A stretch of DNA of 64,000 nucleotides from positions 29,835 through 93,834 of the forward strand of contig CAXPEB010000047.1 in NCBI GenBank assembly GCA_964215915.1, given 5' to 3'. This document shows positions 1-64,000 of the stretch, piece by piece. Both the position numbers and the translations under genes were made by a program. How positions within the stretch are numbered: the first letter of the stretch is position 1; every line of letters begins with the position of its first letter. Under the pieces are notes generated by a model. The model did no database searches. It had not been told where the DNA came from and saw nothing but the letters and a program-made list of their open reading frames with translations. The stretch comes from Bacteroidia bacterium. Lineage in GTDB: Bacteria > Bacteroidota > Bacteroidia > UBA8524.

Positions 1-309
1 CCAGAACGTGCATACACGAACTACCAAGCCATTGGGATTTATTCCGGCAAATCCAAGTTAACCGGTGACGAGGCATCTCCCTCCACCCAGTTCACGGGTT
101 GGCAAATTGTGCTAAAAGTAAAAAATGAGGATTCCGCTAAACCCAGGTACTGTTCCACACTGAAAACTCAACCTTCGTTTCCTGCCGACACCCATATTTA
201 CTGCCAAGTGTTGTAAACATGATGCAGTTGGGCACTTATGATTCACCACTCTGCATTATTTATTCTGTAATAATGCGTATTTTTCGCATCAAACCTCAGC
301 TCTCATTCA

Positions 310-3300
310 ATGAACCCATTTTGTTTTCTGTCCATTATGCTTAGAAACACCCTGTCCAGCTGTGTTAGTCTGGTAATATTATTCGGCTTAACCCCTACCA
401 AGGCTCAAGAACCCTCATACTCGCCACTTACCCATTACATTCAAGAGAATCTTGGTCAGGTTAAGGATCAACACGGTAACCCGCGTCCGGATGTTTTCGT
501 CATCGGAACAGCTGGCCAATTGGGCTTTCATTTGCGGAAATGTGGCATGAGCTATCAGCTTTATCATCAGGGGACTGGCTCAAACGACAAGCCTGAGCAA
601 ATAGACAACGCTTCAAATAATTTGACCATATATCGGTTGGATATGAATTGGCTGAACTGCCAGGGCATGAACCAATTCAAACTGTCAGATGAAAACCCAG
701 GGTATTCCAACTACTACAATGTAGCTCGGGGCATGGAGCCGGCTTTATTTGTTAGAGACTACCGAAAACTGATAGCAAAAAACATTTGGCCTGGTGTGGA
801 TCTTCACCTCAGTGTTCAAGATGAGCAAGTGGAAACCGATTGGTACTTGGAAAAAGCGGCAGATCTCTATCACATTCAAATTGAGATTAAGGGAGCTGAA
901 ATCAGCATAGAAGACGGATGCCTGATCATGAAAACTCCATTTGGAGAAATCAGGGAAGGAAAGCTCAAAGTGCTGCAGGGAAACAAACAACTTAAAGCGC
1001 ATTGGATGCTCAACAATAACATTATTAGTTTTGAGGTAGAAGGCGCTAATCCGGAGCTTCCTCTCATTATTGACCCTCCCACTAGAATATGGAGCAGCTA
1101 TTATGGTGGGACAGGAGAAGAAAAAATAAGCGGCTCCGTAGTCGATAAGAACGAAAACCTGATTGTCGGCGGAAATGCAAATTCGCTGAACCTCACCACG
1201 TACGGAATCCACCAACGCAACTTCGGAGGTGGAGCAAGCGGTTTATTTGTTGGGGATGGATTGGTTGCCAAGTTCAATGATAAAGGCATTCGGATCTGGG
1301 CGACTTATTACGGTGGTAATCAGCCGGATAATGTTTTTTCCGTCACCACAGATTCTTCCGATAACATCTATTTTGTTGGCCGAACCAGATCAGATACGGG
1401 AATCGCTTCCCATGGCGGTCACCAAACCACTTATGGCGGTTGGCTATATGATGGATTCATAGTGAAACTAAATACGAATGGAATTCGGCAGTGGAGCAGC
1501 TACATCGGCGGTTCCAGTAGTGATCAATCCTATTCTTGCGCAATTGATCCGGATCAAAATGTATATATCACAGGCTATTCATATTCCAATACTCAAATTG
1601 CAACACCCGGGGCCTGGCAATATGATGTTGGAGCTATTGGAAGTGATGCATTCCTGATGAAATTCACCCCCGGAGGCACCAAAATCTGGGGAACTTATTT
1701 GGGTGGATCAGGAATGGATCAGGCATACGGATGTACCACAGACGATTCCGGTCACGTATATCTTTGCGGATATGCAGATTGTATCTCGACAATGGGATAC
1801 AATAGCTCACATCAGGACACGAATGCCGGTGGATTTGATGCCTTTCTTTCCAAGTTTGATAGCAGTGGAGCTTTATTATGGAGTACTTATTACGGCGGCG
1901 AAGCAGAAGACATCGCTTATTCTTGTAAAATCGGCAAGGAGGGTAATATTTACTTTGTAGGCACTACCCTGAGTGACTCAAATATTGCTTCTTCCGGGGC
2001 TTTTCAAAACAGGCGGGCAGGAGACCAGGACTTGTTTATTGCTAAATTCGATCCGGGTGGACAATGGTTATGGGGAAGCTACTTCGGTGGCAACGCAGAC
2101 GAAATAACCGACTTCAACAGTCTCACTTTGGACCGGCAGGGGAATATATACTTCACAGGAGGTTCTTTATCAATTACTGGCATTGCCTCCTCCGGAGCGT
2201 ATCAAATGAACAACTCAGGAATAAATGATGCATTTCTGGTAAAATTCACCCGCCAGGGTACACGCGTGTGGTCAACCTATTACGGTGGCAACGGTAATGA
2301 CCTCGGTGGAGCCCTCTGTACAACCAGTGAAGATGAATTGTACATGACCGGAAGTTCATCGACCCAGTCTGGACTCGCAACACCTGGCACCCTGCAATAT
2401 TTAAATGGAGGAGGAACGGATGGATTACTCACAAAATTCCGTGTGATTGAATCCAATACAATTTCCCAAGATCAATTTGTATGTTCCGGAAATGAAGCCC
2501 ATAACTTATTCGGGCCTTCATACTCCAATGCCGGTTTTACCTATCGGTGGCTAAAATCTGTTACCGATTCTCTCTCTGGTTTTTATGCAGCTGGAGGGAA
2601 CGACTCATCTTCAACATATAGCCCCGGAGTAATTATCCAAAAAACCTGGTACAAAAGGGTGCTGTCGCAGCATAGCATCCACGATACCTCGAATGTAGTG
2701 CTGCTCCAACCTGCAACGTTTCCAACTGCACATGCTTTGTTATTGGACGACAGCCTTTGTTTTGGCGACTCTTTAAGAATCTTTGATCTTAGCAATTTTA
2801 ACGGAGATAGTGCCTTAAGCTTAAATTGGTTTTGGCATGATACCCTGCTTGGCTCTGGTGACACATTTTCCTTCCTCCCTGCGACCGTTGGCATTGATAG
2901 TATTCAACTCATCGTAACCAGTAATAAAGGGTGTGCCGATACGACCTCATTCTCGTATCACCTTTTTAGGATTGACCATCGCAAGGTCCTACAGTCAGAT
3001 TCAGGCGCACTATGCCCCGGAGATTATCGACTGTTATATTCAACCATAGACCCCGGCTTAACTTTTGACTGGATTCACAATGGACAAAGCATTAAGCAAG
3101 GTATCGATAGCTCCATTCTCGTAAATGATACCGGATCCTATTGGATTAACATTTCCTCACAGGAAGGGTGTTATGCACTCAGTGACACCTTGAATCTGGT
3201 TTATGCGGAACTGCCTGAATTGACACTGCACTCAGATGAGAGTTCTCTTTGTCAAAACACCTGGATTTATGTCACTGACACCACACAGAGTAGCCCTGCC

Positions 3301-4191
3301 TATCAAAGAAAATGGTGGCTGGACGGACAATTACATGGTTCCACAAAATCCATTCATCTCCAACTTACGGACACGGGTGAGCACTGGTTCGTGTTAAGAG
3401 CAGAAACAGCAACTGGGTGTTCGGTGTCTGACTCTCTGTCTGTTATGGTGATATCAAACCCGCAGATCATGGGTCTTAATGGCGTCGTTACGAATACCAG
3501 AATCGATTCATCCTACTTATATACTTCCCTGGCCCAAACTGCGCAAACCTATATCTGGACGCTTAACGAAGGACACTTGATTTCCGGACAAGGAACGAAT
3601 CAGGCAACTATCAATTGGAACGACACAACCAAAGGAGGAATCTCTCTTTTGGTAACTTCCCAAGAAGGTTGTATGGATAGTACACACTATGCTGTGACTA
3701 TGGATTTGGCACCGGCAATCTATCAATTCAGCCCGCAAAACGGAAAACAGGGGGATACGATCAGCGTAGAGGGAGTGAATTTTACCCGCACCACTTTTGT
3801 TTCTGTTGGCGGCGTCATGACTCAATCCTATCAGATTCAAGACCATCGCCATCTTACCGCTATTTTGGGAACCGGAGATGATGGAAAGGTTCGTGTAGAA
3901 ACCCCATATGGAAATGCTGAATTAGGCACCTTTAACTTCCAGGGAGTTTCAGCACGCCCCATCCGGAAAGAGCAATTCCGTATTTATCCAAACCCCGTAT
4001 ACAATCACCTATACATTGAAAGGATAGGAAGTCAACAAAGCATATTCTTTGAGTTGTATGATGCAAATGGACGGCTAATTAAATCAGGGGAACACTCAGA
4101 GGGCATGGTTGCTTTAGACACAGAAGAATTATCTGCGGGGTTATATTTCTTATATATTGAAGGGCAAAGGTTTACGGTTGAGAAATATTAG
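310..4191 (+). CDS. Large secreted cell-surface protein: SBBP-type beta-propeller repeats, IPT/TIG-like domain and type-A T9SS C-terminal sorting domain
   Basis: 1293-aa ORF. The true start is probably ATG 337 (MLRNTLSS..., signal peptide ending TKAQ). More than 12 tandem ~50-aa repeats have a W.(S/T)YYGG ... D ... GN.Y..G core. The C-terminus FRIYPNPVYNHLYIE...GLYFLYIEG fits the T9SS CTD pattern. Confidence 0.8.
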   Translation: MNPFCFLSIMLRNTLSSCVSLVILFGLTPTKAQEPSYSPLTHYIQENLGQVKDQHGNPRPDVFVIGTAGQLGFHLRKCGMSYQLYHQGTGSNDKPEQIDNASNNLTIYRLDMNWLNCQGMNQFKLSDENPGYSNYYNVARGMEPALFVRDYRKLIAKNIWPGVDLHLSVQDEQVETDWYLEKAADLYHIQIEIKGAEISIEDGCLIMKTPFGEIREGKLKVLQGNKQLKAHWMLNNNIISFEVEGANPELPLIIDPPTRIWSSYYGGTGEEKISGSVVDKNENLIVGGNANSLNLTTYGIHQRNFGGGASGLFVGDGLVAKFNDKGIRIWATYYGGNQPDNVFSVTTDSSDNIYFVGRTRSDTGIASHGGHQTTYGGWLYDGFIVKLNTNGIRQWSSYIGGSSSDQSYSCAIDPDQNVYITGYSYSNTQIATPGAWQYDVGAIGSDAFLMKFTPGGTKIWGTYLGGSGMDQAYGCTTDDSGHVYLCGYADCISTMGYNSSHQDTNAGGFDAFLSKFDSSGALLWSTYYGGEAEDIAYSCKIGKEGNIYFVGTTLSDSNIASSGAFQNRRAGDQDLFIAKFDPGGQWLWGSYFGGNADEITDFNSLTLDRQGNIYFTGGSLSITGIASSGAYQMNNSGINDAFLVKFTRQGTRVWSTYYGGNGNDLGGALCTTSEDELYMTGSSSTQSGLATPGTLQYLNGGGTDGLLTKFRVIESNTISQDQFVCSGNEAHNLFGPSYSNAGFTYRWLKSVTDSLSGFYAAGGNDSSSTYSPGVIIQKTWYKRVLSQHSIHDTSNVVLLQPATFPTAHALLLDDSLCFGDSLRIFDLSNFNGDSALSLNWFWHDTLLGSGDTFSFLPATVGIDSIQLIVTSNKGCADTTSFSYHLFRIDHRKVLQSDSGALCPGDYRLLYSTIDPGLTFDWIHNGQSIKQGIDSSILVNDTGSYWINISSQEGCYALSDTLNLVYAELPELTLHSDESSLCQNTWIYVTDTTQSSPAYQRKWWLDGQLHGSTKSIHLQLTDTGEHWFVLRAETATGCSVSDSLSVMVISNPQIMGLNGVVTNTRIDSSYLYTSLAQTAQTYIWTLNEGHLISGQGTNQATINWNDTTKGGISLLVTSQEGCMDSTHYAVTMDLAPAIYQFSPQNGKQGDTISVEGVNFTRTTFVSVGGVMTQSYQIQDHRHLTAILGTGDDGKVRVETPYGNAELGTFNFQGVSARPIRKEQFRIYPNPVYNHLYIERIGSQQSIFFELYDANGRLIKSGEHSEGMVALDTEELSAGLYFLYIEGQRFTVEKY

Positions 4192-4247
4192 TTTTCTTTC
4201 CTCACCCCTCTATACCCCCATTCCCTCACCCGCTTTCACCAAACACA

Positions 4248-5228
4248 CTACCTGATGGAAACAGCGACATTGCCAACCTTGTGTCCCAGTTCCACATATT
4301 TATGGGCTTCCCTGATGTTTTCCAGCGGATAGGTCCTGTCAATGACAGGCTTGAAATCACCCTTTTCCGCAATCCCTTTCAAAAAATCCAGGTCTTCCTT
4401 CTTCCAATGGAAATTGGAGGAGGCTACAATAACTTTTCGATCTTTAAAAAGAGACGAAAAAACCGCAGCCAGAATATGGGAAAACCCGAAATCCGTGCGC
4501 AGGTATTTCCCTTTTGGTTTAAGCAAATGCATACAGACTTTCATGGACGTTTTGCCAACCGTGTCAAAAATCAGGTCGTACTTTTTATCCTCCCGGGTAA
4601 AATCCTGTCGGGTGTAATCCATCACTCTGTCTGCTCCTATCAACTTGATCCTTTCCATATTCCGCGTACTGCAAACTCCTGTGACTCTAGCCCCGAAATA
4701 TTTCGCCAATTGAACCGCTGCAGAACCTACCGAACCAGATGCCCCGTATATCAATACCTCGTGCCCGTTTTTGATTTTACCCTTTTTCTTCAGGTAAACC
4801 AATGCAGAAAGGGACCCGTTGACCATACAAGCGGATTCTTCAAAAGATAGGTTTTCCGGTTTAACGTGAATCAACCCATTCTCCGGAATACACTTGTACT
4901 CGGCATAGGCACCAAAACTTAGTCCCGTATATCCGAATACCTGATCACCGGCTTTGTACCGTTTAACCGTCGGTCCAACCGCTTCAATGGTCCCGGAGAA
5001 CTCCATGCCCAATACCTGATTTTTCGGTTTCTTGAATCCAAACATCAACCCCACCGGCAGTTTTAATAGGGGTGGATGATTGAATCCCCGCATCCTGGGA
5101 TCCTCTGCGGTTACTGAAGTGGCTTGTATTCTAACCAGCACCTCATTGCTTTTGGGAGCCGGTTTTTCAATTTTGGCTATCTGCAGTACTTCTGGGTTGC
5201 CATACCGACTGAATACCGCGGCTTTCAT
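4248..5228 (-). CDS. Zinc-type alcohol dehydrogenase / NADPH:quinone oxidoreductase (MDR superfamily)
   Basis: ORF 4248..5246. The likely start is the internal Met MKAAVF at 5228. The Rossmann motif GASGSVGSAAVQLAKYFGARV and overall MDR/GroES-like layout are present. Confidence 0.8.
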   Translation of the reverse strand: MKAAVFSRYGNPEVLQIAKIEKPAPKSNEVLVRIQATSVTAEDPRMRGFNHPPLLKLPVGLMFGFKKPKNQVLGMEFSGTIEAVGPTVKRYKAGDQVFGYTGLSFGAYAEYKCIPENGLIHVKPENLSFEESACMVNGSLSALVYLKKKGKIKNGHEVLIYGASGSVGSAAVQLAKYFGARVTGVCSTRNMERIKLIGADRVMDYTRQDFTREDKKYDLIFDTVGKTSMKVCMHLLKPKGKYLRTDFGFSHILAAVFSSLFKDRKVIVASSNFHWKKEDLDFLKGIAEKGDFKPVIDRTYPLENIREAHKYVELGHKVGNVAVSIR

Positions 5229-5308
5229 AAGTGTATTCACTATCAATAATCCTTTTCAGGCAAAGTAATAGCACTACCCAAAGCGGAAATTTGATGCAGG
5301 TCAAATAA

Positions 5309-5884
5309 TCACCCCGATGCTAGTTTAGACCTGATCCGGGAAAGCGTTTCCAGAGAGACATTCAGATATGAGGCTATGAGGGTTACAGGCAACTGCTGCA
5401 CTATTCTGGGATCTTTTTTAAGCAGACTCAAATACCGCTGGGAAGCATCCATGGTCTGAAACTCTCTCAGCCTTTGCTCAAACCAGGTAGCATAGTATTC
5501 GATAAACATTTTGTCCAGCATCATTACCTCGGGATACTTCTCTTTCACTTTATGAAAGCGACTGTAGTCAATGATCGTTACTTCCAGGTCAGTCAGGGCT
5601 TCGATGTAAACATCTGCCGGTTTTCTCATGATATAGCTATCCAGTGACACCGCCACATCATCGTGGAAGTACACTTCGGTGGTTATTTCTTTCTCATTAT
5701 GTTCATAGAACTTTCTGGCAACACCGTCTTTAATCAACAGATGCGCCATACAGACTTGTCCGGGCCGAAGCAGATACACCCCCTTGGCAAATTGCTTATT
5801 GACAAACCCTCCTTCTAATTCAGCATGGATATCAGGATTTAGGTTATTGGATAAGTCTTTGATTCTCTTTATGTATGGATTCAT
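5309..5884 (-). CDS. Crp/Fnr family transcriptional regulator
   Basis: 191 aa with an N-terminal cNMP-binding-like beta-roll and a C-terminal HTH (LPVTLIASYLNVSLETLSRIRSKL). Confidence 0.8.
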   Translation of the reverse strand: MNPYIKRIKDLSNNLNPDIHAELEGGFVNKQFAKGVYLLRPGQVCMAHLLIKDGVARKFYEHNEKEITTEVYFHDDVAVSLDSYIMRKPADVYIEALTDLEVTIIDYSRFHKVKEKYPEVMMLDKMFIEYYATWFEQRLREFQTMDASQRYLSLLKKDPRIVQQLPVTLIASYLNVSLETLSRIRSKLASG

Positions 5885-6063
5885 GATTTACTCAACCCGT
5901 TTCGGTCAGAAGTGAATATAGGCTTATCGCTCCTAACGGAGCGAACGAATAAGCAGTTTGTAAGGGCCTGGCAAAGAATGAACGTGGAAGACGCATCGCC
6001 TATGAGTCTTGATATTTGGCATATTGGGTCTGCGAAAAACAATTAGCCATATACGCCTGAAGA

Positions 6064-7533
6064 TTATTTATAGAATTCATAAAAGCGGTTATTGAAAATC
6101 TCTTCCGGATCATATTTCCTTTTAAACATAAAAAACGAATCTGCCTGGGGGTAGGCCAGCCGCATCTTTTCCGACGAAACATGCAACCGGTAGGGAAGGT
6201 AGAAACTGCCCTCCAGGGATAGAGCCACATCAGTCAGAGCCATGGCAAGTTTCTTCATATCTTCCTCGGCCTCCGCGGTCTTTTTCTGATTGAATAAATA
6301 TACAAAGGCAAATACGGGCTCCCGGGCATAATTGAGATAGCTATCATGATCGGCCTGAACACCCCGGATGGTAATATTCAACAAGTCAATCGGGGAATCT
6401 TTCAGAATCGGTTTGACCGCATCCAGATAGGCATTGAAGTTTTTCAGGGGAATAAAATACTCCTGCAAGATATCGGTGCTGTTACTATCTCTGTTCTCAA
6501 TCATTTCAACCGGATCATTGAGCAATTCATTTCTTGAGAACACCTTGCCACTCGTAACCTTGTTCATGCCCCGTTCCAGATCCCAGCGTAACCGTTTCCC
6601 ATATTCGCTGTCCACGCTGCCGCGAAACACCAGTCGCGTCGATTCCAAACTCCTTTTTTCCCTGTCAGTCATTGGTGTCAGTTGTGAGGCACTGCGAACA
6701 AAATAGTTAAGGGTCGCTTCTTCCAAAAAGTGCTTTTCTGAAATTCGGAGCCGACCAAAGACCAGTTCCACATCGGGATTGTCTGCAATTAGTGCTGCAT
6801 AGGTCTCTACGTACTTAGAAGGAGAAAGTGAAGTACTTTTGTATTCCAGAGCAGCATTGTCTACTACCTGGAGTTCCACATCGAGTATGACGCCAAAAAG
6901 GCCATAGCCACCTAAAACCAACCGGAAGAGTTCGGTATTTTCCTCTCTGCTACAATGCACAATGCGGCCATCTGCCTGCATTAAGCTAAAACCCATAATG
7001 CTTGAGGCAAGTGGTGGCAGGTCCTTTTGCCAACCATGTCCGTTCACGCTAACTGAACCACCGACAGAAAATGAGCTGAAAGCCTGCATGATCGCAATTG
7101 ACTTTCCATACCCATCAAGAAAATACAAAGCATCTTCCCACAGAGCCCCGGAACCGATGACCAAGATATTCTTTGAAGTATCCAGATGCATTTCCTTGTA
7201 TGGAAGCATGTCCACTACGATCCCTCCCGGGTATACGGTATGACCGCCCATACTGTGCCTTGCCCCTGAAAGGGATACCTTCAAGCCCTTTTCCCGGGCA
7301 TAGTGCAAAATCGATCTAAGTTGAAAAATCAGTGCCTCCTTTCCCTGAGCGGCAGGGATCAAGGTATCGATAGGTGTCAGGTCTAAACCGCTGGCATCAC
7401 TTATATACCCTCTGGGCGAATCATGTCCCGGTCCTGTTTCTTTCCATTTGGTAAATAGCAAATGTCTGAATGGTATGGCAACGGCGATGAACATCAAAAA
7501 GATCAGGAGAAGCCAAAAATGTTTTCGTTTCAT
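6064..7533 (-). CDS. FAD-linked oxidoreductase (PCMH-type FAD-binding domain, lactone/alditol oxidase-like)
   Basis: 489 aa. It has an N-terminal TM/signal segment, an FAD-binding signature SGARHSMGGH and a C-terminal oxidase-like domain. Confidence 0.7.
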   Translation of the reverse strand: MKRKHFWLLLIFLMFIAVAIPFRHLLFTKWKETGPGHDSPRGYISDASGLDLTPIDTLIPAAQGKEALIFQLRSILHYAREKGLKVSLSGARHSMGGHTVYPGGIVVDMLPYKEMHLDTSKNILVIGSGALWEDALYFLDGYGKSIAIMQAFSSFSVGGSVSVNGHGWQKDLPPLASSIMGFSLMQADGRIVHCSREENTELFRLVLGGYGLFGVILDVELQVVDNAALEYKSTSLSPSKYVETYAALIADNPDVELVFGRLRISEKHFLEEATLNYFVRSASQLTPMTDREKRSLESTRLVFRGSVDSEYGKRLRWDLERGMNKVTSGKVFSRNELLNDPVEMIENRDSNSTDILQEYFIPLKNFNAYLDAVKPILKDSPIDLLNITIRGVQADHDSYLNYAREPVFAFVYLFNQKKTAEAEEDMKKLAMALTDVALSLEGSFYLPYRLHVSSEKMRLAYPQADSFFMFKRKYDPEEIFNNRFYEFYK

Positions 7534-7670
7534 ACAGAACTAATGGCAAGAAAACACAATAATTAGCAAAGCTACCCCTACGGATAAAAGAATACTCCTT
7601 TGCATGATCAACCAGTGAACGATTCAATGCCTATACCCGAAAACCAGACGATCCCCAAACACCACCCGCC

Positions 7671-8435
7671 TCAATTCCAGATTCCGTTGGCTTCCGTTAA
7701 AATGACCGGAACATCGTCCGTTACCAGGATGGTATGCTCGTGCTGCGTAACGTAGCCTCCCCTGTTTCCCACCAGGGTCCAGCCGTCAGGCTGTTCCACG
7801 GCTATCGTCGAGTTTGTGGAGATGAAGGTTTCAATCGCAACAGTAGTATTCTTCCTAAACCGCTCCCTGTTGGTTCTGACTCCGTAGTTCAGGATATTCT
7901 CAGGTCCTTCATGCAGGCTTCTGCCCACTCCATGACCTGCCAGGTTCTTAATCACCCGGAATCCGGATTTTTTCGCCTCACTCTCTATCAACTGGCCGAT
8001 CTCCGAAATCCTGACTCCTCCTTTTATCCGGTGAATCGCCTTGTGCAGAATTTGCCTAGATGCTTCAACCAGCGGCTGATGATTGTGAATGTCTTTGCCC
8101 AGGACAAAAGAACCTCCGTTGTCCGCCCAAAAACCGTCCAACTCGGCAGAAACATCAATATTCACCAGATCGCCTTCTTTCAATATTTTTTTCACGGAGG
8201 GAATTCCATGAGCCGCCTCCTCATTCACACTTATACACGAATAACCCGGGAATCCATAAGTCATATATGGCGCTGACCGCGCTCCATACTTTTTCAGAAT
8301 ACTTCCTCCGTACTCATCCAGCTCCTTGGTGGACATCCCTACCTCCGCATATTCTCTCATCAGCCGAAGCGTCATGCCCACTACTTCGCTGATCCTTTTC
8401 ATCCCGATTAGCTCGGATTCATTTGTTATTGACAT
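7671..8435 (-). CDS. map: Methionine aminopeptidase type I
   Basis: ORF 7671..8519. The likely start is the internal Met at 8435 (MSITNESELIGMKRISEVVG), giving ~255 aa. M24 signatures are present: metal ligands in the order D..D..H..E..E, and GHGVGRSLHEGP. Confidence 0.8.
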   Translation of the reverse strand: MSITNESELIGMKRISEVVGMTLRLMREYAEVGMSTKELDEYGGSILKKYGARSAPYMTYGFPGYSCISVNEEAAHGIPSVKKILKEGDLVNIDVSAELDGFWADNGGSFVLGKDIHNHQPLVEASRQILHKAIHRIKGGVRISEIGQLIESEAKKSGFRVIKNLAGHGVGRSLHEGPENILNYGVRTNRERFRKNTTVAIETFISTNSTIAVEQPDGWTLVGNRGGYVTQHEHTILVTDDVPVILTEANGIWN

Positions 8436-8628
8436 CTCTCTTAATCTATCAGGTATACTTTGAAAAATTGCAGAAGGCTGCAAATGTTTTTTTGTTGGGG
8501 CCAATTTGAGCATTTCCAAGTAAAGGACAAAGCCCTCTTATTCTACCAGATTTGGCAATAATAACCAGAAACAACTAGGCTTGATCCTACATTGTCATTA
8601 CTTTGATCACTGGTTTCCGCAGCTATCA

Positions 8629-9492
8629 TCATCCCCCGAATAGGGTATGCTTGCCTTCCGCCCCGATTCTTCTCACCCGGGTTTTATTCCGGTCGGAAAA
8701 TTCCATAATCCACAATGCCCCATCCGGAGTAACCAACCCACCGCAAGGAGACCACCCCTTCTCAGATTCATAGACTGTCGATACTGCACCACCCGGACTT
8801 ATCTTTTTAACCTTTCCAGCCCCGTAAACCGCTACATACAGGTTCTTTCTTCCATCCATCCATAACCCAAAGAGATAATGACGGTCAGCGACTCCCTCAA
8901 AGGGAGGTTTATCTTCTTTCAGGTTATCTGCCAACACACTTACCTCTCCCGAAGGGGTGATTTTTTTAATTTTCAGATGATCGACGGCATACAGGTTTCC
9001 ATCCGTGTTTGAAAAATACATCCAGCGGATATCCTTGAAGCGGTGCCTCGAAAACACGCTTACCGTACCATTCGGTGTTGTCTTTTTCAGCACTTCCTCC
9101 CCTCCCGATTTTGCCGTCCAGTATGAGTTGTTCGCCCCATCTCTGACCAGGGTGGTATTGTCCAGAAAGCCCTCGACATCGGGGATGGTCTTTTCGAACA
9201 TGCCGGTATTACTCAGGCACCAAACATAGTTTCCCCATTTATCGGTTGCTTCGCCTTCATACCACTCATGCTCCCCGTACAGATTATCCTCCTCATCCAG
9301 GTATAGTTCGTGGGTATGGACATCTTTTACCGCAATGGAACGCTGGCCATCCGGAGAAATCTTCCATACATGGGTTAAGTCCGTGTAGTATATATTCCCT
9401 TTGCTGTCCCTGACTATTCCAATCCCGGGATGTGCATCGGCGAAAGCAAAGCTTAAAAGGCTGCAAAAGCAGAGTACGATTATCCTGTTCAT
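8629..9492 (-). CDS. Hypothetical secreted protein, probably a beta-propeller fold
   Basis: 287 aa with a signal peptide (MNRIIVLCFCSLLSFAFA) and repeated G.IY/LY...D strand-like motifs. No specific family was recognised. Confidence 0.5.
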   Translation of the reverse strand: MNRIIVLCFCSLLSFAFADAHPGIGIVRDSKGNIYYTDLTHVWKISPDGQRSIAVKDVHTHELYLDEEDNLYGEHEWYEGEATDKWGNYVWCLSNTGMFEKTIPDVEGFLDNTTLVRDGANNSYWTAKSGGEEVLKKTTPNGTVSVFSRHRFKDIRWMYFSNTDGNLYAVDHLKIKKITPSGEVSVLADNLKEDKPPFEGVADRHYLFGLWMDGRKNLYVAVYGAGKVKKISPGGAVSTVYESEKGWSPCGGLVTPDGALWIMEFSDRNKTRVRRIGAEGKHTLFGG

Positions 9493-9793
9493 CTTCTCAA
9501 AGATTATTGACCGACAGTTCGTTGCCAGTGATTTGGCTTAAGAAAGCTAGCCAATAGCCCTGAACTCCTCCGGAATGTTCGTCTAAGGAGCCTTTTCTTC
9601 CGAATAGAGACCCTTCCGGACAGTTTCAGACACAAAAACCGAGGGCACAGTACACAGGAGTATTTCTCCCGGGAAAATCGTTCCCGGCACCAGCAAAACC
9701 CCAGAGGAGTTTGGCAAAATTCGAGGCGCGTTTAACAATATCCGGACGGTGGTTACCGGGAAGAAGCTTTACTTTGAGCCCTCGTAAAAACAC

Positions 9794-12700
9794 TTGCTTA
9801 GCAACGGAATGAAAAACTTACTGATCCTCTTATTACTCTCCTTCCATACCCTGTGTGCCCTGGCCCAACCCGGCACCAACGACAGCACGTTTAACCTTAT
9901 TGATCCTGGCTATTCGAATGGACTCGGACCGGATGATCAGATAAGGTCAGTGGCCCTTCAAAACGACGGAAAAGTACTGATAGGCGGCTATTTCACGCAA
10001 TTCAATGAAAAAACCATCAAGCGGATCGCAAGAATCCATGACGGGGTTCCGGATACTTCCTTCAAAACAGGAAACGGCTTCAATGATTACGTGCAATGTA
10101 TTGTTCTGCAAAGCGACGGCAAAATACTGGTAGGAGGCGACTTCACCTCCTACAACGGCGTGACCCGGAACCGGATCGCCAGACTGAATACCGATGGCAG
10201 CCTGGACATGTCCTTTAACCCCGGTAACGGCCCCAACAGCCTGGTAAGAAGTATCGCCATACAAAGCGACGGAAAAATTGTGATTGCCGGAAATTTCACC
10301 ACGTATAGCGGGACGGGTAGAAGCCGGATAGCACGACTGAACAGCAATGGCTCACTGGACAATTCCTATGACCCCGGTTCAGGCTTCAATAGTGCCGTTT
10401 ACAGCATCGGCATTCAGGCCAATGATAAAATCGTGGCCGTGGGTGCCTTTACGCTTTTTGATGGCACCACACGCGAGCGGGTTGCCCGACTTGAAACCGA
10501 TGGGACGCTTGATTTGTCTTTCTTGCCTGGCTTTGGATTTGATAAGACGGCCTATTCCCTGGCACTCGCTCCCAACGGCAATATTGTGGTCGGCGGAGAC
10601 TTCGATTATTTCAACGGAACGGCCCGCAACCGCATAGCCGTGATTGATTCCGGCGGAACCCTGGCAGGTTCGTTTAACCCCGGTAGTGGCTTTAACTCGA
10701 GCGTTTATTCGCTAAGGGTACAGGCCGATGGAAAAATTCTGGCTGGAGGATCTTTTAGCTCGTATGATGGAAATACCGCCAATAAAATCATTCGGCTGGA
10801 GGCTACGGGCAATGAAGACTCCGGCTTTCATGCCGGATCGGGTTTTGGTGGCAGCGGAGGCAATGTCGTTTACTCCATTCAAGTCCACCCGGATGGAAGA
10901 ATCGTGGCAGGAGGAATTTTCCCGAGCTACAATGGCCAGTCGAGAAATAATGTGGTAAGGTTGTTTTCCGACGGCACTCCCGACTATTCGCTCAACAGGT
11001 ATACGGGTTTCAGCGGAAAGGTAAGAAGTATCGTCGTGCAAAAAGACGGTAAAATACTGGCCGGTGGCGACTTCCGGTTTTATAACGGGGTGGAACGCTC
11101 GGGCATCGCCCGCCTGAACAGCGACGGCACGCTGGATACCGGTTTTGCCGTTGGCACCGGCATTAACTACAATATTGCCTATACCGGTGTTCATTCCCTG
11201 TTGTTGCAGGATGACGGAAAGATACTGGTAGGGGGTGACTTCTTTGACTACAACGGAAGCACGGTAAGCGGTTTGATCCGCTTGCATCCGGACGGAACGC
11301 TGGATACCACTTTCAAGACCGGAACCGGCGTGGGCGCGGGGTCCATTTATCATATGGCACTTCAAAGTGATGGCAAAATCATTATCGGCGGTAGTTTTAA
11401 CTCTTATGGTGGCTCTATCAGCTACAAAATCGCACGGATCCATACGGACGGAAGCAGGGACACCTCCTTCAATACCGGGGTATTTCCATATTCCGGGTTT
11501 GATCAGGATGTTAAGGCGCTTGTTATACAACCCGACGGGAAGATCCTGGTGGGTGGTGGTTTCAGCAGATACCGGAATACCTTTGTCAGCAACCGTATCC
11601 TCAGACTAAACCCGGATGGAAGCCTGGACCCCAACTTTTTGCAAACCAATGGCTTCAGCGGAGGAGGGGTTGAGACAATCGGCCTGCAGGCTGATGGCAG
11701 GATCGTGGTGGGTGGAACATTCACTTCCTTCAACGGCACAGCCAGAAACAAAATGGCAAGGGTGGAATCTGACGGAACACTGGATGCCTCCTTCTATCCC
11801 GGAAGCAATGGCTTTAACGGGACGGTAAGTGAGCTGATCGTGCAGGGCGACGGGAAGATTCTGGCCGCCGGAACATTTACCCAATACAACCTGGTCGATT
11901 ATAAACGTATTATACGACTCAACTCAAACGGAACGGTCGATAACGGGATCGACTTCCATACGGGGTTCCCCGATGATGTAGAGACCATTGCCTTACAGCC
12001 CGATGGGAAAATCCTGGCCGGAGGAGTCTTTACTTCGTTTGATGGCTATGGAAGAAACCGGATTGCCCGTATTAACAACACCTGTGTTCCCAACCTGATC
12101 GTGATTGGCGCTTCTGCCTGCGACAGCTTTGTGTTCAACAACCAAACGTACAAGGCCTCTGGGATTTACCAACAGCAGTTCACCAATGCCTATGGCTGCG
12201 ATTCCACCATTCAGCTTAACCTGACAGTACACGCTTCTAGCGGCAGCAACCTCATAATCACCGCCTGTGATACGTTTGCTTTCCTGGGTCAGCAATACAC
12301 CAGCTCCGGTATTTATACCCATGTGATACCCAACAGCGTCGGTTGCGATTCCACCATTACCCTGGACCTCACCATTAACAACAGCACGTCGCAAAGTATT
12401 ACCACCAGCGCATGCAGCAGCTATATACTGAATGGACAGACGTATACCGCTTCGGGCACTTATGTTCAGATGATGACGAACATGGCGGGTTGTGATTCCA
12501 TTATCACGCTGAATCTGACTATTAACGACGCGGATACGGGTGTAAGCCGCACAGGCCCCAACACTTTGCAGGCTAATGCCATCGGGGCCGTGTATCAGTG
12601 GATTGATTGTGACAATACCACCACCCCAGAAATACCCGGTGCTACCGGCAGGACTTTTACGGCTACCCAGAATGGGCGCTATGCGGTACGCGTGACCGAG

Positions 12701-13003
12701 AATAGCTGCACTGGCACTTCTGCCTGTCATACCATTAATAGTGTAGGTATCGAAGACCCGCTGATCCCGAAGGTGGCTCTTTACCCCAATCCGGCAGGTT
12801 CCACAGTAACTCTGGTGTCCGAGGCCCCGCTGAATGGTGCAGACATCCGGCTGAGAACCATGGACGGCAGGCTGATCGGGGAAGAAACTGCCGTGGAGGG
12901 TTCGGTACATACCCTTGACCTGACTCGCCTGGCTCCCGGCATCTACCTGGTTGAAATAACCCAACAACACAGCGTGCTGCGAATCAAACTTGTGAAGGAG
13001 TAG
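9794..13003 (+). CDS. Delta-60-repeat cell-surface protein with cysteine-containing repeats and a type-A T9SS C-terminal domain
   Basis: 1069 aa with a signal peptide. About 13 tandem repeats carry DGKILVGGDF..YNG..RNRIARLN.DGSLD.SFNPG (delta-60 repeat pattern). Four ~60-aa repeats then have C..F.F.GQ.YT.SGIY......N..GCDS.I.L.LT. The C-terminus ALYPNPAGSTVTLV...GIYLVEI fits a T9SS CTD. Confidence 0.8.
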   Translation: MLSNGMKNLLILLLLSFHTLCALAQPGTNDSTFNLIDPGYSNGLGPDDQIRSVALQNDGKVLIGGYFTQFNEKTIKRIARIHDGVPDTSFKTGNGFNDYVQCIVLQSDGKILVGGDFTSYNGVTRNRIARLNTDGSLDMSFNPGNGPNSLVRSIAIQSDGKIVIAGNFTTYSGTGRSRIARLNSNGSLDNSYDPGSGFNSAVYSIGIQANDKIVAVGAFTLFDGTTRERVARLETDGTLDLSFLPGFGFDKTAYSLALAPNGNIVVGGDFDYFNGTARNRIAVIDSGGTLAGSFNPGSGFNSSVYSLRVQADGKILAGGSFSSYDGNTANKIIRLEATGNEDSGFHAGSGFGGSGGNVVYSIQVHPDGRIVAGGIFPSYNGQSRNNVVRLFSDGTPDYSLNRYTGFSGKVRSIVVQKDGKILAGGDFRFYNGVERSGIARLNSDGTLDTGFAVGTGINYNIAYTGVHSLLLQDDGKILVGGDFFDYNGSTVSGLIRLHPDGTLDTTFKTGTGVGAGSIYHMALQSDGKIIIGGSFNSYGGSISYKIARIHTDGSRDTSFNTGVFPYSGFDQDVKALVIQPDGKILVGGGFSRYRNTFVSNRILRLNPDGSLDPNFLQTNGFSGGGVETIGLQADGRIVVGGTFTSFNGTARNKMARVESDGTLDASFYPGSNGFNGTVSELIVQGDGKILAAGTFTQYNLVDYKRIIRLNSNGTVDNGIDFHTGFPDDVETIALQPDGKILAGGVFTSFDGYGRNRIARINNTCVPNLIVIGASACDSFVFNNQTYKASGIYQQQFTNAYGCDSTIQLNLTVHASSGSNLIITACDTFAFLGQQYTSSGIYTHVIPNSVGCDSTITLDLTINNSTSQSITTSACSSYILNGQTYTASGTYVQMMTNMAGCDSIITLNLTINDADTGVSRTGPNTLQANAIGAVYQWIDCDNTTTPEIPGATGRTFTATQNGRYAVRVTENSCTGTSACHTINSVGIEDPLIPKVALYPNPAGSTVTLVSEAPLNGADIRLRTMDGRLIGEETAVEGSVHTLDLTRLAPGIYLVEITQQHSVLRIKLVKE

Positions 13004-13066
13004 GATGAACGGATGAGGTTTTTATGAGGTTTGAGAAAACCTCATCACCTCTCAGTAAGTAATCCT

Positions 13067-14653
13067 CTAAGACCCGAAACTCAATTGAAGGGTATGACCC
13101 GGCGAATGTGGCCCGGTGAGATATCCCTTAAACGGCAATCTGGAATGCATCACCAGAATTCCGCCCTTGGGTATCCGTACCGGAATTTCGGCCCCTTGCT
13201 GAATGAGCAACTCAATCTCGTACGGAGTCAACTCTCTGTGGTGCAAACCCTTTATGATACGCAGGGAGGTTTGTTCATTACGGTTTTCTCTAAGCTGTAT
13301 CCGTATGACCAAAGAATTACGGTCATTCGACAGCTGTTGCCAACCCTTCCTAACTTCCGGAGCACTATAGTAAGGGTTAAACTCAGCCCAAACATGTTCC
13401 GGACTAAGATTAGAACTCTTTAGGATTTGATCGATAGATTCTTTGTGCCACAGGGATTTGGTCAGTTCTGCCAGCTTCTCCGGCGGTATACCCGGGTTTT
13501 CGGCACAAAGCCTATGGGCCTGACTCCTTAAATGACGGCATTCGCGCTCTGTGTAAACCTGTTCCAACACATGATACCCCTTCTTTGCCAGGATGGAAGG
13601 AAGTTTTTGAATAACCTCTCCATTCATTTCCATCCGGTAATGATTCAGGCCCGCTTCAATCCGATCAAACAAGCGCTTGCGAAGCCTGGAGGGTTCCAAA
13701 ACCCGAATAGTCTCTCCCAATCCCAGTAACACCTTCTCCAGTTCAAAGTTGTGCTGCACCTGCATTTCGAAGATCATCCCAAAATGATTTCGTTCCACCA
13801 ACTTCTGACTGGCATGCAGAGGCTTGGTAAGCAGATAGGGCGCTGATTCCATTGTGGCAAAGAAGCGAACCGTTTCAGGAATAGCCTGCGGGCTTACCGT
13901 TACACCGATGACATTTTTAAAATAGTTCCGGAAAAAGTCCTCTTCCTCTAACTGCGACTCCTCATCCATAATTTTAACACCCTCCATCCTATCCAGGGCC
14001 AGTAACTGATAGCTTCGGCTAGTTTCTCTGTGACCCAATACAAACCAACGGTTCTGGTACTCCTTCAATAGCCCGGGATGAAACAAGATATTTTGAGCTG
14101 CTCTGGCTTTGAAAGACTGGTAGGTAATCAGAGTCTGTTTCTTGTTCATTATTGCGTTATACAATACTTCCATCCAGTGCAGGCCCTTCAGATTTTCGTT
14201 TGACTCAAGATCTATAATGGGTCTACCCTTGGTGCGGGAAACCTGTACTTTGTCTTCGAGTCGCTGTACGATTCCTCCCAGATCTTCAAAATGAGAAAAC
14301 CCTTTAAACTGCTTGAGCAAATTGACGGCCTCGGTCAGTTTGTTCAAGTCCTGATCAGTTAGCGGGATATTGGTGATGGAATATTCAGGGTCTTCGTAGC
14401 TGTAGTATTTCTTGTCTGTGATGATGATCGGCGCGTTATATCCCAGTTTTTCACTTCGCATCATCTGGATGTCCATCTGTACGGTGCGCCGGCTTACTCC
14501 TTTATCAATTCCTTCGAATTCGTATAGCGCCTCGGAACAAGCATCGATAAGATCCTCAAGAGTCCATTTTCGGTACCTGTTTTTCAGGCAGTTATCGATG
14601 GTGGTATAGCGCAGGAGAGCATTGCGATTAACGGGCATGGTGAAAATTTTCAA
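13067..14653 (-). CDS. HTH-WYL-WCX family transcriptional regulator with an additional ~190-aa C-terminal domain
   Basis: 528 aa. The layout is an N-terminal winged-HTH region, then a WYL-type domain (LITYQSFKARAAQNILFHPGLLKEYQNRWFVLGHRE), then a WCX-like segment (IRVLEPSRLRKRLFDRIEAG). The unassigned C-terminal part contains WHKE and ...ILVMHSRLPF motifs. Confidence 0.75.
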   Translation of the reverse strand: MKIFTMPVNRNALLRYTTIDNCLKNRYRKWTLEDLIDACSEALYEFEGIDKGVSRRTVQMDIQMMRSEKLGYNAPIIITDKKYYSYEDPEYSITNIPLTDQDLNKLTEAVNLLKQFKGFSHFEDLGGIVQRLEDKVQVSRTKGRPIIDLESNENLKGLHWMEVLYNAIMNKKQTLITYQSFKARAAQNILFHPGLLKEYQNRWFVLGHRETSRSYQLLALDRMEGVKIMDEESQLEEEDFFRNYFKNVIGVTVSPQAIPETVRFFATMESAPYLLTKPLHASQKLVERNHFGMIFEMQVQHNFELEKVLLGLGETIRVLEPSRLRKRLFDRIEAGLNHYRMEMNGEVIQKLPSILAKKGYHVLEQVYTERECRHLRSQAHRLCAENPGIPPEKLAELTKSLWHKESIDQILKSSNLSPEHVWAEFNPYYSAPEVRKGWQQLSNDRNSLVIRIQLRENRNEQTSLRIIKGLHHRELTPYEIELLIQQGAEIPVRIPKGGILVMHSRLPFKGYLTGPHSPGHTLQLSFGS

Positions 14654-14945
14654 AAAAATCCGAAAAAGAATTTAACTGCGCAAAAAGACTGCGCAGTTGC
14701 TCCTAACCTTTGAATTGTGAAACACGAACAAAAAGGAATTCGGCCCCGCTCTTCAAATTGAAGAGTGGGTTGCGAAAAAGGAGGTTTCACTTGTTCATTG
14801 ACATATCCGCATAGTGATATAAAGATCTTTCCGAAAGGAAAGCGCAGATGTTTTCAGGTACGGACCTGCTTCCGGTTTCTGTATAGCCGGAAAGTGCTCT
14901 AAGGAGTATGCTACTTGTCCTGAAATTGATTTGTGTCCAACGCGT

Positions 14946-15047
14946 GTCGGGGGTTCGATTCCCTCTCCTATAGTTTAGGGTAGCTCAGTTGGTAGAGCAG
15001 CGATGTAACGCAGGTTCGAATCCTGCACTCAGTTTTGGTCTGAGTTT
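14946..15047 (+). ncRNA. tRNA-like element that is not a canonical tRNA; candidate Y-RNA-like (YrlA-type) tRNA mimic
   Basis: The first T-arm-like segment is GGGGG-TTCGATT-CCCTC (14949-14965). A canonical D-arm GCTC-AGTTGGTA-GAGC follows at 14983-14998. Only 11 nt later comes a perfect T-arm GCAGG-TTCGAAT-CCTGC (15010-15026). A hairpin ACTCAG-TTTTGGT-CTGAGT plus TTTG follows at 15027-15048. No anticodon stem-loop fits, because the D-stem and T-stem are separated by 11 nt where about 23 are needed. No 7-bp acceptor stem can be paired. Confidence 0.4.
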
Positions 15048-15351
15048 GATTAATGGTTGAATCAACATCCCATGGACTCCAAATCCATCACCGGGACCGC
15101 CTGTCCCCAAATAAGGCAATTGTATCCGGGCGGGAAAAGAGAAACAGAGCGGTGCTTCGGCACCAATCACGGAGTTCCGGGCCGGAAACGGCAGATACCG
15201 CAGGACGACGCGTTTTTCAGGTGATCGCATCCATTCCAGAATGCATTCGGTTGCAGTAAAAATGCCGGTGACTGCTCAAGCAGGTTCCCGCCCCGAAAAC
15301 CGGTTTCTCTTTCCCCCGCCCTATTAAATGAAAATGTAAAAGTAGATTGAT

Positions 15352-16449
15352 ATGAAAAAAGTAATCGTAACACCGGGTCTGGTAGGCTTGGTTTACAAAA
15401 ACGGAAAAACAGAACGTGTATTGACTGAAGGAACCTACTGGATATCCTTGTGGTCTGAAGTGCGCATGTTTGCGATGAACCTGGCATTTCAACCGAAAGA
15501 GAGTCTGGAAGTAGCCTTGCAATCGGAAGTTTTGCAACCCTACCTTGAAATAGTAGAGGTGAAAGAAGGAGAAATCGCTCTGCGTTATGAAAACAACCGT
15601 TTTGTCGGGGTTCTTTTTGCCGGTAAGCATGCTTACTGGAAAGGACTGATCGATTACCGTTTCATCATCGACAATATGGAAAACTGCCGTATTCGTCCGG
15701 AAATCGAAAGAAACATTTTGCGCTACCCGGCCTTTGGGTCATTAACCCGGACATTCCGTGTTGACTCATACTGCAAGGCAGTGTTAAGTATAGAAGGAGA
15801 GGAAGACAAGATTCTTGAACCGGGAGAATACCTGTTCTGGAACAACCGTAAGGTTATCTCCGTTATTCCGGTGGATATGCGTTCTCAGATGATGGAAGTT
15901 TCCGGACAGGAACTGCTTACCCGCGATAAAGCAAGCCTTCGGTTAAGTTTATTTGCTTCCATCCGGGTAAATGATATCCGCAAAGCGGTATTGGAAAATA
16001 CAGCCTACTCCAAACAGGTATACACCATCCTGCAATTGGCCATTCGTGAATTTGTCGGGACCAAAAGCCTGGATGAAATCCTGGAGAACAAGGAGATGAT
16101 TTCCGACTACGTGATGAAAAACAGCAAAGCTGCCATTGCGGAAACCGGAGTAGAGTTAAGCAGCTGCGGGGTTCGTGACATCATCCTTCCGGGAGAAATG
16201 CGCGAGATCTTTAATAAGGTGCTGATTGCGGAGAAACAAGCCGCAGCCAACGTAATCATGCGCCGGGAAGAAACCGCATCCACCCGTTCCCTGTTGAACA
16301 CCGCCAAACTGATGGAAGAAAACGAAGTGCTCTTCCGTCTGAAGGAAATGGAATACGTGGAACGTATCGCCGAAAAAATCGGGAACCTGAGCGTTACCGG
16401 TAACGGAACCCTGATCTCACAGTTAAAAGAGATTTTTGTAAATAAGTAG
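15352..16449 (+). CDS. SPFH/band-7 (stomatin/prohibitin-like) domain protein, soluble, co-operonic with rtcB
   Basis: 365 aa. The C-terminal two thirds show an SPFH core pattern (VDMRSQMMEVSGQELLTRDKASLRLSLFASIRVNDIRKAV...CGVRDIILPGEMREIF) followed by a coiled coil. There is no hydrophobic N-terminal anchor. The N-terminal region looks like partial SPFH-like duplications. The stop lies 17 bp before rtcB. Confidence 0.75.
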   Translation: MKKVIVTPGLVGLVYKNGKTERVLTEGTYWISLWSEVRMFAMNLAFQPKESLEVALQSEVLQPYLEIVEVKEGEIALRYENNRFVGVLFAGKHAYWKGLIDYRFIIDNMENCRIRPEIERNILRYPAFGSLTRTFRVDSYCKAVLSIEGEEDKILEPGEYLFWNNRKVISVIPVDMRSQMMEVSGQELLTRDKASLRLSLFASIRVNDIRKAVLENTAYSKQVYTILQLAIREFVGTKSLDEILENKEMISDYVMKNSKAAIAETGVELSSCGVRDIILPGEMREIFNKVLIAEKQAAANVIMRREETASTRSLLNTAKLMEENEVLFRLKEMEYVERIAEKIGNLSVTGNGTLISQLKEIFVNK

Positions 16450-16465
16450 CGGCTGGGGACCACAC

Positions 16466-17902
16466 TTGGTGGTCCCCATTATGATTGAATTCATGACTAT
16501 TACAAGCGAAGAACTGATAAAATGGAATATTCCAAAAGGCCCGGAATTCGGAATCTGCCTTGATATTTTGAATGCTCTGGATGAAAAATCCTGGAGCAAG
16601 AAGTCTGCGAAACAGGAAATCGATAAAATCTTATCAAACCCGGAAACAAAAAGTCATCCGGCATTTAATGCCCTGAAACAAGTGGTAATACAACGCGAGG
16701 CCAATAAAACCATTGCCGTGGCTGAAAAGGCAAGCAGTTATACGATTTATGGAGAAGAAGGAATAGAAGCGGGAGCTCTGAAGCAAATGGATACTGTGAT
16801 GCGTCTTCCCATTTCCCGTGCCGGAGCATTGATGCCAGACGCACACCAGGGTTACGGTTTACCCATTGGCGGAGTATTGGCTACGGAAAACACCATTATC
16901 CCTTACGGAGTGGGTGTGGATATAGGATGCCGTATGTGCCTGAGCATCTTCGATATCCCGGCAATCCATATAGAACAAAACCGGGAACGTCTGAAAACAG
17001 TTCTAAACCGGAGCTCCAAATTCGGCAAAGCTGTATTCCAAAAACCGCAGGATCATGAAGTACTGGCCAGCCCCTTGTTTAATGAGATTCCATTATTAAG
17101 GGCCCTTCAGGAAAAAGCAGCCAGGCAGATAGGCAGCTCCGGAGGAGGAAACCATTTTGTGGAATTTGGGATATGTGAAATAGTGGATCAAGACAACGAA
17201 TTGGGAATTCAGCCAGGCCAATACTTGTCATTACTCAGCCATTCCGGATCACGCGGACTCGGAGCCAGCATTGCCGGGCATTATACCCGGCTTGCCAAAA
17301 CACAGACCAGGTTGCCGGATGAGCTAAAACACCTGGCATGGCTTAATCTTGATAGTGAGGCGGGACAGGAATACTGGCTGGCAATGAACCTGGCAGGAGA
17401 CTATGCCAGCGCCTGTCATCATCAGATACACGCCAAAGTTGCCCGTGACTTTCAGCTGGAACCTTTGGCCATGGTTGAAAACCACCACAATTTTGCCTGG
17501 AAAGAAACCCTTGAAGATGGAAAGGAATACATTATTCACCGAAAGGGAGCTACACCGGCCGGAAAAGGGGTCTTAGGAATAATTCCTGGCTCCATGACTG
17601 CGCCTGGCTTTATTGTACGTGGGAAAGGGCTCTCAGACTCGTTGAATTCCGCCTCCCACGGAGCAGGCCGGGCCATGTCACGTACCCAAGCAAAGAACTC
17701 ATTGAATGCAAAGGATATGGTTAAACATCTCCAGGACCAGGGAGTTGATTTAATTGGTTCAGGCTTGGATGAGGCACCAATGGCGTATAAAAACATCCAT
17801 GACGTAATGGAAGCACAGAAAGACCTGATAGAAGTGCTGGGAACCTTCCTTCCCAAAGTGGTTCGAATGTGCGGCGACGAAGGTTTCCGGGAAGTGGATT
17901 GA
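16466..17902 (+). CDS. rtcB: RNA-splicing ligase RtcB (3-prime-phosphate / 5-prime-OH RNA ligase)
   Basis: 478 aa with the conserved RtcB motifs MPDAHQGYGLPIGGV, GGGNHFVEFG, HNFAWKE and HGAGRAMSR. A ~100-aa N-terminal extension is not typical of the core enzyme. Several alternative start codons fall in the first 10 codons. Confidence 0.85.
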   Translation: MVVPIMIEFMTITSEELIKWNIPKGPEFGICLDILNALDEKSWSKKSAKQEIDKILSNPETKSHPAFNALKQVVIQREANKTIAVAEKASSYTIYGEEGIEAGALKQMDTVMRLPISRAGALMPDAHQGYGLPIGGVLATENTIIPYGVGVDIGCRMCLSIFDIPAIHIEQNRERLKTVLNRSSKFGKAVFQKPQDHEVLASPLFNEIPLLRALQEKAARQIGSSGGGNHFVEFGICEIVDQDNELGIQPGQYLSLLSHSGSRGLGASIAGHYTRLAKTQTRLPDELKHLAWLNLDSEAGQEYWLAMNLAGDYASACHHQIHAKVARDFQLEPLAMVENHHNFAWKETLEDGKEYIIHRKGATPAGKGVLGIIPGSMTAPGFIVRGKGLSDSLNSASHGAGRAMSRTQAKNSLNAKDMVKHLQDQGVDLIGSGLDEAPMAYKNIHDVMEAQKDLIEVLGTFLPKVVRMCGDEGFREVD

Positions 17903-17923
17903 TCATCTGTCAACTCCGGTCCC

Positions 17924-18874
17924 TCACCTTTCTTCCAGCCATTCTTCCATAGCTGAAAAGAAGTCTCCCTCGTTTTCAATCCATGGGAAATGCCCCGCTT
18001 TGTCAATCAGCACCAAGCCGGAGTTGGGCAAAAGCGCCCTTAGTTTCTCTGCAAATTCGGGAGGGTTATTGGTGTCATACTTTCCATTGAGGATCAAAAC
18101 GGGTGCATTGATTTCCGGAAAACGCTTTTGAAGGTCCAGGTAATGTTGCCTTTCCTCCGGCGTTTCAAACGGATGCTTCCCATCGATGGGTTTTCGGCGC
18201 CCGGCCTTCGAGATCTCTTTGGTAACGGGAATGACTTTTTGTGCACTTTCTTCATCATAACACCACCATTTCAGAGGAGCGTCGGAGAGGTCTCTCCCCG
18301 CTGAGTCAGTATCCGTATGGTGCTTGATGAGGTAATCCCAATCCCGCACGACCTGGGCAAACCACGGAGATTCTTTAATCCTGCTGCTTTCCGATTCTTT
18401 TCTTCTCGCGATCATCTGCTCCTGCGTTCCGGCAATACCGGTTCCTGATAAAATCAGGCCTTCCGAACTTTCCGGATACGTCAGGGCATATTGAAGTGCA
18501 ATGGCGCTTTGGTCAGAGTGTCCGAAAATCCAGATTTTCTCTGCCTTCAGATGCTCCCGTAATGCCTCAATTTCCGCGACAAGATGATCCTGACCGTATT
18601 CTTCGAGGGATTCCGGCACTTCCGATTTGCCCGTACCGCGAGGTTCATAATAAACCACCGTAAAGTGCTTTTCCAGGGGCTTCAGGGTCAGTTGATACCC
18701 GATTTTTCCCGACCTCGGATGGCCAATCAGCATTACCGGTCCATTCCCCCGAACGGAGTAATTGAGTTTCAAATCGCCTACTTGTTCGAAGTAATCGCCA
18801 TTCTTTACATCGTTGCAGCCTGACGACGAGAAAAGCACGAGTAAACAAATGAACTGAAAGATCGTGGCACTCAA
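17924..18874 (-). CDS. Secreted alpha/beta-hydrolase (proline iminopeptidase-like) lipoprotein
   Basis: 316 aa with a lipoprotein-type signal (LFSSSGC), a nucleophile elbow IFGHSDQSA and a C-terminal GHFPWIE typical of alpha/beta hydrolases. Confidence 0.7.
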   Translation of the reverse strand: MSATIFQFICLLVLFSSSGCNDVKNGDYFEQVGDLKLNYSVRGNGPVMLIGHPRSGKIGYQLTLKPLEKHFTVVYYEPRGTGKSEVPESLEEYGQDHLVAEIEALREHLKAEKIWIFGHSDQSAIALQYALTYPESSEGLILSGTGIAGTQEQMIARRKESESSRIKESPWFAQVVRDWDYLIKHHTDTDSAGRDLSDAPLKWWCYDEESAQKVIPVTKEISKAGRRKPIDGKHPFETPEERQHYLDLQKRFPEINAPVLILNGKYDTNNPPEFAEKLRALLPNSGLVLIDKAGHFPWIENEGDFFSAMEEWLEER

Positions 18875-18981
18875 GGTCGGTCCTGTTTAGGCATCGGTCA
18901 AGTATACGCTTTCTGAGATCAAGGTCAAAACCGATGGGCAGGGATCATAATGCTATTCGATCGTTGTATTCTTGCATGGAT

Positions 18982-19011
18982 GCCCATTTTTTACTTGTCT
19001 AAAAAATGGGC
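18982..19011. repeat. Perfect 12-bp inverted repeat with 6-bp spacer (GCCCATTTTTTA-CTTGTC-TAAAAAATGGGC)
   Basis: Read directly from the sequence. It lies in a ~550-bp ORF-poor region upstream of the hydrolase gene. The AT-rich stem fits an operator-like site better than a terminator. Confidence 0.5.
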
Positions 19012-19428
19012 GAAAAAAGGACAGTTTTCCTGAAGGCGCCTTCCAGCCGCACTAACCTCCCTCCGCAACAAAAGCCTGACCATCGCTGGAATCTTTTCCA
19101 TGACTGCATTCTTTTGGAGAACATCCGTTTTCAAGATAATGGAATAGGCAACTCGCTGTTTCGTGAGAAAAGATTAAGGCGATTTGGCGCACAGGCTCCT
19201 GCACGCTTTTGTTGCGGCTCGCGCTGCAGGAAAACGGCCTGACGGCAGAAAAGGGCCGGACCGGGAACCGGATAGATTAATCATAGATTAGCTTAACAGG
19301 ATTGAAAACCCTATTCAGGCAACCGACATTCATTTGATTCGCTAGATAGTAAGAAAGGTTTCTCCTCTTCTGAATAGCAACATGTCCCCACAACTTTTTG
19401 ACTTGATCGGCTTTCTGTCCCGGAAAGG

Positions 19429-19995
19429 TCAGCGGAGTTCTTTTATCTTTTCTTTTGTGGTCCAGACCAAACGGCCACATTCCGTCACGATTATTTCCGA
19501 ATCCGTTTCCGCAAAAGACTCGGCAAAGTCCTGCCTGAATTTTACCCATTTTTCATCAACCTGTTCGCAGGCGATCCGCGCCAGGTAAATGGTCCTGCCG
19601 GTTAGCACCCAAATGGACGGAGTTACTTTGATACCAGCAGCCTTCTGCCTTTGGACCTTAGCACAATCGTTCGGAAAACACTTCAAAAGTGAGTCGACTG
19701 CCTGATCGCCTGTTTCTTTTGACGGAAAGTCGAATTGCCACATCTGAATTTTGGCATAAACGCTCCGGTTGTAGCTGTTTTGGTTCGAGTGAGGGGCTTT
19801 GGCCCTGATCGCCACTTCTCGCTTTTTACTATGGAGTTGCAGCTTGTCTATAGAATGGACAAAGTAGTCCGCCTCAGTGGAAACGATTATTTCAAAGCCC
19901 TCTTGCCTGCGTGCAAAATCTTCGACGGTTTTATCCTGCGGGTATTGAATAGCAGTCAGCAGGCTGAAAGTCACAATGGTCAGCAAAACGTTCAT
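19429..19995 (-). CDS. Hypothetical secreted protein
   Basis: 188 aa with a signal peptide (MNVLLTIVTFSLLTA). No recognisable family. Confidence 0.5.
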   Translation of the reverse strand: MNVLLTIVTFSLLTAIQYPQDKTVEDFARRQEGFEIIVSTEADYFVHSIDKLQLHSKKREVAIRAKAPHSNQNSYNRSVYAKIQMWQFDFPSKETGDQAVDSLLKCFPNDCAKVQRQKAAGIKVTPSIWVLTGRTIYLARIACEQVDEKWVKFRQDFAESFAETDSEIIVTECGRLVWTTKEKIKELR

Positions 19996-20081
19996 GAGTC
20001 CTCAGGTAGAAACGTCCGTAGAGCCTTTTAGGTATGCCCCTTCAATTTGAAAATTAACAAAAAGCCCGGAAACAACCTCCC

Positions 20082-20651
20082 TTATTCTCCGCCGGATACT
20101 TTCCCGTTTAGGGGTTCATAAATCAATTGTACCACTCCGGACCTGAACGTGTTCGTTCCGGTCAGCTTCAGTTCCAGCGGAGTTTTCACCTCTTCAAAGA
20201 GGGGTTTGCCACTTCCCAAAACGATGGGGTGCACGGAAATCCGGTACCGATCTATTAATCCGGACCGGATAAATGTTTGGATCAGTCCGGCCCCGCCATA
20301 TAACCAGATGTCCTTTCCCTCCATGGACTTCAATTTGGCGACCTCTCTTTCCACATCAGAACGGATAAAATGAACACGGTCGTCGTTGCCCGCTTGCCTG
20401 GTAAAAACATACTTCTTTTTATTATGGATGGCCTGCCAGAATTTGTGCTCTTCTTCCGCTGCATTTTCATCCGGATAAAAATTACCCCAGGCTTCGTAGC
20501 TTACTCTGCCGTAGAAGATGGCATCGATGGTTTCCAGGAATCCATAAAAATCCATATCCTCATCCAGGATACACCAATCTGTTTCGCCATTCGGGCCTTC
20601 GATGTAGCCGTCTAAGGACACGGCCAGGTCCAATATTATGTTTCTACTCAT
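20082..20651 (-). CDS. Dihydrofolate reductase family protein (RibD C-terminal domain type)
   Basis: 189 aa. The N-terminus MSRNIILDLAVSLDGYIEGPNGETDW and the GR-[VT]-[ST]-YE motif match the RibD_C/YwjB-like reductase pattern. Confidence 0.75.
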   Translation of the reverse strand: MSRNIILDLAVSLDGYIEGPNGETDWCILDEDMDFYGFLETIDAIFYGRVSYEAWGNFYPDENAAEEEHKFWQAIHNKKKYVFTRQAGNDDRVHFIRSDVEREVAKLKSMEGKDIWLYGGAGLIQTFIRSGLIDRYRISVHPIVLGSGKPLFEEVKTPLELKLTGTNTFRSGVVQLIYEPLNGKVSGGE

Positions 20652-20654
20652 TGC

Positions 20655-21077
20655 TTAATCCTCCACCGCTTCAATTCCCTGTTGTTTCAGATGCTCAAGG
20701 TGTTGCCTCATGGCAGTCAATTGTTCCGGAGAATGTCCTTCCCAATATTCAACTTCGCCCACAACCCGTATCGGATGGGCGGTACGATAGGATTTTGTTG
20801 GGTTCCCCGGGAATTTTTTGTCGGTCAGGTTGGGATCATCTTCATAGTGGCCTGTGGGTTCCACTTGGTAAATTCTTCCCGGACCTTCTCCAACCGCCAA
20901 TTCCGCTCCCCAGATTGCGGCATCCAGTGTAGCCGTAAGATATACATACCGCGCGTGTTTCCTTCTGCCATAATTGGAACGGAAACCCGGTTTGATCAGG
21001 TCCCCGGGTTGCATCTCTGCCTTTGTACCGTGATAGAAAGTCAGGGTTGTTTCTTTTTTCTTATCGATCTCTTTCAT
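20655..21077 (-). CDS. arr: Rifampin ADP-ribosyltransferase
   Basis: 140 aa, colinear with remembered Arr-2 across the whole length. The blocks FYHGTKA, AIWGAELA and YQVEPTGHYEDDPNLTDKKFPGNPTKSYRT all correspond, then the RVVGEVEYWEGH block and the IED-like C-terminal end. Confidence 0.9.
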   Translation of the reverse strand: MKEIDKKKETTLTFYHGTKAEMQPGDLIKPGFRSNYGRRKHARYVYLTATLDAAIWGAELAVGEGPGRIYQVEPTGHYEDDPNLTDKKFPGNPTKSYRTAHPIRVVGEVEYWEGHSPEQLTAMRQHLEHLKQQGIEAVED

Positions 21078-21535
21078 CCTTTATTACCGGTGAATTTGTC
21101 TTTCGTTTCATTCATCAGGGCTATGGCATTGATAAAGTAGCGCTCCATGATGGTCAGTTCATCGTCGGAAAAGGACCCCATTAATGTGTCGGTACCTGCC
21201 TGGAAATCTTTGTAATACGGTTCCAACAGGGCCATGATCTTTTCGGTATCCGGAACAATGTACACCCTGCGTCGGTCGCTTTTGTCCGGCTGTCTTTTTA
21301 CCAGTTTCTTTTTCTCAAACCGATCGATTAAGCCGGTAACCGCTCCGGTAGTCAATCCCGTTAAACCCGCTAGCTCCCCTGCCGTCAGCTTTCCTTTTTG
21401 AAGGAAAAAACCCAGGTATTTGTGATCCGTGCCTGAGAAACCACTTTTCCGGGCTATGGTTTCGTGTAGCTGTATGGATGTATAGGCATACCGTTGACTC
21501 AAACTCCTTAATGCCACGATTCTATCCTTACTCAT
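21074..21535 (-). CDS. MarR family transcriptional regulator
   Basis: 153 aa with a winged-HTH MarR pattern (LTAGELAGLTGLTTGAVTGLIDRFEKKKLVKRQPDKSDRRRVYIVPT). Its start codon overlaps the arr stop by 4 bp, suggesting an operon. Confidence 0.8.
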   Translation of the reverse strand: MSKDRIVALRSLSQRYAYTSIQLHETIARKSGFSGTDHKYLGFFLQKGKLTAGELAGLTGLTTGAVTGLIDRFEKKKLVKRQPDKSDRRRVYIVPDTEKIMALLEPYYKDFQAGTDTLMGSFSDDELTIMERYFINAIALMNETKDKFTGNKG

Positions 21536-21805
21536 TTTACCTCACTCGCTATTTATCTTAGCAACAAAGATATTAAAATCAAAGGAACTCTTCTGAAAAG
21601 AAAGGACCTGGGCTTAAACAATCGGGGTATTCAGAAAAAGCCTATCCTGTCCAAATAACCGCATTCAATAAATGCTTGTCACCGGGAAAACCCAACAATG
21701 ACAAACATCATTTTTTTTCCTGCGCCCGGTCATTTATGAACCCTTGTTTTCTAGGTAATTTTGATCAATCCTTAAAAAGGAAAAGAACAGGCAAAACGAA
21801 AAAAG

Positions 21806-22309
21806 ATGTGGTGGCTTATTATCCTGCTGACCTTATTGCTGGTATTGCTCCTCTGGTTGTTGTGGGCACCACTCACCCTGGTGATTGACAGCAGTCAGGG
21901 CCTATACCGCATCAGCTGGTGGGGTATTGCCAGCGCCCGGATCTTTGCCCACGAAGAACAGGTATTGATGATCCGGTTCAACATCTTCTTCCTGAGGAAA
22001 AACCTGGGCCTTGTGGATATGCTCAACAAGGAAAAAAAGGCAAAAACCGAAAAGAGCAAAGCGAAGAAAAAGAAATACAAGGGACCCGGATGGAGAAAGA
22101 TAAAAAGCGGGATTGCCTCATTCCGGGTAAAAGAATTCCACGTAGAACTGGATACGGGAGATTACGTCTGGAATGCCTGGCTATTTCCTATCGCTTATTT
22201 CGTCAGCAGGGGGAACGTACGGCTTCAAATCAATTTCAACCGGCACAACAGCGCAAGAATTGTCATCGAAAACCGCATGATACGTCTCCTGTACGCATTT
22301 CTAAAATAA
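21806..22309 (+). CDS. Membrane protein, DUF2953 (YtfI)-like
   Basis: 167 aa. It has an N-terminal TM helix MWWLIILLTLLLVLLLWLLWAPL, a lysine-rich linker and a C-terminal domain ending ...IENRMIRLLYAFLK. It is followed at 19 bp by a GerW/YtfJ-family gene, as in the Bacillus ytfI-ytfJ pair. Confidence 0.5.
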   Translation: MWWLIILLTLLLVLLLWLLWAPLTLVIDSSQGLYRISWWGIASARIFAHEEQVLMIRFNIFFLRKNLGLVDMLNKEKKAKTEKSKAKKKKYKGPGWRKIKSGIASFRVKEFHVELDTGDYVWNAWLFPIAYFVSRGNVRLQINFNRHNSARIVIENRMIRLLYAFLK

Positions 22310-22328
22310 CCTTTAAAACTATACTGCA

Positions 22329-22691
22329 ATGGAAATCAACTTCAACGAATTATTAACCAAAATCACTGACTTCATGAAGTCGGAGGCAAAAACGGAAACC
22401 GTAATCGGCGAGCAGTTTACGCTTGGCGAATTCACCTGTGTACCGGTAATTAAAGTAGGAATGGGTTTCGGCTCGGGCGGAGGTGAAGGCGAAGACCCCA
22501 AAAAAGGCAAAGGTACCGGTGCCGGAGCAGGTGCAGGCGTGGGAATCGAACCCATCGGGTTCCTGGTGACCCGTGAAGACAGCATCAGCTTCCTTAGCGC
22601 CGGTAAATCAAAGGGATTGGCAGCCATGTTTGAGCAGGTTCCGGAATTGATTGAAAAGCTGGCCAAGAAAAAAGATCAGCAGGAGGCTTAA
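22329..22691 (+). CDS. GerW/YtfJ family protein (sporulation-protein-YtfJ fold)
   Basis: 120 aa with the family pattern VIGEQFTLGEFTCVPVIKVGMGFGSGGGEGE...GAGAGAGVGIEPIGFLV and a glycine-rich loop. Confidence 0.7.
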   Translation: MEINFNELLTKITDFMKSEAKTETVIGEQFTLGEFTCVPVIKVGMGFGSGGGEGEDPKKGKGTGAGAGAGVGIEPIGFLVTREDSISFLSAGKSKGLAAMFEQVPELIEKLAKKKDQQEA

Positions 22692-22740
22692 GCAGCCGTT
22701 CGATTTATTACGAAAACCACCGATGGTACCGAAAACAGAA

Positions 22741-22766
22741 AGCCGCGGGTTTCGCGGCTTTTTCTT
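22741..22766 (+). terminator. Rho-independent terminator after the GerW-like gene
   Basis: The hairpin AGCCGCG-GGTTT-CGCGGCT is followed by TTTTCTT. Confidence 0.7.
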
Positions 22767-22871
22767 ACTCCATGACTCATAGGAAATGATCGGGTTATTT
22801 CCGGTTGAGCAGACAAGCAGGATCGTCTAACGTCTGCATGCCTTGCTCCTATTTCGTACCTTAGCACAACC

Positions 22872-23963
22872 TTGCGCGTAACAGGAATCATTCTCCCTCT
22901 TTTTTTCGCAGGTATCCTGCAGGTTCAGGCTCAGGACGCCCCCCAAATACGGGTTTTGGGTTTTGTTGATGTGTTTTATGCCTACGACTTCAACAAGCCC
23001 GTGGGCAATGTGCGACAACCTTTCCTTTATAACCACAACCGCCATAATGAGATTAACCTGAACCTGGGATTAATCAAGCTGTCGGTTTCCGATAATAGCT
23101 ACCGGGCTAACCTGGCCCTTCAAACGGGGACTTACCCTCTTGATAACTACGCTGCCGAACCCGGGGTACTGAAGAGCGTGTTCGAAGCCAATGCCGGAAT
23201 CTCCCTGGACAAAAAACACCGGCTCTGGTTGGATGCCGGTGTCTTTGCATCGCATCTGGGCTTTGAATCGGCAATTTCGATGGATAACTGGACGCTTACC
23301 CGTTCCTTATCGGCCGAAAACTCTCCATATTACCTGGCAGGTGCCAAGCTCAGCTATTCCCCGGATAAACGCTGGAATTTTGCCGCCCTCATTTGTAACG
23401 GTTGGCAGCGGATACAGCGGCTCCCCGGAAACTCACTGCCTTCTTTTGGTACGCAGATCGGGTATAAACCTGCCGATAAATTCAGCCTGAACTGGAGCAC
23501 TTTTGCAGGAACCGATTCCCCGGACAGCAACCGCGTAATGCGGTACTTCAGCAACTTCTACGGCAAACTTCTGATAACGGAACGTATAGGACTGATCGCA
23601 GGTTTTGATTTTGGGTTGCAACAAACAAAACCCGGCGGAAACAACTTTGATTTCTGGTATTGTCCCGTATTGATCGCCCGCTACCGTCTGGGGAATACCT
23701 GGGCCATGGCTTTGAGGGCGGAATACTACCAGGACCTGACGGGAGTAATCATTGAAACCAACCTGCCCTATGGTTTCAGTACCTTCGGCTACTCACTGAA
23801 TCTTGATTACCTGCCCAATTCCAGGGTAGCCTGTCGGATGGAAGGACGTTGGCTGAATTCACCTGACCCCCTATTCCAAAAGGGTGGGACCCTGACTCAA
23901 AACAACCTGACTCTGGTAACGTCTATCGCCATAAAATTCGACTCCGCAATAAGGTCCCGGTAA
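22872..23963 (+). CDS. Outer-membrane beta-barrel protein (porin-like)
   Basis: 363 aa with a signal peptide (ILPLFFAGILQVQAQ) and alternating amphipathic beta-strand pattern rich in aromatic residues and Gly. No specific family assigned. Confidence 0.6.
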   Translation: MRVTGIILPLFFAGILQVQAQDAPQIRVLGFVDVFYAYDFNKPVGNVRQPFLYNHNRHNEINLNLGLIKLSVSDNSYRANLALQTGTYPLDNYAAEPGVLKSVFEANAGISLDKKHRLWLDAGVFASHLGFESAISMDNWTLTRSLSAENSPYYLAGAKLSYSPDKRWNFAALICNGWQRIQRLPGNSLPSFGTQIGYKPADKFSLNWSTFAGTDSPDSNRVMRYFSNFYGKLLITERIGLIAGFDFGLQQTKPGGNNFDFWYCPVLIARYRLGNTWAMALRAEYYQDLTGVIIETNLPYGFSTFGYSLNLDYLPNSRVACRMEGRWLNSPDPLFQKGGTLTQNNLTLVTSIAIKFDSAIRSR

Positions 23964-24036
23964 CCCCAAAGCATAGCAAACAAACCGGAACGGCGCTTCT
24001 TGATAATTCCGTATCTCTATGCCTCCCGTCATTCAA

Positions 24037-24111
24037 ATGAGCCGAATAAAATGTGTAATCGGCTCATGTTTTGGGTATATTTGAGCCGAATAGCGTACCT
24101 AATCGGCTCAT
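24037..24111. promoter_or_regulatory. Two tandem copies of an imperfect palindrome ATGAGCCGAAT-N9-AATCGGCTCAT upstream of and overlapping the fic start
   Basis: Copy 1 spans 24037-24067 and copy 2 spans 24082-24111. The arms are TGAGCCGAAT / AATCGGCTCA. The second copy ends in the fic ATG. Confidence 0.5.
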
Positions 24112-25240
24112 GCGTTATAACTGGCAACAAACAGACTGGCCCCATTTTCAGTATGATTCGGCGATACTGGAAGGTCTACTCTTCAAGCTGACCGAACAAA
24201 TGGGTAAGCTCAGGGGTGTAATGAAAGCGCTGCCTGAAGATACCCGCATGGAAGCTATTATCGATACCATGGTATCCGAAGCGATTAAAACTTCAGAGAT
24301 CGAAGGAGAATACCTCAGTCGCGAGGATGTAAAATCTTCCATACGGAATAAACTGGGATTGAATAGTCCTCCTGAAAAAGTTTCTGATAAAAAGGCCCGG
24401 GGAGCCGGGGAACTGATGGTAGCCGTCCGGAATACCTTTTCCGAACCGCTGACAGAACAAATGCTTTTTGACTGGCACCGGCTTTTATTACAAAGTGATC
24501 CGGACATCCATACCGGAGCCTGGCGTACTCATGAAGAACCCATGCAGGTAGTGTCCGGTACTCTTGACAAACAACGCATCCATTTCGAAGCCCCTCCATC
24601 CGCAAAAGTTCCCGGAGAAATGAAACGGTTTATTGATTGGTTCAATGACTCGTCCTCCATTGAAGGTCCGGAAATCAAAAATGCTCCGATCAGAGCAGCT
24701 TTGGCTCACCTGTATTTTGAGAGTATACACCCCTTTGAAGATGGCAACGGACGCATCGGGCGGGCCATTGCCGAGAAAGCCCTTTTACAGGGTTATGGTC
24801 ATCCTTTACTACTAAGCTTATCGGCAACCATTGAGGCAAATAAGAAGGAGTATTACCATTCGCTGGAAAAAGCGCAACAAAGCAATGACGTGACTGCCTG
24901 GACGGAATATTTCCTTAATACCGTCTTGTCCGCAGAAAAGTCGGCAGAAGAGCAGATTGATTTCATCCTCGGTAAGGCTCGTTTTTTTGATCGTTACAAG
25001 GGAATACTCAATCAAAGACAACTCACCGTGTTAAGGCGTATGCTGCAGGAAGGCCCCCAAGGTTTCAAAGGAGGTATGTCAGCCAGGAAATACAGGGCCA
25101 TTGCCCAGATCTCAAAGGCAACGGCAACGAGAGACATGCAACACTTGGCGGAAATAGGGGCCTTTAGACCGGTTGGTGCCGGTCGCAGTGCCCGGTATGA
25201 AATCGTACTACCCGACTCCGGTTCCGGCGAAATTCTTTAG
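24110..25240 (+). CDS. fic: Fic family protein (AMPylase-type fido domain with DUF4172-like N-terminus)
   Basis: The Fic motif HPFEDGNGRIGR is present. The N-terminus MRYNWQQTDWPHFQYD is typical of DUF4172-Fic proteins. A C-terminal winged-helix-like tail is present. The ORF is listed from 24071, but the ATG at 24110 matches the family N-terminus. Confidence 0.85.
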   Translation: MRYNWQQTDWPHFQYDSAILEGLLFKLTEQMGKLRGVMKALPEDTRMEAIIDTMVSEAIKTSEIEGEYLSREDVKSSIRNKLGLNSPPEKVSDKKARGAGELMVAVRNTFSEPLTEQMLFDWHRLLLQSDPDIHTGAWRTHEEPMQVVSGTLDKQRIHFEAPPSAKVPGEMKRFIDWFNDSSSIEGPEIKNAPIRAALAHLYFESIHPFEDGNGRIGRAIAEKALLQGYGHPLLLSLSATIEANKKEYYHSLEKAQQSNDVTAWTEYFLNTVLSAEKSAEEQIDFILGKARFFDRYKGILNQRQLTVLRRMLQEGPQGFKGGMSARKYRAIAQISKATATRDMQHLAEIGAFRPVGAGRSARYEIVLPDSGSGEIL

Positions 25241-25256
25241 TCGGATACTACACCCC

Positions 25257-26285
25257 TTAAGCTTCTATCACTGTAATTCCGCTCAAATCCGCATGCTCCT
25301 TCTTCAGGAAAGCATACGTCAACTTATCCGCTTTGCAGTCAACAAACCGGATCTTCTTCATTTTCTTGTTGTGTTTGAAGAAGGTATTGATAAGCGTTGC
25401 ATTCCGGAAGATAACCCCGCTAAACCCACAGTTTTCAAAAAGGCACTCTTCTATGGTGCCTTCAAAAACGACGTCGGCAATATGCATGGAACGAAAAGAG
25501 GTACGATTCCATACGGCACCTGTTACCGTATTGTTTCCGAAACCACCGGATTTAAGTTCCACTCCCGTAAAATCAGAGTCAGAGAAATCGCAACCCTCAA
25601 CATAGCTCCGCAAAAATTCCGTTTCTATCAGCGAGCACCCATTAAAGGTGTTATTGGACAGGTTTGAACTCTGAATCTTGCTTCTGCTGATATCAGAACC
25701 GGAGAAGTCACAGCTCTCCACATTATTGCTTTTCAATAGAAGCCCCGACAAATCCGAGCCAACGAACAGGCACCGCTGCATATTGGAAGAAGCGAATTTT
25801 TCATGCAGGTTTTTCAACCCGGAGAAGTCCGTATCCACCAGGTTCTCACGCGACATGTCCCAACTACGCCTTTTCCCCTGTCCATTCCCCGACTCAGGCT
25901 GTGTACCGGATGAGACTTCCTCGTTCGCTTCCTCAGGCACCGTGTGTTGAAGGTCTTTGGAAAAGTAGTTGAGGTCGACACCCAGAATTTCTGCGAGTCG
26001 GTTGAAGGTAATGATATCCGGCATGGATTCTCCGCGTTCCCATTTCCCAACCGCCTGCGCACTGATAAACAAGCGCTCGGCAAGCTGGGCCTGTGAAATA
26101 CCGAATTTTTTACGGGCCTCCGTAATGCGTTCACCGATCCTTTTTGTACTTAGCATAGCTGTTTCTTTTTTGACCCTACAAAGGTATTGGCAGCTTTTCC
26201 CGGATTCCTGAAAACAAGCAACACTTCTGGTTGTAATTCCGCTACTTATAGTGGTAATCTGACAACTGTTGGTGGTATTTGACAA
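25257..26285 (-). CDS. XRE-family HTH domain fused to a pentapeptide-repeat domain
   Basis: 342 aa. The N-terminus has an HTH_XRE signature (RITEARKKFGISQAQLAERLFISAQAVGKWERGESMPDIITFNRLAEILGVDLNYF). A linker follows. About 160 aa then carry A(D/N)LxX-type pentapeptide repeats (CDFSGSDISRSKIQSSNLSNNTFNGCSLIETEF...). Confidence 0.75.
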   Translation of the reverse strand: MSNTTNSCQITTISSGITTRSVACFQESGKSCQYLCRVKKETAMLSTKRIGERITEARKKFGISQAQLAERLFISAQAVGKWERGESMPDIITFNRLAEILGVDLNYFSKDLQHTVPEEANEEVSSGTQPESGNGQGKRRSWDMSRENLVDTDFSGLKNLHEKFASSNMQRCLFVGSDLSGLLLKSNNVESCDFSGSDISRSKIQSSNLSNNTFNGCSLIETEFLRSYVEGCDFSDSDFTGVELKSGGFGNNTVTGAVWNRTSFRSMHIADVVFEGTIEECLFENCGFSGVIFRNATLINTFFKHNKKMKKIRFVDCKADKLTYAFLKKEHADLSGITVIEA

Positions 26286-26405
26286 AATTCAGAAAATCCT
26301 CTGTTATCCGCTCGTGATCAGGCACCGGCCGCATCCAGCAATTCTGCCAGCCAGTGAAGGTTCACAATATCGGGCTCATTACAAGGAGCCAGCTCCTTCT
26401 TATTT

Positions 26406-26571
26406 CCCGCAGAATACGCAGAGATGCTGTAGTGTTTGCTCAGAAACCGCTTCTTCCGAACTGATATCAGCGAGATCTGCGAAGCTCTCTTTTGCGCAGA
26501 ATACGCAGACCTACAATGGAAAGAAGCCACTTAGTTGACCGTGGCTCTTGACTCCGCGAGTTCTGCGGGAA
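26406..26571. repeat. Three copies of a ~16-19-bp motif built from CGCAGA half-sites, the third inverted
   Basis: Copy 1 (26406-26422) is CCCGCAGAATACGCAGA. Copy 2 (26494-26509) is GCGCAGAATACGCAGA. Copy 3 (26554-26571) reads TTCCCGCAGAACTCGCGGA on the minus strand. They lie 120-290 bp upstream of the HTH-pentapeptide gene start. Confidence 0.5.
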
Positions 26572-26634
26572 ACAAAATAAATCGATATACAAAAGTACCG
26601 AACAACTAGAACCCGGCACCCAAAACCGAGTACC

Positions 26635-26943
26635 TTATGAAAACTTGCAAGTGTCACAGAAATCAATGTGATGAGGTTGTCCCTCCGTATCTATAGATGT
26701 CACCGCTCCGGTGTCCACGATTATATCTTCACCGATATGCCTTTTATAGTTGGGGTCTGCAAGCATTTCCTTAGCATAGAAATGGCTTCTGCCTTCTGTG
26801 GTTCTGGACAACGCAGGGGGATTAATTCCGTATGGATATTCCACATCAAGTAGTTCGGGGAATAAAGCTCCTTTCTTAACCAGAGCGTCAAATTCCACCC
26901 AGAGTTCATTTTGCAACGTATACAGTTTATCCTGATAGCTCAT
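26635..26943 (-). CDS. Hypothetical small protein
   Basis: 102-aa ORF ending in CDTCKFS. No family recognised. Coding status uncertain. Confidence 0.4.
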   Translation of the reverse strand: MSYQDKLYTLQNELWVEFDALVKKGALFPELLDVEYPYGINPPALSRTTEGRSHFYAKEMLADPNYKRHIGEDIIVDTGAVTSIDTEGQPHHIDFCDTCKFS

Positions 26944-27193
26944 AAATTATCTAAAAGCAGTTTGCTTCGGAAGCGTGCCGATGCATCGTCGGAAATCCCC
27001 AAAACAAGTTACATAAGTATAGGTTGAGTTATCGGCTTAGCAGTTAATTCACCTCCTTTATCCATTCAGCTGCTCAAAGGCATAGAGGAAGGACAAAAAA
27101 AGCCGCCTAACCTTCCTCCTGGAGGAAAGTCAAGCAGCTTCTTGTTGGGTAATGTTTCGGTGAGGTTATTCCGGATGTATCCTCTTTCCGCTT

Positions 27194-30100
27194 TTATGGA
27201 GAAAGTACGATACGCCGGTTATGATAAAGCCCATTGCTGTGTACATGCACCAGGTAAACACCGGGACTCAGGTCGGATACTTTCACACGTACCTTTCTAT
27301 CACTGAGGGACTCCGTACGAATAGCCACGGCTTTGCCGGTCATGTCGGTCAGCTCCAAGGAGAAGTCACTTGCGAAAGGCTCGTCCATTTCCACCGTAAA
27401 GGTGTTTACTGCCGGATTCGGGTACATCCGAAAGCCATTCATTTCTCCGACTACCGATACGGATGTGGTACTGTCATCCGGTGCACGCTTCAGCTGGGGT
27501 CCGGGCCATCCATCAATAAAGGCAGGAACTCCGTTTGTCTCTTCATAGAAACAGGTGCTGGTAAAAGAAGGATGAACGGAACCCGACAACTGGCTCTGGG
27601 TCCAATGCGGAAAGGTAGAGACCCACAAGTCGCTGGAAATTCCGGGATCCCAATAGTTACCCGAGGCTTTTACGGCATAAGGTGTGGGAGCAACACCGGT
27701 ATAGAAGGAGCACATGCCCCCGCCACAGTTATCCGGCATTACACCGGTCATAAACAGGTTGGATGCATAGATCCCCGTATTCCGGAACACATTGTCGCCA
27801 TCCTCCAGGTAAGGCTGTGTTTCATAGAGGTTGATTGCCGTACCGTTATTGAAAAAGGCACAGTTACCTCCGTAATTCCCATTGGGGGCATAAGCCGTGC
27901 TCAGGTTCAGGCGGCCGGATCCATGGAAATCCAAACCTGTCAATTCATTGTAGGAAAAGAGGCAACAGGCCGCCGTAAGGTCAATGCTGTTTGCAGTCTG
28001 CTCGGATAAGATGCCGGTCTCGTTATTGGTAAAGCTTACTTCCTCCAGGTAGGTCTCCACCGGGGATGCATTGGAAATAATGATCCCGAAATCGTTGTTG
28101 GAGAAACCGGCCTGGCGAATTTCCGAATTCTGATTTTGCAGGGTGCTCCACCACCCGACGCTATTACCGGTAAAGGTGCAGTTGTAAAGTCCGAGCCCGC
28201 CATAATCGCTGGACAAGCCGATGTAGTTATTTTTAAAGGAGCAATAAGAGAGGGAAGGCTTCGACACAAAGGTGCTCATGTCCATATCGATGCCTTTGTC
28301 CAGATCTCTGAAAGAGCACTGGAAAATATTAGCCAGGTGGGGTTTGGGCAACCACAGCCCGGTATTCGTCGAGCGGCTTACCAGTCCGACAAAATAGGTA
28401 TACTGGAAGTCTGATGTCACAGATACCCTGAGCCTGGAACCGGATCCCACTGCTACCATACCGCCCACGATGTTGAATTCAGCCAGGTAGTCGGTAGCCG
28501 AAAGGGTATTATCGGGTGTACTGAGTGTTCCATTAATAACTTCCAGCACCTTATCCATAAGTAAGCCGGGAATATTGTTCCCGCTCAGGCTGATCTTTCC
28601 GTTAGTGCCCTGGGAGAAAATTCCGGCATTGGGGTCACTCATATCAAAACGGATGAACCCGCCGGTAAACCCGGGGCTCTTGGTAAAGGTGAAGGTAGCT
28701 CCGTTCATGATCTGCAACTCTCCGTGTATCTCCAGCACGGCATTCTCGCCATCCAGGTAGATGCTTGCTCCCGGATGGAAAACCAACCTGGAACTGGCAT
28801 CTATAACCACCTTGCTGTTGTCAGCAATGCGCAGCACGCCTCCATTGCGGATCTCCAGTTTCGCATTGTCGGTGATCAGCAGTTCTCCGGTATTCTGGCT
28901 GGAATTATCTCCTACCTGTAGCAGGCCATCCGACTGTATTTCCACCCCAATGACCGGATAACAGGTAGAGCCACTGGTATAAACTTCGAAATGCGATCCC
29001 GGAACGGGTGCCGGATTATTTCCGTTGGGCGTATTTCCCAGGCTCATGTTGGCATTGATCCCCAGCACTCCTCCTGTCCGGATTTTTATGAAATTGATCC
29101 TTTTCGGAGTACCCTGCCCCATGTTATAGGTATGATTGATTAACTCCACGGAGCCACTGGTATAGGTGAGCAAAGCATCCGGGAGGTCTGCAAAGGATTC
29201 TTTAAAAAACACCTGGTTCAGCGGGGTCCAGTCGGTATGGTAGGTATTGACCGGCACGATATTCCCCGAGCCGTCGTCTTCTTCCTGCCACTGGAAATCA
29301 TCCATATAACTTTCACCGTTCGACCAGGTCTTGGTCAGGTCATCCCAGTTGGAAAGGATCGGGTAGTTCAGGTTGTTTCGGTAGGGAGATTTCAGCGCAC
29401 AGGAACTCACACTTGGAATAAAGCAGATAGCATCCTGGTGGAGCGTAACATTGACAGAAACAAAGGGAAGGCTTGGGATATAGTCGTTCGGGTCCGGGAA
29501 GACAATATCACCCCCGGGAGCGTTATCCAGGGAGGCGGTTCCGTTCACGCGGTTTCGCTTGTAACTTAAAATGGCCGTTCCAACCCCGGCTGCTCCCGGA
29601 ACTCCCACGAAGGAAAAATTCACTACCGTTCCCTGGTAGATAAGCCGGGTACCCTGTGATGGATCCGGAACGGTATTCAATTCAAGGTTGGAGTACAACC
29701 CGGCAAATAAAATGGCATTGGCTCCCGGAATAAACAGATAGTCGCCCACAAAACCCCAGGCCTCGATATCGGCCAAATTAGAATTAGGGGCATAGGGTTG
29801 TCCGGTTCCCCCGTCACAGGCCCCGTTGCTCAGCGCATAATTCCGGATTTGTATCCCCCTGGAACTGACTTGCGACGGAAATTCTCCCATAGCACTCAAC
29901 TCATTATTCAGGGTAATCCGCTCTGCCGACTCTCCAATACCCGAACCCGACTGCAACGAAGAAAGTATCAATTGCTGCGTAGCCGGCGCCAAAGCAGCAT
30001 CTTCCACCACCCCGATCTTTGAGCTGAGATTCTTCATTGGAATATTCTGAATGATAACATAGGGCCCTACATAGAGGTAGAAATACACATTGATATTGGC

Positions 30101-31429
30101 TATATGGTCAACTGCCGACTGTGCCGCCAGCGGCAGATTGGCTCCGTAATGCGGGGCATCCAGGCTGTAGAATTTTTCGACATCATGCATATGGCCTCCC
30201 GACTCCATCTCCAGCAGGGCATACCGCCCTACAACACCACCCATGCTGATTCCCAGCATCACATTGGGCTCGTCACTGCCGTTTTGTGCTTTCATGTCAT
30301 TGACCATTTTAATGACCGTTTCAACCACACGGGCATTACGTTGAATAAAGTCTGATCCATCCTCGTATTCCACATAAACCAAATCATAGCCATGATTCTC
30401 CAGTGCATAATAGAAGGAGGGATGATCGGCAAGCAAATCGGAACGGAAGCTCTCAAAGTCATTTTCAGGGTCTTCATCAAAAGCTTCCGCGAGTATCGGA
30501 AAGGATATGCCCGGAACAATGATCAGCGGCTTTCTCAGTTTACCATCCCCACAGCCAAAACGGAAGGTTACCAAAGCCTTGCCTTTCACCCCCTGGTAAG
30601 GGGTCTCGGCTTCTACCTCCTGGCTAAAACCGTCTGTGGGACTTGACCAGGTGTATTTGTTCCTTTTGTTTTTGAAAGTGGTGTTGCCATGAACCTGGTT
30701 ACCGGAAGAGGTGGTTACCCGGATCCGGATATTTTTCCATCCATATACGGTATAAACAACCGGTACCGGAATGTCGAAGACGATATTGCGCCAACCTTGC
30801 CCATCGTCAAAATCGATCTCTACCTGATCTATCCCATCGATATGACTTTCATGAAACAAGTCGCTGGCCAGGACAAAGTTCACGGTTCCCGACCAGGAAG
30901 ATTTCCTCAGCGGGGCAGCAAAGAAGCAGGACTGTTTGATGAACGGGCTGGCCATACCGGTCTGAACCAGGTACTGTCCCGACTGATCCGTGGTTAACAG
31001 CCCTTGTGTAAAAGCGTTGGGGTTTATGCGGTCATATTCCCAATGGATGATGCCGATAGGAATATTTCCTGCGGCAAGGTGCGCTGCTACCCGGGTTTCC
31101 ACACTGTCCCAGGGGTCCAGCAGTCCGGTATCCCGGGTCTGACAGGTAAGGAAGGTGTGGTAGATGTCCTGCCAATCATAACGGTCTGCCGCAGGGCTGC
31201 CTGAGGTTGGCCCGTAAACGGAAGGGTCAACACGGTTCAGCGTCCGTTCCAACAAATAATTGGTCTCCATCTGATTGAGGTTGACCTGTTCAAGTAGTGA
31301 ATCGTTTCGTTGCCACCAGGGAGTCAGGGAATCCGACTCCACAAAAAGCTGGGCAACTCCGGCCTTGCCGATCAACAGTACCGTACTGCAGATAATAAGG
31401 CGTAGCATGTAGTGTTTTAATGATACCAT
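27194..31429 (-). CDS. Very large T9SS cargo protein: N-terminal lipase-like alpha/beta-hydrolase module, parallel beta-helix-like repeats, type-A T9SS CTD
   Basis: 1411 aa with a signal peptide. A GxSxG lipase elbow (LGISMGGVVGRYAL) lies in the N-terminal third. Long Gly/Asn/Ser-rich repeats in the middle look like a right-handed beta-helix. The C-terminus FRMYPNPAVNTFTVEM...GVYLVHVHS fits a T9SS CTD. Confidence 0.8.
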   Translation of the reverse strand: MVSLKHYMLRLIICSTVLLIGKAGVAQLFVESDSLTPWWQRNDSLLEQVNLNQMETNYLLERTLNRVDPSVYGPTSGSPAADRYDWQDIYHTFLTCQTRDTGLLDPWDSVETRVAAHLAAGNIPIGIIHWEYDRINPNAFTQGLLTTDQSGQYLVQTGMASPFIKQSCFFAAPLRKSSWSGTVNFVLASDLFHESHIDGIDQVEIDFDDGQGWRNIVFDIPVPVVYTVYGWKNIRIRVTTSSGNQVHGNTTFKNKRNKYTWSSPTDGFSQEVEAETPYQGVKGKALVTFRFGCGDGKLRKPLIIVPGISFPILAEAFDEDPENDFESFRSDLLADHPSFYYALENHGYDLVYVEYEDGSDFIQRNARVVETVIKMVNDMKAQNGSDEPNVMLGISMGGVVGRYALLEMESGGHMHDVEKFYSLDAPHYGANLPLAAQSAVDHIANINVYFYLYVGPYVIIQNIPMKNLSSKIGVVEDAALAPATQQLILSSLQSGSGIGESAERITLNNELSAMGEFPSQVSSRGIQIRNYALSNGACDGGTGQPYAPNSNLADIEAWGFVGDYLFIPGANAILFAGLYSNLELNTVPDPSQGTRLIYQGTVVNFSFVGVPGAAGVGTAILSYKRNRVNGTASLDNAPGGDIVFPDPNDYIPSLPFVSVNVTLHQDAICFIPSVSSCALKSPYRNNLNYPILSNWDDLTKTWSNGESYMDDFQWQEEDDGSGNIVPVNTYHTDWTPLNQVFFKESFADLPDALLTYTSGSVELINHTYNMGQGTPKRINFIKIRTGGVLGINANMSLGNTPNGNNPAPVPGSHFEVYTSGSTCYPVIGVEIQSDGLLQVGDNSSQNTGELLITDNAKLEIRNGGVLRIADNSKVVIDASSRLVFHPGASIYLDGENAVLEIHGELQIMNGATFTFTKSPGFTGGFIRFDMSDPNAGIFSQGTNGKISLSGNNIPGLLMDKVLEVINGTLSTPDNTLSATDYLAEFNIVGGMVAVGSGSRLRVSVTSDFQYTYFVGLVSRSTNTGLWLPKPHLANIFQCSFRDLDKGIDMDMSTFVSKPSLSYCSFKNNYIGLSSDYGGLGLYNCTFTGNSVGWWSTLQNQNSEIRQAGFSNNDFGIIISNASPVETYLEEVSFTNNETGILSEQTANSIDLTAACCLFSYNELTGLDFHGSGRLNLSTAYAPNGNYGGNCAFFNNGTAINLYETQPYLEDGDNVFRNTGIYASNLFMTGVMPDNCGGGMCSFYTGVAPTPYAVKASGNYWDPGISSDLWVSTFPHWTQSQLSGSVHPSFTSTCFYEETNGVPAFIDGWPGPQLKRAPDDSTTSVSVVGEMNGFRMYPNPAVNTFTVEMDEPFASDFSLELTDMTGKAVAIRTESLSDRKVRVKVSDLSPGVYLVHVHSNGLYHNRRIVLSP

Positions 31430-31888
31430 AATTTTCAGGTTGTTAAATGAAACCAGCGGTGTCTGCGGTGAATGCGCTCTTTGGCAGCAGTTCCCTCAGG
31501 ACAACGGAGGCGAATACGTATTGAAAGTTATCCGCTTAAGTGAGGGGCGGAACATCCCATTTCGCAAGTGTGCGGAACAATGGGATTACCGTGTCAATTG
31601 ATCGAAGAACCGTGCTATGGGTTCCAAATGCAGGGTTTATTGAGGTCAGGAAAGAAGGTTCCGTATCGAAGAAGCAAGCCGTTAACGACCCGATTTTTTA
31701 TGTATGGAAGACTTCCCAAAACGCATCAGGCGTTAAACCCATACTCCCCTGCCCAACCTATTATGTCTGTATGCCGTATATCGGAATACTTCCCCTACAT
31801 CGGAGTGCGGCATATAATTTGACTTCACCCTACCGCATCCGCTTTAGCGGATTTTACCTATACCCGAACAACCTGAACCCCCAGGCTT

Positions 31889-34855
31889 TTGAGTGCCCGG
31901 ACTCCATACCAACCCTTACTTCGTACCGCCCTTTTCTGGGCATTCCTTCTTTCTATGCTCGGTGCGGTAAATGCACAAAAGGAAAATAACATCTGGTATT
32001 TCGGAGAAGGAGTAGGACTGAATTTCAATCATACTCCTCCGCTCCCACTTACTTCCGGTGTTCAAAAGGCCTATGAAGGCTGTGCTTCCGTGAGTGATGC
32101 CGATGGGAGGCCCCTCTTTTATACCGATGGGCTGAAGGTATACGACCGGTATAATGGCCTGATGATTAACGGCGACAGCCTTAAAAGCGGCTTCTCGTCC
32201 ACCCAATCGGCACTTATCCTGAAAAAGCCGGGAAGCTCACATCTCTATTATCTTTTTTCTTCCGGATGCAATTCTTCCGGGTCTCCCTCACAGGATATTT
32301 ATGGGTTCCATTATAGTGTGGTAGATATTTCAAAAAATGGAGGAAGAGGTGAAGTCATCCAAAAAAACATCCCCTTGCTGCAGGACACCTCTTTCGAGAA
32401 ACTGGTGGCGGTAAAGGATGCATTCGGTTGCGGTTTCTGGGTAATTACCCACGACACCCGTATCGGTACTTTTTTCTCTTTCCACGTTACGGAAGCAGGG
32501 GTAGATCCGGTACCGGTACGTTCCAAAACCGGTTACGTCAGTACCGTACTTAGCGGAGGCAGCACCGGGTACATGAAAGCCTCCCCCGATGGCACCCGAA
32601 TCGCTACGGCCTATTATTTTTACCACCGCCTGGAGCTTTTCGACTTCAACCGGGAAACGGGGCAAGTCTCCAACTGTCTGTTACTGGACAGCACCTTCGA
32701 CTATATTTACTATGGTCTCAGCTTTTCCCCAAACAGTCGTTACCTGTACGCTACCGCACCCCTGATCAACCGACCTGATCTCTATTCCGAGTTATTCCAG
32801 TATGAGGTAGCGCTCGCCGATCCTTCCGCCATCATTGCTTCCAGGATGCTCATCCATAAAAAAGATTCTACATCCTCTTTTTCTTATTGTGCTCTGCAGC
32901 TGGGACCGGATGGGAAGATCTACCTCTGCCAGCTATCGTACGGGTCACCGAGTTATTCCCTGTTGGGGGTCATAGAAAATCCGGACCGGAAAGGATTGGA
33001 CTGCGGGTTTGTGGACTCCGGTGTAGTCATTAACAAGGTATCAAGAAAAAGAACTTCCTACGGCTTGCCGAACATGGTGGATAACCCCGCTCCCTTTAGC
33101 CTGGAGTTTGACCTGGAAGATGTTTCCCTTTGCGGATCGGAACCGGCTGTACTGGATGCCAGTCACCTGAAAGGCCATTTTCTTTGGAGTACCGGTGATA
33201 CGTCCAAAATTATTAAAGTCAGCAATCCCGGCACCTACACACTCTCCCTTTCCAACCATTGCGGTACTTATACGGATACGGTAAAGGTTATCGACGGAGG
33301 CAGCCATGCTCCTCCCCTGCTGTCCCTGGGGCCGGATACAACACTATGCGGACCTTTTTCCCTCCTTCTGGACGGAGGCAGTAACAGAAAGCGATACCGA
33401 TGGAGTACCGGTGATGTATCGGAAACGCTTCACGTCAGTGAGCCCGGACTCTACACGCTGACGGTAACCGACACCAACAACTGCACGGCCCATGACACCC
33501 TAAAAATCCGGCAGCTGAAGACTCCCGTAGTCCAGGCCACAATTGATACCACCGTATGCCCCTTCGTCAGGCTGAGCATCACAAACCCTGACCCGGATGC
33601 AGGTTACATGTGGAACTCAGGGGATACCGGACTCATTCTGAATGTAACCGAAACCGGTCGCTATACGGCTACCCTGAAAAGTCCCTGGTGTACAGACTCC
33701 GGCTTTGTGAATGTGGATACCATCCCCCCACCCTCCGAACTGGTTTTTGACCTGGGAAAAGACACCCTGCTATGCAGCGGCTGGAGCTATACCCTAATGG
33801 GCGCAAGGGATATACAGGAAAAACTGCTGTGGAATACCGGAGACACCTCCACTACGCTGACCGTGAATACCGCCGGACTATATATTCTTACGGCCAGCTC
33901 CTCCTGTGGCTCTTACAGCGATTCGGTGAGGATCTCCTACGGCACTCCCTTCAAGGTGTATTTGGGTAATGACACGGCTTTCTGCGGCCCATTCCGTCAC
34001 CTGCTGGACGCAGGAAAGGGGGCCTCACAATACCTCTGGAATACGGGAGATACTACCGTTTCTATTCTGGCTGATTACCCGGACCTGTATGCCGTTGCCG
34101 TTATTGACAGCAACTCCTGTAAAACCGGAGACACCATTAACATCGGACAACTCAACACCCCTCTGGTTGCAATAGAAATGGACGAACTTACCTGTCACTA
34201 TGTACTGTTGAGCATTCCCGGGCAGGACAGTACCGTGAGTTGCACCTGGAGCACCGGCGACACAACCCTGAATATCCGGGTTACCGAAACCGGCACCTAT
34301 TCCGTGACCCTGCGTAACCGGTTCTGCAGCCTCACCACCTCTTTCGAGGTCCCGAAACTTCCTATGCCTATTGTGGACCTTGGACCGGATACCAGCATTT
34401 GCGAAGGAGAACCAATCACCCTGGATGCCGGAGACGATGGTGAAGATTATCTCTGGAATACCGGAGACACTACACAGGAAATTTCCGTGTTTCGCGAAGG
34501 CTGGTACAGCGTGATCATTACCCGAAATAACTGCAGCAACGCCGACAGTGTATGGGTTGGCCCCATTTGCGATATGTGGTACTTCATCCCGAATGCCTTC
34601 ACCCCTGGCGACGATGTTCACAACGACGTCTTTTCGGTAAACGGGCAATACCTGAAGCAGGTGGATATGCAGATCTATAACCGATGGGGACAACTCATCT
34701 ATTCGGACTCAGGGCGCAACCCCTCCTGGAACGGCACACACAATGCCGCCCCCTGTCCGGATGGTGTATACCTCTACCGGATTTCAGTAAAAGGATACAA
34801 AAACGGAAGACTTCTTAAAGAATACCGGCACGGCACGGTAACGTTGCTGAGATAA
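31889..34855 (+). CDS. Gliding-motility-associated C-terminal domain (CHU_C, type-B T9SS CTD) cell-surface protein with repeated Ig-like/PKD-like modules
   Basis: 988 aa with a signal peptide. Repeats contain C...W.TGD(T/V)S..L.V...G.Y.(L/V)T and CGS/CTD-type motifs. The C-terminus WYFIPNAFTPGDDVHNDVF...YNRWGQLIY...WNG is the CHU_C signature. Confidence 0.8.
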   Translation: MSARTPYQPLLRTALFWAFLLSMLGAVNAQKENNIWYFGEGVGLNFNHTPPLPLTSGVQKAYEGCASVSDADGRPLFYTDGLKVYDRYNGLMINGDSLKSGFSSTQSALILKKPGSSHLYYLFSSGCNSSGSPSQDIYGFHYSVVDISKNGGRGEVIQKNIPLLQDTSFEKLVAVKDAFGCGFWVITHDTRIGTFFSFHVTEAGVDPVPVRSKTGYVSTVLSGGSTGYMKASPDGTRIATAYYFYHRLELFDFNRETGQVSNCLLLDSTFDYIYYGLSFSPNSRYLYATAPLINRPDLYSELFQYEVALADPSAIIASRMLIHKKDSTSSFSYCALQLGPDGKIYLCQLSYGSPSYSLLGVIENPDRKGLDCGFVDSGVVINKVSRKRTSYGLPNMVDNPAPFSLEFDLEDVSLCGSEPAVLDASHLKGHFLWSTGDTSKIIKVSNPGTYTLSLSNHCGTYTDTVKVIDGGSHAPPLLSLGPDTTLCGPFSLLLDGGSNRKRYRWSTGDVSETLHVSEPGLYTLTVTDTNNCTAHDTLKIRQLKTPVVQATIDTTVCPFVRLSITNPDPDAGYMWNSGDTGLILNVTETGRYTATLKSPWCTDSGFVNVDTIPPPSELVFDLGKDTLLCSGWSYTLMGARDIQEKLLWNTGDTSTTLTVNTAGLYILTASSSCGSYSDSVRISYGTPFKVYLGNDTAFCGPFRHLLDAGKGASQYLWNTGDTTVSILADYPDLYAVAVIDSNSCKTGDTINIGQLNTPLVAIEMDELTCHYVLLSIPGQDSTVSCTWSTGDTTLNIRVTETGTYSVTLRNRFCSLTTSFEVPKLPMPIVDLGPDTSICEGEPITLDAGDDGEDYLWNTGDTTQEISVFREGWYSVIITRNNCSNADSVWVGPICDMWYFIPNAFTPGDDVHNDVFSVNGQYLKQVDMQIYNRWGQLIYSDSGRNPSWNGTHNAAPCPDGVYLYRISVKGYKNGRLLKEYRHGTVTLLR

Positions 34856-34905
34856 CCCGAAACAAGATTCGCTTGCATTCGGGGATCAAGCCTGCCGAAA
34901 ACCGG

Positions 34906-35442
34906 TTATTGACACTTGATTCCTTCGCTGGTCGGGCGGGTTAGCCCTTCTCCCTCTTTGTATTGATCCGGGAAAGTACAGCTGCTGCAATTGGTAATAA
35001 CCACATCGCCACTCAAGAGGCTGGCCTTTCCTGAAAAGGGGAAAGTATCCTGGGAACTGGGATCGGGTACGATGGTAACGGCAAAGCCGTCAAAGTCAAA
35101 TTCCCCTGAAGAAGCTTTGGTGCTATCTGTACCCAAACCATCCCACTGTGGGTTTAGCTCATCGCTTTCCCAAACAAGGTTACCGTTTCGCAGGATGCGG
35201 AGGTTACGGACTTCCAGTTTTTCTCCGATCACCAGGAAGCGATCATTCAACCCATCGCCATCCGGGGTAAAAGCGGTTGGATTATACAACTTCAGGGAAT
35301 CTCCCATCAGCGACTCATTTGTTATGGTAAAAGGGGCCGATGCACAGGACTGCGTCACCGTATTATCTTCTTCTCCCTTTTTGCAGGCTGCCGCCAGCAG
35401 CAGGCAAACGGATATTCCAATCAGGTTCAGGCTTATTTTCAT
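34906..35442 (-). CDS. Small lipoprotein containing a CHU_C-like segment
   Basis: 178 aa with a lipobox (LLAAAC) and an internal segment YNPTAFTPDGDGLNDRFLVIGEKLEVRNLRILRNGNLVWESDELNPQWDG that resembles the gliding-associated C-terminal domain. Confidence 0.6.
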   Translation of the reverse strand: MKISLNLIGISVCLLLAAACKKGEEDNTVTQSCASAPFTITNESLMGDSLKLYNPTAFTPDGDGLNDRFLVIGEKLEVRNLRILRNGNLVWESDELNPQWDGLGTDSTKASSGEFDFDGFAVTIVPDPSSQDTFPFSGKASLLSGDVVITNCSSCTFPDQYKEGEGLTRPTSEGIKCQ

Positions 35443-35571
35443 GGTTTCAGTATTGCTGTATAAATGTATAGACCATTTCGTAAGTAATTCGTTGCCTGTG
35501 AATATAAGTAATCGCTTGCCGGTTTCCGTATTACGGGGTTAACTCCGGGTACCTACAAGGCATTGCAGGGC

Positions 35572-35603
35572 ATAAAAAAAACCGGCAGGAAATCCTGCCG
35601 GCA
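35572..35603 (-). terminator. Rho-independent terminator for the 35658..37472 gene
   Basis: On the minus strand, the hairpin CCGGCAGG-ATTT-CCTGCCGG is followed by TTTTTTTT. A second hairpin GGAACCCCT...AGGGGTTCC sits just before it at 35611-35636. Confidence 0.7.
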
Positions 35604-35657
35604 CTAAATCGGAACCCCTGTTGGACAAGGGTTCCGTTATCCGAATCTTAGGATCCG

Positions 35658-37472
35658 TTATTTCACAAACAACACGATACTCCGGTTTTCGCCGGCACCG
35701 CTTAGTTTGATCAGGTAAACCCCGGCGGGCAGATGTGTACCCGAAAGATCGAGTGACAGGCGGTTATCCCCTTCTTTCATCCGGAACTGACCACGGTAAT
35801 ATTCTCTGCCCAGCAGGTCATACACCCCAACATCCAGTCCGGCATCCGTCTCTGCAGTTACCTCCAGCACCACTTCCTTATCGGCATCCATCCGCATGGG
35901 ATTAGGCATTAGCACGGCACTGCTGTACACTTCTTTCTTCACGGGGACCATGGACGAATTGTCGCCGTCACGGTCGGAAGGCTGGTAGCATACTTCGCTT
36001 TCCTGCAGACTCTGCGGATCATACATCTGGAAAGCAAAATCGTAGTAATCGTAGGGGTAAAACTCGCCCCCGGTTTCTTCATGCATGGCCTGTCCGGGGA
36101 GCTGCTCAGGATCCTGCAGGTCGGTATTGCAGGCTGTTACCCCATTGAAATAGGCCTTTACGAGGAAATGATCGCGGGCGCCAATGGTGTAAGGCGGTAT
36201 ATGCCACGAATACCCGTACACCGCGATCCCATCGGTATTTCGTCCGTAACCGTTAAGCTGGTCAATGCGGATACCCACGTCGATATCCGTTTCACCATAG
36301 GTAAACTGTCCGTTGGACACCGCATTTCCGCTATTATCGGTTTTGATCACCACCACATCTCCACCACCGAAAAAGCCCTGGTCCGTATAACCCGCCAGGT
36401 AATACTCGTATTGTCCGGAGGTATTCTCCCGTTCGATGAGGTGGTTACAGTAGTCGTTATAATTTGTGGGACCACCGTTGAAGTAGTTGAACAAATGGTC
36501 CCAAACGATGTTCCTGCTGTAATCGATCGCCACAAACCAAAAGTCGTAACTGTTCATCATGTCGGAATAACCTCCGATAACAAAACCCTCCGCATTGGCA
36601 TCAATACCGGTATTAGCCGATTGCTGAATGCAGGTAAACACATCCCTTGAGTTAGGAGTTCCGTACATTTCCGGATAACCCAGGGTCACCCCGTACACAC
36701 TGTTCACCTTCAGTAAAAAGGCATCGGTTTGGGGAGCGCCGGCGGAGTTGTCGGTATGTTCACCTACCACATACACTTCGTAGTAGTTGAACTGGCTGTT
36801 GTATACCGTTGACTCGATAATGTCATAAGGAATATCCGAGTCCGTCAGGTAAGTGGTGCCGGTCAGGTCGTAGGTAGACCCCCAAAGCAGAGTACCTGCC
36901 TGATTTATTTTGAGGATAAAAACCCGGTTGAACCCGGTAGTGGCATCGGTAAAATAACCGCAGATATATAAATCGCCCGGATTGGAAACCGATTCCGTGA
37001 TCGCCTGAACGTGTACATCCGTATAGCTACCGAAAGAGGTAAAATACCCGCTGGAACTCATCACGTTTCCGCTTTGATCCATATACGTATAATACACGCC
37101 CATGGGGTTGATGGATCCGTTGACATACCCACCTGCAATGGCAAAGCCACTGCCGTCGCTAAATTCCAGCGAACGCACTTCGTGGGAAGTGAGGTTAACC
37201 GGGTTACCGGGATTATCCGTCAGAAAGTAGGTGTTATTGAAATATGGAGCTCCGCTTACATTCCCATCGATATCCGTGCGTTGCACATTGATTTTGTTAG
37301 GGTTGGCATTACCGGCGGGACCAATCAGAAAATGGCCGGTATTGGAGCCGGAATAAGCATTGTGCCCACAGCTCAGAAAATCATCGTCTGAGGTACCGTA
37401 AAGGTGTTGAAAGTATTGCGCCTTGGCACTTAGCCCCGCTATGACCAAAGCAATGGTGAGAATATTTTTCAT
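35658..37472 (-). CDS. Secreted protein with type-A T9SS C-terminal domain
   Basis: 604 aa with a signal peptide (MKNILTIALVIAGLSAKAQ). The C-terminus VLMPNPMRMDADKEVVLEV...GVYLIKLSGAGENRSIVLFVK fits a T9SS CTD. Confidence 0.8.
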   Translation of the reverse strand: MKNILTIALVIAGLSAKAQYFQHLYGTSDDDFLSCGHNAYSGSNTGHFLIGPAGNANPNKINVQRTDIDGNVSGAPYFNNTYFLTDNPGNPVNLTSHEVRSLEFSDGSGFAIAGGYVNGSINPMGVYYTYMDQSGNVMSSSGYFTSFGSYTDVHVQAITESVSNPGDLYICGYFTDATTGFNRVFILKINQAGTLLWGSTYDLTGTTYLTDSDIPYDIIESTVYNSQFNYYEVYVVGEHTDNSAGAPQTDAFLLKVNSVYGVTLGYPEMYGTPNSRDVFTCIQQSANTGIDANAEGFVIGGYSDMMNSYDFWFVAIDYSRNIVWDHLFNYFNGGPTNYNDYCNHLIERENTSGQYEYYLAGYTDQGFFGGGDVVVIKTDNSGNAVSNGQFTYGETDIDVGIRIDQLNGYGRNTDGIAVYGYSWHIPPYTIGARDHFLVKAYFNGVTACNTDLQDPEQLPGQAMHEETGGEFYPYDYYDFAFQMYDPQSLQESEVCYQPSDRDGDNSSMVPVKKEVYSSAVLMPNPMRMDADKEVVLEVTAETDAGLDVGVYDLLGREYYRGQFRMKEGDNRLSLDLSGTHLPAGVYLIKLSGAGENRSIVLFVK

Positions 37473-37511
37473 GGTTGTTTTATTGGTTTTTTAGGTTGTT
37501 AAGTATGGAAA

Positions 37512-37536
37512 CCCTGCCGGAACAATACCGGCAGGG
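37512..37536 (-). terminator. Hairpin downstream of the 37552..42072 gene (weak terminator candidate)
   Basis: CCCTGCCGG-AACAATA-CCGGCAGGG. Only a short T-run follows on the minus strand. Confidence 0.35.
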
Positions 37537-37551
37537 TTGGGAGAACAGGAG

Positions 37552-40500
37552 CTATTTTTCTACTATCAGTTTTTCTTTCAGGACAAGGTCTCCGGCCAGG
37601 TAGACCTGCACGAAATAGAGACCGGGAGCAATCCCGGGCAGGTGCATGGAAATGGTAGGATCTGCCTTACCCTGATAAAGCACTGTCACCTGCTGACCCA
37701 GCGCATTTTTCAGTTCCACGCGAACTTCCGTACCAGGGAGGATATCGCCTGCCAGTTCCAGGGTGACCTTGTCGCTGGCCGGGTTCGGATAAATACGGAA
37801 GTCCGTGTTTTTTTCCAGGCTGCTGTAATCCGGGTTTCCAGGGGTATTGTGGCAGGTAAGGGGAGCCGGAATAACAAAAGGTTGGCCGGTACTGGTGCCC
37901 GGATGGTCCGTAATGCTGAAACTTACATCGACCCTTGGATTGCCCCAGTCATAGACGTCTCTTTCAATGAAGACATTCTCACAGGTCCAGAAACCGCAGG
38001 GCACCCCGAACGACTGAGCGCCGGGGCTCATGTATTTCAGGTTGAGTTTGCCATTGATGTATTTGGGTGCATTCACCACAAACCTTCCCTGTCCGAGTGC
38101 CGCAAAGGTGGGTGGGTAATCGATAAGGGTTTGAGCACCACCCAGGTCGAAGAATGAATTCGAGACAAACAGCGGATCTCCCGTACCGGAACTGGTCATA
38201 AAAATACCGTTGGCTCCGGTGGGGGTCGGCGGGTAGGTATTAAAGTCGACCCCGACGAGGTTAACCACCACATTATTATAAGCCGGCGTATAGGGCAAGG
38301 GAATGCAGGTACGGTAAGTACCATTCAGCAGGGTAACGATCGCCATTTCGCCGCCTCCCATATCAATAGCCTGAGCACCCCAGTGTTCCCAATTGTTCCA
38401 GTATTCGAAGCGGGTACCGTTGTTATCAAAGTTGGCATCCAGCGGTTGCAGGAAGAACATTTTCCATTCCCGCGGGAACATATCCGCCTGGCTGCCCGGG
38501 TTCCATGCCGTTACATCCACATTGGCCATATTCCCCAGGATATAATTCTGCCCGTTTATCTGGATCAGATCGATACCGTATTCATGCGGTCCGCCGAAAT
38601 TATCGCTCATCGTATTCAGGATGAACGGGTTGTCGAAGATCGGGGTCAGGGTGTTGGGATCCAGCACCAGGTTCATGGTCGCACTGCGTTCGGGTGGAGG
38701 AGGACCGAATTGTCCGCTCGGCACAATTCCGTTGACGCTTCCGGTCACCCAGATATCCATAGAACCCTCTGTAATAGCAATGCGGGTGGCTATATCAAAA
38801 TCCATCCCTGATCCCCAGAGCCAGTCAAAAGTTCTGCTGGTCATGGAAGAGAGGTAGCTGGGCGTGCCGTCATCCAGATCAATCCAGGTCACAAATGCCG
38901 ATTTGGGCAAGTCATACCGCAAAGCACCCTTAAAGCCACATACATATAACCGCCGGTCATCGGTAACATAGCGAATGGCAGAGTGCATGGGATACAAGTC
39001 GCCCCCACCCTGGTATTCGCGCTCATCGATCAGGTTTCCGTTGTCATCCACCACCAGTATCTTCATTTTACCGGCAGCCTGACAGATCATGTACCAGCGG
39101 TTCTTGGCCTTTCCATCGATCAACACCTGCAAATCCACCACCCGCACATCCGGGTCGTTGGAGTTATACTCCACCGAGGTGATGATGCTGCCCTGGTCGT
39201 TGAGGTACATGAAATGCGGGATAGCCATACCGCTCCGGAAAATGGTACCGGCCATAACACTGTAGTTCGTGGTATTGGGGACCATCTTGGTGGTGTAGTG
39301 CTTCACATCCTCAGGCATCTGGTAGTTTTTCGACGGACCGGGGCCGCTGGCGCAAGGCTCAACCAACACGGAGATTTCTGCTTCGTTACGGCATCCGTTG
39401 GCATCGGTACCGGTAACGGTAAACACATAGCCAGGCACCGGCGGGGTCACCACAATGGTCTTGCAGTCGCCGCTGCAATAGAGGGTAGCATTGGGCCAGT
39501 ACTTGCTGTACCAGGAATACGACTCTGCGCCATCCGCGATGAGGGTTACTGCAGTGCCGGCGCAAACCGGAGGAGGAGTAACCGGGTTAGAAGTAACCGT
39601 TACGTTCGGTTTATTGGCATTGGTCACATTCACCTGGGCAGGCAGATTTTCCGTGCATCCAAGATGGTTGGTATAGGAGTAAATCAGGGTATACCTGCCG
39701 GTGGCCGGTGCGCTAAATGAATATACCCCTGCTGTGTAATTCACTCCGGGACCGGAAAAACTGCCCCCGGAATTCATGGGCGGAAAGACGTATTCGGAAA
39801 GATCGTCAATGGTGGTCAGCCCTTCGCAAAGAGCGGGCGGCAGATCAAAACGAGTGGTTAGTGTGGTGGGATTGAGTGTCACATCATCCATAAACACATA
39901 TCCATTATTAGCCAGCCCGAAACCCAGATTGCCAATCATCAGGTTGTTCAGAGGAGTAGTGCCATTGTAGGTGAACTCCACGGAAAAGAAGTGCCATTCC
40001 TGGTCATCGGGCACCACGGCTTCCGTAAGGTATTGTCCCGTAGTGTTGTATGTATAGGGTGCTATGGGCGCCAGTGTGGAAGCTTCGCCACGGAACACGA
40101 TCCGGTTGGTTTGGCTAAACCCGAATGGACCCGTATAAGCGGATTTGGCCCAGAAAGTCAGGGTATAGGAGACCCCTGGCTGTATGGGTGTGGAAAGTAT
40201 GGATTGAATGGCTTCTTCGGTTACTGTTCCGGGTCCCTGCGGATACCAGCCCAATCCCAGCACACCGTCGTTACCCGTTCCGTTCCAGCTGTCGGAAGCC
40301 GGGCTACAAATGGAAGGGCCAGTGGGAAGGGTGAGGTCCGGATTGGATGGAGGAAAACAGTTCCTAACCAGCAAATCGGGCGTTTCCAAAAGGGGTTCCC
40401 AGCAGTGAATACTGGCATTATCCGGCGGAATCGGCTCTCCACAGGCTACCCCGCTTTCAAAATCCCCGTTCATGATCATGTTGCAGGCCGAGGGAATGCA

Positions 40501-42072
40501 ATTGGTGCTGTTGATATAAGCAAGAACATAGGTGATATTGCCCCGGTTACCCGAAGTGGTGTTCACCGGCACATAGCGCAATAAAGCCACGCCGGTATTA
40601 CCCGCCGGTGTGAAGGTAATGGTGGTGGCTCCGTTGCCGCTGCTTACGTTAACGGAACCCATGCCGTTGATGACCTCCAGGCATTCGAACTCATCGGCAT
40701 TGTAATCATTGCCCAACAACCCCGATCCCGAAATATTCACCGGCGTGGCAGTTGGGGTGATCCAGGTAAAGGTGCCGTTGGAATTAATACCGTCATTCAC
40801 TCCGGCAATCTCCAGCCCGCTGCACTGGCTGCCTCCGTAACTGTAATTGTTGGCGGTATACAGGAGATTCCCGTAGGTGGTGTTCACCTTGTATCCCAGC
40901 TCGCACAACACCGTCCGTTCTTCGGGTTTCAGGTAGCGTTTCATATACAAGCTTCCAGTACCACTGGCATTGGACATGGTGTAATACTGGTTATTCGGAT
41001 GAGGTGTGGGCGACGCGCACTGGTCTTCGAAATGGCTTAAGCTGGAGCCAGACTCATAACAATTCGGGGTATAGACGGCCTGGTTCACCGCACCCGCAAA
41101 ATTTACGGCAGTAGAACAAACCGTATTGTCAGGAATACAGCTACCCAGGTTGGGTGAAAGCGTATTGATGGGGTTCAGCGCCGGATTAAAGGTATAATCG
41201 TACATGCTGCAACCGGAATTGGTAATGAGGTTTTGACCGGCCGGGGTCTCCAGGAACAAATCGTACCGTGAATAAAAGGGGAAGCCGCTGCCCAGCCTGG
41301 AGCTTCCGTCTTCATGGATCAGGGAAGCAAAGCCCAGCGCATGTGTGATCTCGTGCAGGGCTACCGTATACAAGTCGATCTCTCCGGAAGCCGTGGCTGC
41401 GGTCAGGTCGGTATGCCAGATAACGGAAGGGTGATGAAAATTGAACGCAATCATCCCGTGGTAAAAAGCACCACTGCCACCGGGAGAACTTCCGCTGGTG
41501 ATCAACGGAGAGCTTACGCCGGTATATCCGTCCACCCCGGAATTGATGGTTTTCCATATCTCACCATCCAGGATGCCGGAAGCCGGAGGCGAAACCACCG
41601 GAAGCGTGTAAAAGGCAGAAGCCAGGCCAAGGATATTGGAGGTCAGCGGATAGGTGTACACATTCCCGATATCCCTCACCCAGATATTGACCCGTACATT
41701 GGGGTTGGCCGGAACGATAAACGCCGACAAGTCGGTAAATAACTGGCACAGCACCGCCCGGCGGTCGATATCGGCGGCAGCCTGTGTTTCGCAGCCGCTT
41801 CCATATTCGAAATACAGGTTGAAATACCCGGCCGTACAGAGCAGGTACGAGGGTACAACGGGGTTGGTAGCCAGGTTATCTCCGGTTTTTGGAGGGGCTT
41901 CCGTTTTTTGGACCCTCACATCTTCCAGCGAATAGGCATTGCCGAAGCGGTCGAACACCTTATCGAAAATCCCGTCGGGCGACAAGGTAGGTGGAGGATC
42001 TGCAGATTGTCCGGACAGCAAGGTGGTTCGGACACAGAGTAAAAGAAACAGAAGTGCAAGCGTTTTTTTCAT
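37552..42072 (-). CDS. Very large T9SS cargo protein with a zincin-type metalloprotease motif
   Basis: 1506 aa with a signal peptide (MKKTLALLFLLLCVRTTLLSGQ). An HExxH motif (ALHEITHALGFASLIHEDGS) is present. Multiple Cys-rich Ig-like modules follow. The C-terminus FRIYPNPASDKVTLEL...GLYFVQVYLAGDLVLKEKLIVEK fits a T9SS CTD. Confidence 0.8.
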   Translation of the reverse strand: MKKTLALLFLLLCVRTTLLSGQSADPPPTLSPDGIFDKVFDRFGNAYSLEDVRVQKTEAPPKTGDNLATNPVVPSYLLCTAGYFNLYFEYGSGCETQAAADIDRRAVLCQLFTDLSAFIVPANPNVRVNIWVRDIGNVYTYPLTSNILGLASAFYTLPVVSPPASGILDGEIWKTINSGVDGYTGVSSPLITSGSSPGGSGAFYHGMIAFNFHHPSVIWHTDLTAATASGEIDLYTVALHEITHALGFASLIHEDGSSRLGSGFPFYSRYDLFLETPAGQNLITNSGCSMYDYTFNPALNPINTLSPNLGSCIPDNTVCSTAVNFAGAVNQAVYTPNCYESGSSLSHFEDQCASPTPHPNNQYYTMSNASGTGSLYMKRYLKPEERTVLCELGYKVNTTYGNLLYTANNYSYGGSQCSGLEIAGVNDGINSNGTFTWITPTATPVNISGSGLLGNDYNADEFECLEVINGMGSVNVSSGNGATTITFTPAGNTGVALLRYVPVNTTSGNRGNITYVLAYINSTNCIPSACNMIMNGDFESGVACGEPIPPDNASIHCWEPLLETPDLLVRNCFPPSNPDLTLPTGPSICSPASDSWNGTGNDGVLGLGWYPQGPGTVTEEAIQSILSTPIQPGVSYTLTFWAKSAYTGPFGFSQTNRIVFRGEASTLAPIAPYTYNTTGQYLTEAVVPDDQEWHFFSVEFTYNGTTPLNNLMIGNLGFGLANNGYVFMDDVTLNPTTLTTRFDLPPALCEGLTTIDDLSEYVFPPMNSGGSFSGPGVNYTAGVYSFSAPATGRYTLIYSYTNHLGCTENLPAQVNVTNANKPNVTVTSNPVTPPPVCAGTAVTLIADGAESYSWYSKYWPNATLYCSGDCKTIVVTPPVPGYVFTVTGTDANGCRNEAEISVLVEPCASGPGPSKNYQMPEDVKHYTTKMVPNTTNYSVMAGTIFRSGMAIPHFMYLNDQGSIITSVEYNSNDPDVRVVDLQVLIDGKAKNRWYMICQAAGKMKILVVDDNGNLIDEREYQGGGDLYPMHSAIRYVTDDRRLYVCGFKGALRYDLPKSAFVTWIDLDDGTPSYLSSMTSRTFDWLWGSGMDFDIATRIAITEGSMDIWVTGSVNGIVPSGQFGPPPPERSATMNLVLDPNTLTPIFDNPFILNTMSDNFGGPHEYGIDLIQINGQNYILGNMANVDVTAWNPGSQADMFPREWKMFFLQPLDANFDNNGTRFEYWNNWEHWGAQAIDMGGGEMAIVTLLNGTYRTCIPLPYTPAYNNVVVNLVGVDFNTYPPTPTGANGIFMTSSGTGDPLFVSNSFFDLGGAQTLIDYPPTFAALGQGRFVVNAPKYINGKLNLKYMSPGAQSFGVPCGFWTCENVFIERDVYDWGNPRVDVSFSITDHPGTSTGQPFVIPAPLTCHNTPGNPDYSSLEKNTDFRIYPNPASDKVTLELAGDILPGTEVRVELKNALGQQVTVLYQGKADPTISMHLPGIAPGLYFVQVYLAGDLVLKEKLIVEK

Positions 42073-42259
42073 GACGAAGGGTTTTAGTTGCAGTTTCGAA
42101 TGGATAGAAGCTTCTTTCCCCTGCTAACAGGGGATACGAGGTATTACTCAAAGCTATACCCCAACGCAGGCACCCTTCAAGCGCCAATACACCCATGATG
42201 ATATTTCGGGATAAGTGCCGTTTTATTGGCAATAAGTGTTTGTGTGCCGGATCAAAGGC

Positions 42260-43018
42260 TCAATACTCGCCCTGGTAAAGGGTTTTGAGCAGTTCGGATT
42301 TTTTACGGGTAGCTACTTCCAGCTCGGTGCCATCGGTCATGGTAACATAACCTCCCCCTTTGCCTTTGGAATAGGCGGTGATAAAATTAAGGTTGACCAG
42401 GTGTTTGTGGTGAATCCGGAAAAACCCGAAGCGCCCCAGTTCCTGTTCGTAATGCGAAAGTATCCTCGACACATAGGCCCGGGTCCCGTCGGTAAAATAG
42501 ATGCTGGTATAGTGCCCGTCTGCTTCGCAGCGAACAATGGAATTGGCATCCACAAACCGGTAACCGGTGAGGTTGGGAATACCCACCTTTTTCACCTCGG
42601 TTGCGGTGTGGTGAGCCGACAGTTGTGCTGCCTCATGCTGTTTGCGTTCTGCCCTGCCCAGGGCCTTGTTTACAGCCTCCCGGAAATCTGTCTTGCTGAC
42701 CGGTTTAAGAATATAATCACAGGCAGAAGCCCGCACGGCCTGAATGCCGTAGCTGTCGTATGCAGTCACAAAGATCACCTCTGCAGGAAAGGAAGGAAAG
42801 CGCTTCAGCAGGTCGAAACCGGAACCATCCGGAAGCTGAATGTCCAGGAAAACAATGTCCGGTTGGCAACGGGTTACCTCCCGGCTTGCTTCGGCCACAC
42901 TTCCAGCAATGGCCAGCACCTCAAGCCGGGGAAACATCTCCTCCAGCAAAAGGGCGATCATCCTTTGCGCATCCGCTTCATCATCTACTATTAATGCACT
43001 AAAACCGGGTATTTTCAT
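42260..43018 (-). CDS. LytTR-family two-component response regulator
   Basis: 252 aa. The receiver domain has DIVFLDIQLPDGSG and the conserved Asp and Lys. The C-terminal LytTR DNA-binding domain reads ...HYTSIYFTDGTRAYVSRILSHYEQEL... Its start overlaps the upstream kinase gene by 20 bp. Confidence 0.85.
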   Translation of the reverse strand: MKIPGFSALIVDDEADAQRMIALLLEEMFPRLEVLAIAGSVAEASREVTRCQPDIVFLDIQLPDGSGFDLLKRFPSFPAEVIFVTAYDSYGIQAVRASACDYILKPVSKTDFREAVNKALGRAERKQHEAAQLSAHHTATEVKKVGIPNLTGYRFVDANSIVRCEADGHYTSIYFTDGTRAYVSRILSHYEQELGRFGFFRIHHKHLVNLNFITAYSKGKGGGYVTMTDGTELEVATRKKSELLKTLYQGEY

Positions 43019-45974
43019 GCCTGATCGGGGGAATTAACAATTGAACCTTTACACCGCCATGTGGCCCATTGGCGCGCAAGCTAACCCGTATTCCCAGCCC
43101 GAAGAGCTGGTTATACGTTTTGGCGCGGTTACCGGCCAGGCGCATACCGAGGTGACTTTTTCCTTTGACGGATCCATCCCGTATACCGGGACCATTATCT
43201 TCTACCGTCACCTCCAGCCATCCATTCTCCATCAACCTAACTTTCACCCATACCTCGCCTTTGCTGTCCAGTTGAGAAATACCATGTTTCAATGCATTTT
43301 CCACATAGGGCTGTACCAGCATGGATGGCACCAGCGTGGTAAGTGGAATTTGTTCTTCTATGTCCAGGTGATACGCCAGCTTTTCCTTAAAGCGCAGTTT
43401 TTCCAGCTTCAGGTAAGTCAGCAGGTAATCCTTTTCCTCTTCGAGGGTGATGAAGGTTTCCTGCGAATACTGCATGGTGAACCGGATCAGTTTGGCAAAA
43501 ATATCCAGGTAATCGTTTACCGGTTGGTAATCCTTTTTGTAGCTGAAATACTGGATGGAGTTCAGGCAGTTATAGATGAAGTGCGGGTTGATCTGCGCCT
43601 TGATCGCTTCCAGCTCCAGTTCAGCGAGTCGCCTCTTCTGCTGGATTTTTCGGTATTGCCGGTTCTTTTCAGTGACCACCACCCGGAATATCAGCAGGAA
43701 GACAAACCCCGCTGCCAGAATACCCATCGTCCAGCGGAACCAGGCGGTTTGCCAGAATGCCGGGTGAATATGGATGGGCAATAGTGCCGTGTCGCTGACT
43801 ACCCCTCTGAAGTTGACGGCCCTGACCAGTAGCCGGTATTCTCCGGGGAGCAGACCACTGAAACCGATATCGGGGCTTTCCGTTTCTATCCAGTTGTCGC
43901 TAAGGCCTTCCAGCTTATAGCGGTATTTGACATTTCCCAGGCTTTCGTAGGCAATGGCACTGAGTGATACCTGCACATCATTCTGCTTGTGGCTTAGCGA
44001 CAGGTTGCCGGGAAAATGCCAAAGGCTGTCGCCCACCCGCACGGTGGTGATCCAGGCAAGAGGTCTCGGATAATCGGGGAAAGATTCCGATCGTACCGGC
44101 AACACCCCGACACCGGCTGCCGTCGACACAAACACCGTATCCGACCTCACAAATAAGCCCAGCGTATTGGCCGAAGGGAGGCCATCAAAAAAGGTATAAC
44201 TCTCCACGCTTTTCTCCTGCAAATCCGCGTCAAACACCACCCTGAACACTCCCCGATCCGTAGCCAGCCAGCATAAGGTGTCGTTTTGAAAAAAGATCTG
44301 CCGGATATAGCTCGTCCCGGGCATCCCATCCCTTCCCACATGCCGGACTTCCCCGGTTGCAGTATTATACCGGAACAGGCCCTTTACGCTGGTGCCAACA
44401 AGTACATAATCGTTTTGTGCCTGGGCAAAGCTGGTGATATGGGCCTGACTGAGAAGCGAATCCCGGATTTTCCGGGCAGGGGTCCGGTGGCTTTTCTGAA
44501 GAAACAGCCCGTTGGGCGTCCCAATCAGTGCCCTCTGATCATCCAATGGACAAATGGCCGTTGCCCTGCCGGGAAACAGGGGAGGCAAAAAAGGGTCCAT
44601 GCTATCCTGACGTGGATCTACAATAAAAACCCCGGAATGCGTAGCCAGCATCCATCGGTTATCCTCAACCCGCGCAAAATCCTTGATGCTGTATCCGGCC
44701 ACAAAATAGCGGTAATCCAGGGATAACCCCTTCTCCCCCATCTTCATAAAGTTCAGGATACTGTTCCCCCCGACGCAGATATGCCTGTCCACACTTTTAA
44801 CAATCCTCACTCCCAATCCGTAATCTACGGGAGACAAAGGAAGGGTATGCGTTTTTCCTCCGTCCATTACGGAAAGAAACGGCTTGTGGTACCCGATATA
44901 CACCCGACCGGAGGAATCCCCGCAAATGCCGAGGGGCATATTGGAAGGCAGCTGTCTTCTTTTTACCAGCAGCACATTCTCCCAATGCTTCTCAGAGATA
45001 AACAACAGCCCCTTGTCTTTTGTGGTGAACCATTTGTTGTTGTCGCGGTCTGTGAACACATAGTTGATGATAACATCTTCCAGGAATAGCAAGGGCTCAT
45101 TTTTCTCAGCACTATTTATGTTGCCCCGGTATTCCACACCTCCCCTCTGGTACGTGAGCCACAGGTCGTGGTTTCGGTCTATCACCACATGCTTGATCTC
45201 ACTGCTCAGTTTCTGCTCCCATAACTTCACGGCTTTTTTTCCTTCTTTGATCTCAAAAGCTATTATCCGGTTGTCTGAGGGCAGGTATACGACCATATGT
45301 CCGGCATCTTCGCTAAGATATCCAAGAGGGAAGATTCCGGATTCCGTAAATAACGTGTCGAATTTTTTGCTTCTCAGATCATAGGTTCCGAAAACCGTAA
45401 CCTTCTCCTCATCGGACTGCAGGTATATCCGGTTATTCATCACCCCGTGTACATAACTGGGTCGACTAAAGCTGATTTGTTCGGCAACGATGGAATCACC
45501 ATAAAAATGTAAAAGCCCTTCCGTGATCCGGTCGTCGGCAACCCAAACCTCTCCGGTAACCCTATCCCGGAAAACATGGTTCAGGGTCTTCCCATTGAGC
45601 AGCTTCAGCTTTTGGTCCTCCCAGGCCGTAATCACCTTGCCGTTTTCGTAGTAAGACAGGTTATTGAGCAGGGGGACCAACACCACCCTGCCCCCTTTTA
45701 CAGGCGCGGCCACCAGGATCTCCTTATCCACCAGGTTCATACGTTCATCAATGACCTTAAACCGTTTGCCATCAAATAGAACAGCGCCGTTGTCTGTCCC
45801 TATCCAGATAAACCCGCGTTCATCCTGTTGGACGACATAGCCCACGGTACCCGGGTATCCGTCGAGTTGCGAATAGGCTTTCATCCCGGGAATCTGCGCT
45901 TGCACGGAGATCCATAAGGAAGCAAGCCAGGTCAAACACAAAATGTGCAGGCGGTTTGGTTTCATCAGGTTCAT
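42999..45974 (-). CDS. Sensor histidine kinase with N-terminal periplasmic beta-propeller (two-component regulator propeller / Y_Y_Y-like) and LytS-type kinase core
   Basis: 991 aa with a signal peptide. It has a ~700-aa repeat-rich propeller region and one TM helix (WFRWTMGILAAGFVFLLIF). The His_kinase box is NPHFIYNCLNSIQYF. The HATPase region is QPYVENALKHG...DNGPGI. Confidence 0.8.
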   Translation of the reverse strand: MNLMKPNRLHILCLTWLASLWISVQAQIPGMKAYSQLDGYPGTVGYVVQQDERGFIWIGTDNGAVLFDGKRFKVIDERMNLVDKEILVAAPVKGGRVVLVPLLNNLSYYENGKVITAWEDQKLKLLNGKTLNHVFRDRVTGEVWVADDRITEGLLHFYGDSIVAEQISFSRPSYVHGVMNNRIYLQSDEEKVTVFGTYDLRSKKFDTLFTESGIFPLGYLSEDAGHMVVYLPSDNRIIAFEIKEGKKAVKLWEQKLSSEIKHVVIDRNHDLWLTYQRGGVEYRGNINSAEKNEPLLFLEDVIINYVFTDRDNNKWFTTKDKGLLFISEKHWENVLLVKRRQLPSNMPLGICGDSSGRVYIGYHKPFLSVMDGGKTHTLPLSPVDYGLGVRIVKSVDRHICVGGNSILNFMKMGEKGLSLDYRYFVAGYSIKDFARVEDNRWMLATHSGVFIVDPRQDSMDPFLPPLFPGRATAICPLDDQRALIGTPNGLFLQKSHRTPARKIRDSLLSQAHITSFAQAQNDYVLVGTSVKGLFRYNTATGEVRHVGRDGMPGTSYIRQIFFQNDTLCWLATDRGVFRVVFDADLQEKSVESYTFFDGLPSANTLGLFVRSDTVFVSTAAGVGVLPVRSESFPDYPRPLAWITTVRVGDSLWHFPGNLSLSHKQNDVQVSLSAIAYESLGNVKYRYKLEGLSDNWIETESPDIGFSGLLPGEYRLLVRAVNFRGVVSDTALLPIHIHPAFWQTAWFRWTMGILAAGFVFLLIFRVVVTEKNRQYRKIQQKRRLAELELEAIKAQINPHFIYNCLNSIQYFSYKKDYQPVNDYLDIFAKLIRFTMQYSQETFITLEEEKDYLLTYLKLEKLRFKEKLAYHLDIEEQIPLTTLVPSMLVQPYVENALKHGISQLDSKGEVWVKVRLMENGWLEVTVEDNGPGIRDGSVKGKSHLGMRLAGNRAKTYNQLFGLGIRVSLRANGPHGGVKVQLLIPPIRHENTRF

Positions 45975-46254
45975 GCGACAACTCTATTCTGAAAAGTTGC
46001 GAAGACGTCTCCATATCCCGAAATACCGATTCTCAAAAGCGATTCTTTAACGGGAGCAAACAGGGACGCTCCGGATAAATATAACTGCGGAGGACGGTAT
46101 TTCATTTTACCCCCTGTTTTTTTAGGTGGTCATCCCCCAACGGAAATCCTTAAGAAAAACGAGAGCGCCACTTCGCAAAACCAGCCTGTTTCTCTGCAAA
46201 ATCTGAGGGCCGTTCGCTTCCGATCCCTGCTATCTTCAGGGAAAAAGAAGAGCC

Positions 46255-48798
46255 ATGCAACTGACAAAACACAACTTCAAATTGTCAGGAGGGATCTTCC
46301 TCCTGGCTTTACTTTTCCTATTGAGCCTGCCCGTATCGCTCAAGGCCCAGCTTCAGTTCGAACAACAGTTGGAACTGACTTCCTGGTTCGAGGGCTGGAG
46401 CAGCCTGGAGTATTATGACGCGGTGGAACTGCCCGATAAGTCCTTCGCCGTATATATTGGCGGGTATAAGGTCCATCCCAATAACCCCAACCAGATCGAC
46501 CAGGTTTTTTCCGGCCTGATCTTCCTGGATAAATACGGGGAGATCATCCTGGATCCGCAAACGGGCTTACCCAAACATTATTTTTTTGAGATTGGCCTTG
46601 TCAATGACGGGTTTGTCACAAACCCGGAAACCGCCGGTAAGAACCTGCTCTACCTAAGCGACGGCACCTTTGTTATCTATGGGATGGATATGGATAGACG
46701 TTTTACGGTGATCCGCCTGGATATTAACGGCAATATCCTATTCAATAAAAAAATGGTACCGGTTACCGGGCTGCTATGCAACAACCAGCCGGGGCAAACT
46801 CCCGGCGACTTCACCCTTACCGAAGTGTATGATGCCGTGGTCCTCAACCGGAACAAGATACTCTTCCTCTGCGGTTCCACCTACGCTACCGTCGACCCGA
46901 ACAACGTACAGTGCAACCATTATCTCAGCCTGTTGCGTATCGATAAATTCGGAAACTTCGACAACTTCTACTACGAATACCGAAGCCTCCCTGACCATTA
47001 TGATGACCAGGTGGAAGGATGCCGCCTGAAGCCCTCCAAATACGGAGGCTATATCTTCAGCTTTGCTACCCGTTCCATGAGCCAGATTGATGTCTTGTCC
47101 AGCCGTGGACTAGTGGAAGTGAAACCGGATGGAAGCATCAACTGGGTGGCGTGGAACGTGCCTTTCAAAGACTGGATTGAGCTGGAAGATGATCACTTCG
47201 TAAGTGTAGGTTTCCGAAACAGCCATAACCAATTCAACGGAACATTTACCCCCTACGGACAGATCTGTGAATGGAAAGTGATTCCCGCCTGGCAATATGT
47301 CGATGAAATTGCCGGAGCCGAAGTGGAAAATGCGAAGTTCTCCTCTCTGGTAAAAAAAGACGATAAGTATGTCTGCGTCGGGTCCTATAACTGGGCTCCC
47401 CTGCTTACGGCATTCCCTGACGACCTCAGCACCTACCTCACGCAGTATACCTATACGTTTGAAGATGAAAATGCCATGCTGCTGGACATCAGAGAGCAGA
47501 ATGACAACGCCTACCTGATCGGAGGGTTCGGTACGCGGTTCACAAGCAGTCCGCCTTCACACGGAAAACTGGCCTACGCCTGCAATGACCCTTACCTGAT
47601 CCGGCTTCCTGCCGATCTGGAAGGCTGGTGCGCCGAAGGAAGGGAGATTCCCTTCGAAGAGAAATACTTTAACAGCTACTACTCCGAAGGCGGTGAGAAA
47701 CTCAGTGCGGATATTGATTTTGAAAATATGGAAACGGCAACCTTGCTGGAATCCATGGAGAAAGACCCGCTTTGCTGTACCGAGTCGGTTTCCGTAACGG
47801 GCGACGCCTATATCTGCATGCAGGGCGGACTGAGCGTCCTCTCTGCCAACTACACTCCGAACGGAACCGAGAGGATTTACTGGACCCATGACGGGAAAGT
47901 GGTTGCCGGTAGCGATAACGAGGTTAGTATTGAAGTTTCCGAGGCAGGCGATTATTTCTTTTTCGTAGAACTGGCCAACGGTTGCCTCGGTCAGGGTCAC
48001 TTTACGGTACACTACTATTCCAGTCCGGCCTGGGGTGTCCCTTCCTTATTCAGCACACGATGCCTGAATGATCCGGCCTTTAACCTCTACCTGGTCAACG
48101 AACCGGTTCCGGGTACCTGGACCGGCACAGGGGTAACCGGCAGCTTCCCCAATTACCAGTTCGATCCGGAACTGGCCGGACCCGGCCTGCATACCCTCCA
48201 CGTACATTATCAAGACCAGTATGGCTGCGAATGGGATTTTGATATCGATATTCCGGTAGTGGGCCAACCCGTTCAGGCTCCTGCAATCCCCACCAGCTTC
48301 TGTGTTTACAGTGGCCCTTATGCGCTTCCGGCCGGTGGCGACTGGGTGAATTTCAATAACCAGACAAGTATGATACAGATCATTCCGTCCCAGTACTGCG
48401 TAGGCTGTACGCTTGAATTGGTTTACTGCGAGTTCTTCAACAGCGGAAGTACCTATTGTACCATTTGCGACCCGGATACGATCGTGATCACATTCCATGA
48501 CTGTACTCCCGGCAAAAGAGCCCTGGGACTGGAAGAGGCACAACCCGGCACTCAGCTGAGTGCCAGCGTATATCCCAATCCCGCTTCCGACGGAGCAGAG
48601 GTGATCCTGTCACAGAGTTCGGATTACACCCTGATCCTGCGTAACATGCTGGGCGAAGAGGTACAATCGGCACGCTTCAGCGGCAGCAGGTACAAGATTG
48701 AAACGGAAGGTTTGGCCAGCGGACTCTATTTGCTGGAACTGCGAAATGCCCGTAACGAAAGCCTGGTACTTAAACTAACGATTGAGGGGAAACCGTAA
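46255..48798 (+). CDS. Secreted protein with type-A T9SS C-terminal domain
   Basis: 847 aa with a signal peptide (IFLLALLFLLSLPVSLKAQ). The C-terminus VYPNPASDGAEVILSQSSDYTLILRNMLGEEV...GLYLLELRNARNESLVLKLTIE fits a T9SS CTD. Confidence 0.8.
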   Translation: MQLTKHNFKLSGGIFLLALLFLLSLPVSLKAQLQFEQQLELTSWFEGWSSLEYYDAVELPDKSFAVYIGGYKVHPNNPNQIDQVFSGLIFLDKYGEIILDPQTGLPKHYFFEIGLVNDGFVTNPETAGKNLLYLSDGTFVIYGMDMDRRFTVIRLDINGNILFNKKMVPVTGLLCNNQPGQTPGDFTLTEVYDAVVLNRNKILFLCGSTYATVDPNNVQCNHYLSLLRIDKFGNFDNFYYEYRSLPDHYDDQVEGCRLKPSKYGGYIFSFATRSMSQIDVLSSRGLVEVKPDGSINWVAWNVPFKDWIELEDDHFVSVGFRNSHNQFNGTFTPYGQICEWKVIPAWQYVDEIAGAEVENAKFSSLVKKDDKYVCVGSYNWAPLLTAFPDDLSTYLTQYTYTFEDENAMLLDIREQNDNAYLIGGFGTRFTSSPPSHGKLAYACNDPYLIRLPADLEGWCAEGREIPFEEKYFNSYYSEGGEKLSADIDFENMETATLLESMEKDPLCCTESVSVTGDAYICMQGGLSVLSANYTPNGTERIYWTHDGKVVAGSDNEVSIEVSEAGDYFFFVELANGCLGQGHFTVHYYSSPAWGVPSLFSTRCLNDPAFNLYLVNEPVPGTWTGTGVTGSFPNYQFDPELAGPGLHTLHVHYQDQYGCEWDFDIDIPVVGQPVQAPAIPTSFCVYSGPYALPAGGDWVNFNNQTSMIQIIPSQYCVGCTLELVYCEFFNSGSTYCTICDPDTIVITFHDCTPGKRALGLEEAQPGTQLSASVYPNPASDGAEVILSQSSDYTLILRNMLGEEVQSARFSGSRYKIETEGLASGLYLLELRNARNESLVLKLTIEGKP

Positions 48799-49042
48799 AG
48801 AGCTTATCCATACCATTCGCGTGAAGAGAACCCTGTTCCCGTTCGGGGGCAGGGTTTTTCATTCGGCTTCGGAACAGTCAACAGTCTTAGCGAAACTGCC
48901 AGAAACAACCGAGTTGTAGGGCTTGCATAGATGGGAATGCTTCATCCGTAACACGGTTCCTCAGCGGATACCTATATCCCGCCTGAACTCCCGGCATTCC
49001 TTCCTCTTTTCCGTTTATGTTTGCCGCATACGAACCTCCACC

Positions 49043-49501
49043 ATGAATGCCAACTTCCTGTTCCGTGAAGCACAGATCCGCGACATCGGGCAAATACAGC
49101 GCGTAAGAAATTCAGTAACGGAAAACACGTTATCAGATCCGGCCCTGGTAACAGATGCCCTGTGCGAAGATTTCCTGACAAACAGGGGGAAAGGATGGGT
49201 ATGTGAAATCGATAAACGCATCGTGGGATTTTCCATTGCCGACCTCAGGGATGACAATGTATGGGCGCTGTTTGTAGAGCCGGGCTATGAAAAGCAGGGA
49301 ATCGGGAAAGCCTTGCACCGGCTTATGCTTGACTGGTACTTTGGCCAGGGGAAAAGCCATATCTGGCTGGGAACTTCTCCGGCAACCCGTGCGGAAACTT
49401 TTTACAGAAAGCAGGGATGGATAGAAAACGGCATCCATGGCAAGGGGGAAATCCGGTTTGAAATGACCCGGGAAGACTGGGAAAAGTCTTCCGGGAAATA
49501 A
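49043..49501 (+). CDS. GNAT family N-acetyltransferase
   Basis: ORF 48923..49501. The likely start is ATG 49043 (MNANFLFREAQIRDIG). The acetyl-CoA binding motif is VGFSIADLRDDNVWALFVEPGYEKQGIGKALHRLM. Confidence 0.75.
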   Translation: MNANFLFREAQIRDIGQIQRVRNSVTENTLSDPALVTDALCEDFLTNRGKGWVCEIDKRIVGFSIADLRDDNVWALFVEPGYEKQGIGKALHRLMLDWYFGQGKSHIWLGTSPATRAETFYRKQGWIENGIHGKGEIRFEMTREDWEKSSGK

Positions 49502-49569
49502 TACAGGCCCTTCTTTCTTTTGTGAAGTAGCAGCCGTTTCACCAATGGGTTATTTATCTTGCTGTCTGT

Positions 49570-50460
49570 ATGGATTTCGGCCATGTCATAGATCCGGGAA
49601 ACGCCTCCTTTCAGCTTCCGGAAGACCCAACTACCAATAACGCCGTATTGTCTTCCGGAAATGGAAAACTACGCGTACACGTGGGTTGCGCCAAATGGGA
49701 TATCCCCGAATGGAAAGGGGTCATTTATCCGCCAAACCTGGCCAGAAAACACTTTTTGACGTATTACGGCAAAGCCTTTAATGCCGTGGAGCTGAATGCC
49801 ACCTTCTATTCGGTGTTCCGTCCGGAGACCCTGATGAGGTGGATTGACAACACGCCGGAAGGTTTCCTTTTCTGCCCGAAATTCCATTCCGGTATCAGCC
49901 ACCGTAACTGGTCCCGGCCATGTCCGGAAGAAACCTTCAATTTCCTGGAATCCGTCAGTCACCTGGGGGAAAAGCTGGGACCCTGTTTCCTGCAACTACA
50001 CGAACGAACAGGCCTTGCACATGCGTCCTCCATCCTGAATTTCCTGGGAAACCTGCCTCCCGGCCAGAATGTATTTGTGGAGCTCAGGCACCCTGCGTGG
50101 TTCCTTCCTTCCGATGATACCACGACGTTTTTCGATACCTTGGAGGAACTGAGATGCGGGGTAGTCATTACGGATACTCTGGGCAGGCGGGATGCGGCGC
50201 ACATGCGGTTGACAACGCCATCGGCTTTTGTGCGATTCAACGGATATGGACTGCACCCGACTGATTACCTGCGCATCGATGCCTGGGTGGAACGGATACG
50301 GCGCTGGGAGCAACAAGGCCTGGAGCAGCTTTATTTCTTCATGCACCAAAAAGACGAAACCCACTCTCCGGTATTGGCTGCTTATTTTATCCGGAAATTG
50401 AACGAAGGCCGGGAGGAAAGCCTCCCCGAACCGGCATTCTATTCAACATCGTTGCTCTAA
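49570..50460 (+). CDS. DUF72 (YecE-like) family protein
   Basis: 296 aa with the DUF72 pattern: an N-terminal W-containing motif (CAKWDIPEWKGVIYP), FLTYYGKAFNAVELNATFYS and TPEGFLFCPKFHSGISH. Confidence 0.75.
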   Translation: MDFGHVIDPGNASFQLPEDPTTNNAVLSSGNGKLRVHVGCAKWDIPEWKGVIYPPNLARKHFLTYYGKAFNAVELNATFYSVFRPETLMRWIDNTPEGFLFCPKFHSGISHRNWSRPCPEETFNFLESVSHLGEKLGPCFLQLHERTGLAHASSILNFLGNLPPGQNVFVELRHPAWFLPSDDTTTFFDTLEELRCGVVITDTLGRRDAAHMRLTTPSAFVRFNGYGLHPTDYLRIDAWVERIRRWEQQGLEQLYFFMHQKDETHSPVLAAYFIRKLNEGREESLPEPAFYSTSLL

Positions 50461-50479
50461 AGGAGAGCATGCGGCTCCG

Positions 50480-51061
50480 TTACTTTCCATACCAATGTTT
50501 CAGCTTCGCGGAAGCTTCTTGCGGATGGGCACTGATATATTCCGGCAACCCCATGGGATAGCCGAAATCACAGGGCAGATCAAACACATCCCATTGAACT
50601 TCAAATACCTGGAAGTAAGGAATATCAAGGATTTCGTCCAGAAGCATAAAGGCAACCGCTCCCTGGGTCAGAACGCTGTCTCGGCAAGGGATGCGAATGG
50701 TGGTTTTTGTATTATCGCTTACTTTATTGATCAGGTATGGAACAGCGGCTTCACCCAGTTTCACGATTTCCCGGTAGAGGGAATCTCCCCGGTTCAAAGA
50801 AGCTGAATCCGACTTAACGGGGTTGGCCACCTGCCTGATCTCCCCGATCCTTTCCACAAGAACCGCGGCAGATGGAGGCCTCACTGTGTCCGTTTCTCTT
50901 TCACCCTCTATATCCTCTGTTTTCCGGGAAGTATGCGTGTCTCCGGAACAGGCCCAGAGAAACACCACAAGCAGCGGAATGAGTATCCCCATCCCGTTGT
51001 TTCCATATCCATCCATACGCATAATACCTTGCAAACCGTTGTGTTTCCGTATTGTATTCAT
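50480..51061 (-). CDS. Hypothetical lipoprotein
   Basis: The ORF runs to 51211, but an internal Met (MNTIRKH... or MGILIPLLVVFLWACSGD with a lipobox) is the likely start. The exact start is uncertain, between 50992 and 51061. Confidence 0.5.
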   Translation of the reverse strand: MNTIRKHNGLQGIMRMDGYGNNGMGILIPLLVVFLWACSGDTHTSRKTEDIEGERETDTVRPPSAAVLVERIGEIRQVANPVKSDSASLNRGDSLYREIVKLGEAAVPYLINKVSDNTKTTIRIPCRDSVLTQGAVAFMLLDEILDIPYFQVFEVQWDVFDLPCDFGYPMGLPEYISAHPQEASAKLKHWYGK

Positions 51062-51357
51062 AGTACCGTCAGGAATTGGATGAGTTCGCCGAGTCCGGCA
51101 CAGGCAAGGCCTAAAAGCAGGCCTGTTAGCAAACGTATACTCTTTCTCAAAATACGAATACCGATCCATACACCGGCAAGATTGATCAAGCCACTGAGCA
51201 GGAGCGCCCAATCCGGAACTTTGGCCAGGTACAGGATTTCCTCGTTTCCATAACTCCTGAATAAAAGCAGTGTGCGTACGAAGGCGTACCCGTTCAGGAA
51301 TATCAGTAAGCCACCGGCGATGATTTCATTCGCGGAAGTCAGTATTCGTTTTTTCAT
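51058..51357 (-). CDS. Small integral membrane protein
   Basis: 99 aa with two or three hydrophobic helices (IIAGGLLIFLNGYAFV, WALLLSGLINLAGVWIGI, LLTGLLLGLACAGLG). Confidence 0.5.
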   Translation of the reverse strand: MKKRILTSANEIIAGGLLIFLNGYAFVRTLLLFRSYGNEEILYLAKVPDWALLLSGLINLAGVWIGIRILRKSIRLLTGLLLGLACAGLGELIQFLTVL

Positions 51358-51385
51358 ATCGGTTGCCTTAAAGGGCGGGCCTCAT

Positions 51386-51709
51386 TTATTTGGGTTCCAG
51401 CGAAAGCACATACGCATGACTTTCGTTCAAAAGGGCCACAAGCAAGTCCGGTTTATTCCACAAGTCCTCCGGAATAAGCACATATCCGCGCATCACCGCC
51501 CCGTGTGAATGGTACAAGGTGGTATTCAGTTCCTGCAGGTATTTTTTCTGGACTTCCGCCGAAAACCGGATACCCAGTTCCCCGTCTTTGTTCAACATAG
51601 AGAACATGTGACCATTGGCCGAAGTATAAGGGACCGTTTTGCCTTTCCGCTCAAAACGCGGGCATTGTGCCACCAATTCATCGTACTGTTTGATTCTGTT
51701 CGGATCCAT
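51386..51709 (-). CDS. TfoX N-terminal-domain-like protein
   Basis: 107 aa. The pattern GHMFSMLNKDGELGIRF...MRGYVLIPEDLWNKPDLLVALLNESHAYV resembles TfoX_N / YjbR-like small proteins. Confidence 0.5.
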   Translation of the reverse strand: MDPNRIKQYDELVAQCPRFERKGKTVPYTSANGHMFSMLNKDGELGIRFSAEVQKKYLQELNTTLYHSHGAVMRGYVLIPEDLWNKPDLLVALLNESHAYVLSLEPK

Positions 51710-51861
51710 CTCTTTTAGTGTTTTTCTATTTCAAGGACTCTTTCGAATTTCCGCTTCTCTTTTCACAGACACCTAAACCCTTCATTTTCCATAATTTGAA
51801 AAATCAATATACCCAAAAACCGGTATCCGGAGAACCTTAATTCTATCAAACAAAACGGAGC

Positions 51862-52452
51862 TTATCTTATTTCAACGGACCGGATCAGTTTCAGCGCCAT
51901 CGAATCAAACTCCGGGTCCTCCATGGAGGCCTTGCTGTTGATCACTTCCAGGCGAACAAGGTTATTTATGGCCGTACATACCTGCACCGTGCCTGTACTA
52001 TCTGCAAGCGTCTCGCAGTAGAGGATAAAATCCGTATTCCGGCTCTTGATCCATTGCTCGTTGCGGTAGGTTTTTTCGCCGTGCAGCCGCCTATCCCGAT
52101 CGGCCAGGTTGTCCAGCATTTCGTGCACCTGTGATGGGGCAATCTGATGCGTTTTGTTGTTCAGGCATTCCGGGCGGTAATGGCTAATGATTATTCCCAG
52201 GTAATGGTTCGGGTATTGGCGGAAGAACCCCGTCTCTAGCGGACTAAAAACATGGATGCTGTCACTCAGGGAAACAGTGATCCGGTCGTCGCAGGTATAG
52301 TCGGAAAGGAGAACCAGTTCCTTTTTGTATGGAAGGGCAAAAGGTGTCCGGAGACGAATTTCCGTATCCAGTTCAGGAAGCAAAACCACGGTCGGGCTTC
52401 CCGGGTCGCAGGACAAAAACAGCAACAGGAAAAGTAGCGGAAGTATTCTCAA
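51862..52452 (-). CDS. Hypothetical lipoprotein
   Basis: 196 aa with a lipoprotein signal (LLFLLLFLSCDPG). No family recognised. Confidence 0.5.
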   Translation of the reverse strand: MRILPLLFLLLFLSCDPGSPTVVLLPELDTEIRLRTPFALPYKKELVLLSDYTCDDRITVSLSDSIHVFSPLETGFFRQYPNHYLGIIISHYRPECLNNKTHQIAPSQVHEMLDNLADRDRRLHGEKTYRNEQWIKSRNTDFILYCETLADSTGTVQVCTAINNLVRLEVINSKASMEDPEFDSMALKLIRSVEIR

Positions 52453-52545
52453 GGGTTCTCTTTGAGGTAAAGATAAGGATTCCGGGAAGCACCGTTTTAA
52501 CCGATGGAAGGTGAACTTCTTTACGACGGGATAAGACGATGAACC

Positions 52546-53337
52546 TTGTTGACGTTAACTTGCAGTATGCTCTCCCGAATTTTCAGGTTCCTTGTTGTCG
52601 CATTTCTGGTCTGTGCTTTCCAGGTGGCGAGGGGACAAACTTTCGAAAGGTCCTTTCGTGGCCACTGGGCTTCCACCCTTTGGGAGTTTGCCTTCCATAT
52701 AGATAGCACTTATGAAAGGGCTTCCTTCGGACACTACGGGCACACCCTGGTTGAAGGGCGTTACGAACGTACGGGAGACACGATACATTTGTTAAGCGGG
52801 TACGAAAATACAAGCCAGACCGTGAATGAATATTACCTGCTGGATTCCAACGGTTACCTGATTGACCTTTCCCTGAGGTATGATTATGCTCCGGTAACCG
52901 CCACCGCAACCAAGCCTGATTCCGAGCTAACACGCTGGTCTTACCCGAGCAGGGTACGGCGTGTCAAATACCCCCAAACCGATGATCCTGACCCACGGAA
53001 ACGGGCAGAACTGGAAACCGTACTGCAGATGGCCCTTAACTCTCCTTCCATTCGTAAATATTACCATTTCGATCAATTCCCGAAAAGACGACTGGTGATC
53101 GCGAGTTATTATCATCTCAAAGCGGATACGCTGAGTGTCGATTCGCATACGGTGATCTTCCTGCCCAAAGAACAGATCCGGGATGCCTTTTTTATTGAGA
53201 TAGAGGACCTCAACCAAAACCGCGATAAGATAGAGATTGACCTTATACTCCACGGAGAAGGAGTCAGTCTCTGGTTTTATTTTGTAAAAAGAGAGGGGGT
53301 ATGGATAGAAGGGGATGTTTATGAAACGGAAAACTGA
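52546..53337 (+). CDS. Hypothetical secreted protein
   Basis: 263 aa with a signal peptide (IFRFLVVAFLVCAFQVARGQ). No family recognised. Confidence 0.5.
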   Translation: MLTLTCSMLSRIFRFLVVAFLVCAFQVARGQTFERSFRGHWASTLWEFAFHIDSTYERASFGHYGHTLVEGRYERTGDTIHLLSGYENTSQTVNEYYLLDSNGYLIDLSLRYDYAPVTATATKPDSELTRWSYPSRVRRVKYPQTDDPDPRKRAELETVLQMALNSPSIRKYYHFDQFPKRRLVIASYYHLKADTLSVDSHTVIFLPKEQIRDAFFIEIEDLNQNRDKIEIDLILHGEGVSLWFYFVKREGVWIEGDVYETEN

Positions 53338-53508
53338 GGTCCTTTCCGTTTTAAGGTTTCGTTACTATTCGATCAATGTACGGAAAGAACACTTTGCGGG
53401 GAATAATTCTTGAAAACCCTCTCTTGCCTGGAACAGGAATCATTTGTCGAAAAACAGCAAACGCAAGTAACTCTTCAGACGTATACCTCGTTCCTCAAGC
53501 GGATTACC

Positions 53509-55701
53509 ATGAACCGAGTCATGAACCGAATCCTTTTACTCTTTTCTTTCTCCTTATTTTCTCTGCTCCGATTGTCTGCACAGGCTCCGCAGATCAACTG
53601 GCAGCGTTGTCTGGGCGGAAGCGACGGTGATTTTGGACAGGCAGTGCTTCTGACTTCAGACGACCATTACCTGGTAGTGAGCTCCACCAACTCTATGGAT
53701 GGGGATGTTGACGATAAACCTGCACAAACCGATATCTGGATACTGAAACTGGATGCCAATGGAAACACGCTCTGGCAATTGGTAGTAGGTGGGCTCTATC
53801 CGGATTTCGGCATTGATGCCACCGAGTGTAGCGACGGAGGTTTTGCCATACTGGGGAGAAGCTACATGGATGCCAGTGGTAATGATAACGATCTCCGGAT
53901 CACCCGGCTGAGTCGCGACGGGGCACTGCTTTGGGACAAAACCTACGGAGGCAGCTATTCGGATCAGGGGAATGCCATCCTGGAGACTCCGGATCAGGGT
54001 TTCCTCGTAGCCGGTGTAACCCACTCCTCTGACGGGGATATTGTTTCCCAACACCACGGTAATGCCGATGCCTGGCTCCTGAAGCTGGATGCCGGTGGAA
54101 AAATTGAATGGGAACATTGCTATGGCGGCTCGGATAATGACTGGGCAAACAGCATAATTGCCTGCAGGGAAGGCGGGTACTTGTTCGCCGGGTTCACTGC
54201 CTCTGACGACGGTGATCTCAGTCCCACCAATATGGATGGAAACGCTTTCTGGGCCGTGAAGCTTAATGAGCAGGGAAGTATAGAATGGCAATGGCGTCAC
54301 TCGCGATCCCCGTACGATCATCTGAATGCAGTGATCCAGGCTCGGGATGGAAGTTATGTCGCTTGCGGCCAAACTTACCACAACGCACAGGGCCTCTGGG
54401 ATTCCTATCTGGTTAAATTCAACCCTGCTGGTCAGATGGTAGCAGAATGGTCTTCCGAAACCCTGTATCCCGATTACTTTTTTGACCTCTGTGAAACGGC
54501 TGAAGGAAACATCGTCGCTTGCGGAATAGGGAGCCAGGATCCTCATATGATTCCTTTTGACGCCTCCCTTTATAAATTCAACCTGAATGACCTTAGTCTG
54601 CAATGGGTAGATTTTTACGGGGGAAATGAAAGAGACGCTGCTTATTCCATAGCGCTTTGCCCGGACAGCGGATTTGTACTCTGCGGCATTACCAAATCCA
54701 ATGACGGGGATGTTAGCGGCAACCACGGCGATTACGACAACTGGATACTGAAACTTGATCCGGAACCGCTAAAGATTTTCGGCGCTCCTATCCTGTGCCC
54801 CGGAGAAGAAAACTGGTACCGGCAGAACCGGCCATATGCCTGCGACTGGTACCTGGATGATTTGTTTCAAACCTATGCCGACAGTTTCCGGACATCCTTT
54901 GTTTCTGCCGGAACATACCGGCTGAAGGCGTGTTACGAAGTACCGGGAAGAGTTTACTGCGATTCGGTACTCCTTGAAGTCAAAGCTCGCCCGCAACTCA
55001 ATCTGCCGGAAAGTACAGCAGCCTGTGCGCCCCTGGAAATGACCGTTTGTCCCGGAGCCCTGCAACCCGGATTGCAATTTCGGTGGAGCAACGGCTCCAC
55101 GGATTCCTGCATTGTCGTAAAAACTCCCGGCTGGCACACCACAACCGCCTCCTCAGAGTATTGCAGCACAACGGACAGCATCCGGGTGGTAGAATATCCT
55201 TTGCCGGATTTCCGCATCCTGCAGCCGGATACCCTTTGTATGGATGACCAACATCCGCTCACACTCCTGGCCGAACCCGATTCTTTTCCGCTATATAGCT
55301 GGAACGGAGGGCTTTCCATAGATACGTGGATGGAAGTGTATACGGATGATCCGGTAAGCCTGGAAGTCACCAACAGCCAGGGTTGTTCCCGGGAAATCCG
55401 TTTCAAACCGCTCAACGGGTGCCCGATGACCTGGTATATCCCGGATGCGTTCAGTCCAAACGGCGACAACCTGAACGACAGCTTCCGTGTGGAAGGCTTT
55501 GGGATCGCTTCGTATGAAATCTCCGTCACCGACCGGTGGGGGGAGGTTCTCTATACTGGGAAGGACGGAGTCTGGGACGGAAGGTTCCGGGGGAAGCCTG
55601 TACCCAATGGGCTGTACCTCGTACTAATCCGCCTGGAACCCGAAAACCCAACCCTCTCCAAACCCCAAAATCTGAAAATGATGCTGAAAGTCATAAGGTA
55701 A
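53509..55701 (+). CDS. Gliding-motility-associated C-terminal domain (CHU_C) cell-surface protein with N-terminal beta-propeller-like repeats
   Basis: ORF from 53410. The likely start is ATG 53509 (MNRVMNRILLLFSFSLFSLLRLSAQA). About 8 repeats of the G(G/S)..(D/N).G..I......G(G/Y).(L/F).G.T.S.DGD(V/I) type are present. The C-terminus WYIPDAFSPNGDNLNDSFRVEGFGI...DRWGEVLYTGKDGVWDG is the CHU_C signature. Confidence 0.8.
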   Translation: MNRVMNRILLLFSFSLFSLLRLSAQAPQINWQRCLGGSDGDFGQAVLLTSDDHYLVVSSTNSMDGDVDDKPAQTDIWILKLDANGNTLWQLVVGGLYPDFGIDATECSDGGFAILGRSYMDASGNDNDLRITRLSRDGALLWDKTYGGSYSDQGNAILETPDQGFLVAGVTHSSDGDIVSQHHGNADAWLLKLDAGGKIEWEHCYGGSDNDWANSIIACREGGYLFAGFTASDDGDLSPTNMDGNAFWAVKLNEQGSIEWQWRHSRSPYDHLNAVIQARDGSYVACGQTYHNAQGLWDSYLVKFNPAGQMVAEWSSETLYPDYFFDLCETAEGNIVACGIGSQDPHMIPFDASLYKFNLNDLSLQWVDFYGGNERDAAYSIALCPDSGFVLCGITKSNDGDVSGNHGDYDNWILKLDPEPLKIFGAPILCPGEENWYRQNRPYACDWYLDDLFQTYADSFRTSFVSAGTYRLKACYEVPGRVYCDSVLLEVKARPQLNLPESTAACAPLEMTVCPGALQPGLQFRWSNGSTDSCIVVKTPGWHTTTASSEYCSTTDSIRVVEYPLPDFRILQPDTLCMDDQHPLTLLAEPDSFPLYSWNGGLSIDTWMEVYTDDPVSLEVTNSQGCSREIRFKPLNGCPMTWYIPDAFSPNGDNLNDSFRVEGFGIASYEISVTDRWGEVLYTGKDGVWDGRFRGKPVPNGLYLVLIRLEPENPTLSKPQNLKMMLKVIR

Positions 55702-55702
55702 A

Positions 55703-56578
55703 TCAGATTGCTATCACCCGCTTCCTATGCCCGGGCTCCCAGATAAGCCTTACAAAAGCGCTGAACCTTTCATTTTGCCTCACTAATGGAACACCGGTAA
55801 CAATACCCACCAGAAGATTTTCTGTCACACCCACTCTCATTTGGGGTCTCATAGTCATCCACAAGCTCCTTCCCGATAGCGTTTTGTTGAATTCGGTGCC
55901 AATGAAGTTCCGGGTACCCGGTATCATGTAATGTACACTTGTATTGATCTGGTAATGGATATGAATTTTCCGTGCTCCCAGATGATGGTTAATCACGGGT
56001 CCGGTGTACAATAGAGAATGGAAGTTGTTACCCCAACGTTTGGCGAGAATAACAAAAGGGTTGTAACTATTTCCGCGTATAAAAGGATTACCGAAACTTC
56101 GAAAATCCGATAACTCCAACTCGTGGATATAGCCCAGGGCCATAGAAGTTGCCATCCCTTCATTTACGAGAAATGACCATTGGGTTGCCACTTTAATACT
56201 ATTCAATCGGTTTGCAGGTATGGAATCTTTGTGGGTTCCGCTGAGTGGAGAATATAAGGTGAAGGGTAGCTCTACTTCCAAACCCAACCGATTTATAGGT
56301 GCCCATTCATATTCGATAAGGGCTTCATATGAATCAAACCTTAGATTATCGGTAAGTCCCAGCCCGATATTCCACTCCCTCTCCCCTTTGCGGGCTCCCA
56401 AATCCCGGATAAGGTCAATGTATAAGGGTTCTGCATGGAGAACCTTGTCCGGTTCCCGCAGGTCTTCCACCTCACTGATATAGAGGCTGTCCTGAAGCTT
56501 GTTATTATTTTGCGCACAAACAAGTGCAGAGGAAACCAGTGCGATGAACAATGGTCCCATTGTTTTGGTAATTTTCAT
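55703..56578 (-). CDS. Putative outer-membrane beta-barrel protein
   Basis: 291 aa with a signal peptide (MGPLFIALVSSALVCAQ) and alternating beta-strand pattern. The family was not identified. Confidence 0.55.
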   Translation of the reverse strand: MKITKTMGPLFIALVSSALVCAQNNNKLQDSLYISEVEDLREPDKVLHAEPLYIDLIRDLGARKGEREWNIGLGLTDNLRFDSYEALIEYEWAPINRLGLEVELPFTLYSPLSGTHKDSIPANRLNSIKVATQWSFLVNEGMATSMALGYIHELELSDFRSFGNPFIRGNSYNPFVILAKRWGNNFHSLLYTGPVINHHLGARKIHIHYQINTSVHYMIPGTRNFIGTEFNKTLSGRSLWMTMRPQMRVGVTENLLVGIVTGVPLVRQNERFSAFVRLIWEPGHRKRVIAI

Positions 56579-56621
56579 GAAGATTGTTTTGAATGATAGA
56601 AACAGCGGTTGTTACCGCCGG

Positions 56622-57047
56622 TTAAAAAAGATCAGAAAACAATCTTATCTCAGGTGGAGGTGTATGAAGTTGACTATGTCCTTTTATCAGTTGTTCCGCG
56701 CCGAAACCGTGAATATTTGCGTTTTGGTGTATGTTTGGTGTTATAGCCGAACTTATATCTCCGCACACCTTCATCACAAAGGTTCCGGACTTCTTTTTCT
56801 CCCAAGACTCACTCGAGTCATGGTCATCATATTCCGTAAATGCCTGCTCAAATCCCAGAATCTGTTCTATCAAAAGTTCAACGATACTTTCCTGGTCGTT
56901 TACAGAAAGGTTCTCAGGAATACCTTCATGATAAATATCTGCAGTATCCACACTGATATTGAGTAGGTATACCGCCATCACGCCCCAAAAAAGACGGATC
57001 GTCCTGCTGTTGCGAATATACCTGAGTATTTGCCCGTTCATTGTCAA
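56622..57047 (-). CDS. Hypothetical protein
   Basis: 141-aa ORF with an acidic central region. No family recognised. Confidence 0.4.
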   Translation of the reverse strand: MTMNGQILRYIRNSRTIRLFWGVMAVYLLNISVDTADIYHEGIPENLSVNDQESIVELLIEQILGFEQAFTEYDDHDSSESWEKKKSGTFVMKVCGDISSAITPNIHQNANIHGFGAEQLIKGHSQLHTPPPEIRLFSDLF

Positions 57048-57236
57048 AAGAAACCCGTATCGGTGCTAGTCAGTAAAATTCGGATTTGATTCACAGACAC
57101 AACATACTACCAAACGTTGCGTCGCCTTTGCCAATAACCGCCGCGTGGACTTTTTAGTAAACTGAACCGGGTTGACTGTGGGGTGCATGAAGTCGCCTCG
57201 CCGCTACCCGACATGTTTAGCCACAATTTTTCGAGA

Positions 57237-57908
57237 CTAATACTCAAGGATAGCAAAATACAGCCGGCAGTTCATAGGGTGATCAGGATCACGACATAAC
57301 CTGGGGTATTGCGTCCCAATATCCCCTATTACTATCCTTTCGGGTTCCACCCCTTTGGAGATGAGATAATTCCTTGCTTTTTCCGCTCTCTTTATGGAAT
57401 ATTCTTCCTCACCTGGAATTGCATGAGACTCTATTTCTATCCTCATTGTTTTGTACCTGAGCATGAAGTAGATTATTGAATTATCGAGCAGGCAATACTG
57501 TACAGGGTGAATTGAATCTGATCCGGGTTTCATAAGTAACACATTGCTCCCGCCGATTCCATAATCCGAATATTTCTCGACACTATCCCGGTTGCAGGTT
57601 GATCGCTCACATACCGAAATTTCCTCCAGCATTTTTTTCAACCACCCTGTGTCCAAACGAGTTGAATAATACTGCTCAGCATGCTTGTTATGTTTTTCAA
57701 GGCTGTCCTCGGAATACCGGTGATCTATAACACAAGTAACCGGTGCCATAAAAACCTCAACCTCGTACTGCCCGGCTATCTCAATCATACATTTTCCGCT
57801 GAAGACATTGTGCCAATTGACAATAATAGCGGTATCGGGCACATTAACTTGCCCACGAACGAAACATAAACTCAGTAGCAGACCTGTCAAAATAAGCGTC
57901 GGTTTCAT
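57237..57908 (-). CDS. Hypothetical secreted protein
   Basis: 223 aa with a signal peptide (MKPTLILTGLLLSLCFVRGQ). Confidence 0.5.
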   Translation of the reverse strand: MKPTLILTGLLLSLCFVRGQVNVPDTAIIVNWHNVFSGKCMIEIAGQYEVEVFMAPVTCVIDHRYSEDSLEKHNKHAEQYYSTRLDTGWLKKMLEEISVCERSTCNRDSVEKYSDYGIGGSNVLLMKPGSDSIHPVQYCLLDNSIIYFMLRYKTMRIEIESHAIPGEEEYSIKRAEKARNYLISKGVEPERIVIGDIGTQYPRLCRDPDHPMNCRLYFAILEY

Positions 57909-57989
57909 AATCCCTCTTTATAGATTAATCGGTTAGCCCGGACGGTTATTGCATGCTTTACTTACTATTCTGAAATAAGGAGCCTTGTT

Positions 57990-58388
57990 CTACAGACTGA
58001 TTTCATACAGATAGCAGACGTTATTGACCGTATCTCTGAAATACCTGGAATCATCTGCGCTTCCCCCCTTACTTCCATAAACCACACAATTTTCATCCGG
58101 CTCAAACCAAGCGGGACAAGCCTTCGGTTTTTCCCAGGCTTCTGCGGATAAAATCAGGTCATTGTCTGCAACAAACCGCTCCCACCAGTCTGCAGTTGTT
58201 TGCAACTGCAGGTATACCTCATACTCCCGGGTGAAATGTGCCGATTGCCAGTAGGTGCCTTTCAAGACTTTCACGTCATGGGGAACCTCGCTTCGAGACC
58301 ATTGTGAAAAAGCTTCTTCCGGGTCTGAAGTATGGATTCCTGAACAGGATAAAAAGAGCACGACAAGTATCCAAACTGATTTCCTCAT
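57990..58388 (-). CDS. Hypothetical small lipoprotein
   Basis: 132 aa with a lipoprotein signal (VWILVVLFLSCSG). Confidence 0.5.
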   Translation of the reverse strand: MRKSVWILVVLFLSCSGIHTSDPEEAFSQWSRSEVPHDVKVLKGTYWQSAHFTREYEVYLQLQTTADWWERFVADNDLILSAEAWEKPKACPAWFEPDENCVVYGSKGGSADDSRYFRDTVNNVCYLYEISL

Positions 58389-58530
58389 ACAATCTCCCCG
58401 TCAATCTAACCTATTTTTTAGTTCTGTCTGTTTACGGCCTCATCCTAATCCGCTTCAGAGGGGCCGAGCGGTTAATCATAAAATTCTTCCTCACATGCAA
58501 CATTCTGCGCCTTCAGGGTTTCTGTCTGGT

Positions 58531-60582
58531 ATGCGTCCTTTGCTCTGTATCCTTCTCTGCATCGGTAGCCTGATGTTGAAGGCACAACCTAACGACTGGC
58601 AAACCTGGTATTTCGGGCTGCGCCTGGGGATGACCTATACCAGCGGTTCCAGAGTGCTTCTCAGTGATTCCAAACTGGGCGCCAACTACGGAGCGGCCTG
58701 CATCTCTTACCCCTCCGACGGACGCTACATGATGGTTACCAACGGTACGGTTATCTATTCCAAGGGCTTTCAGCTAATGAACAAGCAGTTGTCCGTTCCC
58801 CAGCCTATCTTCTCCTTTTTTGTCCCCGACCCGGCTGCCGAACTGAACTACTACCTTTTTGTGGTTGATAACCAGGGTACCATCCATTATATCCATATCG
58901 ATCATTCCGACCCTTCCGGGATCGGCACCGTAGACGGGACCCAACAGACTCTTAGAAGCAACGCCGATCATCATTTCACCGCAGTAAAACGGATCTATGG
59001 CGACGGTTATTGGCTAATCACCCATACCAAAGGCAGCGATGAGTTTCAGGCATTCGCCATTACCAAGAACGGGGTATCCACACAGCCGGTTATCTCGAAT
59101 ACCGGGTCCTCCACCTCTTCCTTAAAAAACTGGGTTTATGGCAATATGGTAAGCGACAAAAGCGGGAAAAGGCTGTTGCACTGTTTCTCCCGCGGAGGTA
59201 GCGGAAATGTTGCAGAACTCCTGAATATCGACAAGCAATGTGGCACCCTCAGCCATTCGCAAAACCTGGAGATCTCCGGTTCCGACAGGGGTTGCCAGGG
59301 GGCTTTTTCCCTCAATGACAGGTTTGTCTATGTTAGCTCAGGCGGGGTCTATCAATACGACCTCAACGAAACCACACCCATCATCAAAGGCAATTACCTA
59401 TTGGCTTCAGGGGGTGCCTCCCCGAAAATTGCCCTTACCCCCGACGGGATCATCATGATGAGCAGGGCCGACGGTTCCAGCGTCACCTCCAAAGTCTGCA
59501 CCATCGAACAGGCTAACACCGCCAACCCGCAGTACTTTTACGACAAGGTAAACCTGAACGATCAGGGCGATTACCGCTACGTGGAAAATTTCCCTGCCTT
59601 TATCATGGATTGGTCGGACCCGCTGCAAGACCCCAACTACCCGCTACCGGAAGTATCCATCGAACAGTTATGTACCGGAAACCCCACCCGTTTCGATGTA
59701 AAGGGGACTTTTCAATACGATTCCCTGCTCTGGGAATTTGGCGACGGCATCACCGCAGACACACGACAAAGCAATCACGAGTATCTTCTTGCTGCTTCCT
59801 ATACGGTCACTTTCAACTGGTACCTCTGCGGACAACGTTACTCCATAGCCAAAACCATTACGGTGAATGAGTACCCGCAGTTTTCGCTGGGGCCGGATAC
59901 GCTCTTGTGTTTCGGAACGGTATGGAACCTGGAGGGACCGGCCAATGCAGATGCCTATACCTGGAACACCGGGGAAAGTACCCGGAACCTGGAGGTTGAA
60001 GAACAGGGGCTGTACTGGCTGGACGTGTTTAACGGCACCTGTTCCTCTCGCGACAGCATTCTTATCAATTACCGCCCCGATGTCCTGGTAGAACTGGGAA
60101 CCGGTCACCATTTGTGCCCGGACGATTCCGGACTGGTACGACTGGATGCCGGAAAAGGGTTTGAAACATACCGTTGGACCCCTACCGGTGACACCACACA
60201 ATGGATTGATGTGCGCAAGACCGGTGAGTATTTTGTAGTGGTCAATGACTTTCATGGCTGCCCGGGAAAGGATGGCACTTATGTAGAACGGCGCTGTCCG
60301 GTATTCCTGGAATTACCCAATGCCTTTAGTCCCAATGGAGACGGGATCAATGACCTGCTGATCATCCCCTCCAGCGACGCGCTGGAATACAGGCTTCGCA
60401 TATACAACCGCTGGGGTCAGCTGGTATTTCAGAGCGACAAACCGGAACAATCCTGGGACGGCAAATACAAGGGGAAACCCGTTCAGGAAGACGTGTATGT
60501 GATGGTGTTAAATTACAAAGGCTACGTAGACGGTATTCTCCGGAACTTTTCACGCCGGGAAACACTGCATCTGATCCGCTGA
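58531..60582 (+). CDS. Gliding-motility-associated C-terminal domain (CHU_C) cell-surface protein
   Basis: ORF from 58255. The likely start is ATG 58531 (MRPLLCILLCIGSLMLKAQ). The C-terminus LELPNAFSPNGDGINDLLIIP...YNRWGQLVFQSDKPEQSWDGKYKGKP is the CHU_C signature. Confidence 0.8.
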   Translation: MRPLLCILLCIGSLMLKAQPNDWQTWYFGLRLGMTYTSGSRVLLSDSKLGANYGAACISYPSDGRYMMVTNGTVIYSKGFQLMNKQLSVPQPIFSFFVPDPAAELNYYLFVVDNQGTIHYIHIDHSDPSGIGTVDGTQQTLRSNADHHFTAVKRIYGDGYWLITHTKGSDEFQAFAITKNGVSTQPVISNTGSSTSSLKNWVYGNMVSDKSGKRLLHCFSRGGSGNVAELLNIDKQCGTLSHSQNLEISGSDRGCQGAFSLNDRFVYVSSGGVYQYDLNETTPIIKGNYLLASGGASPKIALTPDGIIMMSRADGSSVTSKVCTIEQANTANPQYFYDKVNLNDQGDYRYVENFPAFIMDWSDPLQDPNYPLPEVSIEQLCTGNPTRFDVKGTFQYDSLLWEFGDGITADTRQSNHEYLLAASYTVTFNWYLCGQRYSIAKTITVNEYPQFSLGPDTLLCFGTVWNLEGPANADAYTWNTGESTRNLEVEEQGLYWLDVFNGTCSSRDSILINYRPDVLVELGTGHHLCPDDSGLVRLDAGKGFETYRWTPTGDTTQWIDVRKTGEYFVVVNDFHGCPGKDGTYVERRCPVFLELPNAFSPNGDGINDLLIIPSSDALEYRLRIYNRWGQLVFQSDKPEQSWDGKYKGKPVQEDVYVMVLNYKGYVDGILRNFSRRETLHLIR

Positions 60583-60595
60583 AACAGAACCTGAC

Positions 60596-61192
60596 TCAGA
60601 TTACCGCCAGGATTACCCAAAATAACGAGACAGCCAGCCCTGATGCAAGAGCCAGCAGGGCAAGCATACAACCACTCGCTCCGGAATTTTTGGATGCCCC
60701 TTTTGCGGTATGCGGATCGGGACTTATCCTATCCAGCAGTTCGAGCTCTTCCAGGTTCAAAGGCAGTTCGACAAAGTTTCGTTCGCTTTCCGGGAGCTTA
60801 CTGACTCCCCCGCCAAAATCACATAAATAGGCATACCCCTTTTCGGAGACGGCCATAACAGTATCGTACGCCGTATCTTCTTTCGAAACAAAGAACATCA
60901 TCCGGGTACCCGGGACTTCGGGAATGTGGTAGGTATCCGAACCAAGCGTAACATAGCCGGTGGCATCCTGCCGGAGCTCAACCCCTTCCGGATAACGCAG
61001 ATAGTTGACGAAGTATTCGAATATTTCCAGTTCGGGTACGTGGGAGAAGGTGACCACAAACGTGGTGTCATTCAAGACGCGTATCTCAATACCCTGGGCG
61101 GCCTTCTCAGCAGCATACAGATTGGCGAGGTTCCGAACTGCCGTACGTATTTGTTCTTTTCCGGAACCGGTTACCAAAATATACTCTTCCAT
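60596..61192 (-). CDS. Hypothetical tail-anchored membrane protein
   Basis: 198 aa. The only hydrophobic segment is at the extreme C-terminus (GCMLALLALASGLAVSLFWVILAVI). Confidence 0.5.
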   Translation of the reverse strand: MEEYILVTGSGKEQIRTAVRNLANLYAAEKAAQGIEIRVLNDTTFVVTFSHVPELEIFEYFVNYLRYPEGVELRQDATGYVTLGSDTYHIPEVPGTRMMFFVSKEDTAYDTVMAVSEKGYAYLCDFGGGVSKLPESERNFVELPLNLEELELLDRISPDPHTAKGASKNSGASGCMLALLALASGLAVSLFWVILAVI

Positions 61193-61236
61193 ACCCTGTG
61201 CTCTATTTTGTAAGGCAAAATACGGAATTGCACCGG

Positions 61237-62316
61237 TTATTTCGGGAGGGTATAGCGGAAAGTGAACTGGTTGGTAAACCGGGAGGTATTCGCTTTGAAA
61301 TCCTTGATAAGGCCGGCGTTAAAGTCTATCCATATGCCATTATACACATTGAGTTCGGCACCCAGGCTCATCCAGAAACTGGCAGATTCTGTAAGGGAAA
61401 CATACTGCCCCTGTGCCTCGGCAAAACCTTTAAAGCGGTTGGATCCAATATAGAGTCTGCTACTCAGGCTGGCGCTGTGCAGGCTTTTGCCCTCCGACAG
61501 GTAATTGCGGTAATACCCACCCAGGAGGAACTGGCCTTTTTCTTTGAACGCGGGCAGCGACCAGGTAAGCCAGGTATTGAAAGCCGAATACCGTACGTTT
61601 TTCAGCAGTGAATCCGCCGACTGTCCGACCCAGGCCACGGCAAAATCCAGCTTCTCCGCATTCCAATTCTTCTCCAGGTATTCATCGCGCATTTCCTGCA
61701 CCTGCTGGTCAAGTTCCACCTTTCTGCGAGCCAGGTTTTCAGAAATATAGCGGGCGATGGCTTTTTTGTCCTCGTCACTCAGCTGTGTTGCTTTGAGATT
61801 ATTCTCACGGATGTATTCCTCGGTAAGCTCACGCTTGAGTTTTTCACGCCTGGCCATTACTTCGAATATGCGGGTAAGGTACTTCTGGTCTGTCCGCAAA
61901 TCCCCTTTGTCGATCAGCGATACCCGATAACCGAGGGCAAGGTTGCTGAGCATGCCCGAGTCGGTATAGGTGCCGATGGAAACGCGGGAAGTACGGAGAA
62001 AGGACTTGTCCTGATAATCCCGGAGACTCAACTGGTTTCGGTTGAACACCAGTATGGGGTTGAGTTCGAGGGCAAAAGAGCTTGGAACAATCAAACCGGT
62101 TCCATTAAAAAACTGCGAGGCAGCCACCCCGAAATCCTCTACGTTGGAAGGCCGGAGGAGGTTTCCCGGGTTCGTCCCCAGAGCCTTGAACGCCGGAAAG
62201 TCGGGAATGGCAAAATTCAACTTGTACTTTTTCACCAGGCTATCCGCCCCGGTCTGAGCCACAGCAGTCAGGCAGAAAGAAAGCAGCACAAAAAGAGTAA
62301 AGGACAAACGTTTCAT
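61237..62316 (-). CDS. Putative outer-membrane protein
   Basis: 359 aa with a signal peptide (MKRLSFTLFVLLSFCLTAVAQ), a central coiled-coil/charged segment and a C-terminal beta-strand-rich region ending with aromatic residues. Confidence 0.55.
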   Translation of the reverse strand: MKRLSFTLFVLLSFCLTAVAQTGADSLVKKYKLNFAIPDFPAFKALGTNPGNLLRPSNVEDFGVAASQFFNGTGLIVPSSFALELNPILVFNRNQLSLRDYQDKSFLRTSRVSIGTYTDSGMLSNLALGYRVSLIDKGDLRTDQKYLTRIFEVMARREKLKRELTEEYIRENNLKATQLSDEDKKAIARYISENLARRKVELDQQVQEMRDEYLEKNWNAEKLDFAVAWVGQSADSLLKNVRYSAFNTWLTWSLPAFKEKGQFLLGGYYRNYLSEGKSLHSASLSSRLYIGSNRFKGFAEAQGQYVSLTESASFWMSLGAELNVYNGIWIDFNAGLIKDFKANTSRFTNQFTFRYTLPK

Positions 62317-62317
62317 G

Positions 62318-62788
62318 TCATTTCAGTTTCACGTCCGTCAATAAGTCCTGTGCTTCCTTTTCCACCTCATAGGGTTCTTCCATTTTCCCTACCGCCTCGT
62401 TTTCCTGAAGGATTTCCAGGACAAAGGTTCCATTGGTCTTTTCTCCGTCGGGTGAAACAAAGGTGGCATTGATGATAAGCGCACGGTCGCGGTTCTCCTC
62501 TACCTCACCGGGAAGATCGAACACGGTGTCTCCTGAGCGGTTGTCTCCGCTGAAATGATCCAGCACGGTTTGTCCGTCGGAATCATACAGGGATATTTCA
62601 TAGGTACAGAGAACAATTCCGGTGACCCTAACGCGGCATTGCACCGGCAGCTTGTCGGGTTGCAGTAAAATGGCAAAAGGCATGATAAATAGGGATTGGT
62701 TCGATTCAAAATTACGCATCGCAACTCCGGCATGTCTCCCGATTTTCCGTGATATTGTTCGGTAATTCTTCGTTCCAAAAGCCGCCAC
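62318..62788 (-). CDS. Hypothetical protein
   Basis: 156-aa ORF immediately upstream of, and abutting, the 61237..62316 gene, suggesting an operon. No family recognised. Confidence 0.45.
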   Translation of the reverse strand: MAAFGTKNYRTISRKIGRHAGVAMRNFESNQSLFIMPFAILLQPDKLPVQCRVRVTGIVLCTYEISLYDSDGQTVLDHFSGDNRSGDTVFDLPGEVEENRDRALIINATFVSPDGEKTNGTFVLEILQENEAVGKMEEPYEVEKEAQDLLTDVKLK

Positions 62789-62830
62789 ACCCGCTTATGC
62801 TTTGACGGCTTTTCGCTTATTTCGCAGTGC

Positions 62831-63709
62831 ATGAAAGTCTGTGGCTTCACCTTTATCCGCAACGCCCTGATCTACGATTATCCTGTCGTGGAGGCAATTC
62901 GCTCCATTCTCCCCCTTTGCAGCGAAGTGGTGGTGGCTGTGGGAAAATCGGAAGACAACACTCTGGAATTGGTCAGGGATATTGACCCGGACAAGATCCG
63001 TATTGTCGAAACCGAATGGAATGACTCGCTAAGGGAAGGAGGGCAAGTGCTGGCGCTGGAAACAGACAAGGCCTATGCAGCCTTACCGGAAGATTGCGAC
63101 TGGGCCATCTATATCCAGGGAGATGAAGTACTTCATGAAGACGGTTATGCGGCTCTGAAGAAAGCGATGGAACAGTACCTCGAAGATCGGGAGGTGGATG
63201 GATTGCTTCTTCCTTACCGGCATTTTTACGGTTCGTATGACTATATCGGGGATGCGGCAGACTGGTACCCGTACGAAATTCGCGTGGTAAGAAAGCGGAA
63301 GGATATTTATTCTTACAAAGATGCGCAGGGGTTCCGCAAAGGCCAAAACGAGAAATTACAGGTGGTTAAGGTAAATGCATACATGCATCATTACGGTTGG
63401 GTGAAACAACCGGAAGCGATGAAAAAGAAAGAGCTGAACTTCCATAAGTACTGGCATGACGACCGGTGGATTGCGGAAAATGTGGTGCCTGCCGTGGAGT
63501 TTGACTACAACAGCCGGGTTAAAGCCCTTCATCGGTTTACGGGGGAACATCCGCAGGTAATGGAGAAACGTATCGCCTCCAGAAACTGGAAATTCGAATT
63601 CGATATTGCCTACAACCGGTTGAGCTTTAAGGATAAAGCGAAGAACTGGTTGAGGGACAAGCTGGGTATTGACCTGGGTTACCGAAACTACAGGCTGCTT
63701 CGTAAATAA
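62831..63709 (+). CDS. Putative glycosyltransferase (family 2-like)
   Basis: 292 aa. The N-terminal pattern CGFTFIRNALIYDYPVVEAIRSILPLCSEVVVAVGKSEDNT and a later acidic DxD-like region (DCDWAIYIQGDEV) resemble small GT-A fold transferases. Assignment tentative. Confidence 0.5.
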   Translation: MKVCGFTFIRNALIYDYPVVEAIRSILPLCSEVVVAVGKSEDNTLELVRDIDPDKIRIVETEWNDSLREGGQVLALETDKAYAALPEDCDWAIYIQGDEVLHEDGYAALKKAMEQYLEDREVDGLLLPYRHFYGSYDYIGDAADWYPYEIRVVRKRKDIYSYKDAQGFRKGQNEKLQVVKVNAYMHHYGWVKQPEAMKKKELNFHKYWHDDRWIAENVVPAVEFDYNSRVKALHRFTGEHPQVMEKRIASRNWKFEFDIAYNRLSFKDKAKNWLRDKLGIDLGYRNYRLLRK

Positions 63710-63733
63710 GCCTTAATGCTAAGCTGACAGTAC

Positions 63734-64000
63734 TCAGACCACCTTTTTCATTGGTGTATTGCTGAAATATTCACTCGGGGTAAGCCCGAAATACTCTTTG
63801 AAGTCGCGGCAGAAATGTGCGGAATCGGTATAACCTAAGTCCAGGGCAAGAACTCCCAGGGTGCCCCTATTCAGTAAGCCCAGGTTGTGGGCCCGATAAA
63901 GGCGGATAAGCCGGCTGTAGTTTTTCGGTCCGATCCCAAGCTGGTTCCGGAACATCCGCTGTAGCTGTCTCTCCCCGATAGAAAGGCGGTCACTGATTTC
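63734..64000 (-). CDS. AraC/XylS family transcriptional regulator (C-terminal part only; gene continues beyond window end)
   Basis: The AraC-type HTH pair reads ...IGERQLQRMFRNQLGIGPKNYSRLIRLYRAHNLGL...LDLGYTDSAHFCRDFKEYFGLTPSEY. The reading frame stays open to position 64000. Confidence 0.7.
   Translation of the reverse strand, partial: EISDRLSIGERQLQRMFRNQLGIGPKNYSRLIRLYRAHNLGLLNRGTLGVLALDLGYTDSAHFCRDFKEYFGLTPSEYFSNTPMKKVV

Follow-up and report, generated by a model that had tools for sequence, protein, structure and literature searches.

An rtcB RNA ligase gene in the 64-kb window analysed here (the whole 64,000-nucleotide stretch of Bacteroidia bacterium DNA) lies close behind a gene for an SPFH protein, with a tRNA-like element and a divergent WYL-family regulator gene upstream. 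Do these neighbors form a functional unit, and what would the tRNA-like element contribute to it? The four-part cassette of WYL regulator, structured RNA, SPFH protein and RtcB forms a genuine bacterial unit with wide conservation and comprises the following parts.

13067..14653, − strand: WYL-family regulator gene, 528 aa (Pfam WYL 37 bits, WCX 34 bits)
14717..15330 (about), + strand: whole predicted structured leader or non-coding RNA, ~600 nt
15352..16449, + strand: SPFH/Band-7 gene (stomatin-type, 'slipin'), product predicted to be soluble, 365 aa (Pfam Band_7 91.6 bits)
16466..17902, + strand: RtcB RNA ligase gene (Pfam RtcB 278.5 bits)

Protein-coding genes of the locus

The WYL and WCX scores of the regulator exceed the Pfam cutoffs, and a weak HTH_11 match covers residues 52–84 (E 0.043). 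Its N-terminus is the best-conserved region of the orthologue alignment; as this alignment begins at MPVNRNAL, translation probably starts at the ATG at 14638. The C-terminus is degenerate and PhyH-like (PhyH 21.3 bits for the C-terminus alone), and a PhyH-type dioxygenase domain is additionally present in many orthologues. A divergent intergenic region of 698 nt separates the WYL gene from the SPFH gene, in agreement with the first-pass annotation of this DNA, which had placed an opposite-strand WYL regulator about 700 bp upstream.

The SPFH protein carries three beta units at its N-terminus, and an SPFH domain is followed by an oligomerising helix. Its AlphaFold model (pLDDT 82) contains no hydrophobic N-terminal or transmembrane helix, and the N-terminus is modeled as beta-strand (pLDDT 83–92), with no sign of a membrane anchor. 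The model thus supports the earlier description of this protein as soluble. The structures closest to the model are stomatin, HflK/C and prohibitin cage subunits, and the greatest alignment length was obtained with the major vault protein.

All three motifs previously quoted for rtcB (MPDAHQGYG, GGGNHFVEFG and HGAGRAMSR) are found in the translation, which carries the metal- and GMP-binding histidine motifs, and relatives in the PDB are the RtcB proteins of P. horikoshii, T. thermophilus and human. The SPFH and rtcB genes are indeed closely adjacent, and the 17 bp originally given for their spacing becomes 16 nt with the longest RtcB ORF. Since the orthologues are 469 aa long, the true start is probably the ATG at 16493, which would widen the gap to 43 nt.

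Architecture of the predicted RNA

The tRNA-like element had been expected to give a transcript of 100–200 nt. Instead, it sits within a structured RNA of ~600 nt that reaches the SPFH start codon; it starts with a 5′ domain and continues through a pair of circularly permuted tRNA-like modules and an H-type pseudoknot to a large 3′ domain.

14827..14907, + strand: 5′ domain hairpins at 14827–14842 (GAAA tetraloop), 14855–14868, 14870–14892 and 14896–14907
14939..15004, + strand: tRNA-like module 1, permuted; closing helix 14939–14943 with 15000–15004, variable-loop-like segment 14944–14948
14949..14998, + strand: arms of module 1; T arm 14949–14965, acceptor-like hairpin 14966–14980, D arm 14983–14998
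15010..15088, + strand: tRNA-like module 2, permuted; T arm 15010–15026, acceptor-like hairpin 15027–15045
15048..15088, + strand: remaining arms of module 2 (parse of 51 loci); degenerate D-like arm 15048–15063, anticodon-like arm 15072–15088 with loop CUCCAAA
15093..15117, + strand: H-type pseudoknot; stem 1 GGGAC/GTCCC, loop GCCU pairing with AGGC at 15114–15117 past an A-rich linker
15127..15321, + strand: 3′ domain; long closing helix 15127–15145 with 15303–15321, inverted repeats I1 and I5

Positions 14654–15117 are 83–88% identical to relatives, as compared to 66–76% for the flanking genes at the nucleotide level. RNAalifold on five close relatives returned 118 pairs, 44 of them with compensatory changes. 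Across 51 loci, 95.1% of cells pair, as compared to 42–50% in slid controls, and none of 500 shuffles matched the observed covariation. The 5′ domain hairpins show compensatory changes among close relatives; the hairpin at 14870–14892 keeps a conserved loop, UUUCUGUAUAG, on a stem that covaries across distant loci.

The first-pass annotation described a single tRNA-like element with a D arm and a T arm and no anticodon arm. Both arm types are present between the regulator and the operon, with two T arms (14949–14965 and 15010–15026) rather than one, and an anticodon-like arm is found at 15072–15088. Module 1 has no anticodon loop, and 22 of its 25 pairs vary on both sides among the 51 loci. 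All four helices of module 2 are recovered by RNAalifold. Its anticodon-like loop retains U33 (36/39 loci), Y32 (37/39) and R37 (34/39) around 18 different triplets, and among close relatives the triplet (CCA, UCA, GAU or CAA) is the sole variable part of the arm. Most loci keep the pseudoknot at this position together with its A-rich linker. Covariation is seen in stem 2 (GGCCA/TGGCC, GTCAA/TTGAC, GCACC/GGTGC, TGATCA/TGATCG), and a detection score of at least 10 was reached by 71% of loci versus 24% of shuffles.

Within the 3′ domain lie a UUCG hairpin (15151–15164) and an invariant GAUACCG at ~15193–15199. Compensatory changes are seen in L001, L081 and L082 despite only 46–57% identity, and the long closing helix is present in many distant loci, albeit in a noisy test. 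The 3′ strand of this helix ends ~30 nt short of the SPFH start codon, with a conserved AAAUGAAAAUG-type stretch rich in A/U behind it.

A scan with Rfam covariance models, as had been suggested, matched YrlA and tRNA, and no Rfam family attained its gathering score in the window. The YrlA model (RF02553) matches 14923–15025 with 43.4 bits (E 4e-8; gathering score 69), and matches of 35–45 bits were obtained at all seven loci tested (the window and six relatives). Most relatives match only model positions ~23–88, the tRNA-like part, without the Ro-binding stem, and the Ro60-binding motif GNCGAAN0-1G does not occur in 14654–15351. The tRNA model matches 14978–15031 with 29.0 bits, equal to its cutoff, with the anticodon arm and acceptor pairing missing. 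ARAGORN found no tRNA genes in the 64-kb window. A genuine tRNA gene was rejected, since the element lacks a normal-order cloverleaf in which an anticodon arm accompanies a paired acceptor stem.

Predicted operator, promoter and distribution across Bacteroidota

In all 32 WYL loci, an inverted repeat of the form ACTGCGCAA-N5-7-TTGCGCAGT lies 37–74 nt from the WYL start. The 64-kb window holds a single such site, and further operator sites occur directly upstream of rtcB in Flavobacteriia. Bacteroidota promoters follow the consensus TAnnTTTG, and TTTG falls exactly 12 nt after the operator repeat in 36 of ~52 sites across Bacteroidota.

14674..14698, no strand assigned: predicted WYL-regulator operator, 9-bp inverted repeat AACTGCGCAA-aaagaC-TGCGCAGTT
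14705..14712, + strand: predicted Bacteroidota −7 promoter box AACCTTTG, placed by the 12-nt operator–TTTG spacing

No −33 box accompanies the promoter at 14705–14712; the predicted operator fills the −33 position. Transcription is predicted to start at about 14717–14720, and the predicted promoter is placed to drive a single transcript running from the ~600 nt RNA through the SPFH gene into rtcB. On geometry alone, an activator is favored over a repressor for the WYL regulator, since the 12-nt spacing between operator and −7 box would let it substitute for the missing −33 contact, as PafBC does.

A covariance model built in this analysis for the RNA (R1) has its only match in the 64-kb window at this locus (81.8 bits, E 9e-14). 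Of 81 sources across Bacteroidota, 74 have a match of at least 50 bits directly upstream of an SPFH gene, 23 of these being outside the seed; strand and position are invariable, with the RNA directly upstream of the SPFH gene and in the same orientation. Some RNA ligase is encoded within 4.5 kb at 53 of 80 loci and none at the other 27; the partners within that distance are three RtcB types, an Rnl1-type ligase, RlaP pairs and a TPR protein. The WYL regulator is present at 29 of the 80 loci, in every case upstream of the RNA and divergent, and RtcB accompanies it at 28 of them. The RNA–SPFH linkage is tighter than the link of either to any ligase or regulator. SPFH homologues number more than 7,500 at E ≤ 1e-10 and span all classes of Bacteroidota. 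In many relatives, tRNA genes or arrays lie just upstream of the RNA, and adjacent genuine tRNA gene pairs match R1 weakly (30–48 bits).

The co-occurrence profile that the first-pass annotation had proposed thus retains the WYL regulator as a cassette member, a place further backed by the operator repeat at every WYL locus. The same annotation had allowed that homologous loci might lack these partners and the adjacency be incidental; because the partners co-occur across Bacteroidota, that view is contradicted.

Possible functions of the RNA and comparison with known systems

We lean, with slightly better than even confidence, towards a Band-7/RtcB-type operon for RNA repair that is induced by stress and includes an RNA–SPFH–ligase repair particle. 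The WYL regulator would bind the inverted repeat at 14674–14698, and its WYL domain would sense a nucleic-acid-derived damage signal and turn the operon on. The RNA, probably released from the leader, would assemble with a soluble SPFH ring or cage. Its tRNA-shaped modules would recruit RtcB (in relatives, another ligase or an RlaP nucleotidyltransferase), and may also recruit broken tRNAs. By analogy with Ro60–Y RNA or vault protein–vault RNA, such a particle could be a repair platform. Since 27/80 loci are without a ligase within 4.5 kb, the RNA–SPFH pair may have a non-ligation function. A bolder proposal, possible if doubtful, is that the ~600 nt RNA represents an undescribed class of large ornate RNA and serves a soluble, vault-like SPFH cage as its dedicated RNA subunit. 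Interchangeable ligases and broken tRNAs would dock on the RNA's permuted mimics, an arms race with anticodon nucleases would lie behind its changing 'anticodon', and an RNA-damage-sensing WYL regulator would be the switch. Should RNA, SPFH cage and ligase indeed make up one particle, bacteria would have a counterpart of the Ro–Y RNA and vault ribonucleoproteins, and soluble SPFH proteins would gain a concrete function. The analysis supplies the RNA boundaries, secondary structure, operator sequence, predicted promoter and a list of cultured carrier species, among them Chryseolinea serpens DSM 24574, Pedobacter caeni and Algibacter lectus.

As the stretch from the tRNA-like modules to the SPFH start shows no terminator-like or processing site, the RNA may act only in cis. 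It would then be purely a leader, sensing or attenuating translation or elongation into SPFH–rtcB, for instance through tRNAs or a tRNA-binding factor that it binds, and no particle subunit. Its invariable same-strand position directly upstream of the SPFH gene fits such a role, as do the closing helix ending shortly before the start codon and the A/U-rich stretch behind it. We nevertheless consider a purely cis-acting leader unlikely: at ~600 nt, with at least 15 helices and two complete tRNA mimics, the RNA is far above known leader size, the RNA–SPFH pair persists where downstream genes differ or are missing, and many loci have the RNA in one transcript with tRNA genes, whose products undergo processing. 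Leader and particle-subunit roles are mutually compatible. The module 2 loop raises another reading, in which the RNA is a sentinel or decoy: anticodon nucleases would cut the anticodon-like loop, the cut RNA would titrate the toxin or feed WYL sensing, and RtcB would re-seal it and reset the system. A conserved Y32, U33 and R37 framework in which the triplet alone varies among close relatives, with 18 forms in 39 loci, is what a sentinel might display, but a free triplet is equally explained by absent constraint. Module 1 is without any anticodon loop, the locus has no linked nuclease gene, and the WYL ligands known to date are not defined tRNA fragments but single-stranded nucleic acids. Even granting the analogy with RtcR, which is activated by tRNA halves (PMC7790460), we rate this reading as quite improbable.

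Could the RNA instead be an ordinary YrlA-type Y RNA, with Ro60/Rsr encoded elsewhere in the genome and the SPFH adjacency secondary? YrlA is the best Rfam match and shares the order of T, acceptor and D elements, but the sub-gathering score, the match of most relatives to the tRNA-like part rather than the Ro-binding stem, the missing Ro60-binding motif, the absence of a TROVE protein from the window and the tracking of the SPFH gene in 74 sources leave this very unlikely. Decay of tandem tRNA genes into functionless remnants beside the operon, a fate that the first-pass annotation had also considered, would account for the weak R1 matches of real tRNA gene pairs and for the tRNA genes or arrays just upstream in many relatives. 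It is scarcely credible given the strong covariation, the phylum-wide fixed position and conservation above that of neighboring coding sequence. The segments may plausibly share an origin in tRNA genes, but it is implausible that they have no function.

Among known systems, YrlA from the Salmonella rsr-yrlBA-rtcBA operon is a tRNA-like Y RNA to which Rsr/Ro60 binds (PMC4201824). The likeness noted at first pass holds: T arm, closed acceptor-like hairpin and D arm follow in the same order, a closing helix replaces the anticodon stem, and rtcB is nearby. The present RNA differs in its sub-threshold Rfam score, in having neither Ro-binding stem nor GNCGAA motif nor, within the window, rsr, and in its second module with a full anticodon-like arm, its much larger size and its SPFH partner. 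The description as a Ro-less module of RNA-repair type is likewise upheld, no TROVE (Rsr), RtcA or RtcR domain being found in window ORFs of at least 200 aa. RtcR–RtcA–RtcB of Escherichia coli and Salmonella (PMC7790460) is similarly an inducible rtcB operon with a dedicated, divergent, nucleic-acid-sensing regulator; here that regulator is HTH-WYL-WCX instead of CARF-AAA+-HTH with sigma-54, and RtcA was not found among the window ORFs scanned. The regulator has the HTH-WYL-WCX architecture of PafBC, DriD, BrxR and CapW, and like them it appears to use a palindromic operator next to the gene encoding it and to control an operon for damage or defense. It differs in its RNA-repair operon target, in the extra PhyH-type dioxygenase domain of many orthologues, and in a predicted operator that, at fixed spacing, takes the place of the −33 box in a Bacteroidota promoter.

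The combination had initially been thought undescribed, but its core was predicted computationally by Burroughs and Aravind in 2016 as a system of RtcB, Band-7 and a tRNA-like RNA termed b7a-tRNA, with YrlA occasionally adjoining Band-7, according to bioRxiv 10.1101/312249. As in that system, a soluble Band-7 (SPFH) gene has as neighbors the ligase gene and a predicted tRNA-like RNA; a scaffold with an RNA cofactor for ligation is proposed, and partners are modular, including RlaP nucleotidyltransferases. In that source, b7a-tRNA is still an unvalidated prediction with a strong likeness to a genuine tRNA, whereas the RNA here has two circularly permuted modules within ~600 nt, a pseudoknot and a large 3′ domain, and the account as available makes no mention of a WYL regulator, an operator or linkage to tRNA-Tyr or tRNA arrays. 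Novelty may lie in the extended architecture of the RNA and in the operator. Finally, the vault, formed by major vault protein and vault RNA, likewise combines beta-repeat units, an SPFH-like shoulder, a long helix and a dedicated structured RNA. The present protein has three short repeats in 365 aa, and is nearest stomatin in sequence and fold; its cage is a prediction, and the likeness to vaults is taken as a resemblance rather than as membership.

A composite tRNA-like RNA in a WYL-SPFH-RtcB cassette

The cassette consists of the following features.

13067-14653, - strand: WYL regulator gene (WYL and WCX above Pfam cutoffs, weak HTH_11, degenerate PhyH-like C-terminus)
~14717-15330, + strand: predicted structured RNA
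15352-16449, + strand: Band_7/SPFH protein gene (Pfam)
16466-17902, + strand: RtcB gene (Pfam; quoted catalytic motifs present)

Pfam domains and motifs confirm the three proteins as the first-pass annotation gave them. A PDB sequence search with the WYL protein returned no match, and no PADLOC model fits the SPFH protein or RtcB.

ARAGORN detects no tRNA gene in the window, and at gathering thresholds no Rfam family reaches its cutoff there; the RNA was brought out only by permissive Rfam searches and a purpose-built model. The permissive scan of the intergenic region placed Rfam YrlA at 14923-15025 (43.4 bits, E 4e-8; gathering score 69) and Rfam tRNA at 14978-15031 (29.0 bits), the latter with the anticodon arm missing. 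Read side by side, the upstream regions of related loci share a fixed architecture containing two circularly permuted tRNA-like modules. Module 1 (14939-15004) is bounded by the two strands of a 5-bp closing helix. Between them lie, in order, a variable-loop-like GUGUC, the T arm, an acceptor-like hairpin that is closed, the dinucleotide UA, the D arm and a single A. After a short linker, module 2 (15010-15088) repeats the T arm and the acceptor-like hairpin and continues with a D arm and an anticodon-like arm, the latter complete. The tRNA-like element proposed from sequence alone thus exists, as the permissive matches indicate, with two T arms in place of the single one described; the claim that it has no anticodon arm fails on module 2.

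Covariation was counted over 51 loci for 25 base pairs belonging to module 1 and T arm 2. Here 95.1% of cells are paired, as against 42-50% with slid partners; 22 of the 25 pairs vary on both sides, and none of 500 shuffles matches the observed values. The anticodon-like loop retains the tRNA signature (Y32 in 37/39, U33 in 36/39 and R37 in 34/39), and its triplet takes 18 forms among the 39 loci. Four close relatives have a 17-nt anticodon-like arm that is identical but for the triplet (CCA, UCA, GAU and CAA), a variation that reflects either no constraint or diversifying selection. The window triplet is CCA (15079-15081), in the loop of the arm at 15072-15088. A minimum-free-energy outer stem (14928-14939/15074-15087) was rejected because it destroys the anticodon-like arm conserved in other loci.

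Downstream of module 2 lies an H-type pseudoknot with a conserved stem 1, an A-rich linker and a strongly covarying stem 2, followed by a large 3' domain closed by a long helix (15127-15145 with 15303-15321). Compensatory changes preserve this helix among close relatives, even with identity over the stretch as low as 46-57%; a duplex-energy test applied to it in 51 loci gave a noisy result (median z -2.7, 20/51 below -3) and was counted as support only. The 5' domain, upstream of the modules, comprises hairpins whose stems covary and whose loops are conserved. RNAalifold independently recovered the same helices from five close relatives (118 pairs, 44 with compensatory changes), and 14654-15117 is 83-88% identical to relatives, compared with only 66-76% nucleotide identity in the flanking genes.

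A GC-rich hairpin at 14745-14769 (CCCGCTCTTCAA/TTGAAGAGTGGG), preserved through G-U-compatible + strand changes in two related loci (L001 and L081), sits downstream of the predicted start site and ahead of the 5' domain, within a possible GTGAAAC/GTTTCAC helix (14717-14723/14784-14790).

SPFH protein, regulator and gene partners

The SPFH protein is a member of a very large family in Bacteroidota, annotated 'slipin', with more than 7,500 matches at E<=1e-10. In its AlphaFold model (pLDDT 82, 63-sequence alignment), three beta units of five strands each make up the N-terminal part, followed by the SPFH domain and by long helices at the C-terminus; a membrane anchor is absent from the model. Cage-forming stomatin, HflK/C and prohibitin subunits are its best structural matches, and the longest structural alignments of the whole model are those with major vault protein. 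This apparent vault likeness is a resemblance only. The tandem beta units occupy residues 1-175 (15352-15876), the first of them matching Band_7 weakly.

We fetched 80 genome loci via the SPFH alignment and three closer relatives via an exact-protein look-up. A divergent upstream WYL gene is found by tblastn in 29 of the 80 loci, an RtcB gene in 52 and any ligase within 4.5 kb in 53. Other neighbours identified with Pfam are two further RtcB types, an Rnl1-type ligase, RlaP nucleotidyltransferase pairs and a small TPR protein. R1, a covariance model built from module 1 and T arm 2, scores at least 50 bits directly upstream of the SPFH gene in 74/81 sources, 23 of the 74 lying outside the set used to build it; for two of the seven misses hardly any upstream sequence is available. 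In the 64-kb window R1 matches once only. The tightest association is therefore that of the RNA with SPFH; this pair is often joined by a ligase and a regulator, both of them replaceable. Since weaker R1 matches (30-48 bits) fall on adjacent pairs of real tRNA genes, there is a hint that the permuted modules descended from tandem tRNA genes.

In 13 related loci an array of 10-19 tRNA genes immediately precedes the RNA-SPFH unit (L016, L022, L035, L036, L040, L047, L052, L054, L056, L057, L058, L064 and L075; before position ~4000 in every case). In a further ~16 loci, one tRNA-Tyr gene precedes module 1 by 150-250 nt. Neither arrangement occurs in the window.

In orthologous regulators at five related loci (L083, L006, L021, L008 and L037) the PhyH dioxygenase domain is intact (HQD...H...R). 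The PhyH part in the window (13070-13636, - strand) has lost the HxD motif and ~30 residues, and WYL copies from Pedobacter and Sphingobacterium are without the domain. The fusions to this PhyH-type Fe(II)/2-oxoglutarate dioxygenase lie at 555-2282 in L083, 1876-3621 in L006 and 258-1982 in L021; we know of no description of a WYL-PhyH fusion.

Elsewhere in the window, a Fic/DOC protein with DUF4172 (24071-25240, +) adjoins a convergent HTH_3-pentapeptide-repeat protein (25257-26285, -); the two may form a toxin-regulator pair unrelated to the RNA-repair cassette. The window also holds an unusually dense set of eight very large proteins, at

310-4191
9794-13003
27194-31429
31889-34855
37552-42072
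46255-48798
53410-55701
58255-60582

The seven of them covered by the domain scan, all but 9794-13003, each carry a type IX secretion sorting domain (Por_Secre_tail or CHU_C).

Predicted operator and promoter geometry

An inverted repeat, ACTGCGCAA-N5-7-TTGCGCAGT, the predicted operator, is present in 32/32 WYL-gene loci, window included, at 37-74 nt from the WYL start codon. It also occurs in 9/52 loci without an adjacent WYL gene, in most of them at the RNA promoter. Only one copy lies in the window, at 14674-14698. TTTG, the invariant part of the Bacteroidota -7 box (TAnnTTTG), follows exactly 12 nt after the repeat in 36 of ~52 sites. This spacing therefore puts the repeat at the -33 position of a + strand promoter, with a predicted start near 14717-14720. 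The strict operator-TTTG spacing suggests that the regulator is an activator standing in for the missing -33 contact, in the manner reported for PafBC.

A first promoter reading, GTTCATTGA (14793-14801) with TATAAAGA (14818-14825), was set aside, as the operator-12 nt-TTTG promoter ~100 nt upstream is better supported; for GTTCTTTGA, a role as an RNA element or as a second promoter is possible. GTTC(T/A)TTGA at 14793-14801 is conserved in the leader across distant loci, at equivalent positions in most, and may be either an RNA motif or part of a second promoter. A sigma-70 consensus scan found no promoter, the expected outcome for Bacteroidota.

Several Flavobacteriia have a second site of the same geometry directly upstream of rtcB. 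In L006, L007, L008, L037 and L041, the predicted regulated promoter would drive a tRNA-Tyr gene first, then the RNA, SPFH and RtcB.

Extra operator copies between the SPFH and ligase genes, with the same 12-nt TTTG spacing, were seen in Flavobacteriia and Reichenbachiella (L010 5785, L018 5759, L020 5686, L021 5653, L025 5780 and L007 5675). The gene that follows is rtcB or, in L018, an Rnl1-type ligase; the ligase in those loci therefore has its own predicted regulated promoter.

Mechanism and comparison with known systems

As the most likely mechanism we lean towards a WYL-controlled operon that would yield a tRNA-mimic RNA, which in turn would take part in RNA repair together with RtcB and a soluble assembly of the SPFH protein. 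The main rival, that the RNA is a purely cis-acting leader, appears unlikely to us, and a further reading, in which the anticodon-like loop serves as a sentinel or decoy, rather improbable. The operon-based repair mechanism retains the outline of the first-pass annotation, a Ro-less RNA-repair module, and its observation is confirmed and extended. Its novelty does not stand, the core having been predicted in 2016, and two RNA details were wrong.

Module 1 shares the topology of YrlA (PMC4201824); in relatives, the YrlA model mostly fits through its tRNA-like part only. No TROVE/Rsr, RtcA or RtcR was found in any window ORF of at least 200 aa, and the intergenic region lacks the motif through which Y RNAs bind Ro. 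On these grounds we rejected YrlA/Rsr, the Rtc system and a tRNA gene as identities.

In the literature searched, to which the primary 2016 paper does not belong, we found nothing on a composite RNA of ~600 nt, on paired permuted modules whose anticodon triplet is free to vary, on the geometry of the WYL operator and its promoter, on the PhyH fusion or on the link to tRNA-Tyr genes and tRNA arrays. No statement placing a WYL regulator together with RtcB or Band-7 was found in the literature searched. The abstract of Burroughs and Aravind from 2016 is reported to name, as scaffolding cofactors, SPFH/Band-7 modules with 'a novel tRNA-like molecule'. The discussion of bioRxiv 10.1101/312249 attributes to Burroughs and Aravind (2016) the finding, in certain bacteria, of RtcB beside Band-7 and a predicted tRNA-like RNA, b7a-tRNA, and likewise that YrlA occasionally lies beside a Band-7 protein; within the literature searched, no other paper names b7a-tRNA. 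RlaP was named in the same 2016 study, according to PMC12776372. The core of the finding is therefore already known as a computational prediction. The system is widespread and now well delimited, and is not new as a kind of system.

Follow-up and report, generated by a model that had tools for sequence, protein, structure and literature searches.

The regulator gene and the divergent RtcB operon

The 64-kb window, the whole stretch of DNA analyzed here, codes on its minus strand for a WYL regulator (13067..14653, stop codon included), an open reading frame (ORF) without interruption that gives 528 aa when read from the TTG at 14653. The true start is probably the ATG at 14638, yielding a protein of 523 aa, because Met6 and Pro7 of the 528-aa reading are invariant among 50 homologues, the database protein P0001, which is 100% identical to the window regulator, is 523 aa long, and the distance from this ATG to an upstream palindrome is typical for the family. 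An earlier note on this DNA described the protein as a WYL regulator with an extra ~190 aa past the usual architecture, and this description is borne out, with the residues beyond the WCX domain encoded by 13070-13648. All of the peptides that it quoted are found in the protein, namely IRVLEPSRLRKRLFDRIEAG (residues 316-335), SLWHKESIDQ (residues 400-409), HVWAEFNPYYSAPEV (residues 420-434), and ILVMHSRLPFKGYLTGPHSPGH (residues 499-520).

The regulator was also said to lie next to an RNA-repair operon, and Band-7/SPFH and RtcB genes together with a tRNA-like noncoding RNA are indeed present on the opposite strand. The first gene of this divergent operon codes for the Band-7/SPFH protein (15352..16449, plus strand; Pfam PF01145, E 7.7e-26), and the RtcB RNA ligase gene follows (16466..17902, plus strand; Pfam PF01139, E 1.5e-82). 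Upstream of the Band-7 gene there is a conserved noncoding block (14700..15175, plus strand), seen in a three-genome alignment of the window with the two closest genomes for which DNA was compared (L003 and L006). The 700-nt intergenic region has a mean column identity of 84% across these genomes, and 54 to 84% of the columns in the block are identical in all three. The part from 14654 to ~15175 is near-invariant, even though the flanking proteins are 70 to 80% identical and the synonymous sites of the regulator are saturated.

The block contains a YrlA/tRNA-like ("b7a-tRNA"-like) module (14923-15031, plus strand) that matches the Rfam YrlA model with 43.4 bits (E 2.8e-8), short of the gathering threshold; across the whole 64-kb window nothing in Rfam scores above gathering, and ARAGORN calls no tRNA in the intergenic region. 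A covariance model (R1) detects the tRNA-like module in ~40 of 83 other loci of the family, on the operon strand every time, and no Ro60/TROVE gene was found among the neighbors scanned. This agrees with the Band-7-associated tRNA/RtcB neighborhood that bioRxiv 10.1101/312249 credits to Burroughs and Aravind 2016 as a prediction.

Between the regulator gene and the block there is a palindrome, TGCGCA-N7-TGCGCA (TGCGCAAAAAGACTGCGCA; 14677..14695, with no strand assigned), ~40 nt upstream of the ATG at 14638. It is the sole copy in the 64-kb window when up to one mismatch is permitted, and it is invariant in L003 and L006. The window sequence is an exact copy of a family palindrome, TRCGCA-N7-TGCGYA, which 58 of 85 sampled loci carry in the 150 nt upstream of the regulator gene (with up to two mismatches; one pair of the loci is a duplicate), against a chance expectation of ~0.009 per locus. 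We regard the palindrome as the best candidate operator of the regulator. It was scored as a terminator-like hairpin in one scan and the G/A...C/T covariation fits either an operator or a hairpin, so that it could alternatively be an RNA hairpin or terminator-like element. A scan for sigma-70 promoters found nothing, as expected for Bacteroidota.

Domain architecture and the C-terminal tail

The window protein has the domain order wHTH-WYL-WCX, followed by a long linker helix and a PhyH-fold tail of ~170 aa. The N-terminal winged-HTH DNA-binding domain (approximately residues 6-95; 14369..14638, minus strand) is evident from AlphaFold secondary structure and Foldseek and is conserved more strongly than any other part of the protein among 50 homologues; no Pfam HTH model matches the regulator. 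The WYL domain (residues 161-228; 13970..14173, minus strand) matches Pfam PF13280 with 37 bits against a cutoff of 21.8 and is the only part of the protein recognized by PADLOC (E 7.8e-19), and the WCX domain (residues 261-334; 13652..13873, minus strand) matches PF25583 with 34.4 bits against a cutoff of 23.9. A long helix running from the WCX domain to the tail (residues 322-358; 13580..13690, minus strand) is present in the AlphaFold models. Foldseek matches the N-terminal two-thirds to full-length DriD, PafBC, BrxR, and CapW (E 2.5e-13 to 1e-6), with ~345 columns aligned to full-length DriD (E 2.5e-13), and a family profile searched against the PDB aligns only the WCX part with DriD (E 3e-6). 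The full-length AlphaFold model, built from a 50-sequence alignment, has a pLDDT of 81.6, with values of 85 to 92 in the tail. NCBIfam has no named family for the window protein, nor for its intact or stand-alone relatives.

The possibility had been raised that the ORF is really two genes with a frame problem, such that a regulator and a separate PhyH-like gene are joined through sequencing error. Stand-alone PhyH relatives of ~235 aa do occur, but this explanation has next to no probability and we consider it ruled out. The single ORF is uninterrupted, P0001 is an identical protein on an independent database contig, and the same fusion recurs across loci in dozens of genomes, with co-linear full-length homologues; the WCX-tail junction is, moreover, spanned by the continuous helix at residues 322-358 in the AlphaFold model.

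The earlier suggestion that the tail resembles PhyH-like Fe(II)/2-oxoglutarate (2OG) dioxygenases is upheld at the level of the fold. The tail (residues 359-528; 13070..13579, minus strand) scores just below the PF05721 (PhyH) cutoff of 22 when scanned alone (21.3 bits, E=3.7e-4), and the full protein scores 16.7 bits; the closest relatives, P0001-P0005, are likewise without a PF05721 call. The family profile matches human PhyH, AviO1, SyrB2, and EctD in the PDB, and Foldseek matches the tail to the PhyH-family hydroxylases proline hydroxylase H11, PtlH, and EvdO2. The fold of the tail is a PhyH-type double-stranded beta-helix (jelly roll), which AlphaFold predicts to be compact and confident (pLDDT 86). 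The domain derives from a dioxygenase module of the PhyH type, dependent on Fe(II) and 2-oxoglutarate, that is intact in most relatives (WHQD...H...RR). When the tail by itself was the query, no homologue was returned, which reflects the sensitivity limit of the word index, as the full-length search returned thousands of matches, and a single-sequence PDB search gave one spurious match and nothing else. A library-wide profile search with the tail, by comparison, relates it to 3201 cluster representatives, many of them stand-alone PhyH proteins of ~235 aa. A few, such as P0131 and P0170, lack WYL and WCX and have the family HTH fused straight to the PhyH domain, and no RtcB gene adjoins those variants that were examined.

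The catalytic residues of the tail are a different matter. Relatives of ~575 aa align with W-H-Q-D, then L-L-L-H-A-S, and then R-R-V-I-H-L-E-F 11 to 12 residues later. These motifs correspond to the HQD and PLLIHGS...R segments of PhyH, and in the family profile to the His...Arg of AviO1 also. In human PhyH the residues at the aligned motifs are His175, Asp177, His264, and Arg275. In the window tail the degenerate counterpart of WHQD, which provides the HxD iron ligands, is W438-Q439-Q440-L441 (13331..13342, minus strand), of which W438 and Q440 do not vary across the family. F508 (13130..13132, minus strand) replaces the distal iron-ligand His (LLLHAS in the family and PLLIHGS in PhyH), and the columns of the family RR, which supplies the 2-oxoglutarate-binding Arg 11 to 12 residues after the distal His in the relatives, are occupied by G519-H520 (13094..13099, minus strand). 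The window tail accordingly has no HxD/E...H facial triad, with Q439, L441, and F508 in those columns, and no Arg for the 2OG C5-carboxylate, with G519/H520 replacing RR. Compared to the ~575-aa relatives, ~30 aa are deleted directly after the HxD strand, and there is a second deletion of ~10 residues earlier in the tail. With the triad and Arg columns substituted and the ~30-aa segment deleted, the window tail is by alignment a pseudo-dioxygenase in which all four catalytic or cofactor residues are replaced.

An HxE...H set with a spacing loosely like the iron-binding triad had been suggested in the note, its candidate residues being H403/E405, H420, and H503, but none of these residues is at a triad column and we reject the set as an iron-binding site. 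H403/E405 fall, by alignment, in a helix beyond the jelly-roll core where the family consensus is LxNxNL, H420 varies even among the nearest relatives, and H503 aligns with the non-ligand His of the PhyH FFHPLLIH motif. The associated proposal of a ligand-modifying enzyme is similarly unlikely for the window copy, because the triad columns are replaced and ~30 aa after the HxD strand are missing. We therefore attach very little probability to a working Fe(II)/2OG dioxygenase with noncanonical ligands (e.g., H403-x-E405 plus H503) that modifies or senses a small molecule or nucleic acid. The dioxygenase jelly-roll fold, the probable activity of the intact relatives as judged from their motifs, and the conservation of H403, E405, H471, and H503 in four close relatives all speak for such an enzyme. 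However, Q, L, F, and G/H fill the four canonical columns, the replacements vary among the closest relatives (WQGV-GN, WSGV-GN, and WQSH-SN), the segment after the HxD strand and the 2OG-anchoring Arg are absent, and H403/E405 and H503 align, respectively, outside the core and with a PhyH His that is not a ligand. The clade-conserved H403, E405, H471, and H503 may instead mark a novel noncanonical binding site in the tail. A dioxygenase annotation is not appropriate for the window gene.

Tail states and constraint across the family

A full-length homologue search gave 5681 matches, among which co-linear homology that includes the tail is seen in two groups. The four closest relatives are 69 to 76% identical and ~520 aa long with no Pfam PhyH call, whereas the bulk of the matches are 43 to 47% identical over 94 to 100% of the query, are ~575 to 580 aa long, and are annotated as WYL+WCX+PhyH, some of them under source names such as "YafY/ectoine hydroxylase-related dioxygenase" or "phytanoyl-CoA dioxygenase family protein." The fusion had been thought unusual, but 88 of the best 120 of the 5681 matches combine WYL and WCX domains with an intact catalytic tail carrying the full H/D/H/RR set, and the others of these 120 are degenerate in several differing ways. 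Relatives of the regulator are present in at least 587 species genomes (one genome per species), nearly all of them Bacteroidota by title, and including Cytophagales, Flavobacteriales, Saprospiraceae/Chitinophagales, Sphingobacteriales, and Marinilabiliales, plus Balneola. The window copy is an inactivated member of a widespread WYL-PhyH family of Bacteroidota.

Three states of the tail are found among the 85 loci: intact in 38, degenerate in 17, and absent in 30, the tail-less proteins being ~340 aa long and 52 to 58% identical in the shared part; a tail HMM matches 52 of the 85 locus proteins. Where 5 kb or more of upstream sequence is available, divergent RtcB and/or Band-7 genes accompany 30 of 34 regulators with intact tails, 7 of 9 with degenerate tails, and 15 of 23 without tails (52 of 66 over all states). 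RtcB is upstream in four of the first five loci looked up individually. Some family members adjoin other operons, as in a Pontibacter locus (L002), where the neighbor is a MoxR-type operon instead. The ~340-aa tail-less orthologues serve the same operon type, and the tail therefore appears dispensable in evolution. In a neighbor-joining tree of the N-terminal part (a rough tree with no support values), intact, degenerate, and absent tails are interleaved, which suggests that the tail has degenerated and been lost repeatedly in the family.

In comparisons of the window with L003 and L006, dN is 0.40 to 0.49 in the tail and 0.14 in the N-terminal 330 codons, with synonymous sites saturated such that dN/dS is not computable; the tail ORF is intact in both comparisons despite this saturation. 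Tail identity in the query clade is 47 to 63%, and at comparable N-terminal divergence (80 to 85% identity) pairs of intact-tail proteins have a mean tail identity of 67% (range, 53 to 80%). Judged by these comparisons, constraint on the dead tail is relaxed yet present, and the tail is retained as an open reading frame for a domain that is confidently predicted to fold.

These observations bear on whether the tail is simply a functionless remnant, decaying toward loss and with no part in regulation, which we think unlikely. Its catalytic residues are lost and it has two deletions, its dN is approximately three times that of the N-terminal part, its identity lies in or under the lower range of the intact-clade pairs, and the linkage of ~340-aa tail-less orthologues to the same operon type and the interleaving of tail states on the tree are both as expected of a domain on its way out. 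However, the frame is intact in all sampled clade members despite saturated synonymous divergence, 47 to 63% tail identity has been kept, and the predicted fold is compact and confident (pLDDT 86); a neutral stretch of 190 codons would have gained stops or frameshifts.

The intact majority raises a separate possibility, improbable on balance, in which an active PhyH-type dioxygenase is coupled to a WYL regulator of RNA repair that senses nucleic acid, and the window protein is a derived pseudoenzyme. If so, the dioxygenase could serve as a further input, responding to O2, to the status of Fe(II) or 2OG, or to oxidative stress, or could alternatively process or terminate the bound signal chemically, and the window pseudoenzyme would keep an allosteric or oligomerization role after losing the chemistry. 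RNA damage responses would then have one-component regulators of a new, enzyme-coupled kind.

Proposed mechanism and comparison with known systems

The regulator most likely falls in an orthologous group, spread through the Bacteroidota, whose members are devoted to a divergent operon of tRNA-like noncoding RNA, Band-7/SPFH, and RtcB genes. It is a one-component transcription factor of the wHTH-WYL-WCX class, and we propose that it probably senses nucleic acid and controls the RtcB operon, with the tail as a noncatalytic accessory. A dimer of the regulator would bind TGCGCA-N7-TGCGCA in the promoter region that it shares with the operon, ~40 nt ahead of the regulator start, the WYL domain would sense damaged or single-stranded nucleic acid, most plausibly RNA fragments, and in response the regulator would turn the RtcB operon and its own gene on or off. 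The pseudo-dioxygenase tail, being without chemistry, would be at most a structural, oligomerization, or allosteric accessory. Analogy alone guides us as to what the WYL domain binds (RNA or DNA) and whether the regulator activates or represses. The WYL domains of DriD, PafBC, and CapW sense single-stranded DNA (ssDNA; PMC9186387, PMC11804915, PMC11662680), and WYL and CARF transcription factors have been proposed as RNA-end sensors that regulate RNA repair (PMC9503650, PMC4012209); sensing by the WYL domain here would be functionally analogous to that by the CARF domain of RtcR.

It is conceivable, although we rate it as quite unlikely, that the main signal sensor is the PhyH-fold tail and not the WYL domain, with the tail acting as a noncatalytic, ligand-binding pseudoenzyme. 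The HTH-PhyH fusions without WYL or WCX (P0131 and P0170) show that a PhyH domain can be joined directly to the DNA-binding part, and the tail is kept under constraint. Against this, the WYL domain has many invariant residues and is much better conserved than the tail, the RtcB linkage is kept by the tail-less orthologues, and the HTH-PhyH variants examined are not beside RtcB, one of them being without a clean translation.

WYL regulators, PhyH enzymes, and the Band-7/tRNA-like/RtcB neighborhood are already known separately, and the WYL-PhyH fusion is already visible in automated annotation. In the literature searched, a set to which Burroughs and Aravind 2016 does not belong, there is no account of a WYL-PhyH fusion or of a WYL-PhyH regulator for Band-7/RtcB. 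In Proteobacteria, RtcB operons are under the control of the CARF protein RtcR. The family described here defines a Bacteroidota-wide alternative comprising a WYL regulator, a conserved palindromic site, a tRNA-like RNA, and a Band-7-RtcB operon. We note that the dioxygenase module has time and again been retained, disabled, or lost, and this natural series (intact, dead, and absent) lets one ask what a WYL sensor gains from an enzyme domain. The question of regulator, operator, and ligand is testable in culturable relatives such as Fulvivirga, Reichenbachiella, Lacinutrix, and Algibacter.

The best structural matches to the window protein are DriD of Caulobacter and PafBC of actinobacteria, which resemble it in fold and in having wHTH, WYL, and WCX in the same order (Foldseek E 2.5e-13 to 9e-9) and in which the WYL domain senses single-stranded nucleic acid. 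However, sequence identity to the window protein is ~14%, and DriD and PafBC are transcription activators of ~320 to 330 aa with no domain after WCX, responding to ssDNA and controlling DNA-damage regulons rather than an RtcB operon. CapW (CBASS) and BrxR (BREX) are also wHTH-WYL-WCX proteins, and act as homodimeric repressors binding an inverted repeat in the promoter region beside the system that they control, a pattern that the palindrome upstream of the window regulator fits. They differ in serving phage-defense operons, in their length of ~290 aa, and in having no C-terminal enzyme-like domain. In the tail, PhyH-type enzymes (PF05721: human PhyH, EctD, proline hydroxylase H11, SnoK, and AviO1) contrast with the window copy, in which the HxD, distal His, and Arg are missing, ~30 aa are deleted, the score is below the Pfam cutoff, and the domain is fused to a transcription factor.

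At the level of the operon, the window has the same composition of tRNA-like noncoding RNA, Band-7, and RtcB as the Band-7/b7a-tRNA/RtcB neighborhood of Burroughs and Aravind 2016, cited in bioRxiv 10.1101/312249. A functional parallel to the regulator is RtcR of Proteobacteria (with rtcBA or rsr-yrlBA-rtcBA), a dedicated regulator divergent from an RtcB operon with a tRNA-like Y RNA, which is activated by damaged tRNA fragments (PMC7790460). RtcR is nonetheless built from CARF, sigma54 AAA+, and HTH domains, and Pfam and NCBIfam find neither a CARF nor a sigma54-interacting AAA+ domain in the window protein. The two are of unrelated architecture; the window regulator may work in the manner of RtcR without belonging to its family, and the likeness between them is functional only.

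Regulator start and the upstream palindrome

The regulator, a wHTH-WYL-WCX protein with a PhyH-fold tail, is encoded on the minus strand, and the TTG at 14653 given as its start by mechanical ORF calling is probably wrong; a conserved Met-Pro start corresponds to the ATG at 14638, from which the protein is 523 aa long. Upstream lies a perfect palindrome, TGCGCA-N7-TGCGCA (14677-14695), and 58 of the 85 related loci, Bacteroidota-wide, have its consensus TGCGCAGTCTTTTTGCGCA about 40 nt ahead of the regulator gene. Positions 2 and 18 of the palindrome co-vary (G...C to A...T), and we consider it a candidate operator. Its spacer is similar to the Bacteroidetes -7 promoter box, and on the minus strand the palindrome is scored as a terminator-like hairpin as well.

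The regulator gene is directly followed, on the opposite strand (9794-13003, plus strand), by a gene coding for a 1069-aa secreted protein with about 13 DUF5122 beta-propeller repeats and a T9SS C-terminal sorting domain, which confirms the Bacteroidota origin.

The regulator family outside RNA repair

In Pontibacter chinhatensis (locus L002, 1-5746) an intact WYL-PhyH regulator is divergent from a DUF5682/MoxR-like AAA_5/DUF5691 operon that is in place of RtcB, and RNA repair is therefore a non-exclusive association of the family. The database proteins P0131 (402 aa) and P0170 (387 aa) have the family HTH joined directly to the PhyH domain, without WYL and WCX, and RtcB is absent from both examined contexts of these HTH-PhyH variants. 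Translation of the gene at locus L088, which carries one of these variants, does not reproduce the database protein, and it may thus be a pseudogene or reflect a different gene call.

The conserved intergenic block and its tRNA-like module

Aligned across three genomes, the intergenic region at 14654-15175 (plus strand) has a mean column identity of 84%, exceeding the conservation of the flanking genes. Within it is a tRNA-like module (core 14923-15031, plus strand) with a T-arm (GGGGGUUCGAUUCCCUC), a D-arm (UAGCUCAGUUGGUAGAGC), and a second T-arm (GCAGGUUCGAAUCCUGC). ARAGORN makes no call on the module, and its YrlA match is below the Rfam threshold. Among the ORFs scanned neighboring the Band-7 and RtcB genes (15352-17902) there is no Ro60/TROVE gene, and neither RtcA nor archease was noticed near this segment. 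The tRNA-like/Y-RNA-like element, RtcB, and Band-7 nonetheless occur together here, and of 83 related loci searched with a covariance model, about 40 have the module upstream of Band-7. Although the conserved block, at about 400 to 500 nt, is far longer than a tRNA, the module probably corresponds to the predicted b7a-tRNA, the Band-7-associated tRNA of Band-7/RtcB neighborhoods.

What the first reader, a model, noticed from the sequence alone, without database searches (positions are those of the whole stretch)
14946..15047. tRNA-like element with intact D-arm and T-arm but no anticodon arm or acceptor stem
Read directly from the sequence. GGGGG-TTCGATT-CCCTC is at 14949-14965. Nine nt later comes GGGTA-GCTC-AGTTGGTA-GAGC, a textbook D-arm with the conserved GG in the D-loop. 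Only 11 nt (AGCGATGTAAC) after that comes a perfect T-arm GCAGG-TTCGAAT-CCTGC. Then ACTCAG-TTTTGGT-CTGAGT-TTG follows, a hairpin with a U-tract that looks like a terminator. A canonical tRNA needs about 23 nt between the D-stem and T-stem to hold an anticodon stem-loop and variable loop. The 7 nt before the D-arm (TTTAGGG) cannot pair with the 7 nt after the T-arm (ACTCAGT), so there is no acceptor stem. The element therefore keeps the tRNA elbow but lacks the decoding and aminoacylation parts. That is the architecture reported for the tRNA-like domain of bacterial Y-RNA-like RNAs. A TTGACA hexamer at 14798-14803 and a ~300-nt structured leader follow the pattern of a separately transcribed small RNA next to the rtcB operon. 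The leader includes a GGUGC-UUCG-GCACC tetraloop hairpin at 15151-15164.
Basis: partly seen in the sequence, partly recalled or inferred. Interest (0 to 1): 0.8.

Follow-up and report, generated by a model that had tools for sequence, protein, structure and literature searches.

The report
Tandem permuted tRNA mimics before rtcB
The flagged stretch is real: it is two back-to-back, circularly rearranged tRNA look-alikes inside a long structured RNA leader that precedes a slipin–RtcB RNA-repair operon and is conserved across Bacteroidota. It resembles bacterial Y-RNA-like RNAs but does not qualify as one.

Summary
The D-arm (14983-98) belongs with the upstream T-arm (14949-65) and the small hairpin between them (14966-80), which is a closed acceptor stem. 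Together they form a circularly permuted, YrlA-type tRNA-like module. The downstream T-arm (15010-26) starts a second such module. A D-like arm (15048-63) and an anticodon-like hairpin (15072-88) follow.

ARAGORN calls no tRNA. The best Rfam hit is YrlA at 43 bits, below its gathering score of 69.

The tandem module lies just upstream of the slipin gene in 70 of 84 related Bacteroidota loci, and all seven helices covary (96% paired against 68% shuffled). A pseudoknot and a roughly 200-nt rod domain follow. The flanking genes are a divergent WYL regulator, slipin (SPFH/Band-7) and RtcB. No Ro60/Rsr gene and no Ro-binding stem were found.

This most likely matches or extends the computationally predicted Band-7-associated tRNA-like RNA (Burroughs and Aravind 2016). 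It is most likely an RNA cofactor or scaffold, or a decoy, of the repair system. That function is inferred, not shown.

The parts
13067..14653 (-). Divergent regulator gene with WYL and WCX domains and a weak PhyH-like C-terminus
   Evidence: Pfam: WYL 3.4e-9 and WCX 2.9e-8. The C-terminal 190 aa score 21.2 bits against PhyH, cutoff 22. The orthologue in L084 carries PhyH. A homologue is present in about 38 of 84 related loci.
14675..14695 (.). Operator-like direct repeat ACTGCGCA-N5-ACTGCGCA between the regulator gene and the leader
   Evidence: Conserved in the window clade. Present as TGCGYA-N5-7-TGCGYA in diverse loci. Its function as an operator is inferred.
14744..14769 (+). Hairpin CCCCGCTCTTC-AAAT-TGAAGAGTGGG
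   Evidence: The stem differs in sequence but still pairs in L084, L007, L037 and L041. In those distant loci a tRNA-Tyr-like gene follows it; that gene is absent from the window.
14793..14802 (+).
   Evidence: Present in nearly all loci inspected, including loci where it lies downstream of a tRNA-Tyr gene.
14827..14842 (+). Hairpin CUUUCC-GAAA-GGAAAG
   Evidence: Conserved as CTTCC-loop-GGAAG across loci.
14872..14890 (+). Hairpin CCGG-UUUCUGUAUAG-CCGG with a conserved loop
   Evidence: The loop GTTTCTGTATAGC recurs on different stems (for example GTG/CAC, GAG/CTC) in many loci.
14896..14907 (+). Hairpin GCUC-UAAG-GAGU followed by the conserved GUAUGC
   Evidence: The tetraloop varies. The stem covaries: L084 has GCCT/AGGT.
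14941..15002 (+). tRNA-like module 1 (YrlA-type, circularly permuted). Closing 'anticodon-stem' helix 14941-43/15000-02; variable loop GUGUC 14944-48; T-arm 14949-65; closed acceptor hairpin 14966-80; U8 A9 at 14981-82; D-arm 14983-98; A26 at 14999
   Evidence: Rfam YrlA alignment. RNAalifold predicts it without hints. Covariation of all four helices. Coordinates checked.
15003..15068 (+). tRNA-like module 2. A possible closing helix AUGU/ACAU 15003-06/15065-68 is invariant in the clade, so it is unsupported by covariation
   Evidence: Parse of 85 loci. Covariation of T2, Acc2 and D2. The D2 stem covaries with L084, which has GTTC/GAAC.
15072..15088 (+). Anticodon-like hairpin AUGGA-CUCCAAA-UCCAU
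   Evidence: In close relatives only loop positions 34-36 change: CCA, UCA, GAU, CAA. The stem covaries in L030 and L034. The family-wide loop profile is Y32 U33 NNN R37 A38.
15093..15117 (+). H-type pseudoknot. S1 GGGAC/GUCCC 15093-97/15103-07; loop GCCU 15099-15102 pairs with AGGC 15114-17 after an A-rich linker
   Evidence: Loop-to-tail complementarity of at least 4 bp in 30 of 38 loci, against 16% in permuted controls, with 25 distinct S2 sequences. The U-to-A change in the loop is matched by an A-to-U change downstream in L081.
15128..15326 (+). Second structured domain: a long irregular rod closed by GGGCGGGAAAAGAGAAAC/GUUUCUCUUUCCCCCGCCC.
   Evidence: MFE and centroid folds. RNAalifold on 4 clade members gives 28 of 58 pairs with compensatory changes. 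Its 3' strand motif GCTTTCTTT-AAAA recurs in distant loci.
15352..16449 (+). Slipin (SPFH/Band-7) gene
   Evidence: Pfam Band_7 7.7e-26. Named slipin family by database sources. Relatives of solved stomatins deposited with 16-chain entries.
16466..17902 (+). RtcB RNA ligase gene
   Evidence: Pfam RtcB 1.5e-82. NCBIfam RtcB families. Present in about 58 of 84 related loci, mostly directly after slipin.

Best explanation
The element is the tRNA-mimic core of a roughly 550-650-nt structured leader RNA of a Bacteroidota RNA-repair operon (WYL regulator | leader RNA | slipin | RtcB).

Shown:
- It consists of two tandem, circularly permuted tRNA-like modules. Each is ordered T-arm, closed acceptor hairpin, U8-N9, D-arm.
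- The nucleotides that build the tRNA elbow are kept: G18G19 with the T-loop UUCGA, U8 with A14, and G53 with C61.
- An anticodon-like hairpin, an H-type pseudoknot and a long rod domain follow.

Inferred:
- The leader is transcribed with slipin-rtcB from a regulator-controlled promoter near 14700 and is processed into a stable RNA.
- Its L-shaped modules act as the RNA partner (scaffold or cofactor) of the slipin oligomer and the RtcB ligase. This is analogous to YrlA with Ro60/Rsr in the Salmonella rsr-yrlBA-rtcBA operon.
- The modules present tRNA-like surfaces that recruit or organise tRNA-handling proteins during repair of cleaved tRNA or rRNA.
For: - No tRNA call.
- The best Rfam match is YrlA, and it aligns T-arm, acceptor hairpin and D-arm in register.
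- RNAalifold, given no hints, recovers the closing stem, T1, Acc1, D1, T2 and Acc2, with 27 of 30 pairs compensatory.
- A covariance model built from 31 sequences finds one hit in the window (108 bits) and hits of at least 64 bits at the same position upstream of slipin in 70 of 84 other loci. Forty of those were not in the seed.
- On these 71 sequences 96.3% of cells pair, against 68.5% when shuffled and 41-50% when slid. There are 732 double-change cells against 207 expected, and all 7 helices covary.
- Of 136 parsed modules, 132 have GG in the D-loop, 110 have UA at positions 8-9, and 116 have A14.
- Gene context is WYL, Band_7 and RtcB.
- No terminator-like site other than the T-arms themselves lies between the RNA and slipin.
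- Literature: YrlA is a circularly permuted tRNA mimic encoded with rtcB, and a Band-7-associated tRNA-like RNA next to RtcB was predicted (10.1101/312249). Slipin, rtcB and a tRNA array are co-induced under translational stress in Anabaena (PMC8421152 and PMC10272220).
Against: - No expression, end-mapping or binding data exist. Transcription, processing and the slipin/RtcB partnership are all inferred from synteny and analogy.
- The sequences for the first covariation test were chosen by a parse that required the helices. The second alignment was fitted to the model. Both inflate the percentage paired, though not the diversity of pair types.
- In about a quarter of related loci RtcB is not adjacent, or lies upstream of a tRNA array.
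- The closing helix of module 2 in the window has no covariation support.
- The original description of the predicted Band-7-associated RNA could not be read.
Confidence: 0.6

Rival explanations
1. Cis-acting regulatory leader. The tRNA-like modules, pseudoknot and rod act in cis to control transcription elongation or translation of slipin-rtcB, by binding a tRNA-recognising factor or by being cleaved. They would not act as a trans-acting cofactor.
For: - The RNA abuts the slipin start codon with no terminator or obvious promoter in between.
- A 27-nt block just before the ATG is nearly invariant in the clade.
- The rod domain ends about 25 nt before the ATG.
Against: - The distance from the modules to the ATG varies from about 280 to about 900 nt, and the sequence next to the ATG is not conserved outside the clade.
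- Y RNAs of the Salmonella operon are also operon-internal yet act as RNPs.
- The two roles are not mutually exclusive.
Confidence: 0.2
2. Decoy or tripwire for anticodon nucleases. The anticodon-like stem-loops, and the tRNA shape that presents them, soak up or are cut by ribotoxins. The cut could be resealed by RtcB, or could generate the signal sensed by the WYL regulator.
For: - The hairpin 15072-88 keeps C32, U33, A37 and A38, while positions 34-36 differ in each close relative.
- Family-wide, the last module is followed at +1 by a 5-bp/7-nt hairpin. Its anticodon triplets are UUU, GUU, UAG, CAA, GAA and CAU. By established knowledge, several of these are classic anticodon-nuclease targets.
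- Many related loci carry arrays of 10-20 tRNA genes or a tRNA-Tyr(GUA) immediately upstream.
- Array tRNAs have been proposed as sponges for toxin RNases (PMC8421152).
- tRNA halves are the inducer of the Salmonella operon (PMC7790460).
Against: - Module 1 has no anticodon loop at all.
- Salmonella YrlA was not cleaved under inducing conditions.
- No nuclease partner has been identified.
- The idea is purely inferential.
Confidence: 0.2
3. A bona fide YrlA Y RNA that binds a Ro60/Rsr protein encoded elsewhere in the genome.
For: - YrlA is the top Rfam hit, at E=3e-8.
- The permuted architecture is identical to that of the YrlA tRNA-like domain.
Against: - The score is 43.4 bits against a gathering score of 69, and no related locus reaches it.
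- The only candidate 5'/3' closing stem (14928-39 with 15073-85) shows no covariation. Its 3' strand is instead a covarying local hairpin.
- No TROVE domain is found in any window ORF of 330 aa or more.
- No recurrent TROVE appears among 91 flanking ORFs of 400-640 aa in related loci.
- T and D stem sequences vary freely, whereas they are nearly invariant in YrlA.
Confidence: 0.07
4. Circularly permuted pre-tRNA(s). After excision, RtcB joins the ends, and RNase P and RNase Z open the acceptor loop to give a functional tRNA. This would resemble the permuted tRNA genes of Cyanidioschyzon.
For: - In many loci the last module has every tRNA part in permuted order: T-arm, acceptor stem of 7-8 bp, D-arm, anticodon arm.
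- An RNA ligase gene is adjacent.
- M. smegmatis YrlA is cut by RNase P and receives CCA.
Against: - In the window the acceptor hairpins are only 5 and 6 bp.
- D2 is atypical.
- The anticodon-like hairpin is 8 nt away from D2.
- Module 1 has no anticodon loop.
- The anticodon is not conserved between close relatives.
- No bulge-helix-bulge motif was looked for or seen.
Confidence: 0.04
5. Decaying remnants of a tandem tRNA gene array, with no function of their own.
For: - Related loci often carry real tRNA arrays upstream.
- The model gives weak hits (30-62 bits) on tandem tRNAs, by joining the T-arm of one tRNA to the D-arm of the next.
Against: - The acceptor-position strands pair with each other across a 3-20 nt loop. 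Two independent tRNAs would not do this.
- Position, order and pairing are kept across the phylum with hundreds of compensatory changes.
- Elbow nucleotides are conserved.
Confidence: 0.02

Closest known systems
YrlA (Y RNA-like A; Rfam RF02553; Chen et al. 2014, PMC4201824; structure 6CU1, 10.1101/312249)
   Same: - Circularly permuted tRNA mimic in the order closing 'anticodon' stem, variable loop, T-arm, loop-closed acceptor stem, D-arm.
- tRNA elbow nucleotides are kept.
- Encoded in an operon with rtcB.
- Not called by tRNA finders.
   Different: - Below the Rfam gathering score (43 against 69 bits).
- No Ro60-binding helix and no rsr neighbour.
- T and D stem sequences are free to vary.
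- Two (elsewhere three) modules in tandem.
- Followed by an anticodon-like arm, a pseudoknot and a 200-nt rod.
- The protein partner gene is slipin, not Rsr.
[quoted passage not shown]
   Same: - A predicted, experimentally unvalidated tRNA-like ncRNA encoded next to a Band-7/SPFH protein and RtcB.
- The same source notes that YrlA-like RNAs occasionally sit next to Band-7 genes.
   Different: - b7a-tRNA is described as 'strongly resembling an authentic tRNA', whereas the window has no callable tRNA.
- In related loci a regular tRNA-Tyr(GUA)-like gene lies upstream of the permuted modules and may be the b7a-tRNA proper.
- The original paper could not be read, so whether the tandem permuted modules were described there is unknown.
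Long tRNA arrays (L-arrays) co-regulated with rtcB and slipin (Anabaena trn operon; PMC8421152, PMC10272220)
   Same: - Linkage or co-regulation of extra tRNA genes, rtcB and a slipin gene under a dedicated transcription factor.
- Many loci related to the window carry 10-20 tRNA genes just upstream.
   Different: - Those are ordinary, decodable tRNA genes.
- The element here is permuted and non-decodable.
- The window itself carries no tRNA genes.
Circularly permuted tRNA genes of Cyanidioschyzon merolae (PMC3978253)
   Same: The 3' half (T-arm, acceptor 3' strand) precedes the 5' half (acceptor 5' strand, D-arm), joined through the acceptor ends.
   Different: - Those mature into functional tRNAs through a circular intermediate.
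- Here the acceptor stems are short, the anticodon is absent or unconserved, and no maturation is known.
tmRNA tRNA-like domain and viral or lncRNA tRNA-like structures
   Same: Use of a T-arm and tRNA shape for non-decoding roles. tmRNA and plant viral tRNA-like structures also combine the mimic with pseudoknots.
   Different: - tmRNA scores 13.7 bits against a gathering score of 47.
- No aminoacylatable acceptor end and no tag reading frame.
- Different topology.

Membership tests
YrlA (Rfam RF02553) | Reaches the curated Rfam gathering score (69 bits) | tested here: not met
   43.4 bits at 14923-15025. Nothing at gathering in the window. No YrlA hit at gathering in 17 related loci.
YrlA (Rfam RF02553) | Permuted tRNA-like module: T-arm, loop-closed acceptor stem and D-arm enclosed by an anticodon-like stem | tested here: met
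   Helices at 14941-43/15000-02, 14949-65, 14966-80 and 14983-98, all covarying.
YrlA (Rfam RF02553) | Ro60/Rsr-binding helix formed by the 5' and 3' ends | tested here: not met
   The candidate stem GAUUUG.UG.UCCA/UGGA.CUC.CAAAUC appears in the MFE fold but shows no compensatory change. It is weakened in L081. Its 3' strand forms a covarying local hairpin instead.
YrlA (Rfam RF02553) | Encoded next to an rsr (TROVE-domain) gene | tested here: not met
   No TROVE domain in any window ORF of 330 aa or more. None among called genes of L081-L084. No recurrent TROVE in 91 flanking ORFs of related loci. An rsr gene elsewhere in the genome cannot be excluded.
YrlA (Rfam RF02553) | Nearly invariant D- and T-stem sequences | tested here: not met
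   T-stem pairs show 4-6 pair types each across 71 sequences. The invariance in YrlA is as stated in PMC4201824.
YrlA (Rfam RF02553) | Modified by TruB and DusA (pseudouridine 55, dihydrouridine) | not testable with these tools
   Requires biochemistry. The substrate nucleotides (UUCGA T-loop; U in the D-loop) are present.
Band-7-associated tRNA-like RNA (Burroughs and Aravind 2016) | ncRNA encoded adjacent to a Band-7/SPFH gene and RtcB | tested here: met
   Band_7 at 15352-16449 and RtcB at 16466-17902. The same arrangement holds in relatives.
Band-7-associated tRNA-like RNA (Burroughs and Aravind 2016) | 'Strongly resembles an authentic tRNA' | tested here: inconclusive
   No tRNA call in the window. 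The Rfam tRNA hit of 29.0 bits at 14978-15031 is an artefact joining D1 to T2, with the anticodon arm deleted. In at least 17 of 60 related loci a tRNA-Tyr(GUA) gene lies just upstream. The original definition could not be read.
tRNA | Cloverleaf with an acceptor stem made from the 5' and 3' ends, plus an anticodon arm between the D- and T-arms | tested here: not met
   ARAGORN gives 0 genes. Only 11 nt lie between D1 and T2. The flanks do not pair.
tmRNA | Rfam RF00023 gathering score; tag reading frame | tested here: not met
   13.7 bits against 47. ARAGORN finds no tmRNA.
Intrinsic terminator (for 15027-15045) | GC-rich hairpin followed by a U-tract that ends the transcript | tested here: not met
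   The terminator-like scan listed the two T-arms but not 15027-45. That hairpin covaries as a structural stem (94.5% paired, 6 of 6 pairs with double changes). A D-arm follows it after 2 nt in every locus.

The most novel reading that the evidence does not exclude
The leader may be an RNA 'tripwire and spare part' for ribotoxin attack. Its permuted tRNA modules would present fast-evolving anticodon-like loops as bait for anticodon nucleases. Cleavage of the leader would then yield the 2',3'-cyclic-phosphate fragment sensed by the WYL regulator and/or release translation of slipin-rtcB, and RtcB would reseal it. In the extreme version, RtcB circularises the excised module so that RNase P and RNase Z can release a working tRNA. 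Either way this would be a self-contained, RNA-encoded sensor for tRNA damage, spread across a whole phylum.
Probability: 0.15. Interest if true: 0.85.

Novelty: new variant of a known kind. Interest (0 to 1): 0.6.

Why it matters
What bacterial RtcB repairs, and why RNA-repair operons carry tRNA-like RNAs, is still open. The only studied example is Ro60-YrlA, and the Band-7-associated counterpart has never been validated and has no Rfam family.

This locus gives a precise anatomy, supported by covariation, for that counterpart in Bacteroidota. The anatomy comprises tandem permuted tRNA modules, anticodon-like arms with variable triplets, a pseudoknot and a rod domain. The RNA is linked to slipin, RtcB, a WYL regulator and often tRNA arrays.

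That makes several questions directly testable in cultivable species:
- Does slipin play the Ro60 role?
- Does the RNA act as scaffold, decoy or sensor?
- What induces the operon?

It also shows that tRNA finders and Rfam currently miss a widespread RNA class.

Tried and rejected
1. **Ro-type closing stem.** A long stem pairing 14928-39 with 15073-85 looked attractive in the MFE fold. I rejected it because there is no compensatory change, and the 3' strand is a covarying local anticodon-like hairpin.
2. **Sigma-70 promoter at TTGACA 14798.** The scan finds no promoter-like site there. The hexamer is part of a block that is conserved even downstream of tRNA genes. A Bacteroidota-type -7 box (TAACCTTTG, about 14706-14) next to the operator repeat is only a guess.
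3. **Terminator reading of 15027-45.** Rejected.
4. **Hammerhead or k-turn reading** of the CUGAUGA-like motif seen upstream in distant loci. The window lacks it and Rfam finds nothing.
5. **Third T-loop match at 22542-52 (minus strand).** It is antisense inside a CDS, scores only 23 bits against tRNA-Sec, and is chance.
6. **Phage origin.** A viral-contig scan with the slipin profile gave one distant hit.
7. **Reading Burroughs and Aravind 2016 and the 2020 Ro60 review.** Neither is held.
8. **First crude pseudoknot scan.** It mixed in anticodon-like hairpins. It was redone with stricter criteria and permuted controls.
Full report
**Observation**

- T-arm GGGGG-TTCGATT-CCCTC, 14949-65
- D-arm GCTC-AGTTGGTA-GAGC, 14983-98
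- 11-nt spacer, 14999-15009
- T-arm GCAGG-TTCGAAT-CCTGC, 15010-26
- hairpin ACTCAG-TTTTGGT-CTGAGT, 15027-45
- TTGACA, 14798-803
- GGTGC-TTCG-GCACC, 15151-64

The only slip is the 'nine nt' spacing: GGG begins 12 nt after the first T-arm.

The motifs are far beyond chance. GGTTCGAWTCC occurs 3 times against 0.06 expected, and the 18-mer D-arm occurs once against 0.02 expected. The third T-loop match (22542-52, minus strand) is antisense in a coding ORF and is noise.

ARAGORN finds no tRNA or tmRNA in the 64 kb. Rfam finds nothing at gathering thresholds.

**What the arms really are**

A permissive Rfam scan of 14600-15400 gives YrlA (RF02553) as best hit: 43.4 bits, E=3e-8, gathering score 69. 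It aligns the first T-arm, the short hairpin after it, and the D-arm in register. The accompanying tRNA hit (29.0 bits, 14978-15031) merely joins D-arm 1 to T-arm 2 with the anticodon arm deleted.

YrlA's tRNA-like domain is a circularly permuted tRNA. Its order is anticodon-like stem, variable loop, T-arm, loop-closed acceptor stem, D-arm (10.1101/312249).

Read this way, the window holds two such modules in tandem (coordinates verified).

Module 1:
- closing helix CGC/GCG, 14941-43/15000-02
- variable loop GUGUC
- T-arm, 14949-65
- acceptor hairpin UCCUA-UAGUU-UAGGG, 14966-80
- U8 A9
- D-arm, 14983-98
- A26

Module 2:
- T-arm, 15010-26
- UU
- D-like arm GAUU-AAUGGUUG-AAUC, 15048-63

Thermodynamic folding gives the same six hairpins.

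**Comparative evidence**

The downstream gene is a slipin (SPFH/Band-7), followed by RtcB. A WYL/WCX regulator is transcribed divergently.

Slipin homologues led to 80 Bacteroidota loci and four closer relatives.

A simple parse finds the unit 'T-arm, 0 nt, closed hairpin of 4-8 bp, TA/TG, D-arm' twice in tandem upstream of slipin in nearly every locus. It occurs three times in L008, L030, L034, L045, L063 and L079. The hairpin sequences are all different.

RNAalifold on a MAFFT alignment of 31 sequences, with no structural hint, predicts the closing stem, T1, Acc1, D1, T2 and Acc2. Of 30 pairs, 27 are compensatory. Pair counting on that alignment gives 92.7% paired, against 69.5% shuffled and 38-47% slid.

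A covariance model built from that alignment gives:
- a single hit in the window (108 bits, 14937-15064)
- hits of at least 64 bits at the equivalent position in 70 of 84 other loci
- weaker hits in most of the rest
- as expected, weak false hits on tandem genuine tRNAs

On the 71 strong hits (40 outside the seed), 96.3% of cells pair, against 68.5% shuffled and 41-50% slid. There are 732 double-change cells against 207 expected, and all seven helices covary.

Caveats: the seed was chosen by a parse that demanded the T, acceptor and D helices, and the 71-sequence alignment is fitted to the model. The closing stem was not a selection criterion, and it still covaries.

The elbow nucleotides are kept. 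Of 136 modules, 132 have GG in the D-loop, 110 have UA at positions 8-9, and 116 have A14. T-loops are UUCGANU.

**What lies around the modules**

*Anticodon-like hairpin.* Directly after module 2 comes AUGGA-CUCCAAA-UCCAU (15072-88). In the three close relatives only positions 34-36 of the loop differ (CCA, UCA, GAU, CAA), while C32, U33, A37 and A38 are fixed. In L030 and L034 the stem covaries. Family-wide, the last module is followed at +1 by a 5-bp/7-nt hairpin with profile Y32 U33 NNN R37 A38. In many loci the last module is therefore a complete tRNA in permuted order. This also disposes of my first idea of a Ro-type closing stem (14928-39 with 15073-85), which has no compensatory support.

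*Pseudoknot.* Next is an H-type pseudoknot: S1 at 15093-97/15103-07, with loop GCCU 15099-102 pairing with AGGC 15114-17 after an A-rich linker. The loop-to-tail complementarity is at least 4 bp in 30 of 38 loci, against 16% in permuted controls, with 25 different sequences.

Of 58 pairs, 28 are compensatory among four clade members.

*Upstream elements.* Upstream of the modules lie further conserved elements:
- hairpin, 14744-69
- GTTCWTTGA block, 14793-802, which contains 'TTGACA'
- hairpin, 14827-42
- hairpin with the conserved loop UUUCUGUAUAG, 14872-90
- hairpin, 14896-907

An operator-like repeat ACTGCGCA-N5-ACTGCGCA (14675-95) sits next to the regulator gene.

No terminator-like site other than the T-arms, and no promoter-like site, lies between the RNA and the slipin ATG.

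The whole of about 14720-15351 therefore looks like one multi-domain leader of the slipin-rtcB operon.

**Membership**

As a YrlA, the element meets the architectural criterion but fails the others:
- the gathering score, both here and in 17 relatives
- the Ro-binding helix
- the rsr neighbour: no TROVE domain in any window ORF of 330 aa or more, and none recurrent among 91 flanking ORFs of relatives
- the invariant D and T stems

The context matches the 'Band-7-associated tRNA' predicted by Burroughs and Aravind (2016). [quoted passage not shown]

In at least 17 of 60 related loci an ordinary tRNA-Tyr(GUA) gene lies just upstream of the permuted modules. In about a dozen loci a 10-20-gene tRNA array does. 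The window has neither. The original paper is not held, so I cannot tell whether the tandem permuted modules were described. I therefore rate the element a new variant of a known kind.

**Mechanism**

Shown: the fold, its conservation and the synteny.

Inferred: co-transcription with slipin-rtcB under the WYL regulator, processing to a stable RNA, and action as the RNA partner of slipin and RtcB.
- Slipin is a relative of stomatins whose solved-structure entries hold 16 chains, and it has no obvious membrane helix.
- The proposed partnership parallels YrlA with Ro60.

Independent support for a functional module comes from Anabaena. There a tRNA array, rtcB and a slipin gene are co-repressed by one factor and induced by translational stress (PMC8421152, PMC10272220).

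Rivals are:
- a cis-regulatory leader
- a decoy or sensor for anticodon nucleases, suggested by the variable 'anticodons' and the linked tRNA arrays
- a true Rsr-binding Y RNA
- a permuted pre-tRNA matured by RtcB
- tRNA-array debris, which is refuted by the covariation

The first two are compatible with the main model and cannot be separated without experiments.

**Verdict**

This is a real, strongly conserved RNA element. It was wrong in anatomy, and wrong on the promoter, the terminator and the independent-sRNA reading.

It is moderately to highly interesting. It is a phylum-wide tRNA-mimic RNA that is absent from Rfam, with a richer architecture than YrlA. However, it was anticipated by a 2016 computational prediction, and its function is inferred only by analogy.

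Noticed in passing
L016, L018, L022, L029, L035, L036, L040, L047, L052, L054, L056, L057, L058 (upstream of locus coordinate about 6400): Arrays of 10-20 same-strand tRNA genes lie directly upstream of the permuted modules and slipin in many related loci. In several of them (L022, L035, L040, L042, L045, L079) RtcB sits upstream of the array instead of after slipin. The window has no tRNA gene at all.
   Followed up: partly
L003, L004, L006, L008, L009, L010, L014, L025, L026, L027, L032, L041, L042, L048, L051, L054, L061 (about 100-470 nt upstream of module 1): The nearest upstream gene is repeatedly a tRNA-Tyr(GUA), inside the WYL-slipin intergenic region. It may be the 'b7a-tRNA' of the literature. 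In the window clade it is missing: only about 25 nt separate hairpin 14744-69 from the GTTCATTGA block.
   Followed up: partly
window 15093-15117: H-type pseudoknot with an A-rich linker after the tRNA-like modules. It is conserved with many different stem-2 sequences across Bacteroidota and has no Rfam match.
   Followed up: yes
window 15128-15326: A rod-like structured domain of about 200 nt, with compensatory changes in the clade. It ends about 25 nt before the slipin start codon. Its 3' motif GCTTTCTTT-AAAA recurs in distant loci.
   Followed up: partly
window 15326-15351: The block ATGAAAATGTAAAAGTAGATTGAT immediately before the slipin ATG is nearly invariant in the window clade, including the 57%-identical L084, but is not conserved outside it. 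It could be a translation-control or promoter element.
   Followed up: no
window 14675-14695: Direct repeat ACTGCGCA-N5-ACTGCGCA, each half containing the palindrome TGCGCA. It is conserved next to the WYL gene in diverse loci and is a likely operator. The weak Rfam CRISPR-DR57 hit lies just downstream of it (14696-14740, minus strand) and is chance.
   Followed up: partly
window 14872-14890: Hairpin whose 11-nt loop UUUCUGUAUAG is conserved on stems of different sequence across the phylum. The loop contains CUGUA, reminiscent of a tRNA-Tyr anticodon loop.
   Followed up: no
window 13067-13639 (minus strand; C-terminal 190 aa of the WYL protein): The regulator carries a C-terminal extension with borderline similarity to PhyH-type 2OG-Fe(II) dioxygenases (21.2 bits, cutoff 22). 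The L084 orthologue has PhyH on record. This is an unusual WYL architecture.
   Followed up: partly
L008, L030, L034, L045, L063, L079: Three rather than two tandem permuted modules, so the module number is variable in the family.
   Followed up: no
window 22542-22552 (minus strand): A third exact GGTTCGATTCC match. It lies antisense within ORF 22329-22691 (plus strand), scores only 23 bits against tRNA-Sec, and is judged a chance match.
   Followed up: yes
window 310-4191, 9794-13003, 27194-31429, 37552-42072, 46255-48798, 53410-55701, 58255-60582: Many large proteins carry type IX secretion C-terminal sorting domains (Por_Secre_tail, CHU_C), which places the window in Bacteroidota.
   Followed up: no
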